In this document: one piece after another, positions 1 to 41,991 of the stretch
How positions within the stretch are numbered: position 1 is the stretch's first letter
How the letters are laid out: each line of letters opens with the position of its first letter
IMG/VR virus record: IMGVR_UViG_3300045988_086160
Origin: a virus
DNA: 41,991 bases
Direction: 5' to 3' (one strand)
Notes under the pieces: model-generated
Told to the model about the DNA's origin: nothing
What the model saw: only the letters and a program-made list of their open reading frames with translations
The model's database searches: none
Program-made: the position numbers and the translations under genes

Positions 1-119
1 CTAACATGGGAACGCTCAGTGGCGTAAACATTCAGAATCAGAGTGCAAACCCGCTTAACGAACTCGATTTTCAGGTTGCGGCAAGAATGCAGAAAATTGC
101 GGCGGATATTGAAGCAACC
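1..119. repeat. Terminal direct repeat copy 1 (identical to 41873-41991): circular-assembly overlap
   Basis: Read base by base, 1-119 equals 41873-41991. The repeat lies inside the capsid ORF and joins it in frame, so it is an assembly overlap rather than a physical genome end. Confidence 0.9.
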
Positions 120-722
120 TTTGTTGCGGGTGCTTACAGCAAGGCAACTACCGATGCAACCATAAACAAAACCCGTGGTCTTACCACAGCAATCACCACC
201 AACGTAACGGCAATGTCAAATAAGCCCCTCGGTCTTTGGGACGTTGCCGATATGGTGAAAAAGATTTACGGACAGAATGCACCGACTAACGGTCTTGTTC
301 TGTGGTGTGATGCAACCACCATGTTCCAGCTCAATGCCGATGCAGTACAGAACGGTCTTACCGTCGTTCCCGCCGCAAGGGAAGTTAACGGCATTCAGCT
401 TTCAAGCGTTGTAACCCCGCTCGGCGTTGTTTATCTGTATCTCGGCGAATACCTCCCTGCCGGGACTGCACTGTTGCTGAATCTTGACGTGATTGCGCCT
501 GTATTCCAGCCTGTACCCGGCAAGGGCAACTTCTTCCTCGAACAGCTTGCAAAGACAGGCGCAGGTGAAAAGTATCAGATTTTCGGGCAGGTCGGTCTCG
601 ACCATGGTCCGGAATGGTATCACGGCAAGTGGACTGGTATAGCAACCACCTTCACCAAGCCCGAATACAGCAGGACGGTTTACGTTGCAGGCGGCAACAT
701 CACCACCACTACGTCAGCTTAA
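6..722 (+). CDS. Major capsid protein, C-terminal part (continues from 41581-41991 across the circular junction; joined product 337 aa)
   Basis: The ATG at 6 is an internal Met: the frame is continuous with the stop-less ORF 41581-41991 through the overlap. The gene follows the scaffold gene and its size is typical of a capsid protein. Confidence 0.8.
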   Translation: MGTLSGVNIQNQSANPLNELDFQVAARMQKIAADIEATFVAGAYSKATTDATINKTRGLTTAITTNVTAMSNKPLGLWDVADMVKKIYGQNAPTNGLVLWCDATTMFQLNADAVQNGLTVVPAAREVNGIQLSSVVTPLGVVYLYLGEYLPAGTALLLNLDVIAPVFQPVPGKGNFFLEQLAKTGAGEKYQIFGQVGLDHGPEWYHGKWTGIATTFTKPEYSRTVYVAGGNITTTTSA

Positions 723-747
723 GTAATCTCAAGGCAGGAGGCAAGAT

Positions 748-1065
748 ATGATGGAACAGCACGAAAAGGAAGCAATGGTAAACGCATTATGCGGAGAAAC
801 TGACCCTAACCAGCTTTCCGCATACCTTGCCCTTGCCGCTGACAAAATACTGAACAAACGGTATCCGTTCGGACGGAAAGGGGACGAAGAAATCCCCGCA
901 AAGTATGAAACACTGCAATGTCAAATTGCGGCATATCTGCTTAACAAACGTGGCATGGAAGGACAGACAGGACACACCGAAAGCGCAACGACTATGCAGT
1001 TTGAGAGCGGAGATGTGCCTGATTCCATGCTTGACGCAGTAATACCGACAGCGAGGATTTTCTGA
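748..1065 (+). CDS. Head-tail connector / DNA-packaging protein (gp6-like)
   Basis: 105 aa with an AGGAGG RBS. The N-terminal pattern ...LSAYLALAADKILNKRYPF... resembles gp6-like connector proteins. Sits directly after the capsid gene. Confidence 0.6.
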   Translation: MMEQHEKEAMVNALCGETDPNQLSAYLALAADKILNKRYPFGRKGDEEIPAKYETLQCQIAAYLLNKRGMEGQTGHTESATTMQFESGDVPDSMLDAVIPTARIF

Positions 1066-1415
1066 TGAGACTTGCACAGCGTTTACAGCAGACGGTCTAC
1101 TACTCGATGTATTTAGGACGCAAGCCTGTTGCCGTTGACGGTCTTTACACAGGCGAGTACACCATCGAGTATGCTGACCCTGCACCTATCGGCGCAAGCG
1201 TAACCCCCGCAAAGGGCGGCACGGAAGCGGAAATGTTCGGCTTGAGCGAAGACTATGACAAAATAATCACAGTTGAGGGCGCAAACTGGGCATTCAACGA
1301 AGCAACACGGTTCTGGATTGACGCAAAGCCCACAGAACCCGCTGATTATGCCGTTGTGCGTGTTGCACAGTCGAAGAACCTTACTGCCGTTGCCGTACGA
1401 AAGGTGAAGCAGTGA
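1065..1415 (+). CDS. Head closure / head-tail adaptor protein (positional call)
   Basis: 116 aa. Its ATG overlaps the upstream TGA. Lies between the connector and tail genes. No motif recognised. Confidence 0.45.
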   Translation: MRLAQRLQQTVYYSMYLGRKPVAVDGLYTGEYTIEYADPAPIGASVTPAKGGTEAEMFGLSEDYDKIITVEGANWAFNEATRFWIDAKPTEPADYAVVRVAQSKNLTAVAVRKVKQ

Positions 1416-1933
1416 ACATACGGTTCGAATTAAGCAAAGATTCAATAAAAGCGGCGGTAAATGCCTTGAAAGCGTACCAAAAGCGTGTTGAAAAATACGA
1501 ACGTGATTTAAGGCTTGAGGTTGCACACAGGCTCGCCGAATACGCTCAACAGCTTGCCGATTCCGCAGAGTATGGTTCGGTTATCGACGACGAAGGCAAC
1601 GTGCATTCGCTTCCGTTCACTTTTGATGTTTCGGTTGCGGATGACGGAAGGTTTGTCGTTGCGCGCGGCGACGAGGTTGCGTTTATCGAGTTCGGCGCAG
1701 GTGTTTACTACAACGGAGCTGTCGGAACGTCACCACACCCGAAAGCAGGAAACCTTACAATCGGCTCATACGGCAAAGGAAAAGGCGCACAGGAAACATG
1801 GGCATACATGGATGAGAGCGGCGAGTTCGTTTACACTCACGGTACAATTGCGCAAATGCCAATGTACAAAGCTTTACTGTCTATCGCCCAACAAGTCCCT
1901 CGTATTGCAAAGGAGGTTGCGGAATCATTATGA
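1412..1933 (+). CDS. Neck / tail-joining protein (positional call)
   Basis: 173 aa. GTG start overlaps the upstream stop. Lies in the head-tail joining block. No motif recognised. Confidence 0.4.
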   Translation: MNIRFELSKDSIKAAVNALKAYQKRVEKYERDLRLEVAHRLAEYAQQLADSAEYGSVIDDEGNVHSLPFTFDVSVADDGRFVVARGDEVAFIEFGAGVYYNGAVGTSPHPKAGNLTIGSYGKGKGAQETWAYMDESGEFVYTHGTIAQMPMYKALLSIAQQVPRIAKEVAESL

Positions 1934-2337
1934 TTAACGTTGAATCATGGGTTTATACTCAGATATACAATGCAGTTACGGCAAAGTATCCCGATATATC
2001 TATCGCAGGGGAGTATGTGCCGTCACCCGCAACCTTCCCGCATGTTTCCGTTATTTGCGTTTACAACGTCCCCTACCGCAGAACAAGCACGCTTGAGGAC
2101 GTCGAGAATTGCGCTGAAACGGTTTTTACCGTTGACGTGTACTCTAACTCCACTGACGGCAAGAAAAGCCAATGCTGGGCAATTATGAGCGTTGTAGACG
2201 ATGCTATGAAGGCAATGAACTTTAGCCGTGCTGATTGTTCACCTCGAACCGTTCCGAATCTGGAAACCGACATTTACAGACTGAATGCACGTTACCGTGC
2301 AATAATATCAAACAAAAACGAAATCTTTAGGGGGTAA
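1930..2337 (+). CDS. Tail completion / tail terminator protein (positional call)
   Basis: 135 aa. Start overlaps the upstream stop (ATGA). Lies immediately upstream of the major tail gene. Confidence 0.4.
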   Translation: MINVESWVYTQIYNAVTAKYPDISIAGEYVPSPATFPHVSVICVYNVPYRRTSTLEDVENCAETVFTVDVYSNSTDGKKSQCWAIMSVVDDAMKAMNFSRADCSPRTVPNLETDIYRLNARYRAIISNKNEIFRG

Positions 2338-2342
2338 TTTAT

Positions 2343-2822
2343 ATGCCTATTGAATGTACCACTGTCGGCATGAAATTCGCTTATTGCGTTGAGACTACCG
2401 CAGGTACCAGACCCACCACAGGCTTTACCGTGCTTAACGGCATTGTGTCTGTAGGCGCAATCACTATAACTCAGAATCCTTTGCAGGTGGTTCTTCCTGC
2501 CGAAAAGAAATATCGCTACCTTAAGGGCAAGGACGATATAAGCGGCGAGGTTGACGTTGTTATGTACAACGAGGATTCATACCTGAAAGGCTGGGAAACC
2601 ATGCGCACCGCCGCTGAAACCGCAAGAGCAAGCGGAAAAAGCACATGGTTTGTATTTCTGCCCGACGGCAACCACAAAGCGTTTGCGTTCACCGCTTCGC
2701 CCGGCGTTCTCGGCTCAGGCGGTCTGTCCGACAACATGATTTACGAAGTCAACACTTCGCTGACCGTTGAAGACGTGGGCGGCTATGTCGAAAAGCCCAC
2801 AGTTAAAGCTAATTCCGACTAA
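2343..2822 (+). CDS. Major tail (tube) protein
   Basis: 159 aa, directly upstream of the chaperone pair and tape measure. Size and position are typical of a siphovirus tube protein. Confidence 0.65.
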   Translation: MPIECTTVGMKFAYCVETTAGTRPTTGFTVLNGIVSVGAITITQNPLQVVLPAEKKYRYLKGKDDISGEVDVVMYNEDSYLKGWETMRTAAETARASGKSTWFVFLPDGNHKAFAFTASPGVLGSGGLSDNMIYEVNTSLTVEDVGGYVEKPTVKANSD

Positions 2823-2838
2823 TCCGAGGTAATACAAC

Positions 2839-3192
2839 ATGGAAAACAAGACTAATCTTCCCAAAACTCTGTCCTTCACCTTTGAAGGCAGGGATTATAC
2901 GCTTGAGTTTACCGCTCGCACTTGCGAAGTCGCATACACCAAGTATGACCTTCGCATTGAAGACGGTGCTTCCGCTATTTTCAGGCTTCCCACACTGTTT
3001 AAGTGCGCATTGCTGAAAAACCATGCGGACATTTCGAATGCACTCGTTGAGCGTATGCTTGACGCACTCGGCAACAAAGCCGAACTTGCGGGCAAACTTG
3101 CTGAAATGTATCTTGCGCCCGCAATGTCGCTTGTTGAGGAAAGCAAGGACGAAGAAGAGGGAAACGGAATCAGCTGGAACGCAAGTTTCTAA
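2839..3192 (+). CDS. Tail assembly chaperone (gpG-like)
   Basis: 117 aa, acidic C-terminus, between the major tail and tape measure genes. Contains a slippery heptamer near its 3' end. Confidence 0.75.
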   Translation: MENKTNLPKTLSFTFEGRDYTLEFTARTCEVAYTKYDLRIEDGASAIFRLPTLFKCALLKNHADISNALVERMLDALGNKAELAGKLAEMYLAPAMSLVEESKDEEEGNGISWNASF

Positions 3193-3638
3193 GTTTTTCC
3201 GAATCTGACACAGACGGGGGTGAAAAAACCGTCCCATGGAACATACAACTTGTTCGTGAAACTTTTCCGTATCTTCTCTCTATCGGAATGACGGCGGAGC
3301 AGTACTGGGATGGCGATTTTACCCTCGTTTTATCATATTTGGAAGGACATAAGCTTGCACTCCAGCGTAAATACGAAAATGACAACTGGAACGCATGGCT
3401 GCAAGGTCGGTACACCTATGAGGCACTGGGTGTTGCGCTGTCAGGAATCTTCTCCAAGCATAGCAGCGCAAAATATCCCGACAAACCTTATGAAATGCAA
3501 AACGATGAACGCAAAGAAAAACGCAAGCCCAAGCCTAAAGATAAAACCGAGTTTTACAAAAGCTGGGATGAACTTGCAGAGCAATACGAAGGAAAGGAGG
3601 ACATGTCTTGTCTGTATCGATTGATGAACTTATCATAG
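2839..3638 (+). CDS. Tail assembly chaperone fusion (gpGT-like), made by a -1 frameshift at 3159-3165
   Basis: The -1 frame ORF (3138-3638, listed in the track from ATG 3288) overlaps the 3' end of gpG and ends inside the tape-measure start region. No RBS precedes ATG 3288. Confidence 0.65.
3159..3165 (+). other. Programmed -1 frameshift slippery heptamer G GGA AAC
   Basis: GGGAAAC is in X XXY YYZ phase with the gpG frame. I traced the -1 frame codon by codon and it is open from 3138 to 3638. Same type of site as the lambda G/GT GGGAAAG. Confidence 0.7.
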
Positions 3639-6600
3639 GCATAGATTCTGACGCTTCGAAAGCGTTACAAGGCTTAAAATCGATGGCGGATACGCTCAAT
3701 CAGGTATCCGCACCGACTGAAACGGCGGTTAAATCGCTGAAAAAGCTAAAGAAAGTGCTTGAAGCGATAAACGGATTAAGCGTTAACGTCAAAGGGCTTT
3801 CTGAGCTTACGAACGCACTCAAAGAAATGTCGGGGTTTGATATTTCAAACCTTAAAAAACTTCCGAATGCGTTGAAAAAGCTGTCCGAGGTTGACATTGC
3901 TTCACTTGTTCCGCAAATCCAGGCACTTGCAGACGCTATGAAACCGCTGTCGCAAGTCATGAAAGACATTGCGGCGGGGTATGCGGCACTGCCGAAAAAC
4001 ATTCGGGCTTACGTTAATGCGGCAAACAGTGCGCAATCAGCAACACAGAAGAAACTGCTCACGTTTGCGCAATTGTACATTAAACTGCGTTTGATTTTTA
4101 ACGTATTCCGAACTGCCGTAAACGCCGTCTCGGAGTGGGTTGACGCTGCAAACACATACATTGAGGATATGAACCTGTTCAGTGTCGCAATGGGCAAGTA
4201 TGCTGAATCAGCCCGCAACTATGCGCAAGAAGTAGCAAACGTGATGGGCATTGACCCAGGCTCATGGATGAGGTATCAGGGCGTATTCCAAACGCTTGCA
4301 ACAGGCTTTGGTGTTGCGGGCGACCGTGCCGCTGTAATGAGCCAACAGCTCACACAATTGGGCTACGACATATCCTCGTTCTACAACATCGACGTTCAAG
4401 ATGCAATGCTGAAACTGCAAAGCGGCTTGAGTGGTGAACTTGAACCGTTGCGCCGTATAGGTTACGACCTGTCGCAAGCAAGGCTTGAAGCAGAGGCACT
4501 GTCACTGGGTATTGAAAAGAATTTTAGCGATATGACGCAAGCTGAAAAGGCATACTTGCGTTATTACGCTATTCTTACTCAGGTTACTCAAGCACAGGGC
4601 GATATGTCACGCACACTTGACGCTCCGTCAAATCAGCTCCGAATACTGAAAGAGCAAGCGGCACAGGCGGCTCGTGCGCTCGGCGAAATCTTCATTCCCG
4701 CATTGAACGCAATTCTGCCATATGCAATTGCTGTTATGCACGTTATTCGCGACCTTGCTTCCGAAATTGCGGCGGCTTTCGGGTTCGAAATGCCCAAGGT
4801 TGATTACTCCGACCTATCAACATCGGTTAACATAACGGACAATTTGTCAAGCGGAATGGAAGACGTTGCGGACGGAATCGACCATGCAAACACATCGGCA
4901 AAGAAATTCTCCCGCACACTTGCAGGGTTCGACCAATTAAACATTGTCGGCAGTGTGTCAGGCGGCGGAGCTGGCGGCGGCGGTGCAAACATCGACACTT
5001 CCGGCGGCGGGTTCGACTGGAATAAGTTGCCGCTTCCGACCTATGATTTTATCGGCGATTCTATATCCGAAAGGGTTGCGGCGATTGAAGAGAAAATCAA
5101 GGGCGCAATTCCGACAATCAAGTTTTTCGGAGCGTTGCTTGCAGGCGCACTTGCTACTGTCGGCATAATCAAGCTAATCAGTAAATTCAAAGAATTTGTC
5201 AAACTGCTTAAGACTTCCGCAACGGCGGCAAAAACGCTTAAGACGGCTCTCGGCATCGGGTTGATGGTTACAGGTCTAACGATGGCTTTTGAAGGCGCAA
5301 GGAAAATAGGCGCAGGCGAAGCCGAATTGAAGGACTACATCGAAACCGCTATCGGTTCGGCACTCGGAATTGCGGGCAGTCTGCTCATTTTCGGTACTGG
5401 ACCCGTCGGCTGGACAATCGGCATCCTTGCGGCACTCACCGTTGTTATAGCAGGTATTGCGATAGGCGCAAAAGAGAAGCTTGACAAACAGGTTGCCGAA
5501 TGGTTCTTCACGGCGGGCGATAACACAATTTCGGTTGATATGCTTGCCGACAGCTTCGATGAAGCACTTGCAAATATCAACGGCGTGAACGGCGCACTTG
5601 ACAGCGGCATTAAAAAATACAAAGAGTACTCCGATAACGTTGACGCAACCCGAACCGAACTTGAGAACCTTATAGGCGACTTGCAGGTTATTTCACCCGA
5701 TGACCCCGAAGTCTCAACCCTTGTTGACAACATCATTGCAAAGTTCAACGAACTGCTTGATTACAGCCGCCTTGAACTAAAAGAAATCGGCATGAACATC
5801 AAACGTTCGCTTGCAGGCTCAATGGGCGAAGTCGTTGCGGCAATGGGCGGTGACGTTGCAACCTACATGGCACTTGTTGACGAAATGGTCAACGGCGGTG
5901 TGGAATCGTTCGATGACATCACGAAGCAAATCAAAGAGCTGAGTGTACAGTACAAAGCAGGAACAATCAGCCTTGATGAGTTCTCGCAACAGTCTTCCGC
6001 ATTGTACAGCAAACTGCAAACGCTTGTGGGCGATGGCAGCGGCAAGATACTGAACCCGCTTTCCTCCGCCGAAGCTTTGTATGGCAGTATAGACTGGGAA
6101 AGCCAAGAAGGAATCACAGGCTTTTTCGAGCATATTACCGAATCCATCGGTGAATCCAAAGCACTTGCGGAGCAGGAGCTTAAGGATTACAATGCAATGC
6201 TTAACGACCTCATGCCTTTCGCAAGCACACCTGAACAGGTTAATGCTATTGCGGGGCTTAGAGCGGCGGCGAACGAAGCTTATCACGACAGGCTCACACA
6301 GATAGGCAAGGAAGTCACAGGCTTAGGTGCGTTCATTGAAAAGGACATAATCCAAAAGTTCCAAGAAAAAATCACTGACGCATGGCTTCATCCCCCTAAA
6401 GGAGAAACCAATGTTTCCTGGGTAAAAAAACAAGCCGAAAGTTTCAAGGAACAATTTGGAGAACCCTTCCTCGAACAACTCCGAGAATTGTATGGTGATG
6501 ATTCGTACAAGTTGTCATTCTTTGAGGATATATTCAACTTTAACTTCACCACCGCAAGCATAAAAGCAGGGGCGGCGGCGAAAGGCGGGGATTTTCCTGC

Positions 6601-7339
6601 ATGGTTCACTGAAACGTTCATTACCCCTGCGCTGTCAAGAGCAGAGCAACGTGTTGAAGAATGGCGAAACGGTGATTTTATCGATGCGCTTGCAGCGGCG
6701 GATGAAGCGGGCGCAATTGAGTTCAACGAGTTATTCAATGAACATTACATCAACCCTGCACTCACCAACGCCACAGAGCGTGTACAACGTTGGAAACGCA
6801 AGGATTTCCGTGACGAAATTGCAAGCATTGATGAGTTTGTCGCAGGAGACGCAAGAGCGGCGGGAACAACCATAGGTACAGAAGTTGCCAATGGTTTGTC
6901 GAGCGGGCTTGAAACGGCAACAGAAGCGTTTAACAAGTGGTTCAACAAACTCAGCCCAAGGTTGAAATACATCATGGGTAAAGTTTGGGGCGAAGGCGGT
7001 AACTTTGCATTGCCGGGCATGAATGTTCCTGCATACGCAAACGGCGGTTTCGTGCCAAGGGGCGACCTTTTCATTGCTAATGAAAGCTCACCCGAATTTG
7101 TCGGCAACATCGGTAACCGCACGGCTGTCGCAAACAACAATCAAATCGTACAGGGCATTGCAAGCGGCGTACAACACGCAAATGCCGAACAGAACATGCT
7201 GCTAAGGGAAGTGCGTGATTACCTCCGTGCTTTGCTGAATGCTCAAGGTGACAATACTGTTGTATTTGCGCCTTCCGTTGAGGCTGGGCGAGTGGTTGCA
7301 CGTTCACTGAAAATGTACGAGCAAACGAAAGGATATTAA
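3608..7339 (+). CDS. Tape measure protein
   Basis: 1243 aa, the largest ORF. Helical and repeat-rich, with central hydrophobic segments and a Gly-rich stretch. TTG start 7 nt after AAGGAGG. Canonical position. Confidence 0.9.
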   Translation: MSVSIDELIIGIDSDASKALQGLKSMADTLNQVSAPTETAVKSLKKLKKVLEAINGLSVNVKGLSELTNALKEMSGFDISNLKKLPNALKKLSEVDIASLVPQIQALADAMKPLSQVMKDIAAGYAALPKNIRAYVNAANSAQSATQKKLLTFAQLYIKLRLIFNVFRTAVNAVSEWVDAANTYIEDMNLFSVAMGKYAESARNYAQEVANVMGIDPGSWMRYQGVFQTLATGFGVAGDRAAVMSQQLTQLGYDISSFYNIDVQDAMLKLQSGLSGELEPLRRIGYDLSQARLEAEALSLGIEKNFSDMTQAEKAYLRYYAILTQVTQAQGDMSRTLDAPSNQLRILKEQAAQAARALGEIFIPALNAILPYAIAVMHVIRDLASEIAAAFGFEMPKVDYSDLSTSVNITDNLSSGMEDVADGIDHANTSAKKFSRTLAGFDQLNIVGSVSGGGAGGGGANIDTSGGGFDWNKLPLPTYDFIGDSISERVAAIEEKIKGAIPTIKFFGALLAGALATVGIIKLISKFKEFVKLLKTSATAAKTLKTALGIGLMVTGLTMAFEGARKIGAGEAELKDYIETAIGSALGIAGSLLIFGTGPVGWTIGILAALTVVIAGIAIGAKEKLDKQVAEWFFTAGDNTISVDMLADSFDEALANINGVNGALDSGIKKYKEYSDNVDATRTELENLIGDLQVISPDDPEVSTLVDNIIAKFNELLDYSRLELKEIGMNIKRSLAGSMGEVVAAMGGDVATYMALVDEMVNGGVESFDDITKQIKELSVQYKAGTISLDEFSQQSSALYSKLQTLVGDGSGKILNPLSSAEALYGSIDWESQEGITGFFEHITESIGESKALAEQELKDYNAMLNDLMPFASTPEQVNAIAGLRAAANEAYHDRLTQIGKEVTGLGAFIEKDIIQKFQEKITDAWLHPPKGETNVSWVKKQAESFKEQFGEPFLEQLRELYGDDSYKLSFFEDIFNFNFTTASIKAGAAAKGGDFPAWFTETFITPALSRAEQRVEEWRNGDFIDALAAADEAGAIEFNELFNEHYINPALTNATERVQRWKRKDFRDEIASIDEFVAGDARAAGTTIGTEVANGLSSGLETATEAFNKWFNKLSPRLKYIMGKVWGEGGNFALPGMNVPAYANGGFVPRGDLFIANESSPEFVGNIGNRTAVANNNQIVQGIASGVQHANAEQNMLLREVRDYLRALLNAQGDNTVVFAPSVEAGRVVARSLKMYEQTKGY

Positions 7340-7340
7340 C

Positions 7341-7745
7341 ATGCCAAGGCTTGATGATTTGTATGAAAATTACAGCATGGGCTTCGAAGTGGATGGGGTT
7401 CCGATTCCGAACCCCTCCGCTCACGGCGGCTCAATTAATGAACTTGACAGCGGAGCGGCGAATGTCGGACGTGACTTGACAGGAACAATGCACAGAGCGT
7501 ACATTGCCACTAAAACCCCGTTTTGGCTTGAGTATTCCTACATTCTCTTTCCGAAAGCTCACGAAATAATCGCACTTTGCAGTAAACCAAGCTTTACAGT
7601 GCGATATAAAAGCTTGCTGACGGGGAAATTTGACGAAATTGTGGCATATAAAGGCGCAAATTTGACATATACCGTTCCCGACTGTTTGGACGGAGACTGG
7701 GACAGTGCCAAAGTCTCTTTCAAAATCGAATTTATTGAGTATTAG
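7341..7745 (+). CDS. Distal tail protein (positional call)
   Basis: 134 aa, starts 2 nt after the tape measure stop. Confidence 0.5.
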   Translation: MPRLDDLYENYSMGFEVDGVPIPNPSAHGGSINELDSGAANVGRDLTGTMHRAYIATKTPFWLEYSYILFPKAHEIIALCSKPSFTVRYKSLLTGKFDEIVAYKGANLTYTVPDCLDGDWDSAKVSFKIEFIEY

Positions 7746-7753
7746 GAGCAATC

Positions 7754-9343
7754 ATGATTACAGCGACTAACCAATTCCATGAAGCAATTCGGCAAAGAAA
7801 CCCTCGGGAACGTATCTTGTGCCTGTGCTCAAACCCGCTTTACGGTGAAGTGCCGTCACTTGTCTCCACAATGATGGCATGGACGGACGAAGACATTTCG
7901 GCGCAAGGCGTGAACATCACCGAAACAATGTGCGCTGACGATGAACTGCACATTGGCGAAACAAACTCCGCAACGATAAGCCTTACGTTAATCAACCGTG
8001 ACCAATTGTTAACCAACGACATGGTCAGCGGTGCGTACTCAAACGACTGTACCGTGTACATGGGCGTTGAAACGCTCTCACGCAACGTACAGCCGCCTCA
8101 GGATGCGTTATGCTATGCTTATATGGGTTACACTCCGTTCACGACAGGAACGCTTATAGAGGGCTACAGCACTGCTCCGTATTTGCGCATAGAGGGCGAA
8201 GGTGCGCCTTTACAGCCTCCGTTTGCCGTGCATTCGGTTTTCATCGATGAAGACTACACCGACACAGGCGCAAAGATAACGTGCATCGGCGCAAATGAAG
8301 GCGAAGTGTGGGCTTGCAAATGGGACTACGGTTCATCATGGGCGCAAATGGGACTGTTTACATGGGGCGAACTGTCTTCTCAAACATGGGGAAGCTTCAA
8401 CGGCACGTTTGCGGGCTGGGAAGGATTATCCCTCAGCACGTTCATGGGCAAAAAGCTTCAACGTATTGCGCTGAAACATCTCAGCTTTGCACGGCGGGGA
8501 ACAACGCTGATTGAGTACAACATGCGTGGCACGGCTTCACATTACGAATACCGTTCGTGCGGTGTATTCCGTTTCGACAGACCGAGACTGTTGAATGCCG
8601 AAACAATCAAACTCAACAGTTTTGATAAGCTTGAAAAAAGTGACAAAAAGGTGTATAATTTCCTTGAAGGGCTGACTTATCCGCTCACGCTGGGTTCACT
8701 GTACACACAGCTTTGTGCCGAAGTCGGATTAACCCCTGCCCAAACGGCATTCACGAACTCAACATATTCCATTTCAGCTAAACCCGAATGGCACGAGGAT
8801 ATAACCTCAAACGAGGTTTTCCATGACATTGCCGAACTTGCGTGTGCGAACGTGCGCATGACCCGTGACGGTAAACTGTCTCTCGGGTGGTTCACGGCGC
8901 AGAATTACGCTTTGCCGCAGACTATGCTTTTTTCGACAGAGATATACGATTTTGTGGTGAAAAGAATTGATAAACTCGTTGTTGAGTTCGACCGTGAAAG
9001 CACAGGCACTACTGCAAAGGGCATTGAAAGGGTAACGTTGACTGTCGGAACAGGCAATAACGCTTATTATATCCGCAACAACCCGCTGATTATGGGGACG
9101 GACACTGTTGTTAAGAGAATGATGAATGCTATCCTTTCAAAGCTTAAGTCTTTTGCGGAGTACAATCCTGCAATAATAACGGCGGTTTCCGACTGGACGG
9201 TTGAAGCGGGAGACATAATAGACGTACAAGCACACGGAAAAAACTTTTCGTTGCCGATTTTCAGGCAAACGATAACCTACGGCGGCATTGCCGTTGCGAC
9301 TTACTCAAACGATGGTGAAGAAAACAGAAAGGCGACAGACTAA
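7754..9343 (+). CDS. Tail-tip / baseplate hub protein (Tal-like, positional call)
   Basis: 529 aa, second gene after the tape measure. Confidence 0.55.
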   Translation: MITATNQFHEAIRQRNPRERILCLCSNPLYGEVPSLVSTMMAWTDEDISAQGVNITETMCADDELHIGETNSATISLTLINRDQLLTNDMVSGAYSNDCTVYMGVETLSRNVQPPQDALCYAYMGYTPFTTGTLIEGYSTAPYLRIEGEGAPLQPPFAVHSVFIDEDYTDTGAKITCIGANEGEVWACKWDYGSSWAQMGLFTWGELSSQTWGSFNGTFAGWEGLSLSTFMGKKLQRIALKHLSFARRGTTLIEYNMRGTASHYEYRSCGVFRFDRPRLLNAETIKLNSFDKLEKSDKKVYNFLEGLTYPLTLGSLYTQLCAEVGLTPAQTAFTNSTYSISAKPEWHEDITSNEVFHDIAELACANVRMTRDGKLSLGWFTAQNYALPQTMLFSTEIYDFVVKRIDKLVVEFDRESTGTTAKGIERVTLTVGTGNNAYYIRNNPLIMGTDTVVKRMMNAILSKLKSFAEYNPAIITAVSDWTVEAGDIIDVQAHGKNFSLPIFRQTITYGGIAVATYSNDGEENRKATD

Positions 9344-10191
9344 TGGCTACTACCACTCCTAATCACGGCTTCAAAAAGCCCGCTGCAACCGACAATGTAA
9401 ACATTGCGGTGCTGAACTCAAACATGGATAAGCTTGACACCCTGTTTGACGCAAAAGAGATAACCATGCTCAACTATGCGCTTGCGGCGAAGCAGGCGGC
9501 TATAAGCCCATCGGACACGGTTAATTCGGCAATCGGCAAGCTTGAAAAAAGGCTTACAACCGTGGAAGCAGACACGGGCAACCCCGAAGCACTTTCCGCT
9601 TCAAACATTGCGGCGGACTACACCGCAAACTTGATTGCTCCTGCCGACATAACCGAGAGCGATACTATCTTGAAAGTGCTGCAAAAGCTTATGGCGTATA
9701 TACGATTCTGGACTGTCCGCCGCATTGCGGTTATTGATGGTAAAAATGGCAAGACGCTTACGGCATACAACTTCAACGATGCTGTAACGGCGACCGTATC
9801 CATACCAACAAAGTTGTCCGATTTAACCGTAACCGAACCCCTTTCAATTGCAAACGGCGGTACTGGTGCGGCAACCGCTAATGTTGCCGCAAGTGCGCTT
9901 GGAACGTGTTATGCAACTTGCGATGCTGCGGCAAGGATTGTGGCTAAAACTGCAACCCTGTCAGGCAAAAACACACCGTACAACCGTTTTGCGGGTTCTG
10001 TTGCGCATGTGCTTTTTGTAAACGGCAACACGGCGGCAAACCCCACTCTTGATGTGGCTGGCACAGGGGCGGCGGCAATTATCAACTGTCACACAAATGC
10101 GGCTGTATCGGCAACGGATATAGGCACAAACATGACGGCGCATTTGGTGTTCAACGGCTCAAGCTGGGTTCTTATGAATCCTGCATCTTAA
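9343..10191 (+). CDS. Tail fibre / receptor-binding protein candidate
   Basis: 282 aa. The N-terminus MATTTPNHGFKKPAATDNVNIAVLNSNMDKLD is typical of Gram-positive phage fibre proteins. The C-terminus is rich in Ala, Thr and Gly. Confidence 0.5.
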   Translation: MATTTPNHGFKKPAATDNVNIAVLNSNMDKLDTLFDAKEITMLNYALAAKQAAISPSDTVNSAIGKLEKRLTTVEADTGNPEALSASNIAADYTANLIAPADITESDTILKVLQKLMAYIRFWTVRRIAVIDGKNGKTLTAYNFNDAVTATVSIPTKLSDLTVTEPLSIANGGTGAATANVAASALGTCYATCDAAARIVAKTATLSGKNTPYNRFAGSVAHVLFVNGNTAANPTLDVAGTGAAAIINCHTNAAVSATDIGTNMTAHLVFNGSSWVLMNPAS

Positions 10192-10200
10192 GGAGGAAAC

Positions 10201-11106
10201 ATGCACACAATACAGGTATCTGTTCGTGACAAAATTGCGACACAAACCGATGGCACTGTTATAATCAACGGCAACAGCGATTATAACATCGAATTTGACT
10301 TCGATGCCGAATGGGCGGACTTAAACAACAAAGTCGGAATATTTGCCTACAACGATGCTGCGGCGCATAAGTGGGCATATCAAACCGTGATGTTTAGCGG
10401 TAACACCTGCCCCGTGCCGATACTGCGGGATATACACTGCGTATACGTCGGCGTAACGGCGGGCAACGTGAGAGTTACTACCCCCGCAAAAGTGCCGTGC
10501 AGGCTCAGCATATCCGACTATGCGGACACAGAAGAACCGCCCTCCGCTGATGTTTGGGGACAAATCCTTGCAAAGTTGGACGAATTGCAGACAGAAATTG
10601 ACGAAATTAAGGAAGGCGAAGTGTGGGAAAAGATATGCCAAGTTACGACAAGCGAAAACGTATCTTTCGTGTATCAGCCTTTCAGCGGGAACTACAAGAA
10701 AATCCGTGCGATTTTTTTGGGGGAAACCACTGCCGCATGTCAGGTATGGATATACCCTAATACGAAAACCGTGCCGGGAGGTCGCGACATCGCGTATATA
10801 TTTAACGCACCATTTGCTAATGCTGGGAAATATACGATTGTTGGTGAATTTAACTCGTCTCCATACCCTGCGCCTAACAGCTCTGATAACTGTTATCGCG
10901 GACGATGCTCCATTGCCAGAGAGTGGAAACCTCAATGCCTCCATGCCGGATGGGGTGACAGTCTTTTTGATAATTATGTAAACGACTTTTATGCACACCT
11001 CGGAGAAGGCGACCTCGCACAGGGCATAAAAAGTCTTTACTGGACGCACAGCACAGGAGAGATAAAAGCAGGTGCTAAAATGGTTGTTTATGGGGTAAAA
11101 GCATGA
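10201..11106 (+). CDS. Tail fibre-associated structural protein (hypothetical)
   Basis: 301 aa with an AGGAGG RBS, in the distal tail block. Confidence 0.4.
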   Translation: MHTIQVSVRDKIATQTDGTVIINGNSDYNIEFDFDAEWADLNNKVGIFAYNDAAAHKWAYQTVMFSGNTCPVPILRDIHCVYVGVTAGNVRVTTPAKVPCRLSISDYADTEEPPSADVWGQILAKLDELQTEIDEIKEGEVWEKICQVTTSENVSFVYQPFSGNYKKIRAIFLGETTAACQVWIYPNTKTVPGGRDIAYIFNAPFANAGKYTIVGEFNSSPYPAPNSSDNCYRGRCSIAREWKPQCLHAGWGDSLFDNYVNDFYAHLGEGDLAQGIKSLYWTHSTGEIKAGAKMVVYGVKA

Positions 11107-11501
11107 AAAAATGTGTTAACGGACAAATAATCGATATGACCTCCGATGAGGTAACGGCATATCAGGCGGAGACAATTACGACACAACAGCAAATCCAGAC
11201 AGCGGGGCTTGAGGACAAAATGCGGGTGTATATCGAATCCATTCCAACGGCTGAAACTCCGACCGTCCCGCCAAAAGTCGGGTTTAAGTGGGAGCTGATA
11301 TACAGCGGAACTGCGGGGTTTGCATGGGAGCTTGTACCTGACCCTGATGCTGTCGGTACGGTTGCAAAGCCCTTTGAATGGTTTGCGGGAATCCGTGTTG
11401 TTACGGGCTACCACTACACCAACGGCGTTGACATTGCGCTTGCTGTTGCGGACGGCGTTCCTGCAAATTTTGACGATGAAGCATTTTTAGTTAAGCTGTA
11501 A
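11103..11501 (+). CDS. Hypothetical protein (last gene of the tail block)
   Basis: 132 aa. Start overlaps the upstream stop. Confidence 0.35.
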   Translation: MKKCVNGQIIDMTSDEVTAYQAETITTQQQIQTAGLEDKMRVYIESIPTAETPTVPPKVGFKWELIYSGTAGFAWELVPDPDAVGTVAKPFEWFAGIRVVTGYHYTNGVDIALAVADGVPANFDDEAFLVKL

Positions 11502-11505
11502 CGAC

Positions 11506-11534
11506 TTGACGAATGCAACAATATATGCTATAAT
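11506..11534 (+). promoter_or_regulatory. Sigma-A type promoter, TTGACG-17-TATAAT
   Basis: -35 at 11506-11511, 17-nt spacer, -10 at 11529-11534. The endolysin ATG (11541) lies 6 nt after the -10 with no SD in between. Confidence 0.6.
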
Positions 11535-11540
11535 CAAAAC

Positions 11541-12416
11541 ATGAAGTACGATGTTATTGATTTTATTCGGTGGGGCTTGCGGCATACGATACGTTATGCC
11601 GCCCCCGCTGACGCAAATATGCCGCTGTCGCCCGATGAATGCGGAATATATCCTACACGCTATTTGTTTGGGACAGTATGGAAACCCTGCACCAAAGCTA
11701 CGCTAAACGAGCGTTTTGTAAATCATTACGCAAAACAGGGGTACAGCGAAGAAGATTTTGACCGCATTACGTCTGAATGGTCGGAACGTGATTATGCGAC
11801 AGACTGTCAAGGCTTGCTTGACGCATGGATGACGGTTGAGTGCAACGAGAAGACCGACATTAATGCGCATATGAACTACACCGATTGGTGTACGGACAAA
11901 GGCGCAATTGCCGAGATAAGCCGACCGTATATTATCGGCGAAGCAGTGTTCATGCGGTCAAAGTCGAAAGGAAGAATGACACATGTTGGCTGGATTTGCG
12001 GCAACCTCGGACGTGAACCGCTGGTGCTTGAAGCCCGTGGGTTGCGCTGGGGTGTGGTTATCACCAAGCTCAGTGATAGACCGTGGACGCATCGTGGGTT
12101 GATGACGGTTAAATTTAATTATGGCAAAGGTGACAAAAATATGACAAAATTTGAAGTTGTAAGCCCTATGCGTGAGGGCGAAGAGTACAAAAAAATGCAG
12201 GCGGCATTGAATGCGGCGGGCTACACCGATGAAGCAAAAAAGCCGCTTGTTGAGGACGGAAAGTGGGGAAAGAAATCCCAGTTTGCGTTTGAACGCTTGC
12301 TTGAGAATCACGCTGAATCCGAACCTGTTGAAGAACAGCCTGTAACAATCAGCAAGCCGCACACAATCAAGCTCACCGTTGACGACGTGGACTGCTATGA
12401 ATGCACCGTAAATTAA
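11541..12416 (+). CDS. Endolysin: NlpC/P60-type peptidase with a C-terminal peptidoglycan-binding domain
   Basis: Cys motif DCQGLLDAW and His motif THVGWICG are NlpC/P60-like. The C-terminal ...MQAALNAAGYTDEAKKPLVEDGKWGKKSQFAFERLL fits the PG_binding_1 pattern. Confidence 0.8.
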   Translation: MKYDVIDFIRWGLRHTIRYAAPADANMPLSPDECGIYPTRYLFGTVWKPCTKATLNERFVNHYAKQGYSEEDFDRITSEWSERDYATDCQGLLDAWMTVECNEKTDINAHMNYTDWCTDKGAIAEISRPYIIGEAVFMRSKSKGRMTHVGWICGNLGREPLVLEARGLRWGVVITKLSDRPWTHRGLMTVKFNYGKGDKNMTKFEVVSPMREGEEYKKMQAALNAAGYTDEAKKPLVEDGKWGKKSQFAFERLLENHAESEPVEEQPVTISKPHTIKLTVDDVDCYECTVN

Positions 12417-12417
12417 C

Positions 12418-12693
12418 ATGAATGACGCAGTACTTACAGCCCTGCTTTCGCTTGCGGGGACGGCGATAGGCTCAATAGCGGGCATTCTTGCGTCAAACAA
12501 GCTGACAAACTTCCGGTTAAAGTCGCTTGAAGACCGTGTATCTCAGCACAACCACCTTATAGAACGCATGTATGGGGTTGAAGACCGTGCTAAGGCAAAT
12601 CAACATAGAATCAACAAGATAGAAGAAAGGCTTGAATTGCATGAAAACAAACTGGACAATTTGGCTCAAAGCTGCAACCATCAGAGCAATTAA
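12418..12693 (+). CDS. Lysis-associated membrane protein (N-terminal TM plus coiled coil; XhlA/holin-accessory-like)
   Basis: 91 aa. Hydrophobic N-terminus LTALLSLAGTAIGSIAGILA followed by a heptad-like helix. Lies between the endolysin and holin. Confidence 0.4.
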   Translation: MNDAVLTALLSLAGTAIGSIAGILASNKLTNFRLKSLEDRVSQHNHLIERMYGVEDRAKANQHRINKIEERLELHENKLDNLAQSCNHQSN

Positions 12694-12892
12694 GACGGCG
12701 GCACAAACGGCTTGCGGTGTGCTTGCAACTTCCGCATTGCTGTCCGAAGTCAACTGGGCTGTTGTCGGCTCATCTGCGGCAATGGCGGCTATCGTCAGTC
12801 TCTTAACGTCACTTGCAGGACTCCCCGAAGTGAAGATGCAAGAGCGTGAACGATTGCGAGTAAACAAAAACACGCCCCCCGAGGACGCCTAA
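12641..12892 (+). CDS. Holin
   Basis: 83 aa from ATG 12641. ...IRAIKTAAQTACGVLA...AAMAAIVSLLTSLAGLPE pattern with two TM segments, typical of Gram-positive phage holins. Charged C-terminus. Confidence 0.7.
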   Translation: MKTNWTIWLKAATIRAIKTAAQTACGVLATSALLSEVNWAVVGSSAAMAAIVSLLTSLAGLPEVKMQERERLRVNKNTPPEDA

Positions 12893-12909
12893 TTGGCGTT
12901 CTCTTTTTT
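12881..12909 (+). terminator. Intrinsic terminator after the lysis module
   Basis: GAGGACGCC (12881-12889) pairs with GGCGTTCTC (12895-12903): 9 bp including one G-U, with a 5-nt loop, followed by TTTTTT (12904-12909). Confidence 0.75.
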
Positions 12910-13137
12910 ATGCAAAATATGTCAAATTCAGAATTAAACAGTATATCAAATACTAAAATAATCACTTTGTTAAAGGAATATTGTCACGATTCTGTCGCTC
13001 GTGACATGGCTGTCATGCGGCTAGTTGAAGGCTCAACGTATATTGACATTGCACATATCTTTAACGTATCTCAATCGACAGCCCGCCGCAAGTGCATCAA
13101 GGCTGAAAATGCCGTCAAAATGCACTTAAATGAATGA
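12910..13137 (+). CDS. Stand-alone sigma-70 region-4-like HTH protein
   Basis: 75 aa. ...MAVMRLVEGSTYIDIAHIFNVSQSTARRKCIKAENAV resembles ECF/sigma-70 region 4.2. No SD; the ATG abuts the terminator T-tract, so the start is uncertain. Confidence 0.5.
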   Translation: MQNMSNSELNSISNTKIITLLKEYCHDSVARDMAVMRLVEGSTYIDIAHIFNVSQSTARRKCIKAENAVKMHLNE

Positions 13138-13188
13138 GCATATCCCGTTGCTGTAATATAATTAAATAAACAAGCAATGGAGGTGCGC

Positions 13189-13611
13189 ATGAACCCTTAC
13201 GGATACAATGTGCCGAACATGTACGGCAACAACACGTTCACACCGCAAATGCCGTACAGCCCGCCTGTTACGCAGCCCCAGCTTCCGTTCGGACAGCAAT
13301 CCAACCTGATATGGGTACACGGCATACAAGGCGGCAACGCATACAAAATGGGCGCAAATCAGTCTGTTATCCTGCTTGATGAAACCGCTCCGCTTGCATT
13401 CTTTAAGCGCACGGACAGTGCAGGGTATGCGACTATGGACATTTACGACTTAACCCCTCACAAAGAATCGGAAACAGATTTACAATCAATCGAACAACGT
13501 TTAGCAAAATTGGAGGCACGATTAAATGAATCCGATACTGCAATCTCTAAGCCAAAACAACCCGCAAATGGCAAAAATGCAAGAAATGACGGGCATGATG
13601 CAACAGTATAA
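13189..13611 (+). CDS. Hypothetical protein with a Pro/Gln/Tyr-rich N-terminus
   Basis: GGAGG lies 5 nt before ATG 13189 (the track start 13177 is upstream of the RBS). 140 aa. No family recognised. Confidence 0.6.
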   Translation: MNPYGYNVPNMYGNNTFTPQMPYSPPVTQPQLPFGQQSNLIWVHGIQGGNAYKMGANQSVILLDETAPLAFFKRTDSAGYATMDIYDLTPHKESETDLQSIEQRLAKLEARLNESDTAISKPKQPANGKNARNDGHDATV

Positions 13612-13753
13612 GCAATTCCGCGCTGAGATGGCGGGTAAAGACCCGCAAGCGTTGCTCAACATGCTAATGCAAAACGGCGGCATATCCCAACAGCAGATGC
13701 AACGGGCGCAGGCTCAAGCACAAATGCTTATGCATGCTATGCGTAATCAGTAA
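13526..13753 (+). CDS. Hypothetical Gln/Met-rich small protein
   Basis: 75 aa. GGAGG lies 9 nt upstream. Overlaps the previous ORF by 86 nt in another frame. Confidence 0.5.
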   Translation: MNPILQSLSQNNPQMAKMQEMTGMMQQYKQFRAEMAGKDPQALLNMLMQNGGISQQQMQRAQAQAQMLMHAMRNQ

Positions 13754-13841
13754 CCGACTTTAACAAGTCCATATGGATTATCATCCATCCCAGTGCAACA
13801 GACATGGCAACATGTTTGAATAAATCAAGGATGGTTTTTTT

Positions 13842-14456
13842 ATGGACAACAACTTCACTCCTGCCGATTATGCGGCAATGAACGGCGGCTTCGGCGGCGG
13901 CAATCAGGAATGGCTCTGGATAATTCTGTTCTTCCTGTTTGCAGGCGGCGGAAACGGCTTTGGCGGCAACCGTAAAGACTGCGCAACCACCGAGGACGTG
14001 CAGAACCAGTTCAATTTTGCGGCACTTGAGCGTCAGAACGGCGAGACTGTTGCGGCGGTTGCGAACAACACTACCGCTGTTACCAACGCAGTAAAAGACA
14101 GTGAAATCAGGCTTCAGCAGGGCATCAGCGCACTTGCTGGCATGGAGCAGAACATTATCGGCAATATGTCAAAATGCTGCTGCGAAACCCTTCGTGGCAT
14201 TGACGGCGTGAACTATAATGCCGCAATGAATACCGCTGCAATCAATGCAAACACCACAGCGCAGGTACAGAAGATTCTTGACGCAATCACGGGCAACAGA
14301 ATGGCGGATATGCAGAACCAGATTAACCAGCTCCAGCTTCAGTCACAGCTTTGCGGTGTGGTTCGCTACCCTACCAACACGACCTATTCGGTTAACTCTC
14401 CCTGTTTCTGCGGTAACGGCTTCAACGGCAACGGCGGCTGCGGTTGCGGATACTAA
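13842..14456 (+). CDS. Hypothetical membrane-anchored Gly-rich / Cys-rich protein (YjcZ-like N-terminus by eye)
   Basis: 204 aa. N-terminus GGFGGGNQEWLWIILFFLFAGGGNGFGG, an Asn/Ala/Thr-rich middle, Cys clusters CCCE and CFCGNGFNGNGGCGCGY at the end. Confidence 0.65.
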   Translation: MDNNFTPADYAAMNGGFGGGNQEWLWIILFFLFAGGGNGFGGNRKDCATTEDVQNQFNFAALERQNGETVAAVANNTTAVTNAVKDSEIRLQQGISALAGMEQNIIGNMSKCCCETLRGIDGVNYNAAMNTAAINANTTAQVQKILDAITGNRMADMQNQINQLQLQSQLCGVVRYPTNTTYSVNSPCFCGNGFNGNGGCGCGY

Positions 14457-14477
14457 TCAACTTTGACTTAATCGGCG

Positions 14478-14511
14478 GGTATCATTTTCGTGGCGACACG
14501 AATTTGATACC
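14478..14511 (+). other. Intergenic stem-loop with a GCGA (GNRA) tetraloop
   Basis: GGTATCA..TTCGTG GCGA CACGAA..TGATACC forms 7 + 6 bp around a 2x2 internal loop. No T-tract follows. Confidence 0.5.
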
Positions 14512-14534
14512 TTGCACCATATCGGAGGTAAACT

Positions 14535-14966
14535 ATGTCATGTTCGAATAATTTCAGGAAATCAGCAGTAAGCACGGTAAACACAGCGGCGCAGACCGTA
14601 ACGGCAAACGCAACCCCGCTTTCCCTGCTCGGCAGTGTATGTTACAACAGCGGCTGTTCGCTGTCCGCCAATGCAAGCGGCATCAACATCAAAAGCAGCG
14701 GGCTTTATCCCGCCTCAGGAAGCGTCACAATCACTCCGACAGCGGCAGGGACTGTTACTGTATACCTTGCGCTAAACGGCGTTACACTGCCTTGTAGCGT
14801 GCGTCAGCAAACGGTTGTGGCGGCATCACCTATCACCATAGACACCTCGGCAAGTGCGTTCGGCGCAGGGGCTTGCGCTTGCAACACATCAACTTTAACG
14901 CTTGTTGTCTCGGGTGCAGCCGGAACGGTTGACTATGTAACGGCAGGGGCGGTACGCCTCGCATAA
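14535..14966 (+). CDS. Hypothetical beta-rich protein resembling the C-terminal (C1q/TNF-like) domain of BclA-type exosporium proteins
   Basis: 143 aa, rich in Ala, Thr, Ser, Val and Gly. The segment SSGLYPASGSVTITPTAAGTVTVYLALNGVTLP looks BclA-C-like by eye. GGAGG RBS. Confidence 0.55.
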   Translation: MSCSNNFRKSAVSTVNTAAQTVTANATPLSLLGSVCYNSGCSLSANASGINIKSSGLYPASGSVTITPTAAGTVTVYLALNGVTLPCSVRQQTVVAASPITIDTSASAFGAGACACNTSTLTLVVSGAAGTVDYVTAGAVRLA

Positions 14967-14980
14967 GAAAGGCGGAAGCA

Positions 14981-15550
14981 ATGGCGGCAAGCGAGATACT
15001 GTCTAAAATAGCAACACATCAGATAAAAGGCATAATGTTTCATGCTCAAATGGCGGATTATTTCGACTTTTTGAACCTCCGTGGCTTCAAACGGTTGCAT
15101 GAGTATCAGTACATGAGCGAATCAGCCGAATATCGGAAGACTTGCAGGTTTTGCATAAACCATTGCTACAAACTATGCAAAATCGGGCAAACGGATGACC
15201 CGCACATCATACCCGACAGGTGGTACAGCGCACGGCGGAGCGAAGTGGATACCAACACGAAGCGCAGGGCTGTTGTGGAAGCGTTCGAACGGTATGTATT
15301 GTGGGAGCAAAACACACTGCAACTTTACGAACAGTGCTATTCCGAACTTGTTGCGGAAGGCAAAATTGCAATAGCGGATTATGTCAAAAATCTCATTGCA
15401 GACGTTGCGGACGAACTCAAGCACGCTTCCCGCTTGCGCCTGGAGCTTGCAAACACTGACGGCGATATTATACACGTTTATGACCTGCAAGAGGCTATAC
15501 ACGAGGATTACAAGCAAAAAACGAGGGTGGTCGGCGTGATACTCTCTTGA
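14981..15550 (+). CDS. Hypothetical four-helix ferritin-like protein
   Basis: 189 aa. IKGIMFHAQMADYFDFLNLRGFKRLHEYQYMSESAEYRK echoes ferritin helices A/B, but the metal ligands are not obvious. Confidence 0.55.
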   Translation: MAASEILSKIATHQIKGIMFHAQMADYFDFLNLRGFKRLHEYQYMSESAEYRKTCRFCINHCYKLCKIGQTDDPHIIPDRWYSARRSEVDTNTKRRAVVEAFERYVLWEQNTLQLYEQCYSELVAEGKIAIADYVKNLIADVADELKHASRLRLELANTDGDIIHVYDLQEAIHEDYKQKTRVVGVILS

Positions 15551-15575
15551 CGGCGCATTTTGAACGTGCTATAAT
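15547..15575 (+). promoter_or_regulatory. Sigma-A type promoter, TTGACG-17-TATAAT
   Basis: -35 at 15547-15552 overlaps the TGA of the upstream gene. Exact 17-nt spacer. -10 at 15570-15575. Confidence 0.65.
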
Positions 15576-15648
15576 TATAACCGTCAGACAGGATGAACCT
15601 CTTACCTCGCAGTCAGCAACGGCGGGCGGCTATGATAACACGTTCGCC

Positions 15649-15748
15649 GTTGCAACTCCTTCTTGCCTGTCTTGAGTGAAAAATAAGGCTGCTGCCTTTT
15701 GCGACCGTCATAAATGTCGGTTGCAACTCCTTCTCGCCTGTCTCTGAC
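15649..15748 (+). repeat. Two ~29-nt direct repeats, 71 nt apart
   Basis: 15649-15676 GTTGCAACTCCTTCTTGCCTGTCTTGAG and 15720-15748 GTTGCAACTCCTTCTCGCCTGTCTCTGAC. Each starts with the palindrome GTTGCAAC. Confidence 0.85.
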
Positions 15749-15827
15749 TTTAAAATGGTGCGCATTATGCGCTGTACTATATATCGCAAAGGGGTTTTCT
15801 CAGCCTTCATTTTATTTCCTCCTTCAC

Positions 15828-15868
15828 AAAAGGGAGCTGCTTGCTGGTCACAGGCGGCTCCCTTTTGC
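15828..15868. terminator. Bidirectional intrinsic terminator
   Basis: AAAAGGGAGC (15828-15837) and GCTCCCTTTT (15857-15866) flank a 19-nt loop, with an A-tract 5' and a T-tract 3'. Confidence 0.65.
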
Positions 15869-15899
15869 GTTATATATTTATTTTTCGCTCAAAAAAGGG

Positions 15900-15929
15900 T
15901 TGACACGCACGTTAATGCGGGTGTATAAT
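15900..15929 (+). promoter_or_regulatory. Early-operon sigma-A type promoter, TTGACA-18-TATAAT
   Basis: -35 at 15900-15905 and -10 at 15924-15929, upstream of the first early gene. Confidence 0.65.
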
Positions 15930-15973
15930 ACATGTGCAATCAAAAAGCGGCGACCCCGCAGAAGGAGTAAATT

Positions 15974-16210
15974 ATGAACATGAAGCAAGTACAAACCCGC
16001 ATTGCGTATTACGATGCGCTCCGCAAGCTTATGGCGAACGCCAAAGAAAACATGCGTCAAGCCGAAATCAACCTTGACGATGCTCTCACTGACGGCACGT
16101 CATCGGCAGAAGAAAAAGACCTTGCACAGGCAAGGTATGACGCAGCAGTCAACCTTTACGCAAGGTTAATCAACCTGCCGTTCGAATACGAAGAGGAGGG
16201 CGATTTTTAA
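15974..16210 (+). CDS. Hypothetical small helical protein
   Basis: 78 aa with a GAAGGAG RBS. First gene of the early operon. Confidence 0.6.
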   Translation: MNMKQVQTRIAYYDALRKLMANAKENMRQAEINLDDALTDGTSSAEEKDLAQARYDAAVNLYARLINLPFEYEEEGDF

Positions 16211-16668
16211 TGACACTCTATGAAATTAATCAGAACATTCTGTCTCTTATTGACGAAGAGACAGGCGAAATCACCAACATTGTAGCATTTGAAGCACTGC
16301 TCGGCGCAAAGGACGAAAAGCTTGAAAACATAATCAAGCTGTACAAAAATGCGACAGCCGACAGTACGGCACTCAAAGCCGAAGCGGACGCATTCACAAA
16401 GAGAGCAAAAGCGGCGGCGGCACTTGCAGACCGAATGAAAGCGATGCTGGAAGCCGAGCTTGACGGCAACACATTTGAATGTACAACAGGAAAGGTAAGC
16501 TTCCGGAAAAGTAAGGCACTCATTGTGGATGATGAAGCCCGCATTCCCGAACAGTATCAGAAAATTGCCTTTAGCGTTGACAAAGCTGCGCTGAAAAAAG
16601 CGATTGAAAACGGTGCGAACATTGCGGGTGCGCACATTGAAGTGCGGCAGAATGTGCAGGTGAGATGA
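16210..16668 (+). CDS. Siphovirus Gp157-like protein
   Basis: 152 aa. N-terminus MTLYEINQNILSLIDEETGEI and an overall helical, acidic layout match the Gp157 family pattern often found next to annealases. Confidence 0.65.
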   Translation: MTLYEINQNILSLIDEETGEITNIVAFEALLGAKDEKLENIIKLYKNATADSTALKAEADAFTKRAKAAAALADRMKAMLEAELDGNTFECTTGKVSFRKSKALIVDDEARIPEQYQKIAFSVDKAALKKAIENGANIAGAHIEVRQNVQVR

Positions 16669-17405
16669 TGGAAAAGAAAGAAATCTATTTCCGTTGCTTG
16701 CGGGCGGAAGACGTAAACGCTCGGGTACAAAAACTTGTTGCCGGTAAAGGGGCTATCCTGCTCCTTTACAAGGACGCAAGGTGTGATATGGCGATGTTGG
16801 ACGAGGCTGTCGGCGCGTTCAACTGGAAGCGTGAACACAGCCGTGACAATGCAAACTGTACCATCAGCATTTGGGACGAAGACAAAGCCCAATGGGTGAG
16901 CAAGGAGGATGTTGGAACTCCGTCAAACACGGAGGCGGAAAAAGGGCTTGCAAGCGACGCTTTTAAACGTGCAGGCTTCAACTGGGGCATCGGCAGGGAA
17001 TTATACACTGCACCGTTCATTTGGGTAAACGCCGACAAATTCACTACCCGCAAGAACCAGAGGGGCGGCGAAGAGGTTGACGGCAAATTCATCGTCACAT
17101 GTATGGATGTTGACAAAGACAGCCGCAAAATCACACGGCTTGAAATTGCTTTCAAGCACAATAACAACCCTGCAACCCCTTGTTTTAAATGGGTGGATAC
17201 GGACGCAAAACCCGCAACCCCGAAAGAGCCTGCAAAGCAACCGAGCCGTGCAGACCAGCTTGCGGAGCTGGAACGGCTGTTGACGGAGACCAACACCGAC
17301 AGGCAAAGATTCTTCGGATATTACAAGGCAGAGAATGCTGACGAGATGGACGCTGAACAAGTCACCGAAGGGATTCAGATTCTCCGTAGGCGGGCATCAA
17401 AATAA
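16665..17405 (+). CDS. Rad52/Sak-like single-strand annealing protein
   Basis: Motif KGLASDAFKRAGFNWGIGRELY matches the conserved Rad52/22-family ...SDA.KRA...G.GR.LY. 246 aa. Confidence 0.75.
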   Translation: MMEKKEIYFRCLRAEDVNARVQKLVAGKGAILLLYKDARCDMAMLDEAVGAFNWKREHSRDNANCTISIWDEDKAQWVSKEDVGTPSNTEAEKGLASDAFKRAGFNWGIGRELYTAPFIWVNADKFTTRKNQRGGEEVDGKFIVTCMDVDKDSRKITRLEIAFKHNNNPATPCFKWVDTDAKPATPKEPAKQPSRADQLAELERLLTETNTDRQRFFGYYKAENADEMDAEQVTEGIQILRRRASK

Positions 17406-17425
17406 AGCAAACATGGAGGAATAAA

Positions 17426-18220
17426 ATGAGAAACACATGCGAAAAGGCTAACCCCTGCATTGACTGCATGTACGCAGTACCCAAAATCGGCGAACAAAAC
17501 TGCCCCTGGGCGGAAAGGTTTGAACCTGTAGAGGGTTGGGTTGCTAAAAAGGCGTACAACCGTTCGGCAAGCGACCCGTCCTGCAAAGAGACGTACGCAA
17601 TTGAGTACTGTCCAAAGTTTAAAATTGACCCAAGGGCATTAACGTACAACACACGGTTTGAGGAAACGCTCGGGCGGATGGAAGCGGCGGTGCGCCGTGT
17701 TGTATCAAATCCGTTCGGCATGACGGAAACGGAAGCTGTAGACTGTCTTTACTCCCGCGCCGAGGTCAGCAGGACGTTTCAACCCGCCGCAAAAGTGCTG
17801 ACAGTGATGAAACTGTTACCGCCGGGCAAGGGAATATCCGTATCGAAAATAACGGAGCGTACACGTCTCACGATGAACGCCGTTGCAAACGCAATTACCA
17901 TTCTTACCGGATGGGGTTGGATATTCGAAGTTGATTGCGACATTATCGACTTCACGGTAACAATAACCCTCAATGGGTTCGATAATCCGCAGAAGGAGGT
18001 GGATATAGTGGAACAGCAAAACAAAATGGTGATTGATTGGCTCAAAGAATACGGCACTATAACAGCGCAAGAGGCTGTTATAGTGCTTGACATATACCGT
18101 TTGTCCGCAAGGATTTATGACCTGAGGGCAAAGGGACACAAAATCCGCACAACGTCTGTATCAAGGACACGAGCAGACGGGCGCAGGGTTTCCTACGCAA
18201 AATATATTCTGGAGGATTAA
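17426..18220 (+). CDS. Cys-rich N-terminal / winged-helix C-terminal DNA-binding protein
   Basis: 264 aa. The C-terminal ...WLKEYGTITAQEAVIVLDIYRLSARIYDLRAKGHKI... is a typical phage HTH module. The N-terminus has CxxC pairs. Confidence 0.55.
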   Translation: MRNTCEKANPCIDCMYAVPKIGEQNCPWAERFEPVEGWVAKKAYNRSASDPSCKETYAIEYCPKFKIDPRALTYNTRFEETLGRMEAAVRRVVSNPFGMTETEAVDCLYSRAEVSRTFQPAAKVLTVMKLLPPGKGISVSKITERTRLTMNAVANAITILTGWGWIFEVDCDIIDFTVTITLNGFDNPQKEVDIVEQQNKMVIDWLKEYGTITAQEAVIVLDIYRLSARIYDLRAKGHKIRTTSVSRTRADGRRVSYAKYILED

Positions 18221-18223
18221 CGC

Positions 18224-18646
18224 ATGAACAAATCTATGTTTATCGGCAATGTTGCCACACAGCCTACAATGCGCACCACACAGTCGGGCAAGAACTACTG
18301 CCTGTTCGTGGTTGCTGTTAACGACCGCCGCAAAAACGGCGAGGAAACGCAGTACATACGCTGTACGGCGTGGGACAAACTGGGCGACATATGCCAACAG
18401 TATCTCACCACAGGCACGAAGGTGTACGTTGAAGGCACTGCGAAGGCACACGGCTATCTGGACAAGAACGCCGAAGCAAAAGCTGAATTGCAGCTAACGG
18501 TGCAGAACATGGAGATGCTGTCGAGCAAGAAAAAGAGCGACCCTCAAAAGCTTGATGAGACAATCACCGATGTTCAGACCGGCTACAGCCGACAGTTTAC
18601 TGACGAAGGCAGGTTTACCGAGGTGGAAGCAGACCTTCCGTTCTAA
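18224..18646 (+). CDS. ssb: Single-stranded DNA-binding protein
   Basis: N-terminal OB-fold pattern MNKSMFIGNVATQPTMRTTQSGKNYCLFVVAVN and an acidic tail ending DLPF. Confidence 0.9.
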   Translation: MNKSMFIGNVATQPTMRTTQSGKNYCLFVVAVNDRRKNGEETQYIRCTAWDKLGDICQQYLTTGTKVYVEGTAKAHGYLDKNAEAKAELQLTVQNMEMLSSKKKSDPQKLDETITDVQTGYSRQFTDEGRFTEVEADLPF

Positions 18647-18675
18647 GTTCTAAAGAAAACCTATACGCACTTACA

Positions 18676-18704
18676 GGCGGGAAGTAAATTACTCCCGTCT
18701 TTTA
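18676..18704 (+). terminator. Intrinsic terminator after ssb
   Basis: GGCGGGAAGTA pairs with TACTCCCGTC (one bulged A), followed by TTTT. Confidence 0.6.
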
Positions 18705-18735
18705 GTGTATATATTCTATTGGTGCAAATTTGTTG

Positions 18736-18764
18736 TTGACTAATCGTGCAGAGTATGCTATAAT
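18736..18764 (+). promoter_or_regulatory. Sigma-A type promoter, TTGACT-17-TATAAT
   Basis: -35 at 18736-18741 and -10 at 18759-18764. It lies inside the track ORF starting at 18730, so the real start is 18793. Confidence 0.65.
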
Positions 18765-18792
18765 CTGCACACGGCTTATGAAGGAGGCTAAA

Positions 18793-19494
18793 ATGATTAG
18801 AAATTGGCTTGAAAAAAAGTTAAAACTGTCCGATGAAGAAATCCGTGCATATGCGTGGATTTTAAAAGAGACTGACGGCGGCGAAAGACCGCTGCAAACA
18901 ACGATGCAAGAATTTAAACAGGCAACGTACCAAACAAAAACGTTTGCCGGTGAGTTACTCAAAGCCCTCGCAACAAAAGGCTGTATCGCGTATAAGCGGG
19001 TTGAGATTTGCAAGGATAGTATGCTGTTCATTCAAGTTGCGGAGTTCGGCAAGCCCCCGCATGAGCTTTGCAATGAAACCCCACCGCTTGCCCCGCCGCC
19101 GACACCTATCGACTACCGAGACTTGATTACGGAGGAAGCAGACCCCGAAGAAGAAAAACGGGAAACCCTCCGACAGGCGATTATAGAGCTTGACAACGAA
19201 AAAGACATCATTATTGAGCCGTGGATGCTCAAATTTAGACTTAAGCCGCTTGCCCTGCTGTACTACGCATACGCTTACAGCAACCGCAGCAGCGAAGACC
19301 GCTGGTATGAAAAAATTACCGACACTTGCCAGAAATTTGAGGTAAAAGAGGCTACCTTGGCACTCGCCAGAAACGCCCTGACGGAAAGAGGGCTGTTCGT
19401 GCGTGAAATCCCGCAACGGAGGGCAAGTACCGCATACCCCTACATAATCAAAACAGAAATGCTTAAAAATTTCAATAATACGGAGGAAAACTAA
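18793..19494 (+). CDS. Replication-module winged-helix protein (hypothetical)
   Basis: AAGGAGG RBS before ATG 18793. 233 aa. Upstream partner of the DnaD-like gene. Confidence 0.55.
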   Translation: MIRNWLEKKLKLSDEEIRAYAWILKETDGGERPLQTTMQEFKQATYQTKTFAGELLKALATKGCIAYKRVEICKDSMLFIQVAEFGKPPHELCNETPPLAPPPTPIDYRDLITEEADPEEEKRETLRQAIIELDNEKDIIIEPWMLKFRLKPLALLYYAYAYSNRSSEDRWYEKITDTCQKFEVKEATLALARNALTERGLFVREIPQRRASTAYPYIIKTEMLKNFNNTEEN

Positions 19495-19495
19495 C

Positions 19496-20566
<1,071 letters not shown>

Positions 20567-20590
20567 AAAAACCGAAAGGAGCAAAAGAAA

Positions 20591-21475
20591 ATGTTTGACG
20601 AAGCTTACAAAGCGTTGATGAACTTAATGGCTTCTCTCACGGACGAAATGAAAGCCGAGGTAGAGAAACTCAAGGCAATGACCCCTCATGAGAGGCTGCA
20701 AGAAGAGGTTGACTACTTTAACGCAACCACACACGGCACACTCAACGAGCAGGACGGTTGGGACTGTCCCACATGCCACAATAGCGGATACATTGCCCGC
20801 ATAGGGATAAACAAGCACGGTGAAGAAGAAATGCAGCACGTCAAGTGCAAGTGCATGAAGGTGCGTAAATCAATCCGTGCGCTCAAGGCAAGCGGGCTTG
20901 AGGATGAAGTCAAGCGTTGCAGGTTTGACAATTACGAGACCACAGAACCTTGGCAAGCAAGACTTAAGGAGACCGCTCAAGCCTTCACAAAAGCCGCACT
21001 CGGGGATAGTTCCGAAGCGCATTGCCTGTTTTTTGGCGGACAAAGCGGAGCGGGCAAAAGCCACCTTTGCACGGCGGTTTTTCGGGAGTTCTTACTGTCA
21101 AACAGGCTTGCAAGGTACGCACAATGGGTTGGCACGGCTCAAGGCATTAAGGCGGTTGCCAATGATGCAGAGGCATACAAAGCCGCAATTGACGAGCTTG
21201 CTGAATGCGACTTGCTGTATATCGACGACCTTTTTAAGCCAGTAAACAATGCTGCACCGACAGCGGCGGACGTGCGACTTGCATATGACATAATCAACCG
21301 CCGATATGTACGGCATAAACCGACTATCGTATCCTCCGAGCTGACCAGCGGCGAAATCATCGACATTGACGAAGCCACAGGCGGCAGGATAGTTGAGATG
21401 GCGGCGGGCTACACCATAAACATCAAACGTGACCGTACCCGCAACTACCGCTTGCGCAGCACCATGGAGGTGTAA
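20591..21475 (+). CDS. DnaC/IstB-like AAA+ helicase loader
   Basis: Walker A GGQSGAGKSHL and Walker B-like LLYIDDL. N-terminal CPTC...C.C zinc motif. Confidence 0.75.
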   Translation: MFDEAYKALMNLMASLTDEMKAEVEKLKAMTPHERLQEEVDYFNATTHGTLNEQDGWDCPTCHNSGYIARIGINKHGEEEMQHVKCKCMKVRKSIRALKASGLEDEVKRCRFDNYETTEPWQARLKETAQAFTKAALGDSSEAHCLFFGGQSGAGKSHLCTAVFREFLLSNRLARYAQWVGTAQGIKAVANDAEAYKAAIDELAECDLLYIDDLFKPVNNAAPTAADVRLAYDIINRRYVRHKPTIVSSELTSGEIIDIDEATGGRIVEMAAGYTINIKRDRTRNYRLRSTMEV

Positions 21476-21476
21476 A

Positions 21477-21902
21477 ATGGAGTTTGTATACAACCTTCGA
21501 GCAATCGGCAAAGGCAGACCCCGAATCAACACATACACGCACGTTGCATACACGCCGAAGACCACACAGGCGTATGAGACGGCTCTGGAGGCTCATACAC
21601 GGGCTTTGATGAGTGCAGACGATAAAATACCTTACCCAGCCGAAATCCCGCTTAAAATCGAAATATGTGCGTTTTACGCTATGCCCAAAAGTTGGAGCAA
21701 AAAGAAACGCGCCGAGCTTGACGGCAAGCCGATGATGCAAAAGCCCGACTGCGACAATGCCGCAAAAGCTATACTTGACGCATTAAACGGTTTAGTGTAT
21801 AATGATGATAAACAGATAACCGAGCTGCACATGACAAAGGTTTACAGCACGGAAGACAAAATAACAGTAAAGATTACGGAGGCAGAAAATGGAGAATTTT
21901 GA
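21477..21902 (+). CDS. rusA: RusA-family Holliday junction resolvase
   Basis: GGAGG RBS before ATG 21477. Motifs KGRPR and DCDNAAKAILDALNGLVYNDDKQI. Confidence 0.85.
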   Translation: MEFVYNLRAIGKGRPRINTYTHVAYTPKTTQAYETALEAHTRALMSADDKIPYPAEIPLKIEICAFYAMPKSWSKKKRAELDGKPMMQKPDCDNAAKAILDALNGLVYNDDKQITELHMTKVYSTEDKITVKITEAENGEF

Positions 21903-22416
21903 AGGACTGGCAATATACGGTGTACAGCCGGGGGAAGTATTTAAAACCGTGAGCGGCACGGACAATACATATGCCGTATCCAACAAAGGCAGGATATTTA
22001 ACTGCCGCAGGCGCAAATTTGTACAGCCCGCAAGCGACACGGTGAGGATAAGACAGGACGGCAAGTGGCGAAACGTAACTCGGCAAAGAGTTGTCGCCGA
22101 AGCCTTCGTGCCGAACCCGAACAACAAGCCTTGCGCACTGAAAATAGACTATGACAAAGGGATTGAAGCCGAAAACCTGTATTGGGGGGAATGGCGGGAA
22201 ACCCTTTACAAACGCAAAGCACAGCAAGGCGACCCACACCCCTTTGTCAAGAAAAGAATCACCGGCACATCAATTCATGATGGCAGCGAGATTCACTACG
22301 ACAGCATGAAAGAAGCAGAAAAGGACGGCTATCTTGTTTGCGGCATAAGCAATTGCGTTCGTGGGCGAAAAAAACGGTACAAGGGCTACACATGGAAGGA
22401 GGTAAACGATGGTTGA
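21889..22416 (+). CDS. NUMOD4 / HNH_3-like protein with degenerate catalytic residues (paralogue 1)
   Basis: YAVSNKGRIFN (NUMOD4-like), VAEAFVPNPNNKPCALKIDYDKGIEAENLYW (HNH_3 layout, but the His position reads K), C-terminal KGYTWK module. Confidence 0.6.
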   Translation: MENFEGLAIYGVQPGEVFKTVSGTDNTYAVSNKGRIFNCRRRKFVQPASDTVRIRQDGKWRNVTRQRVVAEAFVPNPNNKPCALKIDYDKGIEAENLYWGEWRETLYKRKAQQGDPHPFVKKRITGTSIHDGSEIHYDSMKEAEKDGYLVCGISNCVRGRKKRYKGYTWKEVNDG

Positions 22417-22975
22417 GACATGGCAGCCTGTAAAGCGTTTTCCAGATTACGAAGTTTCGAACCTTGGACGTTTTCGGAAAAAGGCAACAGGAAAAGCGGT
22501 AAAGGTGTATAAAGGCTGGTATGTACACCTTATGCGCAACGGCATCCTCTACGCACGGAGTGCAGCAAAGCTGGTTGCGCAAGTTTACGTTCCGAACCCC
22601 GACCCGAAAAACAAAAAACGGGTTGAAAGATACAACCGCAAGTTTACAGACATTCGGGCGGAAAACTTGTATTGGGCAAACTGGGCGGAGCGGGACTGCC
22701 CGGACGAAGACAACCCGATTAAGCAGGCGCAAAAAAAAATTATTGATAAAAAATACGCCGTTATAGGTACATCACTTAAAGACGGACACGAAATCCGCTT
22801 TGAGAGCTGTCAGGCGGCGGGTAGGGCAGGATTCAGCTTCAGGTGCGTCTCCCGATGCTGCCGAGGTGAAAGCAAAACACACAAAGGTTACACATGGAGA
22901 AAGGCGGAGAAAGATAATGACACAGATTCTCGACAGCGGCAACCGTACGGAGTTTCAAACGGGGGCAGTCCGTGA
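22409..22975 (+). CDS. NUMOD4 / HNH_3-like protein with degenerate catalytic residues (paralogue 2)
   Basis: WQPVKRFPDYEVSNLGRFR, VAQVYVPNPDPKNKKRVERYNRKFTDIRAENLYW, KGYTWRK. Same architecture as the upstream gene. The 3' end overlaps the next gene by 59 nt, so the true stop context is uncertain. Confidence 0.6.
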   Translation: MVETWQPVKRFPDYEVSNLGRFRKKATGKAVKVYKGWYVHLMRNGILYARSAAKLVAQVYVPNPDPKNKKRVERYNRKFTDIRAENLYWANWAERDCPDEDNPIKQAQKKIIDKKYAVIGTSLKDGHEIRFESCQAAGRAGFSFRCVSRCCRGESKTHKGYTWRKAEKDNDTDSRQRQPYGVSNGGSP

Positions 22976-23453
22976 CATTCAGCAGGGTAAAGGGCGGTTT
23001 GATTTAATGCCGCTGGACATTATGAGCAAAGTGTTTGAGGTTGAGTTTGCAGACGAATTTGAGGAAGGTAGCATTGCGTATGTGCTGAAATCTATAGCGG
23101 TTTTCCAGCAGACGGGCAACGAAGGCTGGCTGTGTATTGCGATAGCACATTACAGTCAGGCAGTGCATGTTTGCCTCCCAACGCTCATGCTTGACGTTGC
23201 GAAGCATTTCGAAAACGGGGCTTTGAAATACGGAGAACACAACTGGGAAAAAGGTATTCCTGTCAGCCGTTACATTGATTCGGCAGTCAGGCACTTGATG
23301 AAAGATTGCACTTGTGAAACGGACGAAGACCATGCCTCCGCATTTGTGTGGAATTGCATGTGCGCCGCATGGACGATGAAACATAAGCCCGAGATGGACG
23401 ATTACACGCAAAAATGCGACTATCTTGCCTGTAACTTGCCTATAACTTGCTAA
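22917..23453 (+). CDS. dATP/dGTP pyrophosphohydrolase-like protein (DUF5664-type N-terminus)
   Basis: N-terminus MTQILDSGNRTEFQTGAVRDIQQGKGRFDLMP matches the SG.R..F.TGA.RD...GKGR.DL.P signature as I remember it. Start chosen at the internal ATG. Confidence 0.55.
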   Translation: MTQILDSGNRTEFQTGAVRDIQQGKGRFDLMPLDIMSKVFEVEFADEFEEGSIAYVLKSIAVFQQTGNEGWLCIAIAHYSQAVHVCLPTLMLDVAKHFENGALKYGEHNWEKGIPVSRYIDSAVRHLMKDCTCETDEDHASAFVWNCMCAAWTMKHKPEMDDYTQKCDYLACNLPITC

Positions 23454-23486
23454 CAAAAATATATTTGTCGATGGGTGCAAAAACAC

Positions 23487-23515
23487 TTGACAAATATAAA
23501 AGGCAGGGGTATAAT
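23487..23515 (+). promoter_or_regulatory. Sigma-A type promoter, TTGACA-17-TATAAT
   Basis: -35 at 23487-23492 and -10 at 23510-23515. Confidence 0.7.
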
Positions 23516-23559
23516 ACTCTACGAAAAGCGTAGGAAGCGCAAACAAGGAGGATTTAAAA

Positions 23560-23766
23560 ATGATATATTTTTCAATCGAACGTCCTGTATCTATTGGGAC
23601 GTATCCGAAACCGCAAGGCAACCACGTTGACGCAATAGTCAACTTCGATGAACCGATATTTGTTGCCGAAATCGGCAGGTCTGCATGGGGGTACATCGAG
23701 TATGCGCACCCGTTGACAGCGGAGCAGGCGGCGGCATATGAGCTGATAAAAGGCAAGGAGGAATAG
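23560..23766 (+). CDS. Hypothetical protein
   Basis: 68 aa with an AAGGAGG RBS. Confidence 0.6.
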   Translation: MIYFSIERPVSIGTYPKPQGNHVDAIVNFDEPIFVAEIGRSAWGYIEYAHPLTAEQAAAYELIKGKEE

Positions 23767-23767
23767 A

Positions 23768-23896
23768 ATGAATTACTGGGCATTTTTTTGGGCAACAGCC
23801 CCTGTTGCCGCTTGCATGGTGCTAATCTTCGCAAGCAACTGGGTGGAAAAGACAGGGGAAACCCTGCTGGACTGGTGGAGGCGGCACCATGAGTGA
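23768..23896 (+). CDS. Small membrane protein (42 aa, not in the ORF track)
   Basis: Hand-translated as MNYWAFFWATAPVAACMVLIFASNWVEKTGETLLDWWRRHHE. GGAGG lies 6 nt upstream. Its stop overlaps the next ATG. Confidence 0.5.
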   Translation: MNYWAFFWATAPVAACMVLIFASNWVEKTGETLLDWWRRHHE

Positions 23897-24134
23897 TACG
23901 ATTAGCAAAATTGTCTACCTGCTATTGTGGTGTGCATCGTGCTTTGGCGTGCTGGCAATGATATTGCTTATTTTAGTGAACTTTGCGGAAGACTTCCTGC
24001 ATGTTAAATTCAAAAAAGACCTGCCGGAATCAGTAGCAACGGTTTGCGTAACAATTACTACGATTATTGCGGTGGCACTTGCAATATTTGGCGTGATATA
24101 CGGGTCTGTTTGTATATTAACAAAAGGAGTTTAA
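23889..24134 (+). CDS. Small membrane protein (two TM segments)
   Basis: 81 aa with two hydrophobic stretches. Confidence 0.55.
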   Translation: MSDTISKIVYLLLWCASCFGVLAMILLILVNFAEDFLHVKFKKDLPESVATVCVTITTIIAVALAIFGVIYGSVCILTKGV

Positions 24135-24135
24135 C

Positions 24136-24354
24136 ATGGGCAAATTTACGAATTTGGACAGAATCAAAAAGCAAGCGGAATTGACCGAAACGCTTGCGAA
24201 CAGAGTTGTCGGCGACATAGGCGAGCACTGCGAGGCACGGAAAACGCGTTGCTGGTACAACCTGCCGACAGGCACACCGAAAAAAACGCAGATACAAGCG
24301 GACATACTGCGCTTGCGGCGGGAACTGCTTGCGCTGTCAAAAATGCTGGACTAA
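24136..24354 (+). CDS. Hypothetical protein
   Basis: 72 aa, starts 2 nt after the upstream stop. Confidence 0.5.
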   Translation: MGKFTNLDRIKKQAELTETLANRVVGDIGEHCEARKTRCWYNLPTGTPKKTQIQADILRLRRELLALSKMLD

Positions 24355-24374
24355 TGACAGGAGGACGAAACAAG

Positions 24375-24674
24375 ATGAGACTGATTGATGCCGACAAGAT
24401 GGCGGCAGAGGAATTTGAAGCGTTTATATCTGCGCAGGCGAAAATTGCAGATGAAGCACTCCGCATAGTTAACAGCATCGTACACGAAAAAATTCGGCGG
24501 CTAATTGCGGACACTCCGACTGTTGAAGACGCTGCGCAGGTTGTGCGGTGCGAAGACTGTGAACATTTTGGAAATGCAACGGTTAATGCAAAGGGGTTTT
24601 TGATTTGCCCGAACACGGGCATGGACATATGGAATGAGTGCTATTGCGCTCACGGCGAAAGGTTTTGTGACTGA
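24375..24674 (+). CDS. Hypothetical Cys-containing protein
   Basis: AGGAGG RBS before ATG 24375 (the track TTG start 24249 lies inside the upstream gene). 99 aa. CEDCEHF...C...C. Confidence 0.55.
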   Translation: MRLIDADKMAAEEFEAFISAQAKIADEALRIVNSIVHEKIRRLIADTPTVEDAAQVVRCEDCEHFGNATVNAKGFLICPNTGMDIWNECYCAHGERFCD

Positions 24675-24746
24675 CATTTATGTCGGTCACAAAAGATGAG
24701 TGCTAAGGACAGACAATGACTCAAAAGAAAAAGGGGGAAAGAAAAC

Positions 24747-25019
24747 ATGAACAACTTCGAAAAGAACGAAACGCTCCGACAGCTCAGAAAAATGCACGAA
24801 AAATTCGGGCAGGAGATTGCGGTAGAGCGCAAAAACGGTGCACTTCTGAGGTATGGCGAAATAATACTTGACATAATAAAAAATGTCAAGGAAATACCCG
24901 CAACGGAAGATTGTCACGAATGCAAAAATTGCAAATGTCTCGAAATAGAGGAAGCCTATGACGGAAGACGCAGAAGACGCATTTGCACGAAGTTCGACGT
25001 AATTTGCGATGAGGACTAA
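24747..25019 (+). CDS. Hypothetical Cys-rich protein
   Basis: 90 aa with CHECKNCKC and C...C motifs. AAGGGGGA RBS. Confidence 0.55.
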   Translation: MNNFEKNETLRQLRKMHEKFGQEIAVERKNGALLRYGEIILDIIKNVKEIPATEDCHECKNCKCLEIEEAYDGRRRRRICTKFDVICDED

Positions 25020-25061
25020 AGAGAGTGCCTTTACGGCGAAAAGAGAATCGTAGACAATGAA

Positions 25062-25250
25062 GTGGCAGAGCAATGCCCCGAATGCAGCAACTTGGTGTGG
25101 CTAAAGTGGGACGTTGAGCGTGACGGATACACGATATACTGTCCGTATTGCGGATACCGCATGAGGCTGTGTAGCATGTGCGACGTGAGGGACGGCAGAA
25201 AGTGCGACTGGAATAGCAAGACGGGGGAATGCAAGAATGACAAAAGATGA
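25062..25250 (+). CDS. Zinc-ribbon-like small protein
   Basis: 62 aa with CPEC...CPYC...CSMC...C. GTG start with a weak RBS. Confidence 0.45.
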   Translation: MAEQCPECSNLVWLKWDVERDGYTIYCPYCGYRMRLCSMCDVRDGRKCDWNSKTGECKNDKR

Positions 25251-25695
25251 AATTCTGAAATGGCTAAAGCGGATGAACCTTGCTTTCGGAGGCGAGACGG
25301 CGTACACCTTAGAAGGCGGACACACAGTATACTACACAAGCATCATTGTTGACATCTTTGCGGCGGTGAGCAAAATGGAGACCCCGCCGATGACGTGCAA
25401 GGACTGTCCGTTTTTTGAACCCGTATGGGGCGACAGATTCTTAGGGCGATGCACACAGGCGAAAGCGTGGTTTGAGAACCGCTGCATCTGGGATTACTGC
25501 TCAAACGGCAGAATAACCGAAACAGCCGAGCCGCAACCTGACGGTATACAGTTTCGCACGGTTGATGATTTGGGACGGATATGTATACCGAAAGACATCA
25601 GGGACAAACTCGGTATAAAGCGCGGCACGGAGTGCACAGTGTACGCAACGGACGAATTAACTCCCAACGAAATAATTGTGATACAGAGGAAATGA
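25237..25695 (+). CDS. Protein with a C-terminal AbrB/SpoVT-type DNA-binding domain
   Basis: C-terminal RTVDDLGRICIPKDIRDKLGIKRGTECTVY fits the swapped-hairpin AbrB/MazE/SpoVT motif (GRI.IPK.IR..LGI). Confidence 0.6.
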   Translation: MTKDEILKWLKRMNLAFGGETAYTLEGGHTVYYTSIIVDIFAAVSKMETPPMTCKDCPFFEPVWGDRFLGRCTQAKAWFENRCIWDYCSNGRITETAEPQPDGIQFRTVDDLGRICIPKDIRDKLGIKRGTECTVYATDELTPNEIIVIQRK

Positions 25696-25704
25696 GGAAG
25701 AAAA

Positions 25705-25839
25705 ATGACATACGAAGGCGAATGTGAGCATTTTAACCGCATAACGAACACACTCGGCACATGCAAACGATGCACCGAAGGTACTAAGACTGAGGATGAT
25801 TTTTGCTCTAACGGCGAACCCAAGGAGGAAGAGGAATGA
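25705..25839 (+). CDS. Small Cys-containing protein (44 aa, not in the ORF track)
   Basis: Hand-translated as MTYEGECEHFNRITNTLGTCKRCTEGTKTEDDFCSNGEPKEEEE. GAGGAAG RBS. Its stop overlaps the next ATG. Confidence 0.45.
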   Translation: MTYEGECEHFNRITNTLGTCKRCTEGTKTEDDFCSNGEPKEEEE

Positions 25840-26060
25840 AAAAAGTAGAGGATAGATACGGCGGATACAGCCGTGGGAATGCGGCTATCCTTGTCGGAAA
25901 CTTGCCCGGCAGAAAAAAACTGTCTCTGCTTGTCCGTGGAGATGACCCAGAAGACAATGCCGCTTGCATACTGTACAACGCCGCATATTTCAGAAGTGAT
26001 GAGGACGCCGAAAGGTTTTTGGAGGCATTGAGGATAGTGATAGGAGATGAAATAGAATGA
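25836..26060 (+). CDS. Hypothetical protein
   Basis: 74 aa. Start/stop overlaps on both sides. Confidence 0.5.
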   Translation: MKKVEDRYGGYSRGNAAILVGNLPGRKKLSLLVRGDDPEDNAACILYNAAYFRSDEDAERFLEALRIVIGDEIE

Positions 26061-26827
26061 ACGAAATTAAAGTGTTTAACAACGCAGAGTTTGGCAAAAT
26101 CCGAACCCTGAATAGAGACGGCGAACCGTGGTTTGTCGGCAAAGACGTGGCAACGGCATTGGGATACAAAGACAGCGTGAATGCGCTAAAATCCCATGTA
26201 TCCGAGGAAGATAAAGGTGGGTGGCGGATTGCCACCCAATACGGAGAACGTGAAGCGGTAATAATTAACGAATCAGGGCTTTACACTCTGATTTTATCAA
26301 GCAAGTTGGACAGTGCAAAACGGTTCAAACGCTGGGTTACGGCAGAGGTGCTTCCGTCAATCCGCAAGAGCGGCGGATACATAGCGGGGCAGGATAAGAT
26401 GAGCGACACGGAACTGCTTGCAAAGGCACTGTTGGTTGCGCAACGGCAAATCGAACAGCGCAATGCGCAGATTGCGGAAATGCAGCCTAAGGCACTCTTT
26501 GCGGACGCAGTAGCGGCATCCCACGCGTCAATCTTGATTGGTGAGCTTGCAAAGATACTAAAGCAAAACGGAGTTGACATCGGGCAAAACCGACTTTTCG
26601 AGACGCTCCGACAGCAGGGCTACTTGATACGGCGCAACGGCACTGATTACAACAGCCCGACACAAAAGGCGATGGAACTCGGCTTGTTTGAGGTAAAAGA
26701 ATCAACCGTTGGCAACCCTGACGGCTCGGTGCGTGTTACACGCACAACCAAAGTGACAGGCAAGGGACAGCAATATTTCATAAATAAGTTTTTGACGGGG
26801 AAGTGCAACAATGAACGCAGAGATTGA
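26057..26827 (+). CDS. Bro-N / KilAC-domain antirepressor-like protein
   Basis: N-terminus FNNAEFGKIRTLNRDGEPWFVGKDVATALGY is Bro-N. The C-terminal half ...LIGELAKILKQNGVDIGQNRLFETLRQQGYLIRR... is KilAC-like. Confidence 0.8.
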   Translation: MNEIKVFNNAEFGKIRTLNRDGEPWFVGKDVATALGYKDSVNALKSHVSEEDKGGWRIATQYGEREAVIINESGLYTLILSSKLDSAKRFKRWVTAEVLPSIRKSGGYIAGQDKMSDTELLAKALLVAQRQIEQRNAQIAEMQPKALFADAVAASHASILIGELAKILKQNGVDIGQNRLFETLRQQGYLIRRNGTDYNSPTQKAMELGLFEVKESTVGNPDGSVRVTRTTKVTGKGQQYFINKFLTGKCNNERRD

Positions 26828-27134
26828 GACTTTGGCAAAGGCAAAGATACTGGAAATTGCTGTCGAGCTTGAGCGTACACACGGCACACAGGAATCCGAC
26901 TGGGATATGGCGCAGATATGGAGAGACTTTATCAACGGCGAACTTGAACCGTTGTATGCAGGATTAATCAAGGTTGACGCAAAGACCGCCGCTGAGACCG
27001 TCCACAATGCGTTGTGCAGCCGCAAAACAAACGCACTGAGACAATGTATTGCGGACGCAAAAGAAGCGGTAGAGACGCAAACAGACGGCTTTAAACGCAA
27101 GGAATGCTGTTGCAGTGTGAATTACAACAAATAA
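26811..27134 (+). CDS. Hypothetical protein
   Basis: 107 aa. Overlaps the upstream gene by 17 nt. Confidence 0.5.
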   Translation: MNAEIETLAKAKILEIAVELERTHGTQESDWDMAQIWRDFINGELEPLYAGLIKVDAKTAAETVHNALCSRKTNALRQCIADAKEAVETQTDGFKRKECCCSVNYNK

Positions 27135-27139
27135 GCAAA

Positions 27140-27169
27140 GGGCGCAATTCGGGACTCTGGGTTGCGCCT
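27140..27169 (+). terminator. Weak terminator-like hairpin
   Basis: GGCGCAA (27141-27147) pairs with TTGCGCC (27162-27168). The T-run comes only about 10 nt later. Confidence 0.35.
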
Positions 27170-27200
27170 AAAATATATCTTTTTAGAGCAATAAAAACGC

Positions 27201-27229
27201 TTGACAGGATAACAGAAAGGGGGTATAAT
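27201..27229 (+). promoter_or_regulatory. Sigma-A type promoter, TTGACA-17-TATAAT
   Basis: -35 at 27201-27206 and -10 at 27224-27229. Confidence 0.7.
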
Positions 27230-27288
27230 AATGTACATCAGGTGAGGCGGACACATAAAAACGCAGAAGGAGAAACACAAAGCATAAC

Positions 27289-27735
27289 ATGAAAAAGATT
27301 TACATCGAAAAAATCCGACAGGCAACCCGCTTTGGGCTGATTGATGAAGACGGACGCAAAACCCCTTGCGGGACATTGTGGTCAGACGCGCAGCGGGAGA
27401 CGTTTGAACGTCTGATGAACGGCGGGAACAACCTCGCCTTTATGGCGTGGGGCGGTGATGACGTAAAGAAATCCGCCTTATGGGCGAAGTGGACGGACGC
27501 TCGGGGGCAAGAGAAACTTTGTAAGCTTGGGACATTCGTGCAGAATGCGCCGATAAAAGAATTTGTGGAAACCGCAACCGAGGAAGCAAAAAGCAACCGA
27601 CACTGCGGAACATGCTCGCATTTTGAGTGTGTAAACCGCAAAGGGCAAATCAGCAGGCAGGGAATGGGCGTATGCACGCTCATAAACAGGGATAGGTACT
27701 GCCTTTTTAAATGCGGAGATTGGAGTATGAGATGA
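27289..27735 (+). CDS. Hypothetical protein with a C-terminal Cys cluster
   Basis: 148 aa with CGTCSHFEC...C...C. Its stop overlaps the next ATG (ATGA). Confidence 0.55.
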   Translation: MKKIYIEKIRQATRFGLIDEDGRKTPCGTLWSDAQRETFERLMNGGNNLAFMAWGGDDVKKSALWAKWTDARGQEKLCKLGTFVQNAPIKEFVETATEEAKSNRHCGTCSHFECVNRKGQISRQGMGVCTLINRDRYCLFKCGDWSMR

Positions 27736-28592
27736 ACGAACTGAAAGCAAAGGAAGCGCAGGCAATAAAAGTGCTGCGCACATTTGAACCCGAAGAAGGA
27801 TACGTTCTCGCCTACAGCGGCGGCAAGGACAGCGACTGCATAAAAATTCTTGCGCAGCTTGCAGGGGTTAAAATCGAGGCGGTGCATAATCTGACAACGG
27901 CAGACGCACCTGAGACTATGCAGTATATAAAGGCGCAACCCGATGTTCGCATCAGTTGGGCGAGGGACAAAAACGGAAACCACGTCACCATGTGGAATCT
28001 AATCGAGACCCACGGACTTCCGACACGAATCCACCGCTTTTGCTGCAACAAGTTGAAAGAGCAAGCGAATCAAGGACGCTTGCTCATAACAGGCGTACGC
28101 AAAGCTGAATCAGTTAATCGAAAACGGGACGGCGGACTTGTGAAAATAATGGGAAAGCCGAAAACGACGGAGAAGCTTGCCCAAGAGATGGGCGTTGAGT
28201 ACATCAAGCCCAGAGAAAATGGGCTTATCCTCAACGATGACAATGATGAATCCCGCCGCATGGTGGAGCAGTGCTATCGCACACGCAAAACCTTAGTTAA
28301 CCCGATTTTGGACTGGACGGACGAGGACGTGTGGGAATTTTTACGCCATTACGGTTGCGAGGGCAACCCGCTGTACAAATGCGGATACAGCCGTGTGGGC
28401 TGTATCGGCTGCCCGATGAAGGGCGGCAAAAAAAGGAAGGAAGAACTTGAGCAGCATCCGAAATATGCGCAAATGTACTTCCGCGCAACGGACAGGATGC
28501 TTAAACGCCGCATGGACGATGGAAAGGAACTTCCGCTTGCGTGGGGTGACGGCAAGCCCGAAACCGTGATGAAATGGTGGCTGGAAAATTGA
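27732..28592 (+). CDS. PAPS-reductase-family PP-loop protein
   Basis: PP-loop YSGGKDSD. C-terminal Cys motif CGYSRVGCIGCP. Start taken at ATG 27732, preceded by GGAG. Confidence 0.75.
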   Translation: MNELKAKEAQAIKVLRTFEPEEGYVLAYSGGKDSDCIKILAQLAGVKIEAVHNLTTADAPETMQYIKAQPDVRISWARDKNGNHVTMWNLIETHGLPTRIHRFCCNKLKEQANQGRLLITGVRKAESVNRKRDGGLVKIMGKPKTTEKLAQEMGVEYIKPRENGLILNDDNDESRRMVEQCYRTRKTLVNPILDWTDEDVWEFLRHYGCEGNPLYKCGYSRVGCIGCPMKGGKKRKEELEQHPKYAQMYFRATDRMLKRRMDDGKELPLAWGDGKPETVMKWWLEN

Positions 28593-28601
28593 GGTGGAAA
28601 C

Positions 28602-29219
28602 ATGAAAATAGTCAACGCAAGCTACAGAATCGAAACGCCGATTGACGGCGCAGAGATACTAAAGCGTATCGAAAAAGCAGGACGTACCTGCTATAAGTCG
28701 GAAGACCGCATAACGGCAGAATCGGCGGAGGCGTTTGTCCGAATGCTGATTGAGCGCGGGCATGAAAGCGTACTTGAGCATGCAAGCATCACCGTACGAT
28801 TTATCTGTGACCGTGGCGTTTCGCATGAGATTGTACGCCACCGCATAGCAAGCTACTCACAGGAGAGCCAACGATATGTACGCTATAACGGCGACATTGA
28901 GTTTATCAACTCTCATATGCCCAATGCAAAAGCGTACGAAGCGTGGCAAGAGTTATGCGAACGTGCCGAGGAAACGTATAAGGAACTGCTGTCGTACGGT
29001 GTGCAGCCGCAACAAGCCCGAGCCGTGTTGCCGAACAGCACGAAAACCGAAATTGTTATGACGGCGAACCTCCGTGAATGGCGGCATTTTTTGAAGCTGC
29101 GGACGGCGAAAGCGGCGCACCCGCAAATGCGTGAGCTGACAGTGCCGCTGCTGCACGAACTGCAACGGCGGATACCTGTCGTTTTTGACGATATGGTTAA
29201 TGCGGAGGAAGGAGTGTAA
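28602..29219 (+). CDS. thyX: Flavin-dependent thymidylate synthase ThyX
   Basis: ThyX signature RHRIASYSQESQRY (RHR..S....S.R). 205 aa. Confidence 0.9.
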   Translation: MKIVNASYRIETPIDGAEILKRIEKAGRTCYKSEDRITAESAEAFVRMLIERGHESVLEHASITVRFICDRGVSHEIVRHRIASYSQESQRYVRYNGDIEFINSHMPNAKAYEAWQELCERAEETYKELLSYGVQPQQARAVLPNSTKTEIVMTANLREWRHFLKLRTAKAAHPQMRELTVPLLHELQRRIPVVFDDMVNAEEGV

Positions 29220-29221
29220 CC

Positions 29222-29917
29222 ATGGGCAAGGTGCTGATAGCATGCGAAGAAAGCCAAGCCGTATGCAAGGCGTTTCGTGAGCGCGGGCATGAAGCGTACA
29301 GCTGCGACATACAAGTGCCTTCCGGCGGACACCCCGAATGGCACATACACGGAGACGCAATTGCGGCATTGCAGGGCGGCAAAATCGTGACCATGGACGG
29401 AGTGACGCACGATATAGGCAAGTGGGATTTGCTGATTGCACACCCGCCTTGCACATATCTGTCCAACGTTGCAACAAGGGCGTTCAGCTTGAGATGCACC
29501 CCCCCCGAAAAGGTCGTTGAGAGATGGCAGGCAAGGGCGCAAGCAGCAGTGTTTTTCATGTATTTCGCTTTAGCCGACATTCCGAAAATTGCCGTTGAGA
29601 ACCCTGTCGGGTTTATGAACTCGGCGTATCGCAAGCCGGACATGGTGATTCACCCGTATCAGTTTGCAACCGGCACGGACGATGCCGAAAACTATCACAA
29701 AAAACGGACTTGCTTATGGACAAAGGGATTGCCGGAACTGATACCGACAACAGACCTCCCCGAACCAAACCTCGCCGAAATATACGGCAGATACCCGAGC
29801 GGGAAAACCCCCTGTTGGGAGGACACTGTAAAAGGCAAGGACAGGGCAAAGCTCCGCTCAAAGACATTCCCGGGCATCGCCACCGCAATGGCGGAGCAAT
29901 GGGGCAGTTTGATTTGA
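29222..29917 (+). CDS. C5-cytosine-methyltransferase-like protein lacking a recognisable SAM motif I
   Basis: HPPCTYLS (motif IV-like) and AVENPVG (motif VI-like) are present. The N-terminus VLIACEESQAV sits where F.G.G is expected. Confidence 0.4.
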   Translation: MGKVLIACEESQAVCKAFRERGHEAYSCDIQVPSGGHPEWHIHGDAIAALQGGKIVTMDGVTHDIGKWDLLIAHPPCTYLSNVATRAFSLRCTPPEKVVERWQARAQAAVFFMYFALADIPKIAVENPVGFMNSAYRKPDMVIHPYQFATGTDDAENYHKKRTCLWTKGLPELIPTTDLPEPNLAEIYGRYPSGKTPCWEDTVKGKDRAKLRSKTFPGIATAMAEQWGSLI

Positions 29918-29959
29918 CGATATTCAGGTGTAAGCGGAGAATATATTTTCGAAAAATGC

Positions 29960-29988
29960 TTGACGCGTTAGTCTCCGGAGGTTATAAT
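29960..29988 (+). promoter_or_regulatory. Sigma-A type promoter, TTGACG-17-TATAAT
   Basis: -35 at 29960-29965 and -10 at 29983-29988. It lies inside the track ORF 29710-30312, so the real start is 30037. Confidence 0.7.
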
Positions 29989-30036
29989 AGGGCTCATCAA
30001 GCGAAGGATACGCTAAAAACCGAAGGAGACTATCGA

Positions 30037-30312
30037 ATGAAAAAGAAAACGCACAGAATCGCGTACAGAATCGAAGGCACATGCGGAGCAAAGGTCGTAG
30101 TAAACGGCAAGGAATATGAACTTGTCGAAGACATCCACGGTGAGCAATGGGCGGGAATGGAAGACATTTACTCGACAGAAGCATACGCACAGACAACCAC
30201 AGGCGAAGAAGTATGGTGGATGTTTGACGACGGAGAGGCTCTTGACCAGTGGGCGGAAAAAGAGGACTGGAACGCCAACATCAACGGTGTGATTGAACTT
30301 GATGAGGATTAA
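30037..30312 (+). CDS. Hypothetical acidic protein
   Basis: 91 aa from ATG 30037, downstream of the promoter. Confidence 0.55.
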   Translation: MKKKTHRIAYRIEGTCGAKVVVNGKEYELVEDIHGEQWAGMEDIYSTEAYAQTTTGEEVWWMFDDGEALDQWAEKEDWNANINGVIELDED

Positions 30313-30323
30313 GGAGGAATGAC

Positions 30324-30464
30324 ATGAGCAACGGAAACATGAGTACAGGGGTAAAAATCATCCTCGGATTGATAATGTTTGCTATCGGAGCGGTGCTAAT
30401 ACTCAGCGCAACGACAGGTACGTCATGTGTGCCTGCATGTGCGGTAAGGGTAACATTGCAGTAA
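30324..30464 (+). CDS. Small membrane protein (46 aa, not in the ORF track)
   Basis: Hand-translated as MSNGNMSTGVKIILGLIMFAIGAVLILSATTGTSCVPACAVRVTLQ. AAGGAGG RBS. Confidence 0.5.
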   Translation: MSNGNMSTGVKIILGLIMFAIGAVLILSATTGTSCVPACAVRVTLQ

Positions 30465-30547
30465 CACAGACTAACACAAACAAAAGAGTGCCGTAAAATG
30501 CTTGCGGCACTCAATTTCGATTTATAGAACAAGGAGCAACATAACAA

Positions 30548-31297
30548 ATGCACTATCAAGGCGGCAAATACAGATTCATCAAACATATAACGCCGATAAT
30601 ACAGACGGAGATAGACAAACACCAGGCACGGCATTTTATATCGCCGTTTTGCGGAGCGTACAACATCGAGAGCGCAATCGTGCATACGGACAAACTCTGT
30701 AACGATAAGAATGCTTATACTATTCGAATGTGGCAAGAATTGCAGAACGGCAGGGAATTTCCGTCAACCGTCACGGAAGAGCAGTACAAGCATGTGCGTG
30801 ACCACAAAGACGAAGACCCCGCATTGACAGGATTCATCGGAGCGGGCTGTTCATATGCGGGAAAATGGTTTCACGGCTACGCAAGAGACAGGCGAGGGGC
30901 GAACTATGCGGACGCTGCAAAACGGGGCAATGAACGCATGATGAATGCAGGGCTGAAACACGCAGTATTTACGGCAGGGGACTACAAGGACGTTGAGATA
31001 CCGCCTGACACGGTAATGTATTGCGACCCTCCGTATGCAAACACGCGCGGATATGACGGCGCAAAGGGATTCGACTCCGCCGAATTTTGGGCATACATGG
31101 ACGAGCTTCTTGACAACACACCGAATTTGTCAATTTTCGTATCCGAAAAGACAGCACCAGCGGGATGGCGGGAAGTGTGGCAAAAAGAGTGTTTGCAGGA
31201 AGTCAACAAGAACCCAAAGAATACAGGCAGACGCAGGATAGAGCGACTGTTTTACAAGAGCAACAGAGAGGAACAAGATGGATACATCAAGGCTTGA
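30548..31297 (+). CDS. dam: D12-class N6-adenine DNA methyltransferase (Dam-like)
   Basis: N-terminal YQGGKYRFIKHI and catalytic YCDPPYANT (DPPY). Confidence 0.85.
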   Translation: MHYQGGKYRFIKHITPIIQTEIDKHQARHFISPFCGAYNIESAIVHTDKLCNDKNAYTIRMWQELQNGREFPSTVTEEQYKHVRDHKDEDPALTGFIGAGCSYAGKWFHGYARDRRGANYADAAKRGNERMMNAGLKHAVFTAGDYKDVEIPPDTVMYCDPPYANTRGYDGAKGFDSAEFWAYMDELLDNTPNLSIFVSEKTAPAGWREVWQKECLQEVNKNPKNTGRRRIERLFYKSNREEQDGYIKA

Positions 31298-32699
31298 AAT
31301 AATACGGCAGTGCAACCCTGCACAAAACCCCGATAAGACCCGCTACACATGGGATGAACGTGGCATGGGGCTGTTGTTTGCGGAGGCATACAGGGACGTA
31401 CTGCGGTATTGCCCGGAACGCAAAACATGGTATGCCTATGCGGACGGACGATGGCAGCCCGATTCAGGCGCATTATTGTGTGCAGAGCAGATAAAGGCAT
31501 TCAGCCGCTTAATGACGCTGTATTGCGCCGAGATAGAGGATGACAGCCTAAGACAGGCTTATACATCGTTCGTTGCGAAAATGGGCGACAGGCGGTTTAG
31601 AGACCGCATAGCAAAGGATGCCGCCAGCGTATTTCCAATATCGGCACGGCAGTTCGACAGTAAGCCCGAATTGATTAATTGCAAAAACGGCACATATGAC
31701 TTGCAGGCAATGCGCTTCCGCAAGCATGATTGGCGGGACTTTCTGACGATGCAAACAAATTTTAGGTACACGCAGACCCCGCCGCAATGCGGCAGATGGG
31801 AACGCTTTATCGCCGAAATCACGGAAGGGGACACGGATAAAGCAGAATACCTCCAGAAAGCCGCAGGATACGCTGTAACAGGCTTTAACCGTGAAGAGTG
31901 TATGTTTATACTCTGGGGCAAAAGCACGCGTAACGGCAAATCTACGCTGTTAAACGCTATACAGTACGCACTGGGCGATTATGGCACGGTAGCACCTGTC
32001 AGTGTGATATGCACACACGGCACGAGCAGGAATGCAGATTCGGCAACTCCGACCCTTGCAAGGCTTGCGGGCAAACGCTTCGTCACAATGGCGGAATCCA
32101 ACCAGTACGGCAGGCTTGATGAAGAAACGGTAAAGCAAATCACAGGCGGTGAGGAAATATCAGCAAGGAATCTTTATGAAAGCCCGATAACGTATCTCCC
32201 GCAGTTTACATTGTGGCTGTCATGCAACGACCTTCCCGAGGTCAGGGATAAATCCGTATTTGCAAGCGACCGTATCCGCTTAATCGAGCTTAACAGGCAT
32301 TTCAGCGAAGCCGAACGTGATGAAACCTTAAAGGACTACTTCCGACAGGAAGACGCAATGCAGGGCATTTTTAAGTGGCTGACGGACGGATACGCAATGT
32401 ACCGACAGCAGGGACTAAAACTCCCAGACAGCATGAAACAAAGTCTGCGCAAGTATGAAAGCTCAAACGATGTTGTTGCACAGTATATAATCTCAAACTG
32501 TTCGGAAATCCCGAACGGTTCAACCTTTATAACCGACTTATATATACGATATAAATCTTTCTGTAAAGAAAACGGATATTATATCATGAATGCACGGAAA
32601 TTTGCAGAAAATATACAAGAAAAATATGAAGTCAGGAAAGACGAAAACGGATATAATCGTGCAGTCGGATTGATTCTAAATCAAAAGGATAAACAGTAA
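31278..32699 (+). CDS. P4/D5-family primase-helicase (NTPase)
   Basis: ...ERFIAEITEGDTDKAEYLQKAAGYAVTG...FILWGKSTRNGKSTLLNAI... matches the D5_N / P4 primase C-terminal layout with Walker A. Confidence 0.85.
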   Translation: MDTSRLEIIRQCNPAQNPDKTRYTWDERGMGLLFAEAYRDVLRYCPERKTWYAYADGRWQPDSGALLCAEQIKAFSRLMTLYCAEIEDDSLRQAYTSFVAKMGDRRFRDRIAKDAASVFPISARQFDSKPELINCKNGTYDLQAMRFRKHDWRDFLTMQTNFRYTQTPPQCGRWERFIAEITEGDTDKAEYLQKAAGYAVTGFNREECMFILWGKSTRNGKSTLLNAIQYALGDYGTVAPVSVICTHGTSRNADSATPTLARLAGKRFVTMAESNQYGRLDEETVKQITGGEEISARNLYESPITYLPQFTLWLSCNDLPEVRDKSVFASDRIRLIELNRHFSEAERDETLKDYFRQEDAMQGIFKWLTDGYAMYRQQGLKLPDSMKQSLRKYESSNDVVAQYIISNCSEIPNGSTFITDLYIRYKSFCKENGYYIMNARKFAENIQEKYEVRKDENGYNRAVGLILNQKDKQ

Positions 32700-32714
32700 A
32701 GGAGAAAAAACAAA

Positions 32715-32939
32715 ATGACAATCAGGGAAGTATTTGAAAGCATTGAAAGAATGAACGGAGAAAACAAATCGCAGATAGCGAAACGGATAGGAATTAAACG
32801 TCAATATTATACCTATGCCGTGAACGAAAAATCATGCTCATGCCTAAAGGGGGAAACTCTCTCCCGATGGCTAAAGGCTTTAGGTTATCAGTTGGTAATC
32901 GAAAAGGAAGACGGTTCGGAAAGTTTCGTAATCGACTGA
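32715..32939 (+). CDS. Small HTH DNA-binding protein
   Basis: 74 aa. KSQIAKRIGIKRQYYTYAV is XRE-like. Last gene before the late promoter region. Confidence 0.55.
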   Translation: MTIREVFESIERMNGENKSQIAKRIGIKRQYYTYAVNEKSCSCLKGETLSRWLKALGYQLVIEKEDGSESFVID

Positions 32940-33002
32940 TGTTGCTCAAAGGGGAATTGTCAAGTGATTTACCGTAAAATGGGGTAAAATGCGGTATTTC
33001 GC

Positions 33003-33031
33003 TTGACAGTGTGTATCTCTTTTATTATATA
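33003..33031 (+). promoter_or_regulatory. Possible promoter, TTGACA-17-TATATA
   Basis: -35 at 33003-33008 and -10 at 33026-33031. Confidence 0.4.
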
Positions 33032-33106
33032 GTACTCTCCTATAGGAAGGTTATACAGGGTGTCAAGTAAATACTTGTCAAAACAGGGTGTTTTTAGGAA
33101 AAACGC

Positions 33107-33137
33107 TTGACAAAACACGCGGAAATTGTGGTATAAT
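33107..33137 (+). promoter_or_regulatory. Late (packaging) operon promoter, TTGACA-19-TGgTATAAT
   Basis: -35 at 33107-33112 and an extended -10 TGgTATAAT ending at 33137. The spacer is long (19 nt). Confidence 0.55.
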
Positions 33138-33176
33138 AGAGTAAATAATATATCATCAGTAACGGAGAAAGGGAAA

Positions 33177-33722
33177 ATGGAAGAAAAAAAGACAGCAACG
33201 AAGAACAGCAGCAGGAAGCAGTCAACAGCGGTATCAAAACCGAAGAACACGAAGGTTGCGACTCCGCAAAACGATGAATCAAGGGCAATGGTATCTCAGC
33301 TATTGTCCGAGGTTGCTGTTGCGGCACGGATGCCCAAGGTACGCAACGATGAAGAACTCGCTCTTAGGTTCGAACAGTATTTCGACTATTGCTCCGCTAA
33401 CGGTATCGTTCCCACCATCGAGGAAATGTACCTCTACACAGGCTACTCAATAGGCAGTGTAACCAATTGGCTTGAAGGTAAACATGGATTCAGTCAACAT
33501 ACAGCGTCTATTGTAAGAAGAGCAAGGGACTTTGTACAAGCTTCTGATGCTAAACTTGCAATTAGCGGTAAAATTGATAAAATACTGTACATATTCAGGG
33601 GGAAGAATTTTTATTCAATGACCGATTCTGTCAAAATTGTGGCAGAAATGCAACAAACTGAGGGCAAAAGTGTCAAAGAATTGCAAGAAATATACGCAAA
33701 GTCAATACCAATTGAGGAATAA
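33177..33722 (+). CDS. terS: Terminase small subunit
   Basis: 181 aa from ATG 33177 (the track start 33126 lies inside the promoter). ...YFDYCSANGIVPTIEEMYLYTGYSIGSVTNWLEG...ILYIFRGKNFYSMTD pattern is typical of small terminases. Confidence 0.7.
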   Translation: MEEKKTATKNSSRKQSTAVSKPKNTKVATPQNDESRAMVSQLLSEVAVAARMPKVRNDEELALRFEQYFDYCSANGIVPTIEEMYLYTGYSIGSVTNWLEGKHGFSQHTASIVRRARDFVQASDAKLAISGKIDKILYIFRGKNFYSMTDSVKIVAEMQQTEGKSVKELQEIYAKSIPIEE

Positions 33723-33753
33723 CGGGGCTACTTTAGGTCAATTTCGCACAAAA

Positions 33754-33769
33754 TGTTTCACGTGAAACA
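33754..33769. promoter_or_regulatory. parS site, perfect palindrome TGTTTCACGTGAAACA
   Basis: Exact fit to the conserved ParB/Spo0J site TGTTNCACGTGAAACA, in non-coding DNA. Confidence 0.75.
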
Positions 33770-33866
33770 CCATGGCGGGGACTATTGTGCTGTTTTGTAT
33801 ATTATAATGTGGCAAACTTGTGACAAAATGTGTCAGCGACTCTCTGGCGCAAATTCATATAAAAAA

Positions 33867-33882
33867 TGTTTCCCGTGAAACA
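33867..33882. promoter_or_regulatory. parS-like site TGTTTCCCGTGAAACA (15/16)
   Basis: One mismatch to the first site. Embedded in the same ~29-bp repeat. Confidence 0.65.
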
Positions 33883-34200
33883 TCATGGCGGAATCACTGT
33901 TTACAGTATAGCATACTACCGAATGTTTGCCAAGAGTTACCGAATATCAAAATTTAATGTTGTAGTAACAATGCAAGGCGAACATAAAAACGCGCTTGCG
34001 TTATAGCCTTAAACGCACATAACAGGCAACGCAACAGCGGAACAATGAACATGTACAGGTGTACAGCCGAATAATCAGCGGCAATATAGGCAATGCAAGC
34101 GGCACGAATGCAGTATTGCTATAGCCTTCAATCGGGACGGAAGCGGATTATTCCGCCATGATATTATACAGAAAAAGCATAGTATAATACAGCGGAGCAT

Positions 34201-34232
34201 AAAAAGCCCGCCGGAACATTGCATTCCGACGG
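34201..34232 (-). terminator. Intrinsic terminator of the minus-strand operon
   Basis: On the minus strand, CCGTCGGAA-tgcaatg-TTCCGGCGG (one mismatch) is followed by GCTTTTT. Lies 19 nt after the last stop codon. Confidence 0.6.
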
Positions 34233-34250
34233 TTAAAACGTGTAGCGGGT

Positions 34251-34667
34251 TTACCTTCCGCTGTCGTTCTCCGCTTGTCGCTGAAGTACCCGCAGCGTTT
34301 TAAGCAGGCGGTCACGGTTCAGCCGCTTGCTGTCAATTATTTCATCAATCAAATCTTGCAAGTCGTTCGCAATGCAAAACAGACTATCGGACAACGGCTC
34401 AACCTCCATTTCGAACGCTTCTTTTTCCTCGTAAATCAAATCAATCGTTTGCATAAGTCTTTTTGCCCAAAAAGCAAAGAACGCCGCTAAAGTTTCGTTG
34501 TTTGATTCTTTGAGGGCTTCCGAAACAAGCCCCGAGACTGAAACGCCTTTTTCTGCAAGTGCCTTCACGACGGAAGGGCAGCCGAAATAGTACGTTGACA
34601 GTTTGTCTTTGCAATGCAAGCCTTTTTCCCGTTTTTCGTATTTGCCGCAAAATTCTGCATATGTCAT
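34251..34667 (-). CDS. Hypothetical protein (island gene 4)
   Basis: 138 aa. Its GGAGG RBS lies inside the end of the upstream gene. Helical, with an acidic centre. No family recognised. Confidence 0.65.
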   Translation of the reverse strand: MTYAEFCGKYEKREKGLHCKDKLSTYYFGCPSVVKALAEKGVSVSGLVSEALKESNNETLAAFFAFWAKRLMQTIDLIYEEKEAFEMEVEPLSDSLFCIANDLQDLIDEIIDSKRLNRDRLLKTLRVLQRQAENDSGR

Positions 34668-34670
34668 TTT

Positions 34671-35063
34671 TTAATCCTCCCTGCTATCGGTGAACACGGG
34701 CTGCACAACGGCTTGCGTTCTGTCGGTGTTTAATGCATATATCACAAGCCGCCGCCGTCTTTCGGCGGCATCGCAGTTCCGGAGTTCGATTCTGACCGTC
34801 CCGCTAAAAAGTGGAAGCAACGCCTTAAGGGTTTCAACGTCAATATCGATGGTCTCAATTGCGCCTCCGCACGGCATGTATGAGTAAACATCCGATGCCG
34901 TGCATACTGAGTTTTCGTCTTCCGGCACATACGCAACGCCGAAACGACTGTACAGCGTTAACCCGTTGCTGTCGGCATACAAGCTTCCGCTGTCGTTTCC
35001 GTCAACCTTGTTTAATTGCTTGCGTATTTTTTGCATTTTTTCGAAAGTCTTCCCATTAATCAT
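34671..35063 (-). CDS. Hypothetical protein (island gene 3)
   Basis: 130 aa from ATG 35063, preceded by GGAGAAGGAG. The track start at 35108 is upstream of the RBS. Confidence 0.6.
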   Translation of the reverse strand: MINGKTFEKMQKIRKQLNKVDGNDSGSLYADSNGLTLYSRFGVAYVPEDENSVCTASDVYSYMPCGGAIETIDIDVETLKALLPLFSGTVRIELRNCDAAERRRRLVIYALNTDRTQAVVQPVFTDSRED

Positions 35064-35168
35064 TTTTTTCTCCTTCTCCCCCGTATAGCCAGATAGGACA
35101 GCTTGCAATTTATTTTTTAATCAACAGCGGCAATGCCGCAAGTACCAGCAGGAAAAGCACGAAAGTCA

Positions 35169-35393
35169 TTAATACCACCTCAGCCTTTTCAAAACGCCGT
35201 AGTACGCGCGGATTCCGTACACGTTGTTATAGCACCCGAGCTTTTTATCGAAGACGTACGGAAAAACTTGCTTTTGCTCCGTGCCGCTGTCATTTTGCCA
35301 GACTCCGTTGCATATCCTGCCGTCTTCAACTCGGAAGCTCAGATTCTCGTTTTTTTTGTGCCAGCCGTCGATGTATGTTGTTCTTTTACTCAT
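35169..35393 (-). CDS. Hypothetical small protein (island gene 2)
   Basis: 74 aa with an AAGGAGG RBS. Rich in Trp, Tyr and Gly. Confidence 0.55.
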   Translation of the reverse strand: MSKRTTYIDGWHKKNENLSFRVEDGRICNGVWQNDSGTEQKQVFPYVFDKKLGCYNNVYGIRAYYGVLKRLRWY

Positions 35394-35411
35394 TGTCTTC
35401 TTCCTCCTTCG

Positions 35412-36290
35412 TTAAGACAGCCTGTAGATATAGTACGTTTCGTCATATGACGTGACTTCATGTTCCTCGCCGTCATATGACGAAATGAAATGCCCGCGTC
35501 CGTCGGCTGCAATTGCGTCTTCGACGAACTCATTCAAATCGTCAATCAACGCTTGGATAATTGCGTTCGCGCCTTCGCAAAGTCTTTTTTGTACAGCCCG
35601 AATCGCAAGCCGTAAATCATTCAAATCGACGGGGTCGTCACAATACACAATGTCGTGTTTTAAGTGTTCAGCTATGAACTCGGGGTTGAATGCCCACAAT
35701 TCGGCTTTGATTATCTGGTATGCAAGCGCATATGCCCGCTCGTCTTCAAGCACATAAAACTCTTCGCCGCAAGCTTCATACCGATACTCGCTGTAGGGGC
35801 TGCTGAAATAGCGGGCAACCGTGACTGATTTCATATCGTCTTCGGTGTAGCCGTCGCGTTGGGCTATGAATTTTTTCAAGGCAACCTCTTCCGGGTAGCT
35901 TTTTTCAGTGAGCGTTTGCTCATTGTCTTCGTCCTCCTTCTCATCGAGTATCTTTTGAACTTTGTCGTTTCCCAGACTGTCTTCCTCCGACAGGATATAG
36001 TCGGCAATGTCTTCAGCAAATATCGGCAATTCCCACGCGCCGTACGAATCAAGATTACCGTATCCGTCGGTGCCCCAGAAGTCTTTCATGAAGTCAAAGT
36101 CGCCAGACCGAATCATGCGTACAAGTTCCCATTTTTCGACGCCGTCGAGCACTTCTTCAAGCTCGTCCATGTCGTATATATAGTCGTCCGCGCAGTTAGC
36201 GGCAGCGCAATAAGCATTATGCAATGCAATTTTATCGTCGATGCCCATGCCGTTGATATAATCAACGAGTTTCTTTTTCATTTCGTTCAT
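35412..36290 (-). CDS. Very acidic hypothetical protein (island gene 1; possible DNA mimic)
   Basis: 292 aa. My hand count gives about 69 Asp/Glu versus about 27 Lys/Arg. The C-terminus GRGHFISSYDGEEHEV..YYIYRLS faintly resembles ArdA-type proteins. Confidence 0.65.
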   Translation of the reverse strand: MNEMKKKLVDYINGMGIDDKIALHNAYCAAANCADDYIYDMDELEEVLDGVEKWELVRMIRSGDFDFMKDFWGTDGYGNLDSYGAWELPIFAEDIADYILSEEDSLGNDKVQKILDEKEDEDNEQTLTEKSYPEEVALKKFIAQRDGYTEDDMKSVTVARYFSSPYSEYRYEACGEEFYVLEDERAYALAYQIIKAELWAFNPEFIAEHLKHDIVYCDDPVDLNDLRLAIRAVQKRLCEGANAIIQALIDDLNEFVEDAIAADGRGHFISSYDGEEHEVTSYDETYYIYRLS

Positions 36291-36339
36291 TTTGTTGTTC
36301 CTTCCTGGTTTCGGGTTTTCCTTCCCTTTTGATAGTTAC

Positions 36340-36368
36340 AGTATACCAGATACGGCGGCGCATTGCAA
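36340..36368 (-). promoter_or_regulatory. Promoter of the minus-strand operon, TTGCAA-17-TATACT
   Basis: Read on the minus strand: -35 at 36363-36368 and -10 at 36340-36345, with an exact 17-nt spacer, about 45 nt upstream of ATG 36290. Confidence 0.55.
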
Positions 36369-36539
36369 GCATTTTTTGAAAATATACAACGAGCAGCAGA
36401 TAGTATAATCCCTTTACTTTATTAGGTTTTTTCTATTGCAGATTGAAGCAGGAGGATATATCTTTAAAATTGTTTGGTATATTTTGAGTGCGTATTATGA
36501 TATTGTATTGTTATGATTCAGTTAACATGAAATATATTT

Positions 36540-37010
36540 TGCGTGCAATTGTGACAGCTCCGGAGGCTGCACAATGCGATAGCTGTATATCATAGCCTAT
36601 GTTACAATGCCCGATATAATTATGGTACTGCATTTTATCGTATGCCGTCTGCGTACCGTGCCTTGCTATGCTTTACACTCCGCCATGCTTATTTATTGTA
36701 TGAGTACATAAATGCTTGTTTTACGCTGTTTTTGCTTCCCTGCTTTGCTGTCGGCGTACGTGCTGTCGTTCCGCCATGTACTATGTAAAATATTAATAGC
36801 GTAACATTGCTATGCGGTATTATGCAGTGTATGCAGCTTGCCTTGCTTGAGTATGCGATACTATGCAAGATTATAATTGCTGTTTATTTGCTGCTGCTAT
36901 TGCATTGTGTGCGGGCTATTGCGTGCATATTGCTATTGCTTTGTGGTTGTTTATTGTGTGTGTTGTCGGTATTGTGCTATGAAATAATGACAGAGAGTAA
37001 GCCCCACGGT
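36540..37010 (+). repeat. T/G-rich non-coding tract of degenerate short repeats
   Basis: Recurrent GCCTTGC, CTATTGC, TATGC and TGCTATTGC units. Contains two CCGCCATG boxes (36680-36687, 36771-36778). No RBS-supported ORF. Confidence 0.7.
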
Positions 37011-37076
37011 GGGGGATATGCGGTATGAGTGCAGAAACAACTTTACCCCTCTGACCACATTTCAACAAAAAGACCC

Positions 37077-37105
37077 TTTCTTCAAACACTGTTTCATGAT
37101 ATAAT
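37077..37105 (+). promoter_or_regulatory. Possible extended -10 promoter for terL (TGaTATAAT)
   Basis: TGATATAAT at 37097-37105. The -35 region is weak (TTTCTT). Confidence 0.35.
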
Positions 37106-37130
37106 AAATACATACCATAGGAGGCACAGT

Positions 37131-38807
37131 ATGGACATAGCAAAGCTAATTTTCGAACGCATAGAAGAAGACCCGACCAATGCTGAGGCATGTAACGATT
37201 TAATCGACTGGTGCATTGCAGAAGCCGCCGCAAAGCCGAAAAAGACGCATTATTACAGTGCTGAGCTTAGGAAAGTGCTTTCAAAGCAACTGCGCAATAA
37301 GTGTGAAGGTGACGTTGAGCAATTATTCAACGCATACAGACGGAGCTTGTTGTTTGATGCACCTGATTCATTTGACGCATATTTGCTGTATTTAGAGATA
37401 GACAGACCGCCAGCAGAACGATTCTATCAGCCCAGAAGAAAACGGCTCAAAGAGGTTGTAGACGCATTGCAGGCACTCACAGACAACGAGCTTGATGAGC
37501 TGTTCATCAGTATGCCGCCAAGAGTGGGCAAGAGTACAATACTTTTGTTTTATGTTACTTGGCTGATTGGCAGAAATGATGAGCGGTCGAATTTGTATAG
37601 TGCATATTCAAGCACGATAACGCAAGCGTTTTATAACGGCATATTGGAGGTACTCACCGACCCTATCACATACCGATGGGCTGACGTGTTCCCGAATGAG
37701 CGGATAGCGAAAACGAATGCGCAGGAAACGACAATTGATTTAGGGCGCAAGAAGCGTTATGCCAGCCTTACATGCAGGTCATTGTACGGAACGCTTAACG
37801 GTGCGTGTGACTGCAACGGTGTAGTTATATCGGATGACCTTATCGGCGGCATAGAAGAGGCACTGAACCGTGACAGGCTTGTTTCGGCATGGAGCAAAGT
37901 CGATAACAATTTGTTACCGAGAGCGAAAGAAACGGCGAAAGTGTTGTGGTGCGGTACACGTTGGAGCATGATTGACCCTGCGGGACTTAGGATGGAGCTG
38001 TTGATGAACAGCGACCAATACAAAAAACGTCGGTTTAAGATAATAAACATTCCCGCACTCGATGAGAACGATGAATCCAACTTTTACTATGATTACGATG
38101 TGGGATTCAGTACGGAGTATTACCGCCAGAGACGTGCTTCATTCGAACGCAACAACGATATGGCATCATGGGTTGCGCAGTACATGGGCGAACCTATAGA
38201 GCGTGAAGGCACGGTATTCAATCCTGAGGATATGCGGTACTACAACGGCGAACTTCCGGAAGGCGAGCCTGATAGGGTGTTCCTTGCGTGTGACCCGTCA
38301 TTCGGCGGCGGCGACTATTGTGCCGCTCCCGTGTGCTACCAGTACGGTGAAGACATTTACGTTCACGATGTTGTGTACGATAACGGCGATAAGCGCATAA
38401 CCCAACCCCTGCTTGCAAGAGCGATAATTGACAACAACGTCAGGACGGCGCAATTTGAAGCCACAAAGGCTACTGAGACGTACAGAGACGGCGTACAAGA
38501 GCTTTTAAAGCAAAAGGGGTACAGAATATCGATAACGACAAAAGCCGCTCCTACACGCACTACAAACGGCGTGAGCGCAATGAAGGAACAGCGCATACTC
38601 GATAAAGCACCTGAAATCCGTGAACGGATGATATTCCGTGAAGAGGGGAAACGCACAAAACCGTATTCGTTGTTCATGCAGAATGTATTCTCGTTCAAAT
38701 TCATGGGCAAGAACAAGCATGATGACGCTCCCGACAGCCTTGTTATGGCAATGAACATGGTGACAGGCAGACGGCAGAGGGCTGATATATTCCAGCGACC
38801 GTTCTAA
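37131..38807 (+). CDS. terL: Terminase large subunit
   Basis: AGGAGG RBS before ATG 37131 (the track start is 37029). Walker A SMPPRVGKST. C-terminal nuclease-type acidic motifs. 558 aa. Confidence 0.9.
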   Translation: MDIAKLIFERIEEDPTNAEACNDLIDWCIAEAAAKPKKTHYYSAELRKVLSKQLRNKCEGDVEQLFNAYRRSLLFDAPDSFDAYLLYLEIDRPPAERFYQPRRKRLKEVVDALQALTDNELDELFISMPPRVGKSTILLFYVTWLIGRNDERSNLYSAYSSTITQAFYNGILEVLTDPITYRWADVFPNERIAKTNAQETTIDLGRKKRYASLTCRSLYGTLNGACDCNGVVISDDLIGGIEEALNRDRLVSAWSKVDNNLLPRAKETAKVLWCGTRWSMIDPAGLRMELLMNSDQYKKRRFKIINIPALDENDESNFYYDYDVGFSTEYYRQRRASFERNNDMASWVAQYMGEPIEREGTVFNPEDMRYYNGELPEGEPDRVFLACDPSFGGGDYCAAPVCYQYGEDIYVHDVVYDNGDKRITQPLLARAIIDNNVRTAQFEATKATETYRDGVQELLKQKGYRISITTKAAPTRTTNGVSAMKEQRILDKAPEIRERMIFREEGKRTKPYSLFMQNVFSFKFMGKNKHDDAPDSLVMAMNMVTGRRQRADIFQRPF

Positions 38808-38818
38808 ACTACAAACCC

Positions 38819-38847
38819 TTGACAAACATTTTAGAATGTGTTACGAT
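38819..38847 (+). promoter_or_regulatory. Possible promoter, TTGACA-17-TACGAT
   Basis: -35 at 38819-38824 and -10 at 38842-38847, between terL and the portal gene. Confidence 0.45.
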
Positions 38848-38879
38848 ATAATAGAGTATATAGAAACGGCGGTGGATGA

Positions 38880-40325
38880 ATGGGCGTTCCAAAATACAGA
38901 CTGAATTATTACGGCAGAGAGCCTATTTACACGGACGAAACTGCCGTTACTGCTGAAAACTTGCTTGATGTTTTGCAGAAAGCTTTCAAGGTGCATACCC
39001 TTAACCGTTCGGATATTGACTATTTGTATAATTACTATAAAGGCAAACAGCCGATTCTCGAACGCACGAAGGAGTTCCGCAAAGACATATGCAATGTTGT
39101 TGTAGAAAACCACGCAAATGAGATAGTGTCGTTCAAAACGGGCTATCTTATGAGCAACGCAATACAATACGTTTCAAGAGACGGCGATGTGCGCAACGTT
39201 GATGCTGTTGATGCGTTGAACAAGTACATGCAGGCGGCTTCAAAGGCTTCGTGTGACAGAGTGCTTGCCGAATGGTTTGCGATATGTGGTGTTGCTTACA
39301 GAATCGTACTCAAGCGTGACGATGCAGAGGGCGGTGACGTAAACCCGATTATGGCATACAACCTTGACCCCAGAAACACGTTTGTGGTGTACTCAAGCGG
39401 CATTGGGCATGAGCCTATGCTCGGCGTTTCCTACGTTCAGCACGGTGACGGCTCGGTTATTCTGTCTTGCTACACGAAAACGGAGTATTTCAAGGTCGGC
39501 TATCCCGCCACTGTCGGATTGAACGGCATGGGCGCAATACAGGAACATACCGAACATATCCTCGGCGACATTCCGATAATCGAATACCTACAGAACCCTG
39601 CAAGGCTCGGCGCATTCGAAACCGTATTGACGCAGCTTGACGCACTGAACATTATTTCATCGAACCGCCTTGACGGTGTAGAACAGTTTATACAGTCCAT
39701 CCTTGTTACCAAAGGCATTGACCTAATCGATGACAGCGGCGAGAAGATTGACCTTTATGCGCAATTGCGCGAAATGCTCGGACTGAACCTTCCTGCCGAC
39801 GGTGACGCAAAGTATTTGACGCAGGAACTTAACCAAACGCAAACGCAAACGCTTGTTGACTACCTTTATCAGTCCGTACTTGTTGCTTGCGGTATGCCAA
39901 ACAGGAACGGCGGCTCAAGCACTTCGGACACAGGCACTGCCGTTACCATGCGTGACGGTTGGGCTGATGCGGAAGCAAGGGCAAAAGACACCGAACAGAT
40001 GTTTGAGCCTTCGGAACGGCGTTTTCTCGGCATTGTACTGCGGATACTTGACGCAACACGGCACATAACGCTTGCCAATGACGATATTGCTATCGTATTT
40101 ACACGGCGTAATTACGAAAACATGCAGAACAAGGCACAGGTGTTTGCAACGCTTAGAGCAATTGAAAGCTTCCCGCCTTTGCTTGCATACGAAATCAGCG
40201 GCATTACTCCCGACCCGACAAGGGGCTGGCTTATGGAGCAGGAATATGCGGCTTCACAGGAACGCAAAAAGCTTGAGACGTACAAGGCAATGAACACGAT
40301 TGACCTGCACGGAGGCAATGAATGA
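38880..40325 (+). CDS. Portal protein (SPP1 gp6-like)
   Basis: 481 aa. ...LNRSDIDYLYNYYKGKQPILERTK...VVENHANEIVSFKTGYL... is the typical SPP1-type portal N-terminal pattern. Follows terL. Confidence 0.9.
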   Translation: MGVPKYRLNYYGREPIYTDETAVTAENLLDVLQKAFKVHTLNRSDIDYLYNYYKGKQPILERTKEFRKDICNVVVENHANEIVSFKTGYLMSNAIQYVSRDGDVRNVDAVDALNKYMQAASKASCDRVLAEWFAICGVAYRIVLKRDDAEGGDVNPIMAYNLDPRNTFVVYSSGIGHEPMLGVSYVQHGDGSVILSCYTKTEYFKVGYPATVGLNGMGAIQEHTEHILGDIPIIEYLQNPARLGAFETVLTQLDALNIISSNRLDGVEQFIQSILVTKGIDLIDDSGEKIDLYAQLREMLGLNLPADGDAKYLTQELNQTQTQTLVDYLYQSVLVACGMPNRNGGSSTSDTGTAVTMRDGWADAEARAKDTEQMFEPSERRFLGIVLRILDATRHITLANDDIAIVFTRRNYENMQNKAQVFATLRAIESFPPLLAYEISGITPDPTRGWLMEQEYAASQERKKLETYKAMNTIDLHGGNE

Positions 40326-40924
40326 CGGATTATTTTGACATTGTAGATGATGCAATTGATTCGTTGAAAGCGCAAGTCGCTATACTGTACTATGATTTGC
40401 GCAAGAATGTGGCAAAATTCGATTCAATCAACGTTATCGGCAACATGAACACGCTGAAACAGCGGATTTTGCAGTTGTCCATTGATGCGTTCTCCGCTAT
40501 GGCGACAAAGCTCCATGCCGAATTGTCCGAAAAGGCGCATTCGGAAGCCCCTACACGCTCATGGGTTCGTGAACGCATGTATGACTACTGCCGAACCACA
40601 AAGTACGTTATAGCGCATGAGATTGAACGCAAGTGCGACAGGGCGGCAGAGGCGGTTATATGCTCAAACAAGCCCAAAGACGAATTGGACAATGCACTCA
40701 GGCTTATGCTGCTTACGCTACTTGCGGCTGGCGAATACATAACCTATGAGGTTGTTTTAAAAACATTCAAGGATGATGGTGCTGAAAAGGTACGTTGGGT
40801 TGCCGAGAAAACCATTCGTACTTGCGACACCTGCCTTGACAGAGACGGCGAAATTTACCCGATAGGCAGTGTTCCGCCGCCCCCACATGTTAACTGTCGT
40901 TGTATACTCGAACGAGTATATTGA
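40322..40924 (+). CDS. Head morphogenesis protein (SPP1 gp7 / Mu F-like)
   Basis: C-terminal TCDTCLDRDGEIYPIGSVPPPPHVNCRCIL is the hallmark of the gp7/Mu F domain. Overlaps the portal stop. Confidence 0.8.
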   Translation: MTDYFDIVDDAIDSLKAQVAILYYDLRKNVAKFDSINVIGNMNTLKQRILQLSIDAFSAMATKLHAELSEKAHSEAPTRSWVRERMYDYCRTTKYVIAHEIERKCDRAAEAVICSNKPKDELDNALRLMLLTLLAAGEYITYEVVLKTFKDDGAEKVRWVAEKTIRTCDTCLDRDGEIYPIGSVPPPPHVNCRCILERVY

Positions 40925-40938
40925 CGGTTTTGAATATA

Positions 40939-40981
40939 TCAGAGAGAACTGTAAACACACTACTCAGAGAGAACTGTAAAC
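40939..40981 (+). repeat. Perfect 18-bp tandem direct repeat, TCAGAGAGAACTGTAAAC x2
   Basis: Copies at 40939-40956 and 40964-40981, separated by 7 bp, in the gap upstream of the scaffold gene. Confidence 0.95.
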
Positions 40982-40996
40982 GCGAAAGGATTTATT

Positions 40997-41569
40997 ATGG
41001 CAAAGATTGATACTGCAAAGATTGAGGGATATGCCGATATGACGGCGGAAGAAAAACTTGCCGCTCTTGAAGGCTACGATATTCCCGAACCCGATATGAA
41101 AGGGTTTGTGTCAAAAGCTCAGTTTGACAAAACCGCTTCGGAGCTTGCGTCATGGAAAAAGAAACATAACGCACTTGCGGCGCAGGGCGAAAACGTGCAG
41201 AATGCGCAGAGTGAAGAGATTGAGACGTTGAAGCAAACGGTTGCGGCACTTCAAAAAAATGAGAAAATTAATGCGCAGACTGTACAGCTTACGGCACTCG
41301 GCTACGATGCCGAACTTGCCAAAGCGACTGCAACGGCAATGATTGACGGTGATTTTGCAACCGTAATGTTGAATCAGCAGAAATTTATCACCGAACATGA
41401 TAAGTCCTATAAGGCACAGCTGATGGGCGGCACACCTAAACCCGTGGGCGGCACTGTCGGCGGCAGCGCAATTGATTATACAAAGCTTATTGCGGACGCA
41501 AATGCACGAGGCGATATTACCGCCGTTGCATATTACACCCGCCTGCAAGGGCAAAACAAAACGAATTAG
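40997..41569 (+). CDS. Scaffolding protein
   Basis: 190 aa, helical, Ala/Gln/Lys/Glu-rich. N-terminus MAKIDTAKIEGYADMTAEEKLAALEGY is GP20-scaffold-like. Lies directly upstream of the capsid gene. Confidence 0.75.
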   Translation: MAKIDTAKIEGYADMTAEEKLAALEGYDIPEPDMKGFVSKAQFDKTASELASWKKKHNALAAQGENVQNAQSEEIETLKQTVAALQKNEKINAQTVQLTALGYDAELAKATATAMIDGDFATVMLNQQKFITEHDKSYKAQLMGGTPKPVGGTVGGSAIDYTKLIADANARGDITAVAYYTRLQGQNKTN

Positions 41570-41580
41570 GAGTTTGAACA

Positions 41581-41991
41581 ATGGCAGATACTTTTGCTAC
41601 AAGTTTTGCGGTGCTTAACTATAGCGGTATGCTTTTCAATAAAGGCAATACCCGCACACCGCTTTCATCTATCATAGGCTCTCGTGCAAAAACTACCAAC
41701 CATGTAGAATTTGTCACTGGACAGAGCTATACTTCCGGCGGCGGCACTCAGCCTGCAATTTCCGAAACAGCCTCCCTTACCGCACCTGATGCTACTGTCG
41801 TTACCCGCACTCAGCAGACTAACGTCACTCAGATTTTCCAGGAAACTATCGGTATTTCGTACGCCAAACAGTCTAACATGGGAACGCTCAGTGGCGTAAA
41901 CATTCAGAATCAGAGTGCAAACCCGCTTAACGAACTCGATTTTCAGGTTGCGGCAAGAATGCAGAAAATTGCGGCGGATATTGAAGCAACC
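41581..41991 (+). CDS. Major capsid protein, N-terminal part (no stop in the window; continues at 120-722)
   Basis: AGGAG RBS before ATG 41581. 137 codons are open to the window end (MADTFATSFAVLNYSGMLFNKGNTRTP...). In frame with ORF 6-722 via the overlap. Confidence 0.8.
   Translation, partial: MADTFATSFAVLNYSGMLFNKGNTRTPLSSIIGSRAKTTNHVEFVTGQSYTSGGGTQPAISETASLTAPDATVVTRTQQTNVTQIFQETIGISYAKQSNMGTLSGVNIQNQSANPLNELDFQVAARMQKIAADIEAT
41873..41991. repeat. Terminal direct repeat copy 2 (identical to 1-119)
   Basis: See copy 1. Confidence 0.9.

What the first reader, a model, noticed from the sequence alone, without database searches (positions are those of the whole stretch)
12910..15550. Six-gene cargo cassette after the lysis module with spore-surface / sporulation flavour
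Directly after the holin terminator come six + strand ORFs that are neither virion nor lysis genes:
- A stand-alone sigma-70 region-4-like HTH.
- A 140-aa protein with a Pro/Gln/Tyr-rich N-terminus.
- A 75-aa Gln/Met-rich protein.
- A 204-aa protein. Its N-terminus (GGFGGGNQEWLWIILFFLFAGGGNGFGG) looks like YjcZ-type sporulation peptides, and its C-terminus is Cys-rich (CCCE..., CFCGNGFNGNGGCGCGY), as in cysteine-rich coat or exosporium proteins.
- A 143-aa beta-rich protein resembling the C1q/TNF-like C-terminal domain of BclA exosporium proteins.
- A ferritin-like four-helix protein.

These resemblances are by eye only. Combined with the parS sites and the AbrB/SpoVT-domain gene, they suggest the phage modifies the spore surface or sporulation of its host. 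I do not know of such a cargo set being described for a phage.
Basis: inference. Interest (0 to 1): 0.65.

Follow-up and report, generated by a model that had tools for sequence, protein, structure and literature searches.

The report
Conserved phage accessory operon after lysis genes

Summary
All six + strand ORFs exist as described, directly after a terminator-like hairpin that overlaps the holin stop codon.

Two by-eye resemblances hold up:
- O5 (143 aa) belongs to a family in which 27 of 50 members hit Pfam BclA_C. Its model best matches BclA and BxpB/ExsFA.
- O6 (189 aa) models as a true ferritin fold, with only part of the ferroxidase site retained.

The YjcZ and coat-protein resemblances of O4 got no profile support.

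The main new result is that this is not idiosyncratic cargo. O2-O3-O4-O5 recur in the same order in about 140 viral contigs and 60 species genomes. The flanking genes there are unrelated. The last gene is variable, and about 40% of modules have an O1-like HTH gene upstream.

The module usually sits beside lysis or tail-fibre genes. A terminator-like hairpin often precedes it. One close relative carries a deletion removing O5 and most of O6.

It also occurs in prophages of non-sporulating Phascolarctobacterium and Mogibacterium, and no Bacillus-type sporulation promoter consensus was found. The spore reading is therefore not supported.

Best guess, at moderate confidence: a dispensable, host-cell-directed complex anchored to the membrane by O4. 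Its function is unknown and appears undescribed.

The parts
12881..12903 (+). Terminator-like hairpin (GAGGACGCC-TAATT-GGCGTTCTC, then TTTTTT). It overlaps the holin stop codon and marks the 5' boundary of the cassette.
   Evidence: A comparable hairpin lies within 400 nt upstream of the O2 homologue in 42 of 82 distinct relatives, against 4 of 82 in a control stretch inside the module.
12910..13137 (+). O1: 75-aa stand-alone HTH of the sigma-70 region 4 / LuxR-GerE type. Probable regulator of the operon. It has no ribosome-binding site.
   Evidence: HTH_Tnp_4 1.7e-6; Sigma70_r4 5e-3. PHROG sigma factor 4.8e-4 and Q-like antiterminator 2.5e-3. Syntenic analogues hit GerE/Sigma70_ECF and Sigma70_r4. 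Such a gene lies upstream of O2 in 30 of 72 distinct relatives.
13189..13611 (+). O2: 140 aa counted from the ATG with a GGAGG site. It has a Pro/Gln/Tyr-rich N-terminus, a conserved ~60-aa beta-type core (xRVxGxxGAxAYQMxPNSxxLLDE...TDGAGY), a short coiled coil and a low-complexity tail. Core module gene.
   Evidence: phrog_21718 at 8e-12. Alignments. No match to any solved structure.
13526..13753 (+). O3: 75-aa Gln/Met/Asn-rich helical protein with NPxLQ and NPQ motifs. It overlaps the O2 tail by 86 nt. Core module gene. The window copy lacks the C-terminal GGDPKxAFY...ILxMLK segment found in most relatives.
   Evidence: phrog_22984 at 3e-11. Alignments. Only insignificant RAD23/STI1-like matches.
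13842..14456 (+). O4: 204 aa. It has an acidic N-tail, one Gly-flanked hydrophobic segment (probable membrane anchor, N-out/C-in), a long helical region, an invariant CCC (112-114), the strongly conserved stretch NTAAINANTTAQxQKILDAIxGNRMADMQNQINxLQLQ...GVVRYP, and a variable Cys/Gly tail. It is the most conserved gene of the module.
   Evidence: phrog_16490 at 2.4e-12. Alignments. Hydropathy and charge analysis. 632 representatives of 50%-identity clusters at E <= 1e-3. No Pfam, NCBIfam, PADLOC or PDB relation.
14535..14966 (+). O5: 143-aa stand-alone BclA_C / C1q-TNF-like jelly roll with a nearly invariant CxC (114, 116).
   Evidence: Profile search found 188 homologues; 27 of 50 sampled members hit PF18573 BclA_C. 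AlphaFold2 pLDDT 89. Top Foldseek PDB hits are BclA (3tyj, 1.5e-7; 1wck), BxpB/ExsFA (8d02, 7r5i) and F-BclA, followed by TNF ligands and phage knobs.
14981..15550 (+). O6: 189-aa ferritin-fold protein (four-helix bundle plus a fifth helix). This is the variable last position of the module.
   Evidence: AlphaFold2 pLDDT 91.6. Foldseek matches archaeal and bacterial ferritins (3kx9, 2.4e-5, TM 0.75/0.86). Profile against PDB ferritin gives E = 0.0056. The Pfam Ferritin match is only E = 0.87. In other modules this position holds a ~100-aa rubrerythrin-like protein or DUF7841, with no detectable relation to O6.

Best explanation
The six genes form one compact accessory operon. It moves horizontally among otherwise unrelated tailed phages of gut and rumen anaerobes, and it acts on the infected or lysogenic cell rather than forming part of the virion or the core lysis machinery.

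Shown:
- The gene order O2-O3-O4-O5 is conserved, with a variable last gene and a frequent upstream HTH gene.
- The module is insulated from upstream genes by a terminator-like hairpin.
- O5 has a BclA/BxpB-type TNF-like fold.
- O6 has a ferritin fold with a partly retained metal site.
- O4 is the only product with a hydrophobic segment.

Inferred mechanism:
- O4 inserts into the cytoplasmic membrane with its short acidic N-tail outside and its conserved helical, CCC-bearing domain inside.
- This domain serves as a scaffold for the soluble partners.
- O5 probably works like BxpB/ExsFA, as a trimeric adaptor that clamps a partner's terminal peptide. Its CxC motif and the cysteines of O4 may form metal or disulfide links.
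- O2 and O3 would be adaptor- or chaperone-like partners.
- O6, or its rubrerythrin-like substitutes, would bind metal or handle redox chemistry.
- O1 would control read-through or initiation past the hairpin.

The physiological outcome is not established. Candidates are conditioning of the membrane, exclusion of other phages, or a fitness effect.
For: Conservation and mobility:
- The genes occur in the same order in 85 IMG/VR loci. In most of them none of the window's flanking genes has a homologue.
- The same holds in 60 species genomes.
- O4 has 632 cluster representatives.
- O5 homologues occur in contigs labelled Sipho-, Podo- and Myoviridae and in 35-178 kb genomes.

Position:
- The module lies at the end of the late region, or at a prophage end next to host genes.

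Insulation and regulation:
- An upstream hairpin is present in 42 of 82 relatives, against 4 of 82 in the control.
- An O1-like HTH gene is present in 30 of 72.

Dispensability and independence from the virion:
- A close relative, L003, has a 974-bp deletion that removes the last codons of O4, all of O5 and most of O6.
- Ruminococcus flavefaciens FD-1 keeps intact O4 and O6 in a prophage remnant with no virion genes nearby.

Location in the cell:
- Only O4 has a hydrophobic segment. Its N-flank averages a net charge of -3 with almost no Lys or Arg. None of the products has a signal-peptide-like segment.

Folds.
Against: - There is no experimental or homology-based functional anchor for O2, O3 or O4.
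- No sigma-70 promoter was found for the cassette in the window. Sigma-70 promoters are not enriched upstream of O2 in relatives. Expression may therefore simply be read-through of late transcripts.
- In several phages the module is embedded among tail-fibre genes.
- Cultured Clostridium phages CS266P1-4 carry only a small 76-aa gene plus an O6 homologue directly after a tail-fibre gene.
- No integrase was found among the window ORFs that were scanned, so a lysogen-benefit role cannot be general.
- There is no PADLOC match.
- The O4 topology and all protein contacts are inferred, not computed.
Confidence: 0.4

Rival explanations
1. The products are a portable virion accessory set. O5 would be a trimeric knob or decoration protein, the coiled-coil proteins O2 and O4 would be fibre or adaptor parts, and O3 and O6 would be assembly chaperones.
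For: - TNF-like knobs are common at phage fibre and vertex tips: PRD1 P5, the Sf6 and HS1 needle knobs and cyanophage fibres appear among the PDB hits, and tail-fibre and collagen-repeat proteins appear among the BFVD hits.
- The module lies directly after receptor-binding or fibre genes in L148, L150, L152 and Dulem virus 36.
- Phages CS266P1-4 have the small gene plus O6 right after a tail-fibre gene.
- O2, O3 and O5 have strong ribosome-binding sites.
- The module occurs in phages with no lysogeny genes nearby.
Against: - The module is shared by phages with unrelated tail and head genes, yet the O4 C-terminal half is its most conserved part.
- O4 carries a membrane-type segment.
- In the window the genes lie beyond the lysis terminator, and in many relatives they have their own HTH gene.
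- A natural deletion of O5/O6 exists.
- O4 and O6 are retained in a remnant without virion genes.
Confidence: 0.2
2. The module is an accessory lysis-timing system. O4 would be a holin- or antiholin-like membrane protein with a large regulatory domain, and the soluble partners would sense redox or metal state.
For: - The module directly adjoins holin and endolysin genes in the window and in L010, L030, L075, L105, L146, L151 and L154.
- O4 has one N-terminal hydrophobic segment plus a ~150-aa domain. From my own knowledge, this layout resembles single-pass holins such as T4 T or BhlA/XhlA-type proteins.
Against: - There is no sequence relation to any holin or antiholin family.
- The window already has an r1t holin and a second small membrane protein.
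- In several phages fibre genes separate the module from the lysis genes.
- Five conserved partners are more than known lysis regulators need.
Confidence: 0.1
3. One reading: the cassette modifies the spore surface or sporulation of the host. It would be made in the mother cell and deposited on the forespore.
For: - The best structural matches of O5 are the exosporium proteins BclA, BxpB/ExsFA and F-BclA, and the family hits Pfam BclA_C.
- None of the products has a signal peptide, as is true of coat proteins.
- O1 analogues hit the GerE HTH family.
- Ferritin-superfamily proteins, Cys-rich proteins and Tyr-rich proteins are known in spore coats (my own knowledge).
- Most assigned hosts are Clostridia.
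Against: - The complete module lies in a prophage on a 545-kb Phascolarctobacterium contig next to ExbB/ExbD/TonB genes. It also lies in a Mogibacterium prophage next to GroES/EL. Both genera are described as non-sporulating (my own knowledge).
- No Bacillus or Clostridium sensu stricto genome appears among the 60 genome loci.
- O4 gave no YjcZ, CotY/ExsY or other spore family match.
- No SigK/E/G/F/H consensus lies in or before the cassette.
- O5 lacks the collagen-like region and the N-terminal targeting part of BclA.
Confidence: 0.07

Closest known systems
BclA C-terminal domain and BxpB/ExsFA (Bacillus cereus-group exosporium proteins; Pfam PF18573 BclA_C; PDB 1wck, 3tyj, 8d02, 7r5i)
   Same: O5 has the same C1q/TNF-like jelly-roll fold (TM about 0.7; E 1e-7 to 1e-6). 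Its family hits BclA_C. Like BxpB/ExsFA, it is a stand-alone domain of about 140 aa.
   Different: Sequence identity is about 15%, and the window protein itself gets no Pfam match. It has no collagen-like repeats and no exosporium-targeting N-terminus. It is encoded in phages, including prophages of non-sporulating hosts.
Prokaryotic 24-mer ferritins (Ftn; for example Archaeoglobus fulgidus 1s3q/3kx9, Pyrococcus furiosus 2jd6)
   Same: O6 models as a four-helix bundle with the long B-C loop and a fifth helix (TM 0.75/0.86). A profile match covers helices A and B. Glu47, Glu109 and Glu145 align with the bridging and site-B glutamates.
   Different: It falls below the Pfam threshold (10 bits against a 24.5-bit cut-off). 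The site-A Glu and His positions are variable in the family, and an invariant His21 replaces the conserved Tyr. Oligomeric state and iron oxidation are untested.
Phage morons and lysogenic-conversion cassettes inserted at the end of the late operon, next to the lysis genes (for example lambda bor/lom and the staphylococcal immune-evasion cluster; my own knowledge)
   Same: The position is the same: after lysis genes or at a prophage end. The module is insulated by a terminator, is dispensable and has spread horizontally into unrelated phages.
   Different: This is a conserved five- to six-gene operon, not a single gene. No clear promoter of its own was found in the window. It also occurs in phages with no detected lysogeny genes and among tail-fibre genes.
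TNF-like knob domains of phage fibres and vertices (PRD1 P5, Sf6 tail-needle knob, cyanophage short-fibre domains)
   Same: The fold class is the same.
   Different: Those knobs are C-terminal domains of long fibre proteins. O5 is a free 143-aa protein encoded next to a membrane protein.
GerE and sigma-70 region 4 small HTH regulators
   Same: O1 and its syntenic analogues are proteins of about 75 aa that consist only of this HTH.
   Different: The matches are weak (below the gathering scores for Sigma70_r4). The target site and mode of action (activator or antiterminator) are unknown.

Membership tests
BclA_C (PF18573) / C1q-TNF-like jelly roll | Match to the Pfam model | tested here: inconclusive
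   The window O5 has no Pfam hit at E <= 1. However, 27 of 50 family members found with a profile of O5 relatives do match (best 1.4e-8).
BclA_C (PF18573) / C1q-TNF-like jelly roll | Ten-strand jelly-roll fold superposable on BclA-CTD | tested here: met
   AlphaFold2 model with pLDDT 89. Top PDB hits are 3tyj, 3twi, 2r6q, 2z5w and 1wck, at E 1.5e-7 to 1e-6 and TM about 0.7.
BclA exosporium glycoprotein (whole protein) | Collagen-like GXX repeat region and an N-terminal exosporium-targeting segment | tested here: not met
   O5 is 143 aa, with only about 10 residues before the first strand and no GXX repeats.
BclA_C / TNF-like | Homotrimer | not testable with these tools
   Only monomer prediction was available.
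Ferritin (PF00210; ferritin-like superfamily) | Four-helix bundle with the B-C loop and helix E | tested here: met
   (pLDDT 91.6; ferritins are the top 50 PDB hits).
Ferritin (PF00210) | Score above the Pfam gathering cut-off | tested here: not met
   10 bits against 24.5. The profile against PDB ferritin gives E = 0.0056.
Ferritin (PF00210) | Complete ferroxidase centre (site-A Glu and His, bridging Glu, site-B Glu residues) | tested here: not met
   In the HMMER alignment to 5ls9/1s3q, the site-A Glu aligns with the variable Q14 and the His with the variable position 50. E47, E109 and E145 are invariant.
YjcZ family sporulation protein (tiny Gly-flanked TM peptides) | Match to the NCBIfam or Pfam model | tested here: not met
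   O4 has no NCBIfam family at E <= 1, and no Pfam family either for O4 or for 20 relatives. The resemblance is compositional only.
Cysteine-rich coat and exosporium proteins (CotY/ExsY, CdeC type) | Sequence family match | tested here: not met
   None in Pfam or NCBIfam and none in PDB sequences. Only CCC(112-114) is invariant; the C-terminal Cys tail varies.
Sigma-70 region 4 / LuxR-GerE HTH | HTH domain match | tested here: inconclusive
   O1: HTH_Tnp_4 at 28 bits (cut-off 27); Sigma70_r4 at 16.8 bits (cut-off 24.1). Syntenic analogues carry precomputed GerE and Sigma70_r4 hits.
Moron (autonomous transcription unit in a late operon) | Own promoter and flanking terminators | tested here: inconclusive
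   The upstream terminator-like hairpin is present. No good sigma-70 promoter was found in the window, and none is enriched in relatives. A T-run followed by an extended -10-like element occurs in only a subset (8 observed against 1.45 expected).
Known anti-phage defence systems (PADLOC-DB) | Match of any component | tested here: not met
   No hit for any of the six proteins at E <= 0.1.
Sporulation-controlled genes | SigE/SigK/SigG/SigF-type promoter upstream | tested here: not met
   No match to Bacillus-type consensus patterns in 12700-15600. Matches across the whole window are at or below shuffle expectation. The consensus strings came from my own knowledge and may not fit the unknown host.

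The most novel reading that the evidence does not exclude
The module may be a previously unrecognised, widespread phage system that builds a self-assembling layer on the inner face of the host membrane, or on another cytoplasmic target. The layer would be linked by cysteines and metal, and would use a BxpB/BclA-type trimer and a ferritin-like protein. If so, the exosporium BclA/BxpB family and this phage module would share a common origin, and phages would carry a portable 'coat-building kit' with a new role in infection.
Probability: 0.12. Interest if true: 0.8.

Novelty: new variant of a known kind. Interest (0 to 1): 0.55.

Why it matters
A five- to six-gene operon of unknown function is present in hundreds of gut and rumen phage lineages, and its three core families are labelled 'unknown function' in PHROGs. 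That makes it a sizeable blind spot in phage annotation.

It combines a membrane protein carrying one of the most conserved motifs in these genomes, a free exosporium-type TNF-like trimer and a ferritin-fold protein. This combination was not found described for phages.

Working out its role would explain a recurrent feature of gut viromes. It could also reveal a new way in which phages act on the host membrane, or handle metal and redox chemistry in anaerobes.

The result also corrects a tempting over-reading. BclA-like and ferritin-like folds in a phage do not by themselves indicate manipulation of spores.

Tried and rejected
- **Family scans.** Pfam, NCBIfam, PHROGs and PADLOC scans of all six proteins gave only 'unknown function' PHROG families, weak HTH hits for O1 and no defence match.
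- **PDB sequence searches.** Single proteins and profiles of O2, O3 and O4 gave nothing significant. The best were coiled-coil noise, FtsB at E 0.4-1 and RAD23/STI1 at E about 1.5.
- **O4 relatives against Pfam.** Nothing was found.
- **DNA and protein searches of annotated collections.**
  - A distant blastn of the cassette against phages found one unannotated 6.7-kb record.
  - An O4 tblastn against phages found only that same record, although two complete phage records do carry the module. This search is therefore insensitive for O4.
  - The plasmid search found nothing.
- **RNA families.** Rfam gave no match in 12800-16100.
- **Promoters.**
  - A sigma-70 promoter scan upstream of O2 in 82 relatives gave scores no different from shuffles.
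  - De novo k-mers gave only the ribosome-binding site and T-runs followed by ATGC.
  - Sporulation sigma consensus patterns gave no hit.
- **Last-position gene.** hhalign of O6 against the ~100-aa rubrerythrin-like genes and against DUF7841 found no relation, so I dropped the idea that the last gene is always a ferritin homologue.
- **Cluster names.** They gave only one organism name.
- **Literature.** Four searches on BclA/prophage, ferritin-like/phage, DUF7841 and BclA_C/phage, plus one on the CS266P isolates, found no description.
- **Host assignments.** The 'Treponema', 'Alistipes' and similar MAG assignments were not used. Those contigs are phage-sized, or the host genes look Firmicutes-like (spoVG/ispE).


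Full report
**Observation**

The six + strand ORFs are present at the stated coordinates:
- O1, 12910-13137
- O3, 13526-13753
- O4, 13842-14456
- O5, 14535-14966
- O6, 14981-15550

Upstream lies a lysis cassette. It has a sigma-70-like promoter of its own at 11506-11534, an endolysin (phrog_2649), a small membrane protein and an r1t-type holin (PF16945, 2.5e-13). A terminator-like hairpin at 12881-12903 overlaps the holin stop codon, and its T-run ends at the O1 ATG. Downstream come an intergenic region and then Sipho_Gp157, a Rad52-like gene, SSB and replication genes.

**The products one by one**

*O1* gives weak hits to small HTH families: HTH_Tnp_4 at 1.7e-6, Sigma70_r4 at 5e-3, a PHROG sigma factor at 4.8e-4 and a Q-like antiterminator at 2.5e-3.

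*O2, O3 and O4* match PHROG families of unknown function at about 1e-11 to 1e-12. They match nothing else in Pfam, NCBIfam, PADLOC or PDB sequences.

*O4* in particular gave no YjcZ or coat-protein match, so that resemblance stays compositional.

*O5* alone has no Pfam hit. A profile of its relatives retrieved 188 proteins, many carrying a precomputed PF18573 hit. On rescanning, 27 of 50 matched BclA_C (best 1.4e-8). Its AlphaFold2 model has a pLDDT of 89. The model best matches the BclA C-terminal domain (3tyj, 1.5e-7; 1wck), then BxpB/ExsFA and F-BclA, then TNF ligands and phage knobs such as PRD1 P5 and the Sf6 needle knob.

*O6* models with a pLDDT of 91.6 as a four-helix bundle plus a fifth helix. 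All 50 listed PDB matches are ferritins (3kx9, 2.4e-5; TM 0.75/0.86). Its family profile hits ferritin sequences at E = 0.0056.
- In that alignment the invariant Glu47, Glu109 and Glu145 fall on the bridging and site-B glutamates.
- The site-A Glu and His positions are variable in the family.
- An invariant His21 replaces the conserved Tyr.

O6 therefore has a ferritin fold with an incomplete ferroxidase centre.

**A conserved module, not idiosyncratic cargo**

A search of IMG/VR with O4 found 148 relatives. A tblastn of the window's genes against the fetched loci showed O2, O4, O5 and O6 in the same order at 25-55% identity. In those loci none of the window's tail, lysis or replication genes has a homologue.

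Iterative HMMs put O2-O3-O4-O5 in nearly all loci that are not truncated, and O6 in about half. The same holds for 60 loci from species-representative genomes.

O4 is the most conserved member. It has an invariant CCC and the stretch GNRMADMQNQI...L. It has 632 representatives of 50%-identity clusters at E <= 1e-3.

The last position is variable. It holds O6, a ~100-aa rubrerythrin-like protein (Pfam Rubrerythrin, 7e-5 to 7e-3) or DUF7841. Neither alternative is detectably related to O6. Some modules have an extra ~80-aa gene before it.

**Context and hosts**

Annotated contexts and ORF inspection place the module at the end of the late region.
- After holin and endolysin: the window, L010, L030, L105, L146, L151, bajarodcaudo virus 5.
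- Between fibre genes and lysis genes: L012, L045, L072, L150.
- Among fibre genes: L148, L152, Dulem virus 36.
- At the prophage end next to host genes: L146, L105.

Carriers range from 35 to 178 kb. They include contigs labelled Sipho-, Podo- and Myoviridae.

Hosts are mostly gut and rumen Clostridia. However, a complete module (O1 analogue, O2-O5, DUF7841) sits on a 545-kb Phascolarctobacterium contig immediately before ABC-transporter, ExbB, ExbD and TonB genes. Another sits in a Mogibacterium prophage before GroES/EL. Both genera are described as non-sporulating (my own knowledge).

Ruminococcus flavefaciens FD-1 retains only intact O4 and O6, in a prophage remnant without nearby virion genes.

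A close relative of the window, L003, has a 974-bp deletion spanning window 14430-15403. It removes the last codons of O4, all of O5 and most of O6.

Cultured Clostridium phages CS266P1-4 have only the small gene plus an O6 homologue, directly after a tail-fibre gene.

**Regulation**

A terminator-like hairpin lies within 400 nt upstream of O2 in 42 of 82 distinct relatives, mostly 10-110 nt away. The control inside the module gives 4 of 82.

A small sigma-r4-like HTH ORF ends within 700 nt upstream of O2 in 30 of 72 relatives. In several of these relatives the order is HTH gene, hairpin, O2. In the window the hairpin precedes O1 instead.

Sigma-70 promoter scores upstream of O2 do not exceed shuffles. 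A T-run followed by an extended -10-like element is enriched, but only in a minority (8 observed against 1.45 expected). In the window no convincing promoter precedes O1 or O2. No Bacillus-type sporulation sigma consensus occurs in 12700-15600.

Expression therefore depends either on read-through of the hairpin or on an unrecognised promoter. O1 is the obvious candidate regulator (inference).

**Likely mechanism (inference)**

O4 is the only product with a hydrophobic segment. The 20 family members all have one Gly-flanked stretch of 12-15 hydrophobic residues. It is preceded by an acidic tail (mean net charge -3, almost no Lys or Arg) and followed by a near-neutral region. This fits an N-out/C-in single-pass protein.

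None of the other products has a signal-peptide-like segment, so any complex would form on the cytoplasmic side.

By analogy with BxpB/ExsFA, a free TNF-like trimer that anchors partner proteins through their terminal peptides (PDB 9h3d appears among the hits), O5 may clamp a terminal segment of O4 or O2. The invariant CCC of O4 and CxC of O5, together with the ferritin-superfamily partner, suggest metal- or thiol-dependent links.

None of these contacts was tested.

**Weighing the readings**

Several points favour a host-directed accessory complex over a virion part:
- the module's independence from virion type;
- the extreme conservation of the O4 cytoplasmic half across unrelated phages;
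- insulation by a terminator and a dedicated HTH gene;
- the natural deletion in L003;
- the virion-less remnant in R. flavefaciens FD-1.

The frequent position among fibre genes, the strong ribosome-binding sites and the CS266P arrangement keep the virion-accessory rival alive.

Adjacency to holins, together with the layout of O4, keeps a lysis-timing role possible.

The spore reading rests only on fold resemblances that phage fibre knobs share, and the host distribution contradicts it.

I found no integrase among the window ORFs that I scanned. The scanned ORFs do include an antirepressor, D5-like primase, DnaC-like loader, ThyX and homing endonucleases. A purely lysogenic-conversion role would therefore not explain the window copy.

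**Novelty**

The core families are 'unknown function' in PHROGs. No cultured phage with the whole module turned up: two metagenome-derived complete genomes carry it, and the CS266P isolates carry only the O6 pair. Five literature searches found no description.

The components have known folds, and the genomic niche (the end of the late operon) is a known site for accessory genes. I therefore rate it as a new variant of a known kind, with unknown function.

Noticed in passing
window 15547-15867: Between O6 and the early genes lies an 11/12 sigma-70 promoter (TTGACG-17-TATAAT with TG, 15547-15575) that overlaps the O6 stop codon. About 250 nt later comes a 17-bp-stem terminator (15827-15867). 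The ~290-nt stretch folds far better than shuffles (z = -6.4, 0 of 200) and has no Rfam match. It is a candidate structured non-coding RNA.
   Followed up: partly
window 15649-15672 and 15720-15743: A 24-nt direct repeat (GTTGCAACTCCTTCT[T/C]GCCTGTCT) occurs with 71-nt spacing inside that stretch. Close relatives L003, L004 and L006 lack 35 nt here (window 15685-15719).
   Followed up: partly
window 15900-15929: A perfect 12/12 sigma-70 promoter (TTGACA-18-TATAAT) lies just before the first early or replication gene at 15974.
   Followed up: no
window 11506-11541: The lysis cassette has its own 11/12 promoter. Its -10 element ends 6 nt before the endolysin ATG, and there is no ribosome-binding site, which suggests a leaderless endolysin mRNA.
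   Followed up: no
window 13526-13611: O3 starts, with its own GGAGG site, 86 nt inside the 3' end of O2 in another frame. An O2/O3 overlap recurs in relatives (median about -59 nt by raw ORF calls) and covers the poorly conserved O2 tail.
   Followed up: partly
window 22800-23453, 27711-28592, 28602-29219, 30548-31297: A set of nucleotide-metabolism and modification genes: the N-terminal domain of a dATP/dGTP diphosphohydrolase, a PAPS-reductase-like protein, ThyX and a D12-class adenine methyltransferase. The phage DNA may be modified.
   Followed up: no
window 21889-22416 and 22409-22975: Two adjacent NUMOD4 / I-HmuI-like homing endonuclease genes.
   Followed up: no
window 25237-25695: A 152-aa protein with a MazE/AbrB-type domain (PF04014, 2.1e-5). 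The domain is generic and not specific to sporulation.
   Followed up: no
window 34251-36290, minus strand: The only sizeable minus-strand gene cluster (138, 145 and 292 aa) has no Pfam match and only 'unknown function' PHROGs. No integrase or recombinase was found among the window ORFs I scanned, so the lifestyle is unresolved.
   Followed up: partly
L003 6588-6596 (IMGVR_UViG_3300045988_086554): A close relative (93% nt identity) carries a 974-bp deletion corresponding to window 14430-15403. It removes the end of O4, all of O5 and most of O6.
   Followed up: yes
L153 6706-7522 (Clostridium phage CS266P4, OP172778.1): Cultured phages CS266P1-4 carry only a 76-aa protein (…FIGFLIGVANYQENLTQ…) and an O6 homologue (34% identity), directly after a 368-aa tail-fibre-like gene. 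This is a possible experimental handle on O6.
   Followed up: partly
L125 7764-9103 (Ruminococcus flavefaciens FD-1, ACOK01000103.1): An isolate genome keeps intact O4 and O6 homologues side by side, without O2, O3 or O5. They lie in a prophage remnant next to recombinase, integrase and repressor genes and host genes.
   Followed up: partly
L142 (MAG labelled Treponema, JAGCNW010000030.1): The host genes beside this prophage (spoVG next to ispE; rsfS, nadD) look Firmicutes-like. The bin label may be wrong, and several other odd host labels sit on phage-sized contigs.
   Followed up: no

Follow-up and report, generated by a model that had tools for sequence, protein, structure and literature searches.

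Orphan chromosomal-type parS sites behind a probable small terminase gene in a gut phage lacking partition and integrase genes: candidate loading sites for host ParB

Two short palindromes in a tailed phage (IMG/VR record IMGVR_UViG_3300045988_086160) resemble parS, the site bound by the chromosomal partition protein ParB (Spo0J), and raise the question of what such a site does on a virus that appears to have no partition genes of its own. We analyzed the whole stretch of DNA (41,991 nt, in the following called the window), its close relatives, its host and other viruses carrying the same 16-mer. The reading that we prefer, at a probability of roughly 55%, is that both palindromes represent orphan parS sites of the chromosomal type, on which the ParB (Spo0J) of the host would load. 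Most of that weight lies on the binding step.

Based on the 16-bp palindromic consensus TGTTNCACGTGAAACA of chromosomal-type parS (ParB/Spo0J), we scanned the whole genome. Allowing up to two mismatches, the two sites (Table 1) were the only matches, compared with 0.16 expected, and the observed count was reached in none of 100 shuffles. No further parS-like match appeared when three mismatches were allowed. The initial annotation had described a perfect palindromic parS followed by a second site at 15/16, 113 bp apart and inside direct repeats of about 29 bp, and had judged a perfect 16-mer to be beyond chance. All of this was borne out: the sites fit the consensus at 16/16 and 15/16 positions, their starts are separated by 113 nt, and the two 29-nt repeat copies are identical at 27 positions. 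The AAAA sequences on the left of the sites agree with the preference for A at positions -1 and -2 in a set of 159 perfect viral parS sites. Position 7, at which site 2 carries a C, was reportedly identified by Jalal et al. in 2020 as a ParB/Noc specificity position. The ATG within each site opens a small reading frame (MFHVKHHGG... and MFPVKHHGG...); both frames were dropped because they have no ribosome-binding sites.

Table 1 Features of the window around the two parS sites.
Feature	Position	Strand	Description
D5-type primase-helicase gene	31278-32699	+	upstream, followed by a small HTH gene and then the probable terS
Probable small terminase subunit gene (terS)	33174..33722	+	182 aa from the ATG used in relatives; open frame from 33126
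Direct repeat, copy 1 (29 nt)	33750..33778	+	AAAA + parS + CCATGGCGG
parS site 1	33754..33769	no strand	TGTTTCACGTGAAACA; 16-bp perfect palindrome, 0 mismatches
GCGACTCTC-type repeat with invariant flank	33828..33862	+	just upstream of parS site 2; CRISPR protospacer
Direct repeat, copy 2 (29 nt)	33863..33891	+	AAAA + parS + TCATGGCGG; 93% identical to copy 1
parS site 2	33867..33882	no strand	TGTTTCCCGTGAAACA; 15/16, A to C at position 7
Conserved non-coding stretch	33892..34250	no strand	contains an inverted partial copy of the repeat flank and the island terminator
Variable island, three ORFs	34251..36290	-	between terS/parS and terL; no informative family matches
Non-coding region upstream of terL	36291..37028	no strand	two inverted CATGGCGG copies
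Large terminase subunit gene (terL)	37029..38807	+	PHROG 38, E 4.8e-59

Both sites lie in non-coding DNA (33723 to 34250), directly 3′ of a gene that probably encodes the small terminase subunit. This location had been noted from the start and stands, with the terS call itself weak: two libraries gave low-scoring matches (Pfam GP3_package, E 5e-4, under the curated cut-off; PHROG 606 terS, E 4e-4), the gene is located upstream of terL and the portal gene, and its counterparts in relatives are called at 181–184 amino acids. The terS family is narrow, comprising two clusters at 90%, one of them with 601 members, and occurs in gut metagenomes. PDB sequence searches with the terS product and with the 292-aa protein of the island returned nothing. 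Downstream of terL follow an SPP1-type portal gene (Pfam E 1.9e-71) and a gene for a MuF-like protein. The content of the island between the sites and terL differs among near-identical relatives (ORFs of 138, 145 and 292 aa here, of 74, 176 and 123 aa in L153; L numbers are our labels for contigs and loci), and we therefore take the backbone order to be terS, parS, variable insert, terL. The ORFs of the island are the only minus-strand genes of the genome; probably they form an exchangeable cassette with accessory or anti-defence functions.

The window represents a complete, circular genome assembly of ~41.9 kb with a terminal direct repeat or overlap of 119 nt (1-119 and 41873-41991), and its major capsid gene runs across the circular junction, one part of it lying at each end of the window. 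Because the assembly is complete and circular, genes missing from it are missing from the whole genome. Searching the ~50 ORFs against Pfam, PHROGs and NCBIfam, we found no ParA, ParB or integrase, and tblastn queries with the Soj and Spo0J proteins from a MAG of gut Clostridia matched neither the window nor its relatives even at E ≤ 10, although the positive controls were detected. The absence of both partition genes and of an integrase, as initially proposed, is thereby confirmed. Hence, host-type parS sites are present without a ParB of the phage, and no parA and parB genes adjoin them as they adjoin the centromeres of plasmid and phage-plasmid ParABS systems. A 148-aa ORF upstream of a PAPS-reductase-like gene was considered as IbrB/ParB-like and rejected, as it is a small Cys-rich protein without matches. 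The exact portal protein was found in 82 blocks of public collections and never on a contig longer than 50 kb, which fits a non-integrating phage. Neither a repressor nor anything else indicating a carrier state was found in the phage, and the region has no DNA relatives among GenBank phages.

The non-coding DNA around the sites holds further conserved elements. Depending on the relative, one to three GCGACTCTC-type units directly precede site 2 (including those of L005, 6600-6680), and they are followed by an invariant stretch of 25 nt that is more conserved than parS itself. These units and the invariant stretch may together be a TerS/pac element. Another short sequence, CATGGCGG, is the most enriched 8-mer of the two non-coding regions on either side of the island, and relatives conserve it as well. 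Its five genomic copies are all confined to these two regions, two pointing rightward on the left side (33771-33778 and 33884-33891, plus strand) and three leftward (34153-34160, 36680-36687 and 36771-36778, minus strand). It could be bound by a regulator, mark the boundary of a cassette, or act like Chi around a pac cut. At 34150-34162, part of the repeat flank recurs in inverted orientation (ATTCCGCCATGAT), and the terminator of the minus-strand island lies at 34208-34232. The 255 nt from 33895 to 34149 are conserved and non-coding, with a 13-bp inverted repeat (ATCATGGCGGAAT / ATTCCGCCATGAT) closing the stretch. Compared with shuffled sequences, the stretch folds better; we make no claim of a non-coding RNA here because covariation is almost nil, and a search of the window against Rfam gave no match.

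Among close relatives, at least one parS-like site is kept in all 12 that could be placed, 30–180 nt after the terS stop codon. Site 1 is identical in L006, L150 and L153-155, reads TGTTTCACGAGAAACA in L004, and is missing with its whole module in L005, L007 and L008. Site 2 is perfect in L005, reads TGTTTCATGTGAAACA in L136 and AGTTTCCCGTGAAACA in L007, L150, L151 and L152, and is replaced by unrelated sequence in L006. In the lineage of L007, L151 and L152, AGTTTCCCGTGAAACA, a 14/16 match, is the sole site. The variants in the window and its relatives (TGTTTCCCGTGAAACA, TGTTTCACGAGAAACA, TGTTTCATGTGAAACA and AGTTTCCCGTGAAACA) carry the natural substitutions A7C, C8T, T10A and T1A+A7C. Of these four types of substitution, three affect the central ACGT, a less usual place for mismatches in other imperfect sites (9 of 46). 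Conservation of the sites proves little, because the genomes of the relatives are 90–95% identical and the flanks are as conserved as parS or more so. In phages at 53–60% TerL identity, the 8 kb around terL contain no site. The initial annotation had asked for such a check of related phage genomes.

To identify the host, we used the invariant flank that precedes site 2 as a metagenome query and excluded parS itself, since it would have introduced bias. The search returned relatives of the phage and CRISPR arrays with type I-C repeats. One spacer, present in the arrays of L147 and L149, matches L006 and L138 at 35/35 positions and the window at 30/35 (33833-33862). Arrays on chromosomal contigs of 217 kb and 150 kb hold at least 12 spacers against the window, and the sequence on the 5′ side reads TTC or TTT at 10 of 13 protospacers, in agreement with the PAM of type I-C systems. 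One type I-C array is very long, with 172 repeats; the contigs concerned are L157 (8842-20363), L158, L149, L147 and L159. The syntenic locus has the order cas3-cas5d-csd1-cas7-cas4-cas1-cas2, and genes near it are named “Clostridium sp. CAG:138” or “Christensenellales bacterium” at NCBI. The GC content of the host flanks (~47%) is close to that of the phage (48%). Because of the at least 12 spacers and the TTC/TTT PAM bias on contigs of this affiliation, the host is firmly predicted to be an uncultured gut member of the Christensenellales (Clostridium sp. CAG:138). In a Faecousia chromosome (L130), which belongs to gut Clostridia other than the assigned host, the identical 16-mer occurs twice directly upstream of soj-spo0J.

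We further searched for the 16-mer in other viruses and found perfect copies in at least 119 IMG/VR loci, examined with 5–7 kb on each side of the site. By tblastn, a ParB-like match was detected in a single one of the 119 listed loci, and it was weak (35% identity over 68 aa, E 3e-5); ParA was found in none of them. Among the loci listed, 27 were multi-copy, mostly from phi29-like podoviruses with Gp16 ATPase, Phi29 capsid, protein-primed polymerase and connector genes, so that the published phi29 case is widespread in metagenomes. These phi29-like loci (L014, L021, L028, L029, L031, L037, L069, L113 and others) have 2–5 perfect parS sites each, and several such carriers come from the same gut data set as the phage studied here. 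In the phi29-like loci, no ParB was found by tblastn or among the 25 commonest of 43 protein families.

Among the single-copy loci listed, the family most commonly adjoining the site is the large terminase. In the 24 listed loci holding a TerL-like ORF, the site lies within ~150 nt of the start of the TerL frame in nine and up to 2.1 kb upstream of TerL in 17. In one unrelated environmental family (L018, L034, L044, L047, L067, L100 and L126, with perfect parS upstream of terL), the 16-mer is the only invariant block of a ~350-nt non-coding terL leader that has a mean column identity of 42%. In L112, two perfect sites (1843-1858 and 3092-3107) flank a terS of the Sf6 type. A phage-specific protein binding the 16-mer cannot be common to phages whose TerS proteins are unrelated, and host ParB is the simplest common factor. 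A composition-matched control palindrome was found in 8 loci and a centre-swapped one in 39, neither with multi-copy loci. A third control, TGTTCTACGTAGAACA, occurs in at least 120 viral loci (L168-L287) and is as abundant as parS, which makes raw IMG/VR counts a weak argument; in one family this control has a fixed position ~106 nt into the TerL frame. Counts and positions alike are inflated, because many of the contigs are related to one another.

How else might the two palindromes be explained? They could be cis elements of the phage's own, such as a pac site or TerS recognition site, an operator, or a weak leftward terminator hairpin, with the match to parS being coincidental. Their position directly 3′ of terS beside the variable-copy GCGACTCTC repeats, their fusion to the CATGGCGG element of the island-flanking regions and the stronger conservation of their flanks would all suit such an element. 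So would the natural substitutions, which spare the stem GTTTC/GAAAC and hit the loop or the outermost pair alone, and the minus-strand hairpins of -6.7 and -13.6 kcal/mol, which are followed by U-runs and lie downstream of a promoter-like site (10/12) at 33933-33905. However, identity at 16 of 16 positions to one specific known site is very unlikely to arise by chance, and the same 16-mer is present in unrelated phages with different TerS families. The hairpins, moreover, have AT-rich rather than G+C-rich stems and were not called in the terminator scan, so we rejected an intrinsic terminator, and the one at site 2 is no better than shuffles (z -0.75). We consider a phage-specific element unlikely, though a serious rival. 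Host ParB might also be recruited for a task in the lytic cycle at the terminase region instead of for inheritance, for example to silence or time the late/packaging operon, to shield pac, or to assist concatemer handling through SMC. The distances between orphan parS and TerL, the two sites flanking terS in L112, the invariant block in the terL leader of the environmental family and the fact that in the window only the variable inserted island parts terS-parS from terL point in this direction. Against it, many of the 24 TerL-holding loci are mutually related, the control palindrome too has a family-driven fixed position in terL, the phi29-like phages scatter their sites elsewhere, and no mechanism is known; we regard such a role as quite improbable. 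The initial suggestion of a link between the sites and terS or packaging receives some support from comparison, as orphan parS adjoins terminase genes in other lineages as well, but this pattern is confounded by the relatedness of the contigs.

Two further explanations concern what the sites would be good for. In phi29-type spore entrapment, the phage genome would be pulled into the forespore by host Spo0J on parS, with lytic development suppressed in the meantime. The precedent of phi29, the lack of an integrase and the many spore-formers among the Clostridia speak for it, and spore hitch-hiking had been one of two initial inferences, the other being a possible plasmid-like segregation of an episome. 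Spore hitch-hiking found no support. Spo0A boxes (TGTCGAA) are not enriched, with five found compared with 6.2 expected, and all five lie in coding DNA, so that the boxes in early and late promoters which belong to the phi29-type strategy were not found here. The cargo ORFs at 13842-15550, initially labeled spore-surface-like, have no significant match in Pfam or NCBIfam, and the label is left without database support; these three ORFs follow the lysis region, and one is Gly/Cys-rich, one Ser/Thr/Ala-rich and one helical. The gene with an AbrB/SpoVT-type domain, also taken as a clue to sporulation, does have this domain, but the domain is a generic DNA-binding fold. Finally, 18 of 19 human-gut MAGs of the Christensenellales are predicted to be non-sporulating, a figure that holds for the order and does not single out CAG-138 (PMC12536801). 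Spore entrapment is thus very improbable. Hardly more credible, and if anything slightly less so, is a non-functional relic of recombination awaiting decay. The confinement of the sites to a narrow clade, the loss of either copy in some relatives and the mutations in the copies would fit a relic, yet the site is duplicated, none of the 12 placed relatives has lost both copies, and other phage families conserve this 16-mer strictly. A host origin of the flank-extended repeat was also rejected: among GTDB species representatives it has seven matches, none in a Christensenellales genome, and since parS sites are so numerous, this number is consistent with chance.

We return to loading of host ParB as the preferred explanation. 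The phage probably borrows this protein, a strategy established for Bacillus phage phi29. After entry and circularization of the genome, ParB-CTP dimers would load at site 1 and, less well, at site 2, and would spread from there over the terminase region. Loaded ParB could couple the phage DNA to the Soj/ParA and SMC machinery of the host, which would then actively pass the non-integrated phage genome on to daughter cells while the infection is in a carrier state or lysis is delayed. The analysis establishes four points: the identity with parS, the absence of par and integrase genes from the phage, the presence of a site in all close relatives, and the occurrence of orphan parS in unrelated phages. 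The binding of ParB, and above all the benefit to the phage, is inferred. Several observations speak against this reading: the C at position 7 of site 2, the lineage whose sole site is a 14/16 match, the unusual placement of most substitution types in the centre, the stretch before site 2 that is better conserved than the site, the lack of sites at 53–60% TerL identity, and the failure to find any sign of a carrier state. Published work makes such a scheme plausible in parts. In phi29, five parS sites serve spore entrapment that depends on host Spo0J (PMC2731898), which makes the precedent named in the initial annotation a valid one, and a chromosomal par operon together with a single parS stabilizes unstable plasmids (PMC7022226).

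By its sequence, the phage joins the phi29 kind in carrying host-type parS without its own ParB. With phi29 and relatives such as Nf it shares host-type sites, the lack of phage-encoded ParB, ParA and integrase, and the presumed effect, a hijacking of the host segregation machinery. The differences are considerable. phi29 is a protein-primed linear podovirus of a spore-forming host, with dispersed sites and with Spo0A boxes. The phage studied here assembles as a circle and encodes a tape measure and an SPP1-type portal; it carries one or two sites, grouped behind terS, shows no enrichment of Spo0A boxes, and has a host among the Christensenellales that is probably non-sporulating. Compared with the chromosomal parS/ParB(Spo0J)/Soj systems of Firmicutes, the 16-bp sequence is identical, whereas here it is an orphan, located on a virus and away from origin and parAB. 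If the phage persists as an episome, the sites would resemble the extrachromosomal centromeres of the phage-plasmids P1 and N15 and of low-copy plasmids; elements of the P1 and N15 type, however, have their own ParA and ParB and element-specific centromeres, and this phage encodes neither protein. With the pac/TerS repeats of SPP1, P22 and Sf6 the sites have in common that short repeats lie in or beside terS, but those known pac sites are phage-specific and not host parS, and in the present phage the arrangement is known from sequence alone.

A broader generalization, which we put forward as speculative and rather doubtful, is that orphan host-type parS at the terminase/packaging junction may be common among tailed phages well beyond phi29 and has so far escaped description. 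Lytic or non-integrating phages of non-sporulating hosts would then load ParB-CTP clamps beside their packaging genes, either for partition in a carrier state or for coupling packaging or late expression to the host cell cycle. Orphan parS at this junction was found in the present phage, in L112 and in the family with the invariant parS in its terL leader. The interest of the finding would be greater if the association of orphan parS with the terminase across phage lineages holds.

If host ParB truly loads on these sites, the trick known from phi29 would not be confined to phages of Bacillus spore-formers. It would instead offer a general route of persistence in dividing cells to phages that have neither lysogeny nor partition genes, and would bear on the long-term coexistence of “virulent” gut phages with their hosts.

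Follow-up and report, generated by a model that had tools for sequence, protein, structure and literature searches.

A reverse-strand gene cassette between the terminase genes of a gut phage: mosaic cargo at a putative diversity hotspot

We analysed a 41,991-nt stretch of viral DNA (IMG/VR record IMGVR_UViG_3300045988_086160; hereafter the window), the 42-kb genome of a phage with an SPP1-type portal (PF05133). Between its small and large terminase genes lies a unit on the reverse strand with four long open reading frames (ORFs) of 292, 74, 130 and 138 aa, all located at the sizes given in an earlier sequence-only reading, which had described them as a self-contained four-gene operon. A 19-codon gene, pep19, had escaped that reading and was also missed by gene calling on the related genomes L001 and L002 (genomes and contigs used for comparison carry L numbers). 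With it, the cassette comprises five genes, A to D and pep19. The features of the locus are as follows:

33177–33722, plus strand: probable terS, the conserved left flank (GP3_package, phrog_606)
33723–34197, no strand: left frame, conserved and non-coding, with two 29-nt units containing a palindrome
34198–34232, minus strand: terminator-like hairpin and T run at the island end (hairpin scan, fold energy)
34251–34667, minus strand: gene D, 138 aa, pI 5.2, with its RBS within C (ORF list)
34671–35063, minus strand: gene C, 130 aa from ATG or 145 aa from an upstream TTG, pI 5.0 (ORF list)
35070–35108, minus strand: junction element, TTGCAA GCTGTCCTATCTGGCTATAC GGGGGAGAAGGAG, read as 5′UTR and RBS of the next gene
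35110–35169, minus strand: pep19, hydrophobic, 19 aa, MTFVLFLLVLAALPLLIKK; its ATG overlaps the B stop codon (TAATG)
35169–35393, minus strand: gene B, 74 aa, basic, pI 9.5, with a GGAGG RBS (ORF list)
35412–36290, minus strand: gene A, 292 aa, pI 4.2 (ORF list)
36340–36368, minus strand: predicted promoter P1, TTGCAA-17-TATACT with an extended –10 TG (promoter scan)
36369–37130, no strand: right frame, conserved (~91% identical) and non-coding, upstream of terL
37131–38807, plus strand: terL, the conserved right flank (phrog_38)

The 3.4-kb separation of the terminase genes noted earlier was confirmed. The terL gene, starting at 37131, matches phrog_38 at 5e-59, and its protein is 97.5–100% identical across genomes of the same species. 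For terS (33126 or 33177 to 33722) there are weak matches to GP3_package (5e-4) and phrog_606 (4e-4). Relatives encode, upstream of terL, a terS-like protein of greater distance (~22–25% identity, tblastn), which itself scores 5e-16; in L001 a gene of 181 aa was called at the terS position. The two 29-nt units of the left frame (33750–33778 and 33863–33891) contain the palindrome TTTCACGTGAAA, which occurs nowhere else in the genome. The right frame is T/G-rich on the plus strand. Small ORFs in 36400–37130 were not accepted as genes, as their differences from relatives, judged by eye, are mostly amino-acid changes.

That the cassette holds the only minus-strand genes of the genome agrees with strand composition: AT skew is positive in all 1-kb segments but those at 34–37 kb. 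Five other long minus-strand ORFs (23004–23834, 2809–3237, 18955–19596, 27300–27983 and 28913–29542) have no PHROG match, and the first of these was rejected as a gene, being the shadow of an overlapping plus-strand MazG-like gene. GC content is 0.46–0.48 in the island versus ~0.48 in the genome and is lower just in the non-coding flanks (0.40–0.41). Since strand skews are reversed across the island and pN/pS values of the cassette genes against homologues in relatives are 0.15–0.61, we consider these genes real. The earlier statement that each ORF has a GGAGG-type RBS is right for gene B and wrong for gene A, which has GGAAGG; D starts 4 nt past the stop codon of C.

Gene A consists of two modules, A_N (35916–36290, phrog_4534) and A_C (35412–35909, phrog_15770). 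Homologues of the 292-aa protein fall into two non-overlapping halves, because of which a joint MAFFT alignment of the protein and its matches was misaligned; it was discarded, and A_N and A_C were analysed separately. Compared with L001 and L002, a 14-nt insertion and a change of TAA to CAA unite A_N and A_C, which are otherwise separate, overlapping neighbour genes. The fusion is specific to the studied genome, and the fused 292-aa form was not found among 5.8 billion proteins; it may represent an uncommon variant, or else an artefact of assembly. The count of four genes thus had to be revised both for pep19 and for this fusion.

None of the four long products had been assignable to a family, and this was upheld. 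A–D have no match in Pfam, NCBIfam or PADLOC and hit solely families of unknown function in PHROGs, while PDB sequence and profile searches with A_N, A_C, B, C and D returned nothing credible. HTH, repressor, HNH, nuclease and packaging domains were not found in A–D by domain searches. The absence of the last three speaks against accessory packaging proteins (an HNH endonuclease, for example, or cofactors of the terminase), an idea for which the position between terS and terL is the only argument. The genes lie on the opposite strand behind a promoter of their own and are not conserved among phages with near-identical terminases, and we hold this explanation to be extremely unlikely.

The sequence-only reading had also drawn attention to the acidity of the gene A product and to a faint resemblance to ArdA-like DNA-mimic anti-restriction proteins. 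Its hand count of 69 D/E versus 27 K/R was exact (pI 4.18, net charge –42). Net charge per residue is –0.144, compared with –0.002 ± 0.049 in 56 other phage ORFs, which places gene A ~2.9 SD from the phage mean; the next most acidic ORF has –0.077. ArdA has –0.194, a comparison of composition and not of surface pattern. If gene A encoded an ArdA-family protein, the cassette would be an anti-restriction operon, and besides the strong negative charge one could point to the ArdA-like size of the A_C module (~165 aa) and to a 12-residue motif, DGRGHFISSYDG, similar to DLSGTFISTNHG at the ArdA C-terminus. The 292-aa protein, however, has no Pfam match to PF07275 (ArdA) at E ≤ 1. When hhalign was run against ArdA of Tn916 (2W82; the query was checked to be identical to the 2W82 sequence), the probability was 0.6% for A_C (12 aligned columns) and 1.3% for A_N, and a profile search of PDB sequences with both modules did not find ArdA. 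The structural model of A_C is confident (pLDDT 92.6). A Foldseek search of the PDB with it, a check already suggested in the earlier reading, gave a best E-value of 1.1 and TM-scores ≤ 0.25 for the 50 best matches, 2W82 not being among them; in BFVD the model matched only uncharacterised phage proteins. The A_N model (pLDDT 63) was too poor for a meaningful Foldseek result. Gene A was rejected as an ArdA homologue, with Pfam, hhalign and Foldseek all failing and the likeness coming down to the 12-residue motif, and an anti-restriction operon of the ArdA kind appears very unlikely. A tblastn comparison of gene A with plasmids, used as a test of leading-region association, gave a single match, on a Phormidium plasmid, and a literature search for three PHROG numbers found no report.

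The other long ORFs have few relatives. Among 5.8 billion proteins, gene B has just three close homologues and gene D four. Gene B shows pN/pS of 0.15–0.18 against L005 and L199, and L198 has the same domain at the C-terminal end of a 273-aa protein. Gene C has no match in Pfam, PHROGs or the PDB; five representatives match among 1.84 billion proteins, two of them convincingly, whereas one, a 1986-aa FN3-repeat protein, is weak. Its counterpart in L003 is 55% identical (pN/pS 0.44). In L005, L007 and L198 the C-terminal half of gene D has another N-terminal partner, and the gene is missing from L001 and L002.

The pep19 product has a mean Kyte-Doolittle hydropathy of 2.8 over residues 1–17 and a basic tail, fitting the short hydrophobic helix plus basic tail of type I toxin-like small membrane peptides. 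The gene was found in the studied genome, L001 to L007, L194, L198 and L199, and not in L195, L197 or the short L115; no other coding element of the island is so widely shared. The pooled pN/pS of nine copies is 0.20 and variable sites are distributed 10/3/15 over the codon positions, indicating that pep19 is under purifying selection. The adjoining junction element is almost invariant among copies preceding different genes; pep19 and this putative UTR have a different gene downstream in each genome. We read the element as a 5′UTR because its sequence is also found downstream of strong predicted promoters (12/12 or 11/12) in L004, L194 and L199; it is present in the unrelated contig L203 as well. 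A promoter role for the element itself (TTGCAA-15-TATACG) is doubtful, because the 15-nt spacer is short and the –10 ends in G. No RNA structure was detected in it (z = +1.2), and Rfam and tRNA scans of the region gave no match. A hairpin at 35139–35127 was considered as an internal terminator and rejected: it is part of the pep19 reading frame, other copies do not preserve it, and no T run follows. Several blocks of similarity between the studied genome and its relatives start or stop at 35060–35170.

The cassette had been described as a self-contained unit with a host-type promoter and an intrinsic terminator of its own, and comparison with relatives speaks for both predicted signals. Promoter-like sites as such occur at chance density (14 found versus 9.3 ± 3.3 expected in the promoter scan). 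P1, which reads from 36368 to 36340 with a TG preceding its –10, is credible because 10 of the 11 same-species variants keep a promoter scoring 9/12 to 12/12 in the corresponding place, directly upstream of the first gene. Their scores are 9/12 with TG, 10/12, 11/12 or 12/12, in three sequence alleles, so the match is kept or improved: the –10 of P1 is TATAAT in L001 and L005, and other alleles at this position match TTGACA-17-TATAAT at 11/12 or 12/12. In the eleventh variant, L003, no promoter was found within the 130 nt examined. The putative terminator has an 11-pair stem (34232–34208) followed by GCTTTTTATG, with a fold energy of ~ –16 kcal/mol, and lies within a block (33832–34240) that is 84–100% identical in all close relatives reaching it, whatever their cargo.

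The cassette had further been viewed as an insertion into an otherwise conserved junction. Comparison of terS-terL junctions in related phages, likewise suggested in the sequence-only reading, gave a different picture. Of 107 related loci, 105 have a filled gap of 1.6–5.8 kb (median 3.5 kb), and only L189 and L191, the two most distant, whose terL is 53% identical, have the two genes side by side (37 bp). Most relatives have minus-strand ORFs beyond terS, no member of the clade has an empty island, and the GC content of 46–48% is not foreign. These comparisons suggest that the junction is a long-standing hotspot rather than the site of a recent moron insertion. The DNA of 33700–37200 has no match in 50,697 GenBank phage records.

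What occupies the gap is highly variable. Eleven genomes with terL proteins at least 97.5% identical carry two to six differing minus-strand genes there, and no fewer than twelve unrelated families of small proteins come and go at the locus among otherwise near-identical genomes. Cargo genes that are shared have pS of 0.2–0.7, compared with a terL protein identity of 97.5–100% between the same genomes. Phages exchange both whole genes and single domains as modules, and pep19 alone is common to the cargo of the same-species variants. L001 and L002 have a 710-bp deletion between CCGCTGTCGTT direct repeats; L001 retains ~27 codons of the 130-aa gene and nothing of the 138-aa gene, and of 18 contigs that were read and contain P0001, the gene of the nearest relative, 7 are L001-like. 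The cassette genes thus do not travel together, at odds with the proposal of one coherent system. High turnover, domain shuffling, a common deletion variant, a gene fusion and the near absence of relatives of B, C and D anywhere would all suit a recombination sink, in which selfish or neutral ORFan modules are gained and lost without benefit to the phage. Purifying selection on all genes, including pep19, promoters at or near consensus in 10 of 11 variants and the lack of empty islands in the clade argue against such passengers, and we judge this explanation distinctly unlikely.

The orientation of the cassette raises another question. Immunity modules in temperate phages are usually transcribed against the lytic genes, and a module of repressor and partners would be in keeping with the sole opposite-strand unit of a genome that encodes an antirepressor elsewhere and whose relatives are prophages. 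However, A–D contain no HTH or repressor domain, and an immunity module would retain its repressor, while pep19 is the only gene that same-species variants have in common. A role in lysogeny or immunity is accordingly rated as highly improbable.

Alternatively, the genes may be morons in the strict sense, expressed from the prophage for defence or superinfection exclusion, with pep19 as a membrane exclusion factor or toxin. Relatives are integrated in contigs of 100–530 kb, the promoters have host consensus and are independent of the lytic programme, and temperate-phage variable islands often carry defence cargo (10.1101/2024.10.15.618418; PMC9122126); pep19 is conserved and hydrophobic with a basic tail. 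Against this, there is no PADLOC match, no integrase was seen among the scanned subset of the studied genome's genes, and one same-species contig at 26,305× coverage and twice the genome length suggests lytic growth. In addition, the A_C family is present in virulent Herelleviridae: in Bacillus phage Thurquoise the homologue lies within the 8-kb terminal repeat, among ~20 small unknown genes, and in Bc431v3 its neighbours are small genes, and the surroundings have annotated SigA promoters, repeats of 39 bp and tiny ORFs with transmembrane segments. We regard prophage defence as possible but unlikely.

Cargo proteins of all variants gave no match to known anti-defence, defence or takeover proteins in Pfam, NCBIfam, PADLOC, PHROGs and the PDB, the relatives' cargo being covered by 30 further proteins in Pfam and 10, partly the same, in PHROGs. 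The named families in that scan, confined to distant relatives, were FtsK/SpoIIIE ATPase, serine resolvase, Bro-N, tRNA_anti-like and GP3_package, the last being terS itself. The serine resolvase was rejected as the mark of a prophage end in the gap, the order D5-terS-island-terL being intact in the 534-kb contig L083. With the ATPase and the resolvase located in this gap, the island may serve other purposes, for example DNA handling or recombination, in those distant phages at least, which weighs against the reading favoured below.

On balance, we favour, with some reserve, the view that the cassette represents one allele of an accessory-gene island of the host-takeover or counter-defence kind, hypervariable and autonomously transcribed, which sits between terS and terL across a lineage of phages and prophages whose hosts are gut Oscillospiraceae, Ruminococcus and Acutalibacteraceae. 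Anatomy, conservation of the frame, mosaic cargo, purifying selection and absence of known families are established and form its basis. The frame consists, in order, of terS, a ~480-bp non-coding block ending in the predicted terminator, the cargo, a predicted sigma-A/sigma-70 promoter, a ~760-bp non-coding block and terL, with a changing set of two to six small minus-strand genes between promoter and terminator. A recurrent junction in the cargo is formed by the translationally coupled gene for a 19-aa membrane peptide followed by the almost invariant 5′UTR/RBS. As the promoters are at or near host consensus, transcription is probably carried out by unmodified host RNA polymerase, apart from the late operon, early or constitutively. 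Rather than serving in packaging, the products may target the host or competing elements (takeover, counter-defence, exclusion). This functional class is suggested by context, such as the surroundings of the A_C homologues in Herelleviridae, and not by homology to known anti-defence, defence or takeover proteins, which none of the variants' cargo shows. The acidic A protein would be the best candidate for a decoy or nucleic-acid-mimic inhibitor, although acidity alone does not prove a DNA mimic; a decoy of this kind would have a fold without a solved relative and would not be an ArdA. Given the accessory behaviour of the cargo, 'candidate host-interaction or anti-defence genes' seems a fair reading of the cassette. 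A more specific version, to which we give a minor share of belief, is that the locus is dedicated to cassette exchange, with pep19 and the 5′UTR as a portable swap junction and a cargo of new counter-defence or takeover effectors, headed by the A_N and A_C families, for which no structural relative has been solved, and including an acidic decoy of new fold.

Oscillospiraceae and Ruminococcaceae phages, which abound in the human gut, have scarcely been studied by experiment, and their accessory genes are dark matter. The locus described here is a compact, well-delimited hotspot with fixed flanks, promoter position and terminator, and pep19 is a concrete, testable micro-gene. Such hotspots in other phages have yielded new anti-defence or takeover proteins. 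A variable island with wholly uncharacterised cargo is unsurprising in kind; its value lies in the shortlist that it provides for experiments.

Several known systems resemble the cassette in part. Morons of lambdoid and other temperate phages consist of a promoter, a gene and a terminator placed between genes that are adjacent in relatives. With them the cassette would share its own promoter and terminator, dispensability and transcription apart from the surrounding late genes. It differs in that the junction is occupied in nearly all relatives, the base composition is not foreign and the unit is multi-gene with internal shuffling. ArdA and gene A are both small, very acidic and borne by mobile elements, but have no detectable similarity in sequence, profile or fold. 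Variable islands, or diversity hotspots, have been defined for phage genomes by iLund4u (10.1101/2024.10.15.618418), and hotspots are described in P2 (PMC9122126). As in these, variable and mostly unannotated cargo with its own transcription unit lies between conserved core genes in many related genomes; unlike them, this cassette carries no known defence or anti-defence gene. We found no published description of an opposite-strand hotspot between terminase subunits, or of its cargo families.

Hyperplastic regions of T4-type phages carry PeSL regulatory cassettes, made up of a strong early promoter and a terminator stem-loop (PMC2839356, PMC4122927). In both cases a short conserved sequence lies between non-essential ORFan genes, at points of insertion, deletion or replacement among close relatives. 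The repeat in our island, however, is a 19-aa coding micro-gene with a 5′UTR/RBS, its promoter-like part is poorly spaced, its hairpin is not conserved, and neither the host nor the phage lineage is related to T4. SPO1 has, in the region that corresponds to the surroundings of the A_C homologues in Herelleviridae, an early host-takeover module that includes the acidic DNA mimic Gp44 (PMC8208478, PMC6873191). The present phage has a 42-kb genome and an SPP1-type portal, in contrast to myoviruses of 130–170 kb, and no SPO1 takeover protein is homologous to A–D. The two have in common small genes of unknown families behind sigma-A-type promoters and very acidic proteins, and the A_C family itself occurs in the corresponding regions of Bastille-like phages.

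Credible genes of the window all lie on the plus strand save for one block at 34.2-36.4 kb, and AT skew is positive in all 1-kb windows of the genome bar 34-37 kb. None of the remaining long minus-strand ORFs tested in the window matched a PHROG; the longest was rejected as a gene because it shadows a MazG-like gene on the plus strand. Both results agree with a previous sequence-only reading, which confined minus-strand genes to the gap between terS and terL (this gene block is hereafter the island). The four ORFs it listed there (A to D) were all recovered, as were the promoter and intrinsic terminator that it assigned to them. The window ends share an exact 119-bp overlap (1-119 = 41873-41991), so the assembly is complete and circular (41,872 bp). 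The terS assignment (181-198 aa, upstream of terL) is weak but plausible: its matches are weak, and GP3_package matches (5e-16) a more distant terS-like protein (~22-25% identity) that precedes terL in relatives. No integrase was found among the window genes scanned.

Features of the window
22917-23453, plus: MazG-like pyrophosphohydrolase (accessory function)
26057-26827, plus: Bro-N/KilAC antirepressor (accessory function)
27711-28592, plus: PAPS-reductase-like protein (accessory function)
28602-29219, plus: ThyX (accessory function)
30548-31297, plus: Dam-type methyltransferase (accessory function)
33750-33778 and 33863-33891, plus: two 29-nt units AAAATGTTTCACGTGAAACACCATGGCGG, just downstream of terS
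34232-34198, minus: terminator, hairpin and T run (sequence match)
34251-34667, minus: gene D
34258-34269 and 34987-34998: direct repeat CCGCTGTCGTT(C/T), flanking a 710-bp segment deleted in L001 and L002
34671-35063, minus: gene C
35070-35108, minus: almost invariant 32-39-nt element GCTGTCCTATCTGGCTAYACGGGGAGAAGG, downstream of pep19
35110-35169, minus: pep19, hydrophobic 19-aa micro-gene MTFVLFLLVLAALPLLIKK, fifth island gene
35169-35393, minus: gene B
35412-36290, minus: gene A, 292 aa
36368-36340, minus: P1, promoter-like site TTGCAA-17-TATACT (sequence match)
36369-37130: non-coding 760-bp stretch upstream of terL, ~91% conserved in relatives
37131 onwards, plus: terL (phrog_38, 5e-59)

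We collected ~200 loci (numbered with the prefix L) by searching terL in IMG/VR, GTDB genomes and metagenome contigs, and added contigs encoding homologues. Relatives were found in MAGs of Ruminococcus, Oscillospiraceae and Acutalibacteraceae. In the 107 loci with both genes, terS and terL are separated by a median of 3.5 kb (range 1.6-5.8 kb); they are adjacent (37 bp) in only two, the most distant ones, with terL 53% identical. Since the gap is present in all the others, the junction is a long-standing, clade-wide hotspot rather than a recently interrupted one, and the earlier picture of a cassette inserted into an otherwise conserved junction does not hold. The distant relatives carry one minus-strand and one plus-strand block in the gap. 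The former contains, adjoining terS, an FtsK/SpoIIIE-type ATPase (249 aa, PF01580, 3e-38; L008-L082 and L083-L113) along with many unknown proteins, while the latter contains a Bro-N protein, others and, immediately before terL, a small serine resolvase of ~220 aa, with 76 copies in 58 loci. The resolvase was considered as a marker of prophage ends and dismissed, as it is not at a prophage end in L083.

The DNA flanking the island is conserved whatever the cargo: in close relatives that reach these blocks, non-coding 33832-34240 (terminator included) and 36570-37130 are each 84-100% identical. A sigma-A/sigma-70-type promoter lies directly upstream of the first gene in 10 of 11 same-species islands. 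In the window it scores 9/12 and has an extended -10; L001 and L005, in which the site of P1 reads TATAAT, score 10/12, and L199 scores 11/12. A perfect TTGACA-17-TATAAT is found in L004, L194, L006, L007, L195 and L198; in L003, which has an additional small ORF upstream, no promoter was seen in the 130 nt examined. These promoters represent three unrelated sequence alleles. A lone consensus match in the window is at chance level; a match that is kept, or swapped for a better one, at one place is not, and we regard the promoter as the strongest indication of island autonomy. Of the proposed autonomous moron-type unit, the autonomous, accessory character and unknown function stand as judged from sequence, while recent moron insertion does not.

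The 29-nt units downstream of terS contain a 12-bp palindrome, TTTCACGTGAAA, perfect in copy 1 and with one mismatch in copy 2; the motif occurs nowhere else in the window genome and once in L003. They could serve as a pac site, as a binding site for terS or as an operator. The plus strand of the stretch at 36369-37130 is rich in T and G, and TATTG, ATTGT and TTGCT show 8-10 fold enrichment there. The stretch has a perfect TATAAT (36404-36409, plus strand) divergent from P1 and gave no Rfam match; it may act as a leader of the late genes or as a site for packaging.

Between these flanks the cargo is mosaic in genomes of the same species (terL protein 97.5-100% identical), and the operon is not a fixed set of four genes: pep19 is a fifth gene and A a fusion of two (A_N and A_C).

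Island genes in same-species genomes, read from promoter to terminator on the minus strand
Window: A, B, pep19, C, D
L001, L002: A_N, A_C, B, pep19
L003: A_N-like, 136 aa, 168 aa, pep19, C-like
L004, L194: 68 aa, pep19, 138 aa, 175 aa, pep19
L005: A_C-like, B, pep19, 84 aa, 141 aa
L007: 178 aa, pep19, A_N-like, 139 aa, B-like, pep19, 141 aa
L195, L197: A_N with a different 55-aa tail, 176 aa
L198: A_N-like, 273 aa, pep19, 141 aa
L199: A_C-like, B, pep19

Compared with the window, L001 and L002 lack 710 bp between the CCGCTGTCGTT direct repeats, and with it D and most of C; the deletion probably arose through short-repeat recombination. Single domains are shuffled as well: the 273-aa protein of L198 ends in the B domain, and L005, L007 and L198 have the C-terminal half of D behind a different N-terminal half. 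Contig L198 (ERZ19289528 NODE_299, 82,425 bp, coverage 26,305x) is ~2x genome length, probably a concatemer assembled from a bloom of the phage. Although terL proteins in these genomes are 97.5-100% identical, the cargo genes in common have pS of 0.2-0.7, which points to exchange with an outside pool and not to in-place divergence. The island ORFs are real genes, with pN/pS of 0.15-0.61 against homologues in relatives.

Almost every same-species island has pep19: it is present in the window, L001 to L007, L194, L198 and L199, with a second copy in L004, L194 and L007; none was detected in L195/L197 or the short L115. Its ATG overlaps the stop of B (TAATG), and every copy is translationally coupled to the upstream gene, whichever gene that is. 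Between copies as many as 19 of the 57 nucleotides change, with the peptide kept (pooled pN/pS 0.20; variable sites by codon position 10/3/15). It was overlooked by gene calling on L001 and L002 and by the sequence-only reading.

The element that follows pep19 reads TTGCAA GCTGTCCTATCTGGCTA(T/C)AC GGGGAGAAGG, after which comes a different gene each time. Though similar to P1, it has a 15-nt spacer and a final G in its -10, and a 12/12 or 11/12 promoter precedes it in L004, L194 and L199. A copy stands by itself in an unrelated 60-kb viral contig (L203, 10857-10886, minus strand), and the element shows no RNA structure. On these grounds it is probably a portable 5′UTR/RBS rather than a promoter. 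The L203 copy sits between a 376-aa gene (DUF262-like, by eye) and a 42-aa ORF. Several similarity blocks shared by the window and its relatives start or stop at the element, making it the likeliest candidate for a recombination junction.

All 135 homologues found for the 292-aa product of A are 161-192 aa long and span one half of it only; it is a fusion of A_N and A_C. L001 and L002 encode the halves separately, as overlapping genes of 124 and 165 aa (joined ...AATGAGTAA); relative to these, a 14-nt insertion and a TAA to CAA change at 35903-35916 (minus strand) put both in one frame in the window. The fused form is absent from a collection of 5.8 billion proteins, so it is either rare or, possibly, an artefact of assembly.

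As anticipated, none of the four products could be assigned to a family by Pfam, NCBIfam or PADLOC. A_N and A_C belong to phrog_4534 and phrog_15770, both of unknown function; B and D have three and four homologues, respectively, among 5.8 billion proteins, and C has five representatives among 1.84 billion (two convincing). The A_N model is poor (pLDDT 63). The A_C model is a confident mixed alpha/beta fold (pLDDT 92.6, pTM 0.85) with no match in the PDB (best E = 1.1, TM <= 0.25) and four in BFVD, all uncharacterised phage proteins (TM 0.6-0.8, E 1e-10 to 1e-13); its family shares a core of EE(F/Y)xVL, LWAF-N, LCExAN-IIQAL and DGxGH(F/Y)ISxYDGEEHE.

A faint likeness of A to ArdA-type DNA mimics had been suggested. 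The ArdA sequence used, confirmed identical to 2W82, gave hhalign probabilities of 0.6% against the A_C profile and 1.3% against A_N, and the sole stretch aligned with A_C was the 12-residue motif behind the suggestion. Pfam, PDB-profile and fold searches were likewise negative, and ArdA membership is not supported. The hand count of charged residues proved exact (69 D/E versus 27 K/R, pI 4.18), and A is by a wide margin the most acidic protein of the phage (net charge per residue -0.144, against -0.002 +/- 0.049 for 56 other ORFs and -0.077 for the next most acidic). With such a composition, an acidic-decoy action is possible.

A_C homologues occur chiefly in Bacillus Herelleviridae. In phage Thurquoise the gene lies within the 8-kb terminal repeat among ~20 small hypothetical genes, and in Bc431v3 among small genes, each with an annotated SigA promoter and a 39-bp repeat, and tiny transmembrane ORFs. 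The corresponding region of SPO1 is an early host-takeover module that includes Gp44, an acidic DNA-mimic inhibitor of RNA polymerase (PMC8208478, PMC6873191). We somewhat favor the view that the island, under a host-type promoter, acts in host takeover, counter-defence or competition between phages. The main rival is a defence or exclusion role, expressed from a prophage; some relatives, lying within contigs of 100-530 kb, are indeed prophages. The class of feature is already known, the general category being the phage variable island or hotspot (10.1101/2024.10.15.618418), while the cargo content and the junction micro-gene are uncharacterised. The closest described analogue is the PeSL of T4-type hyperplastic regions, where repeated regulatory elements mediate the shuffling of ORFans (PMC2839356, PMC4122927).
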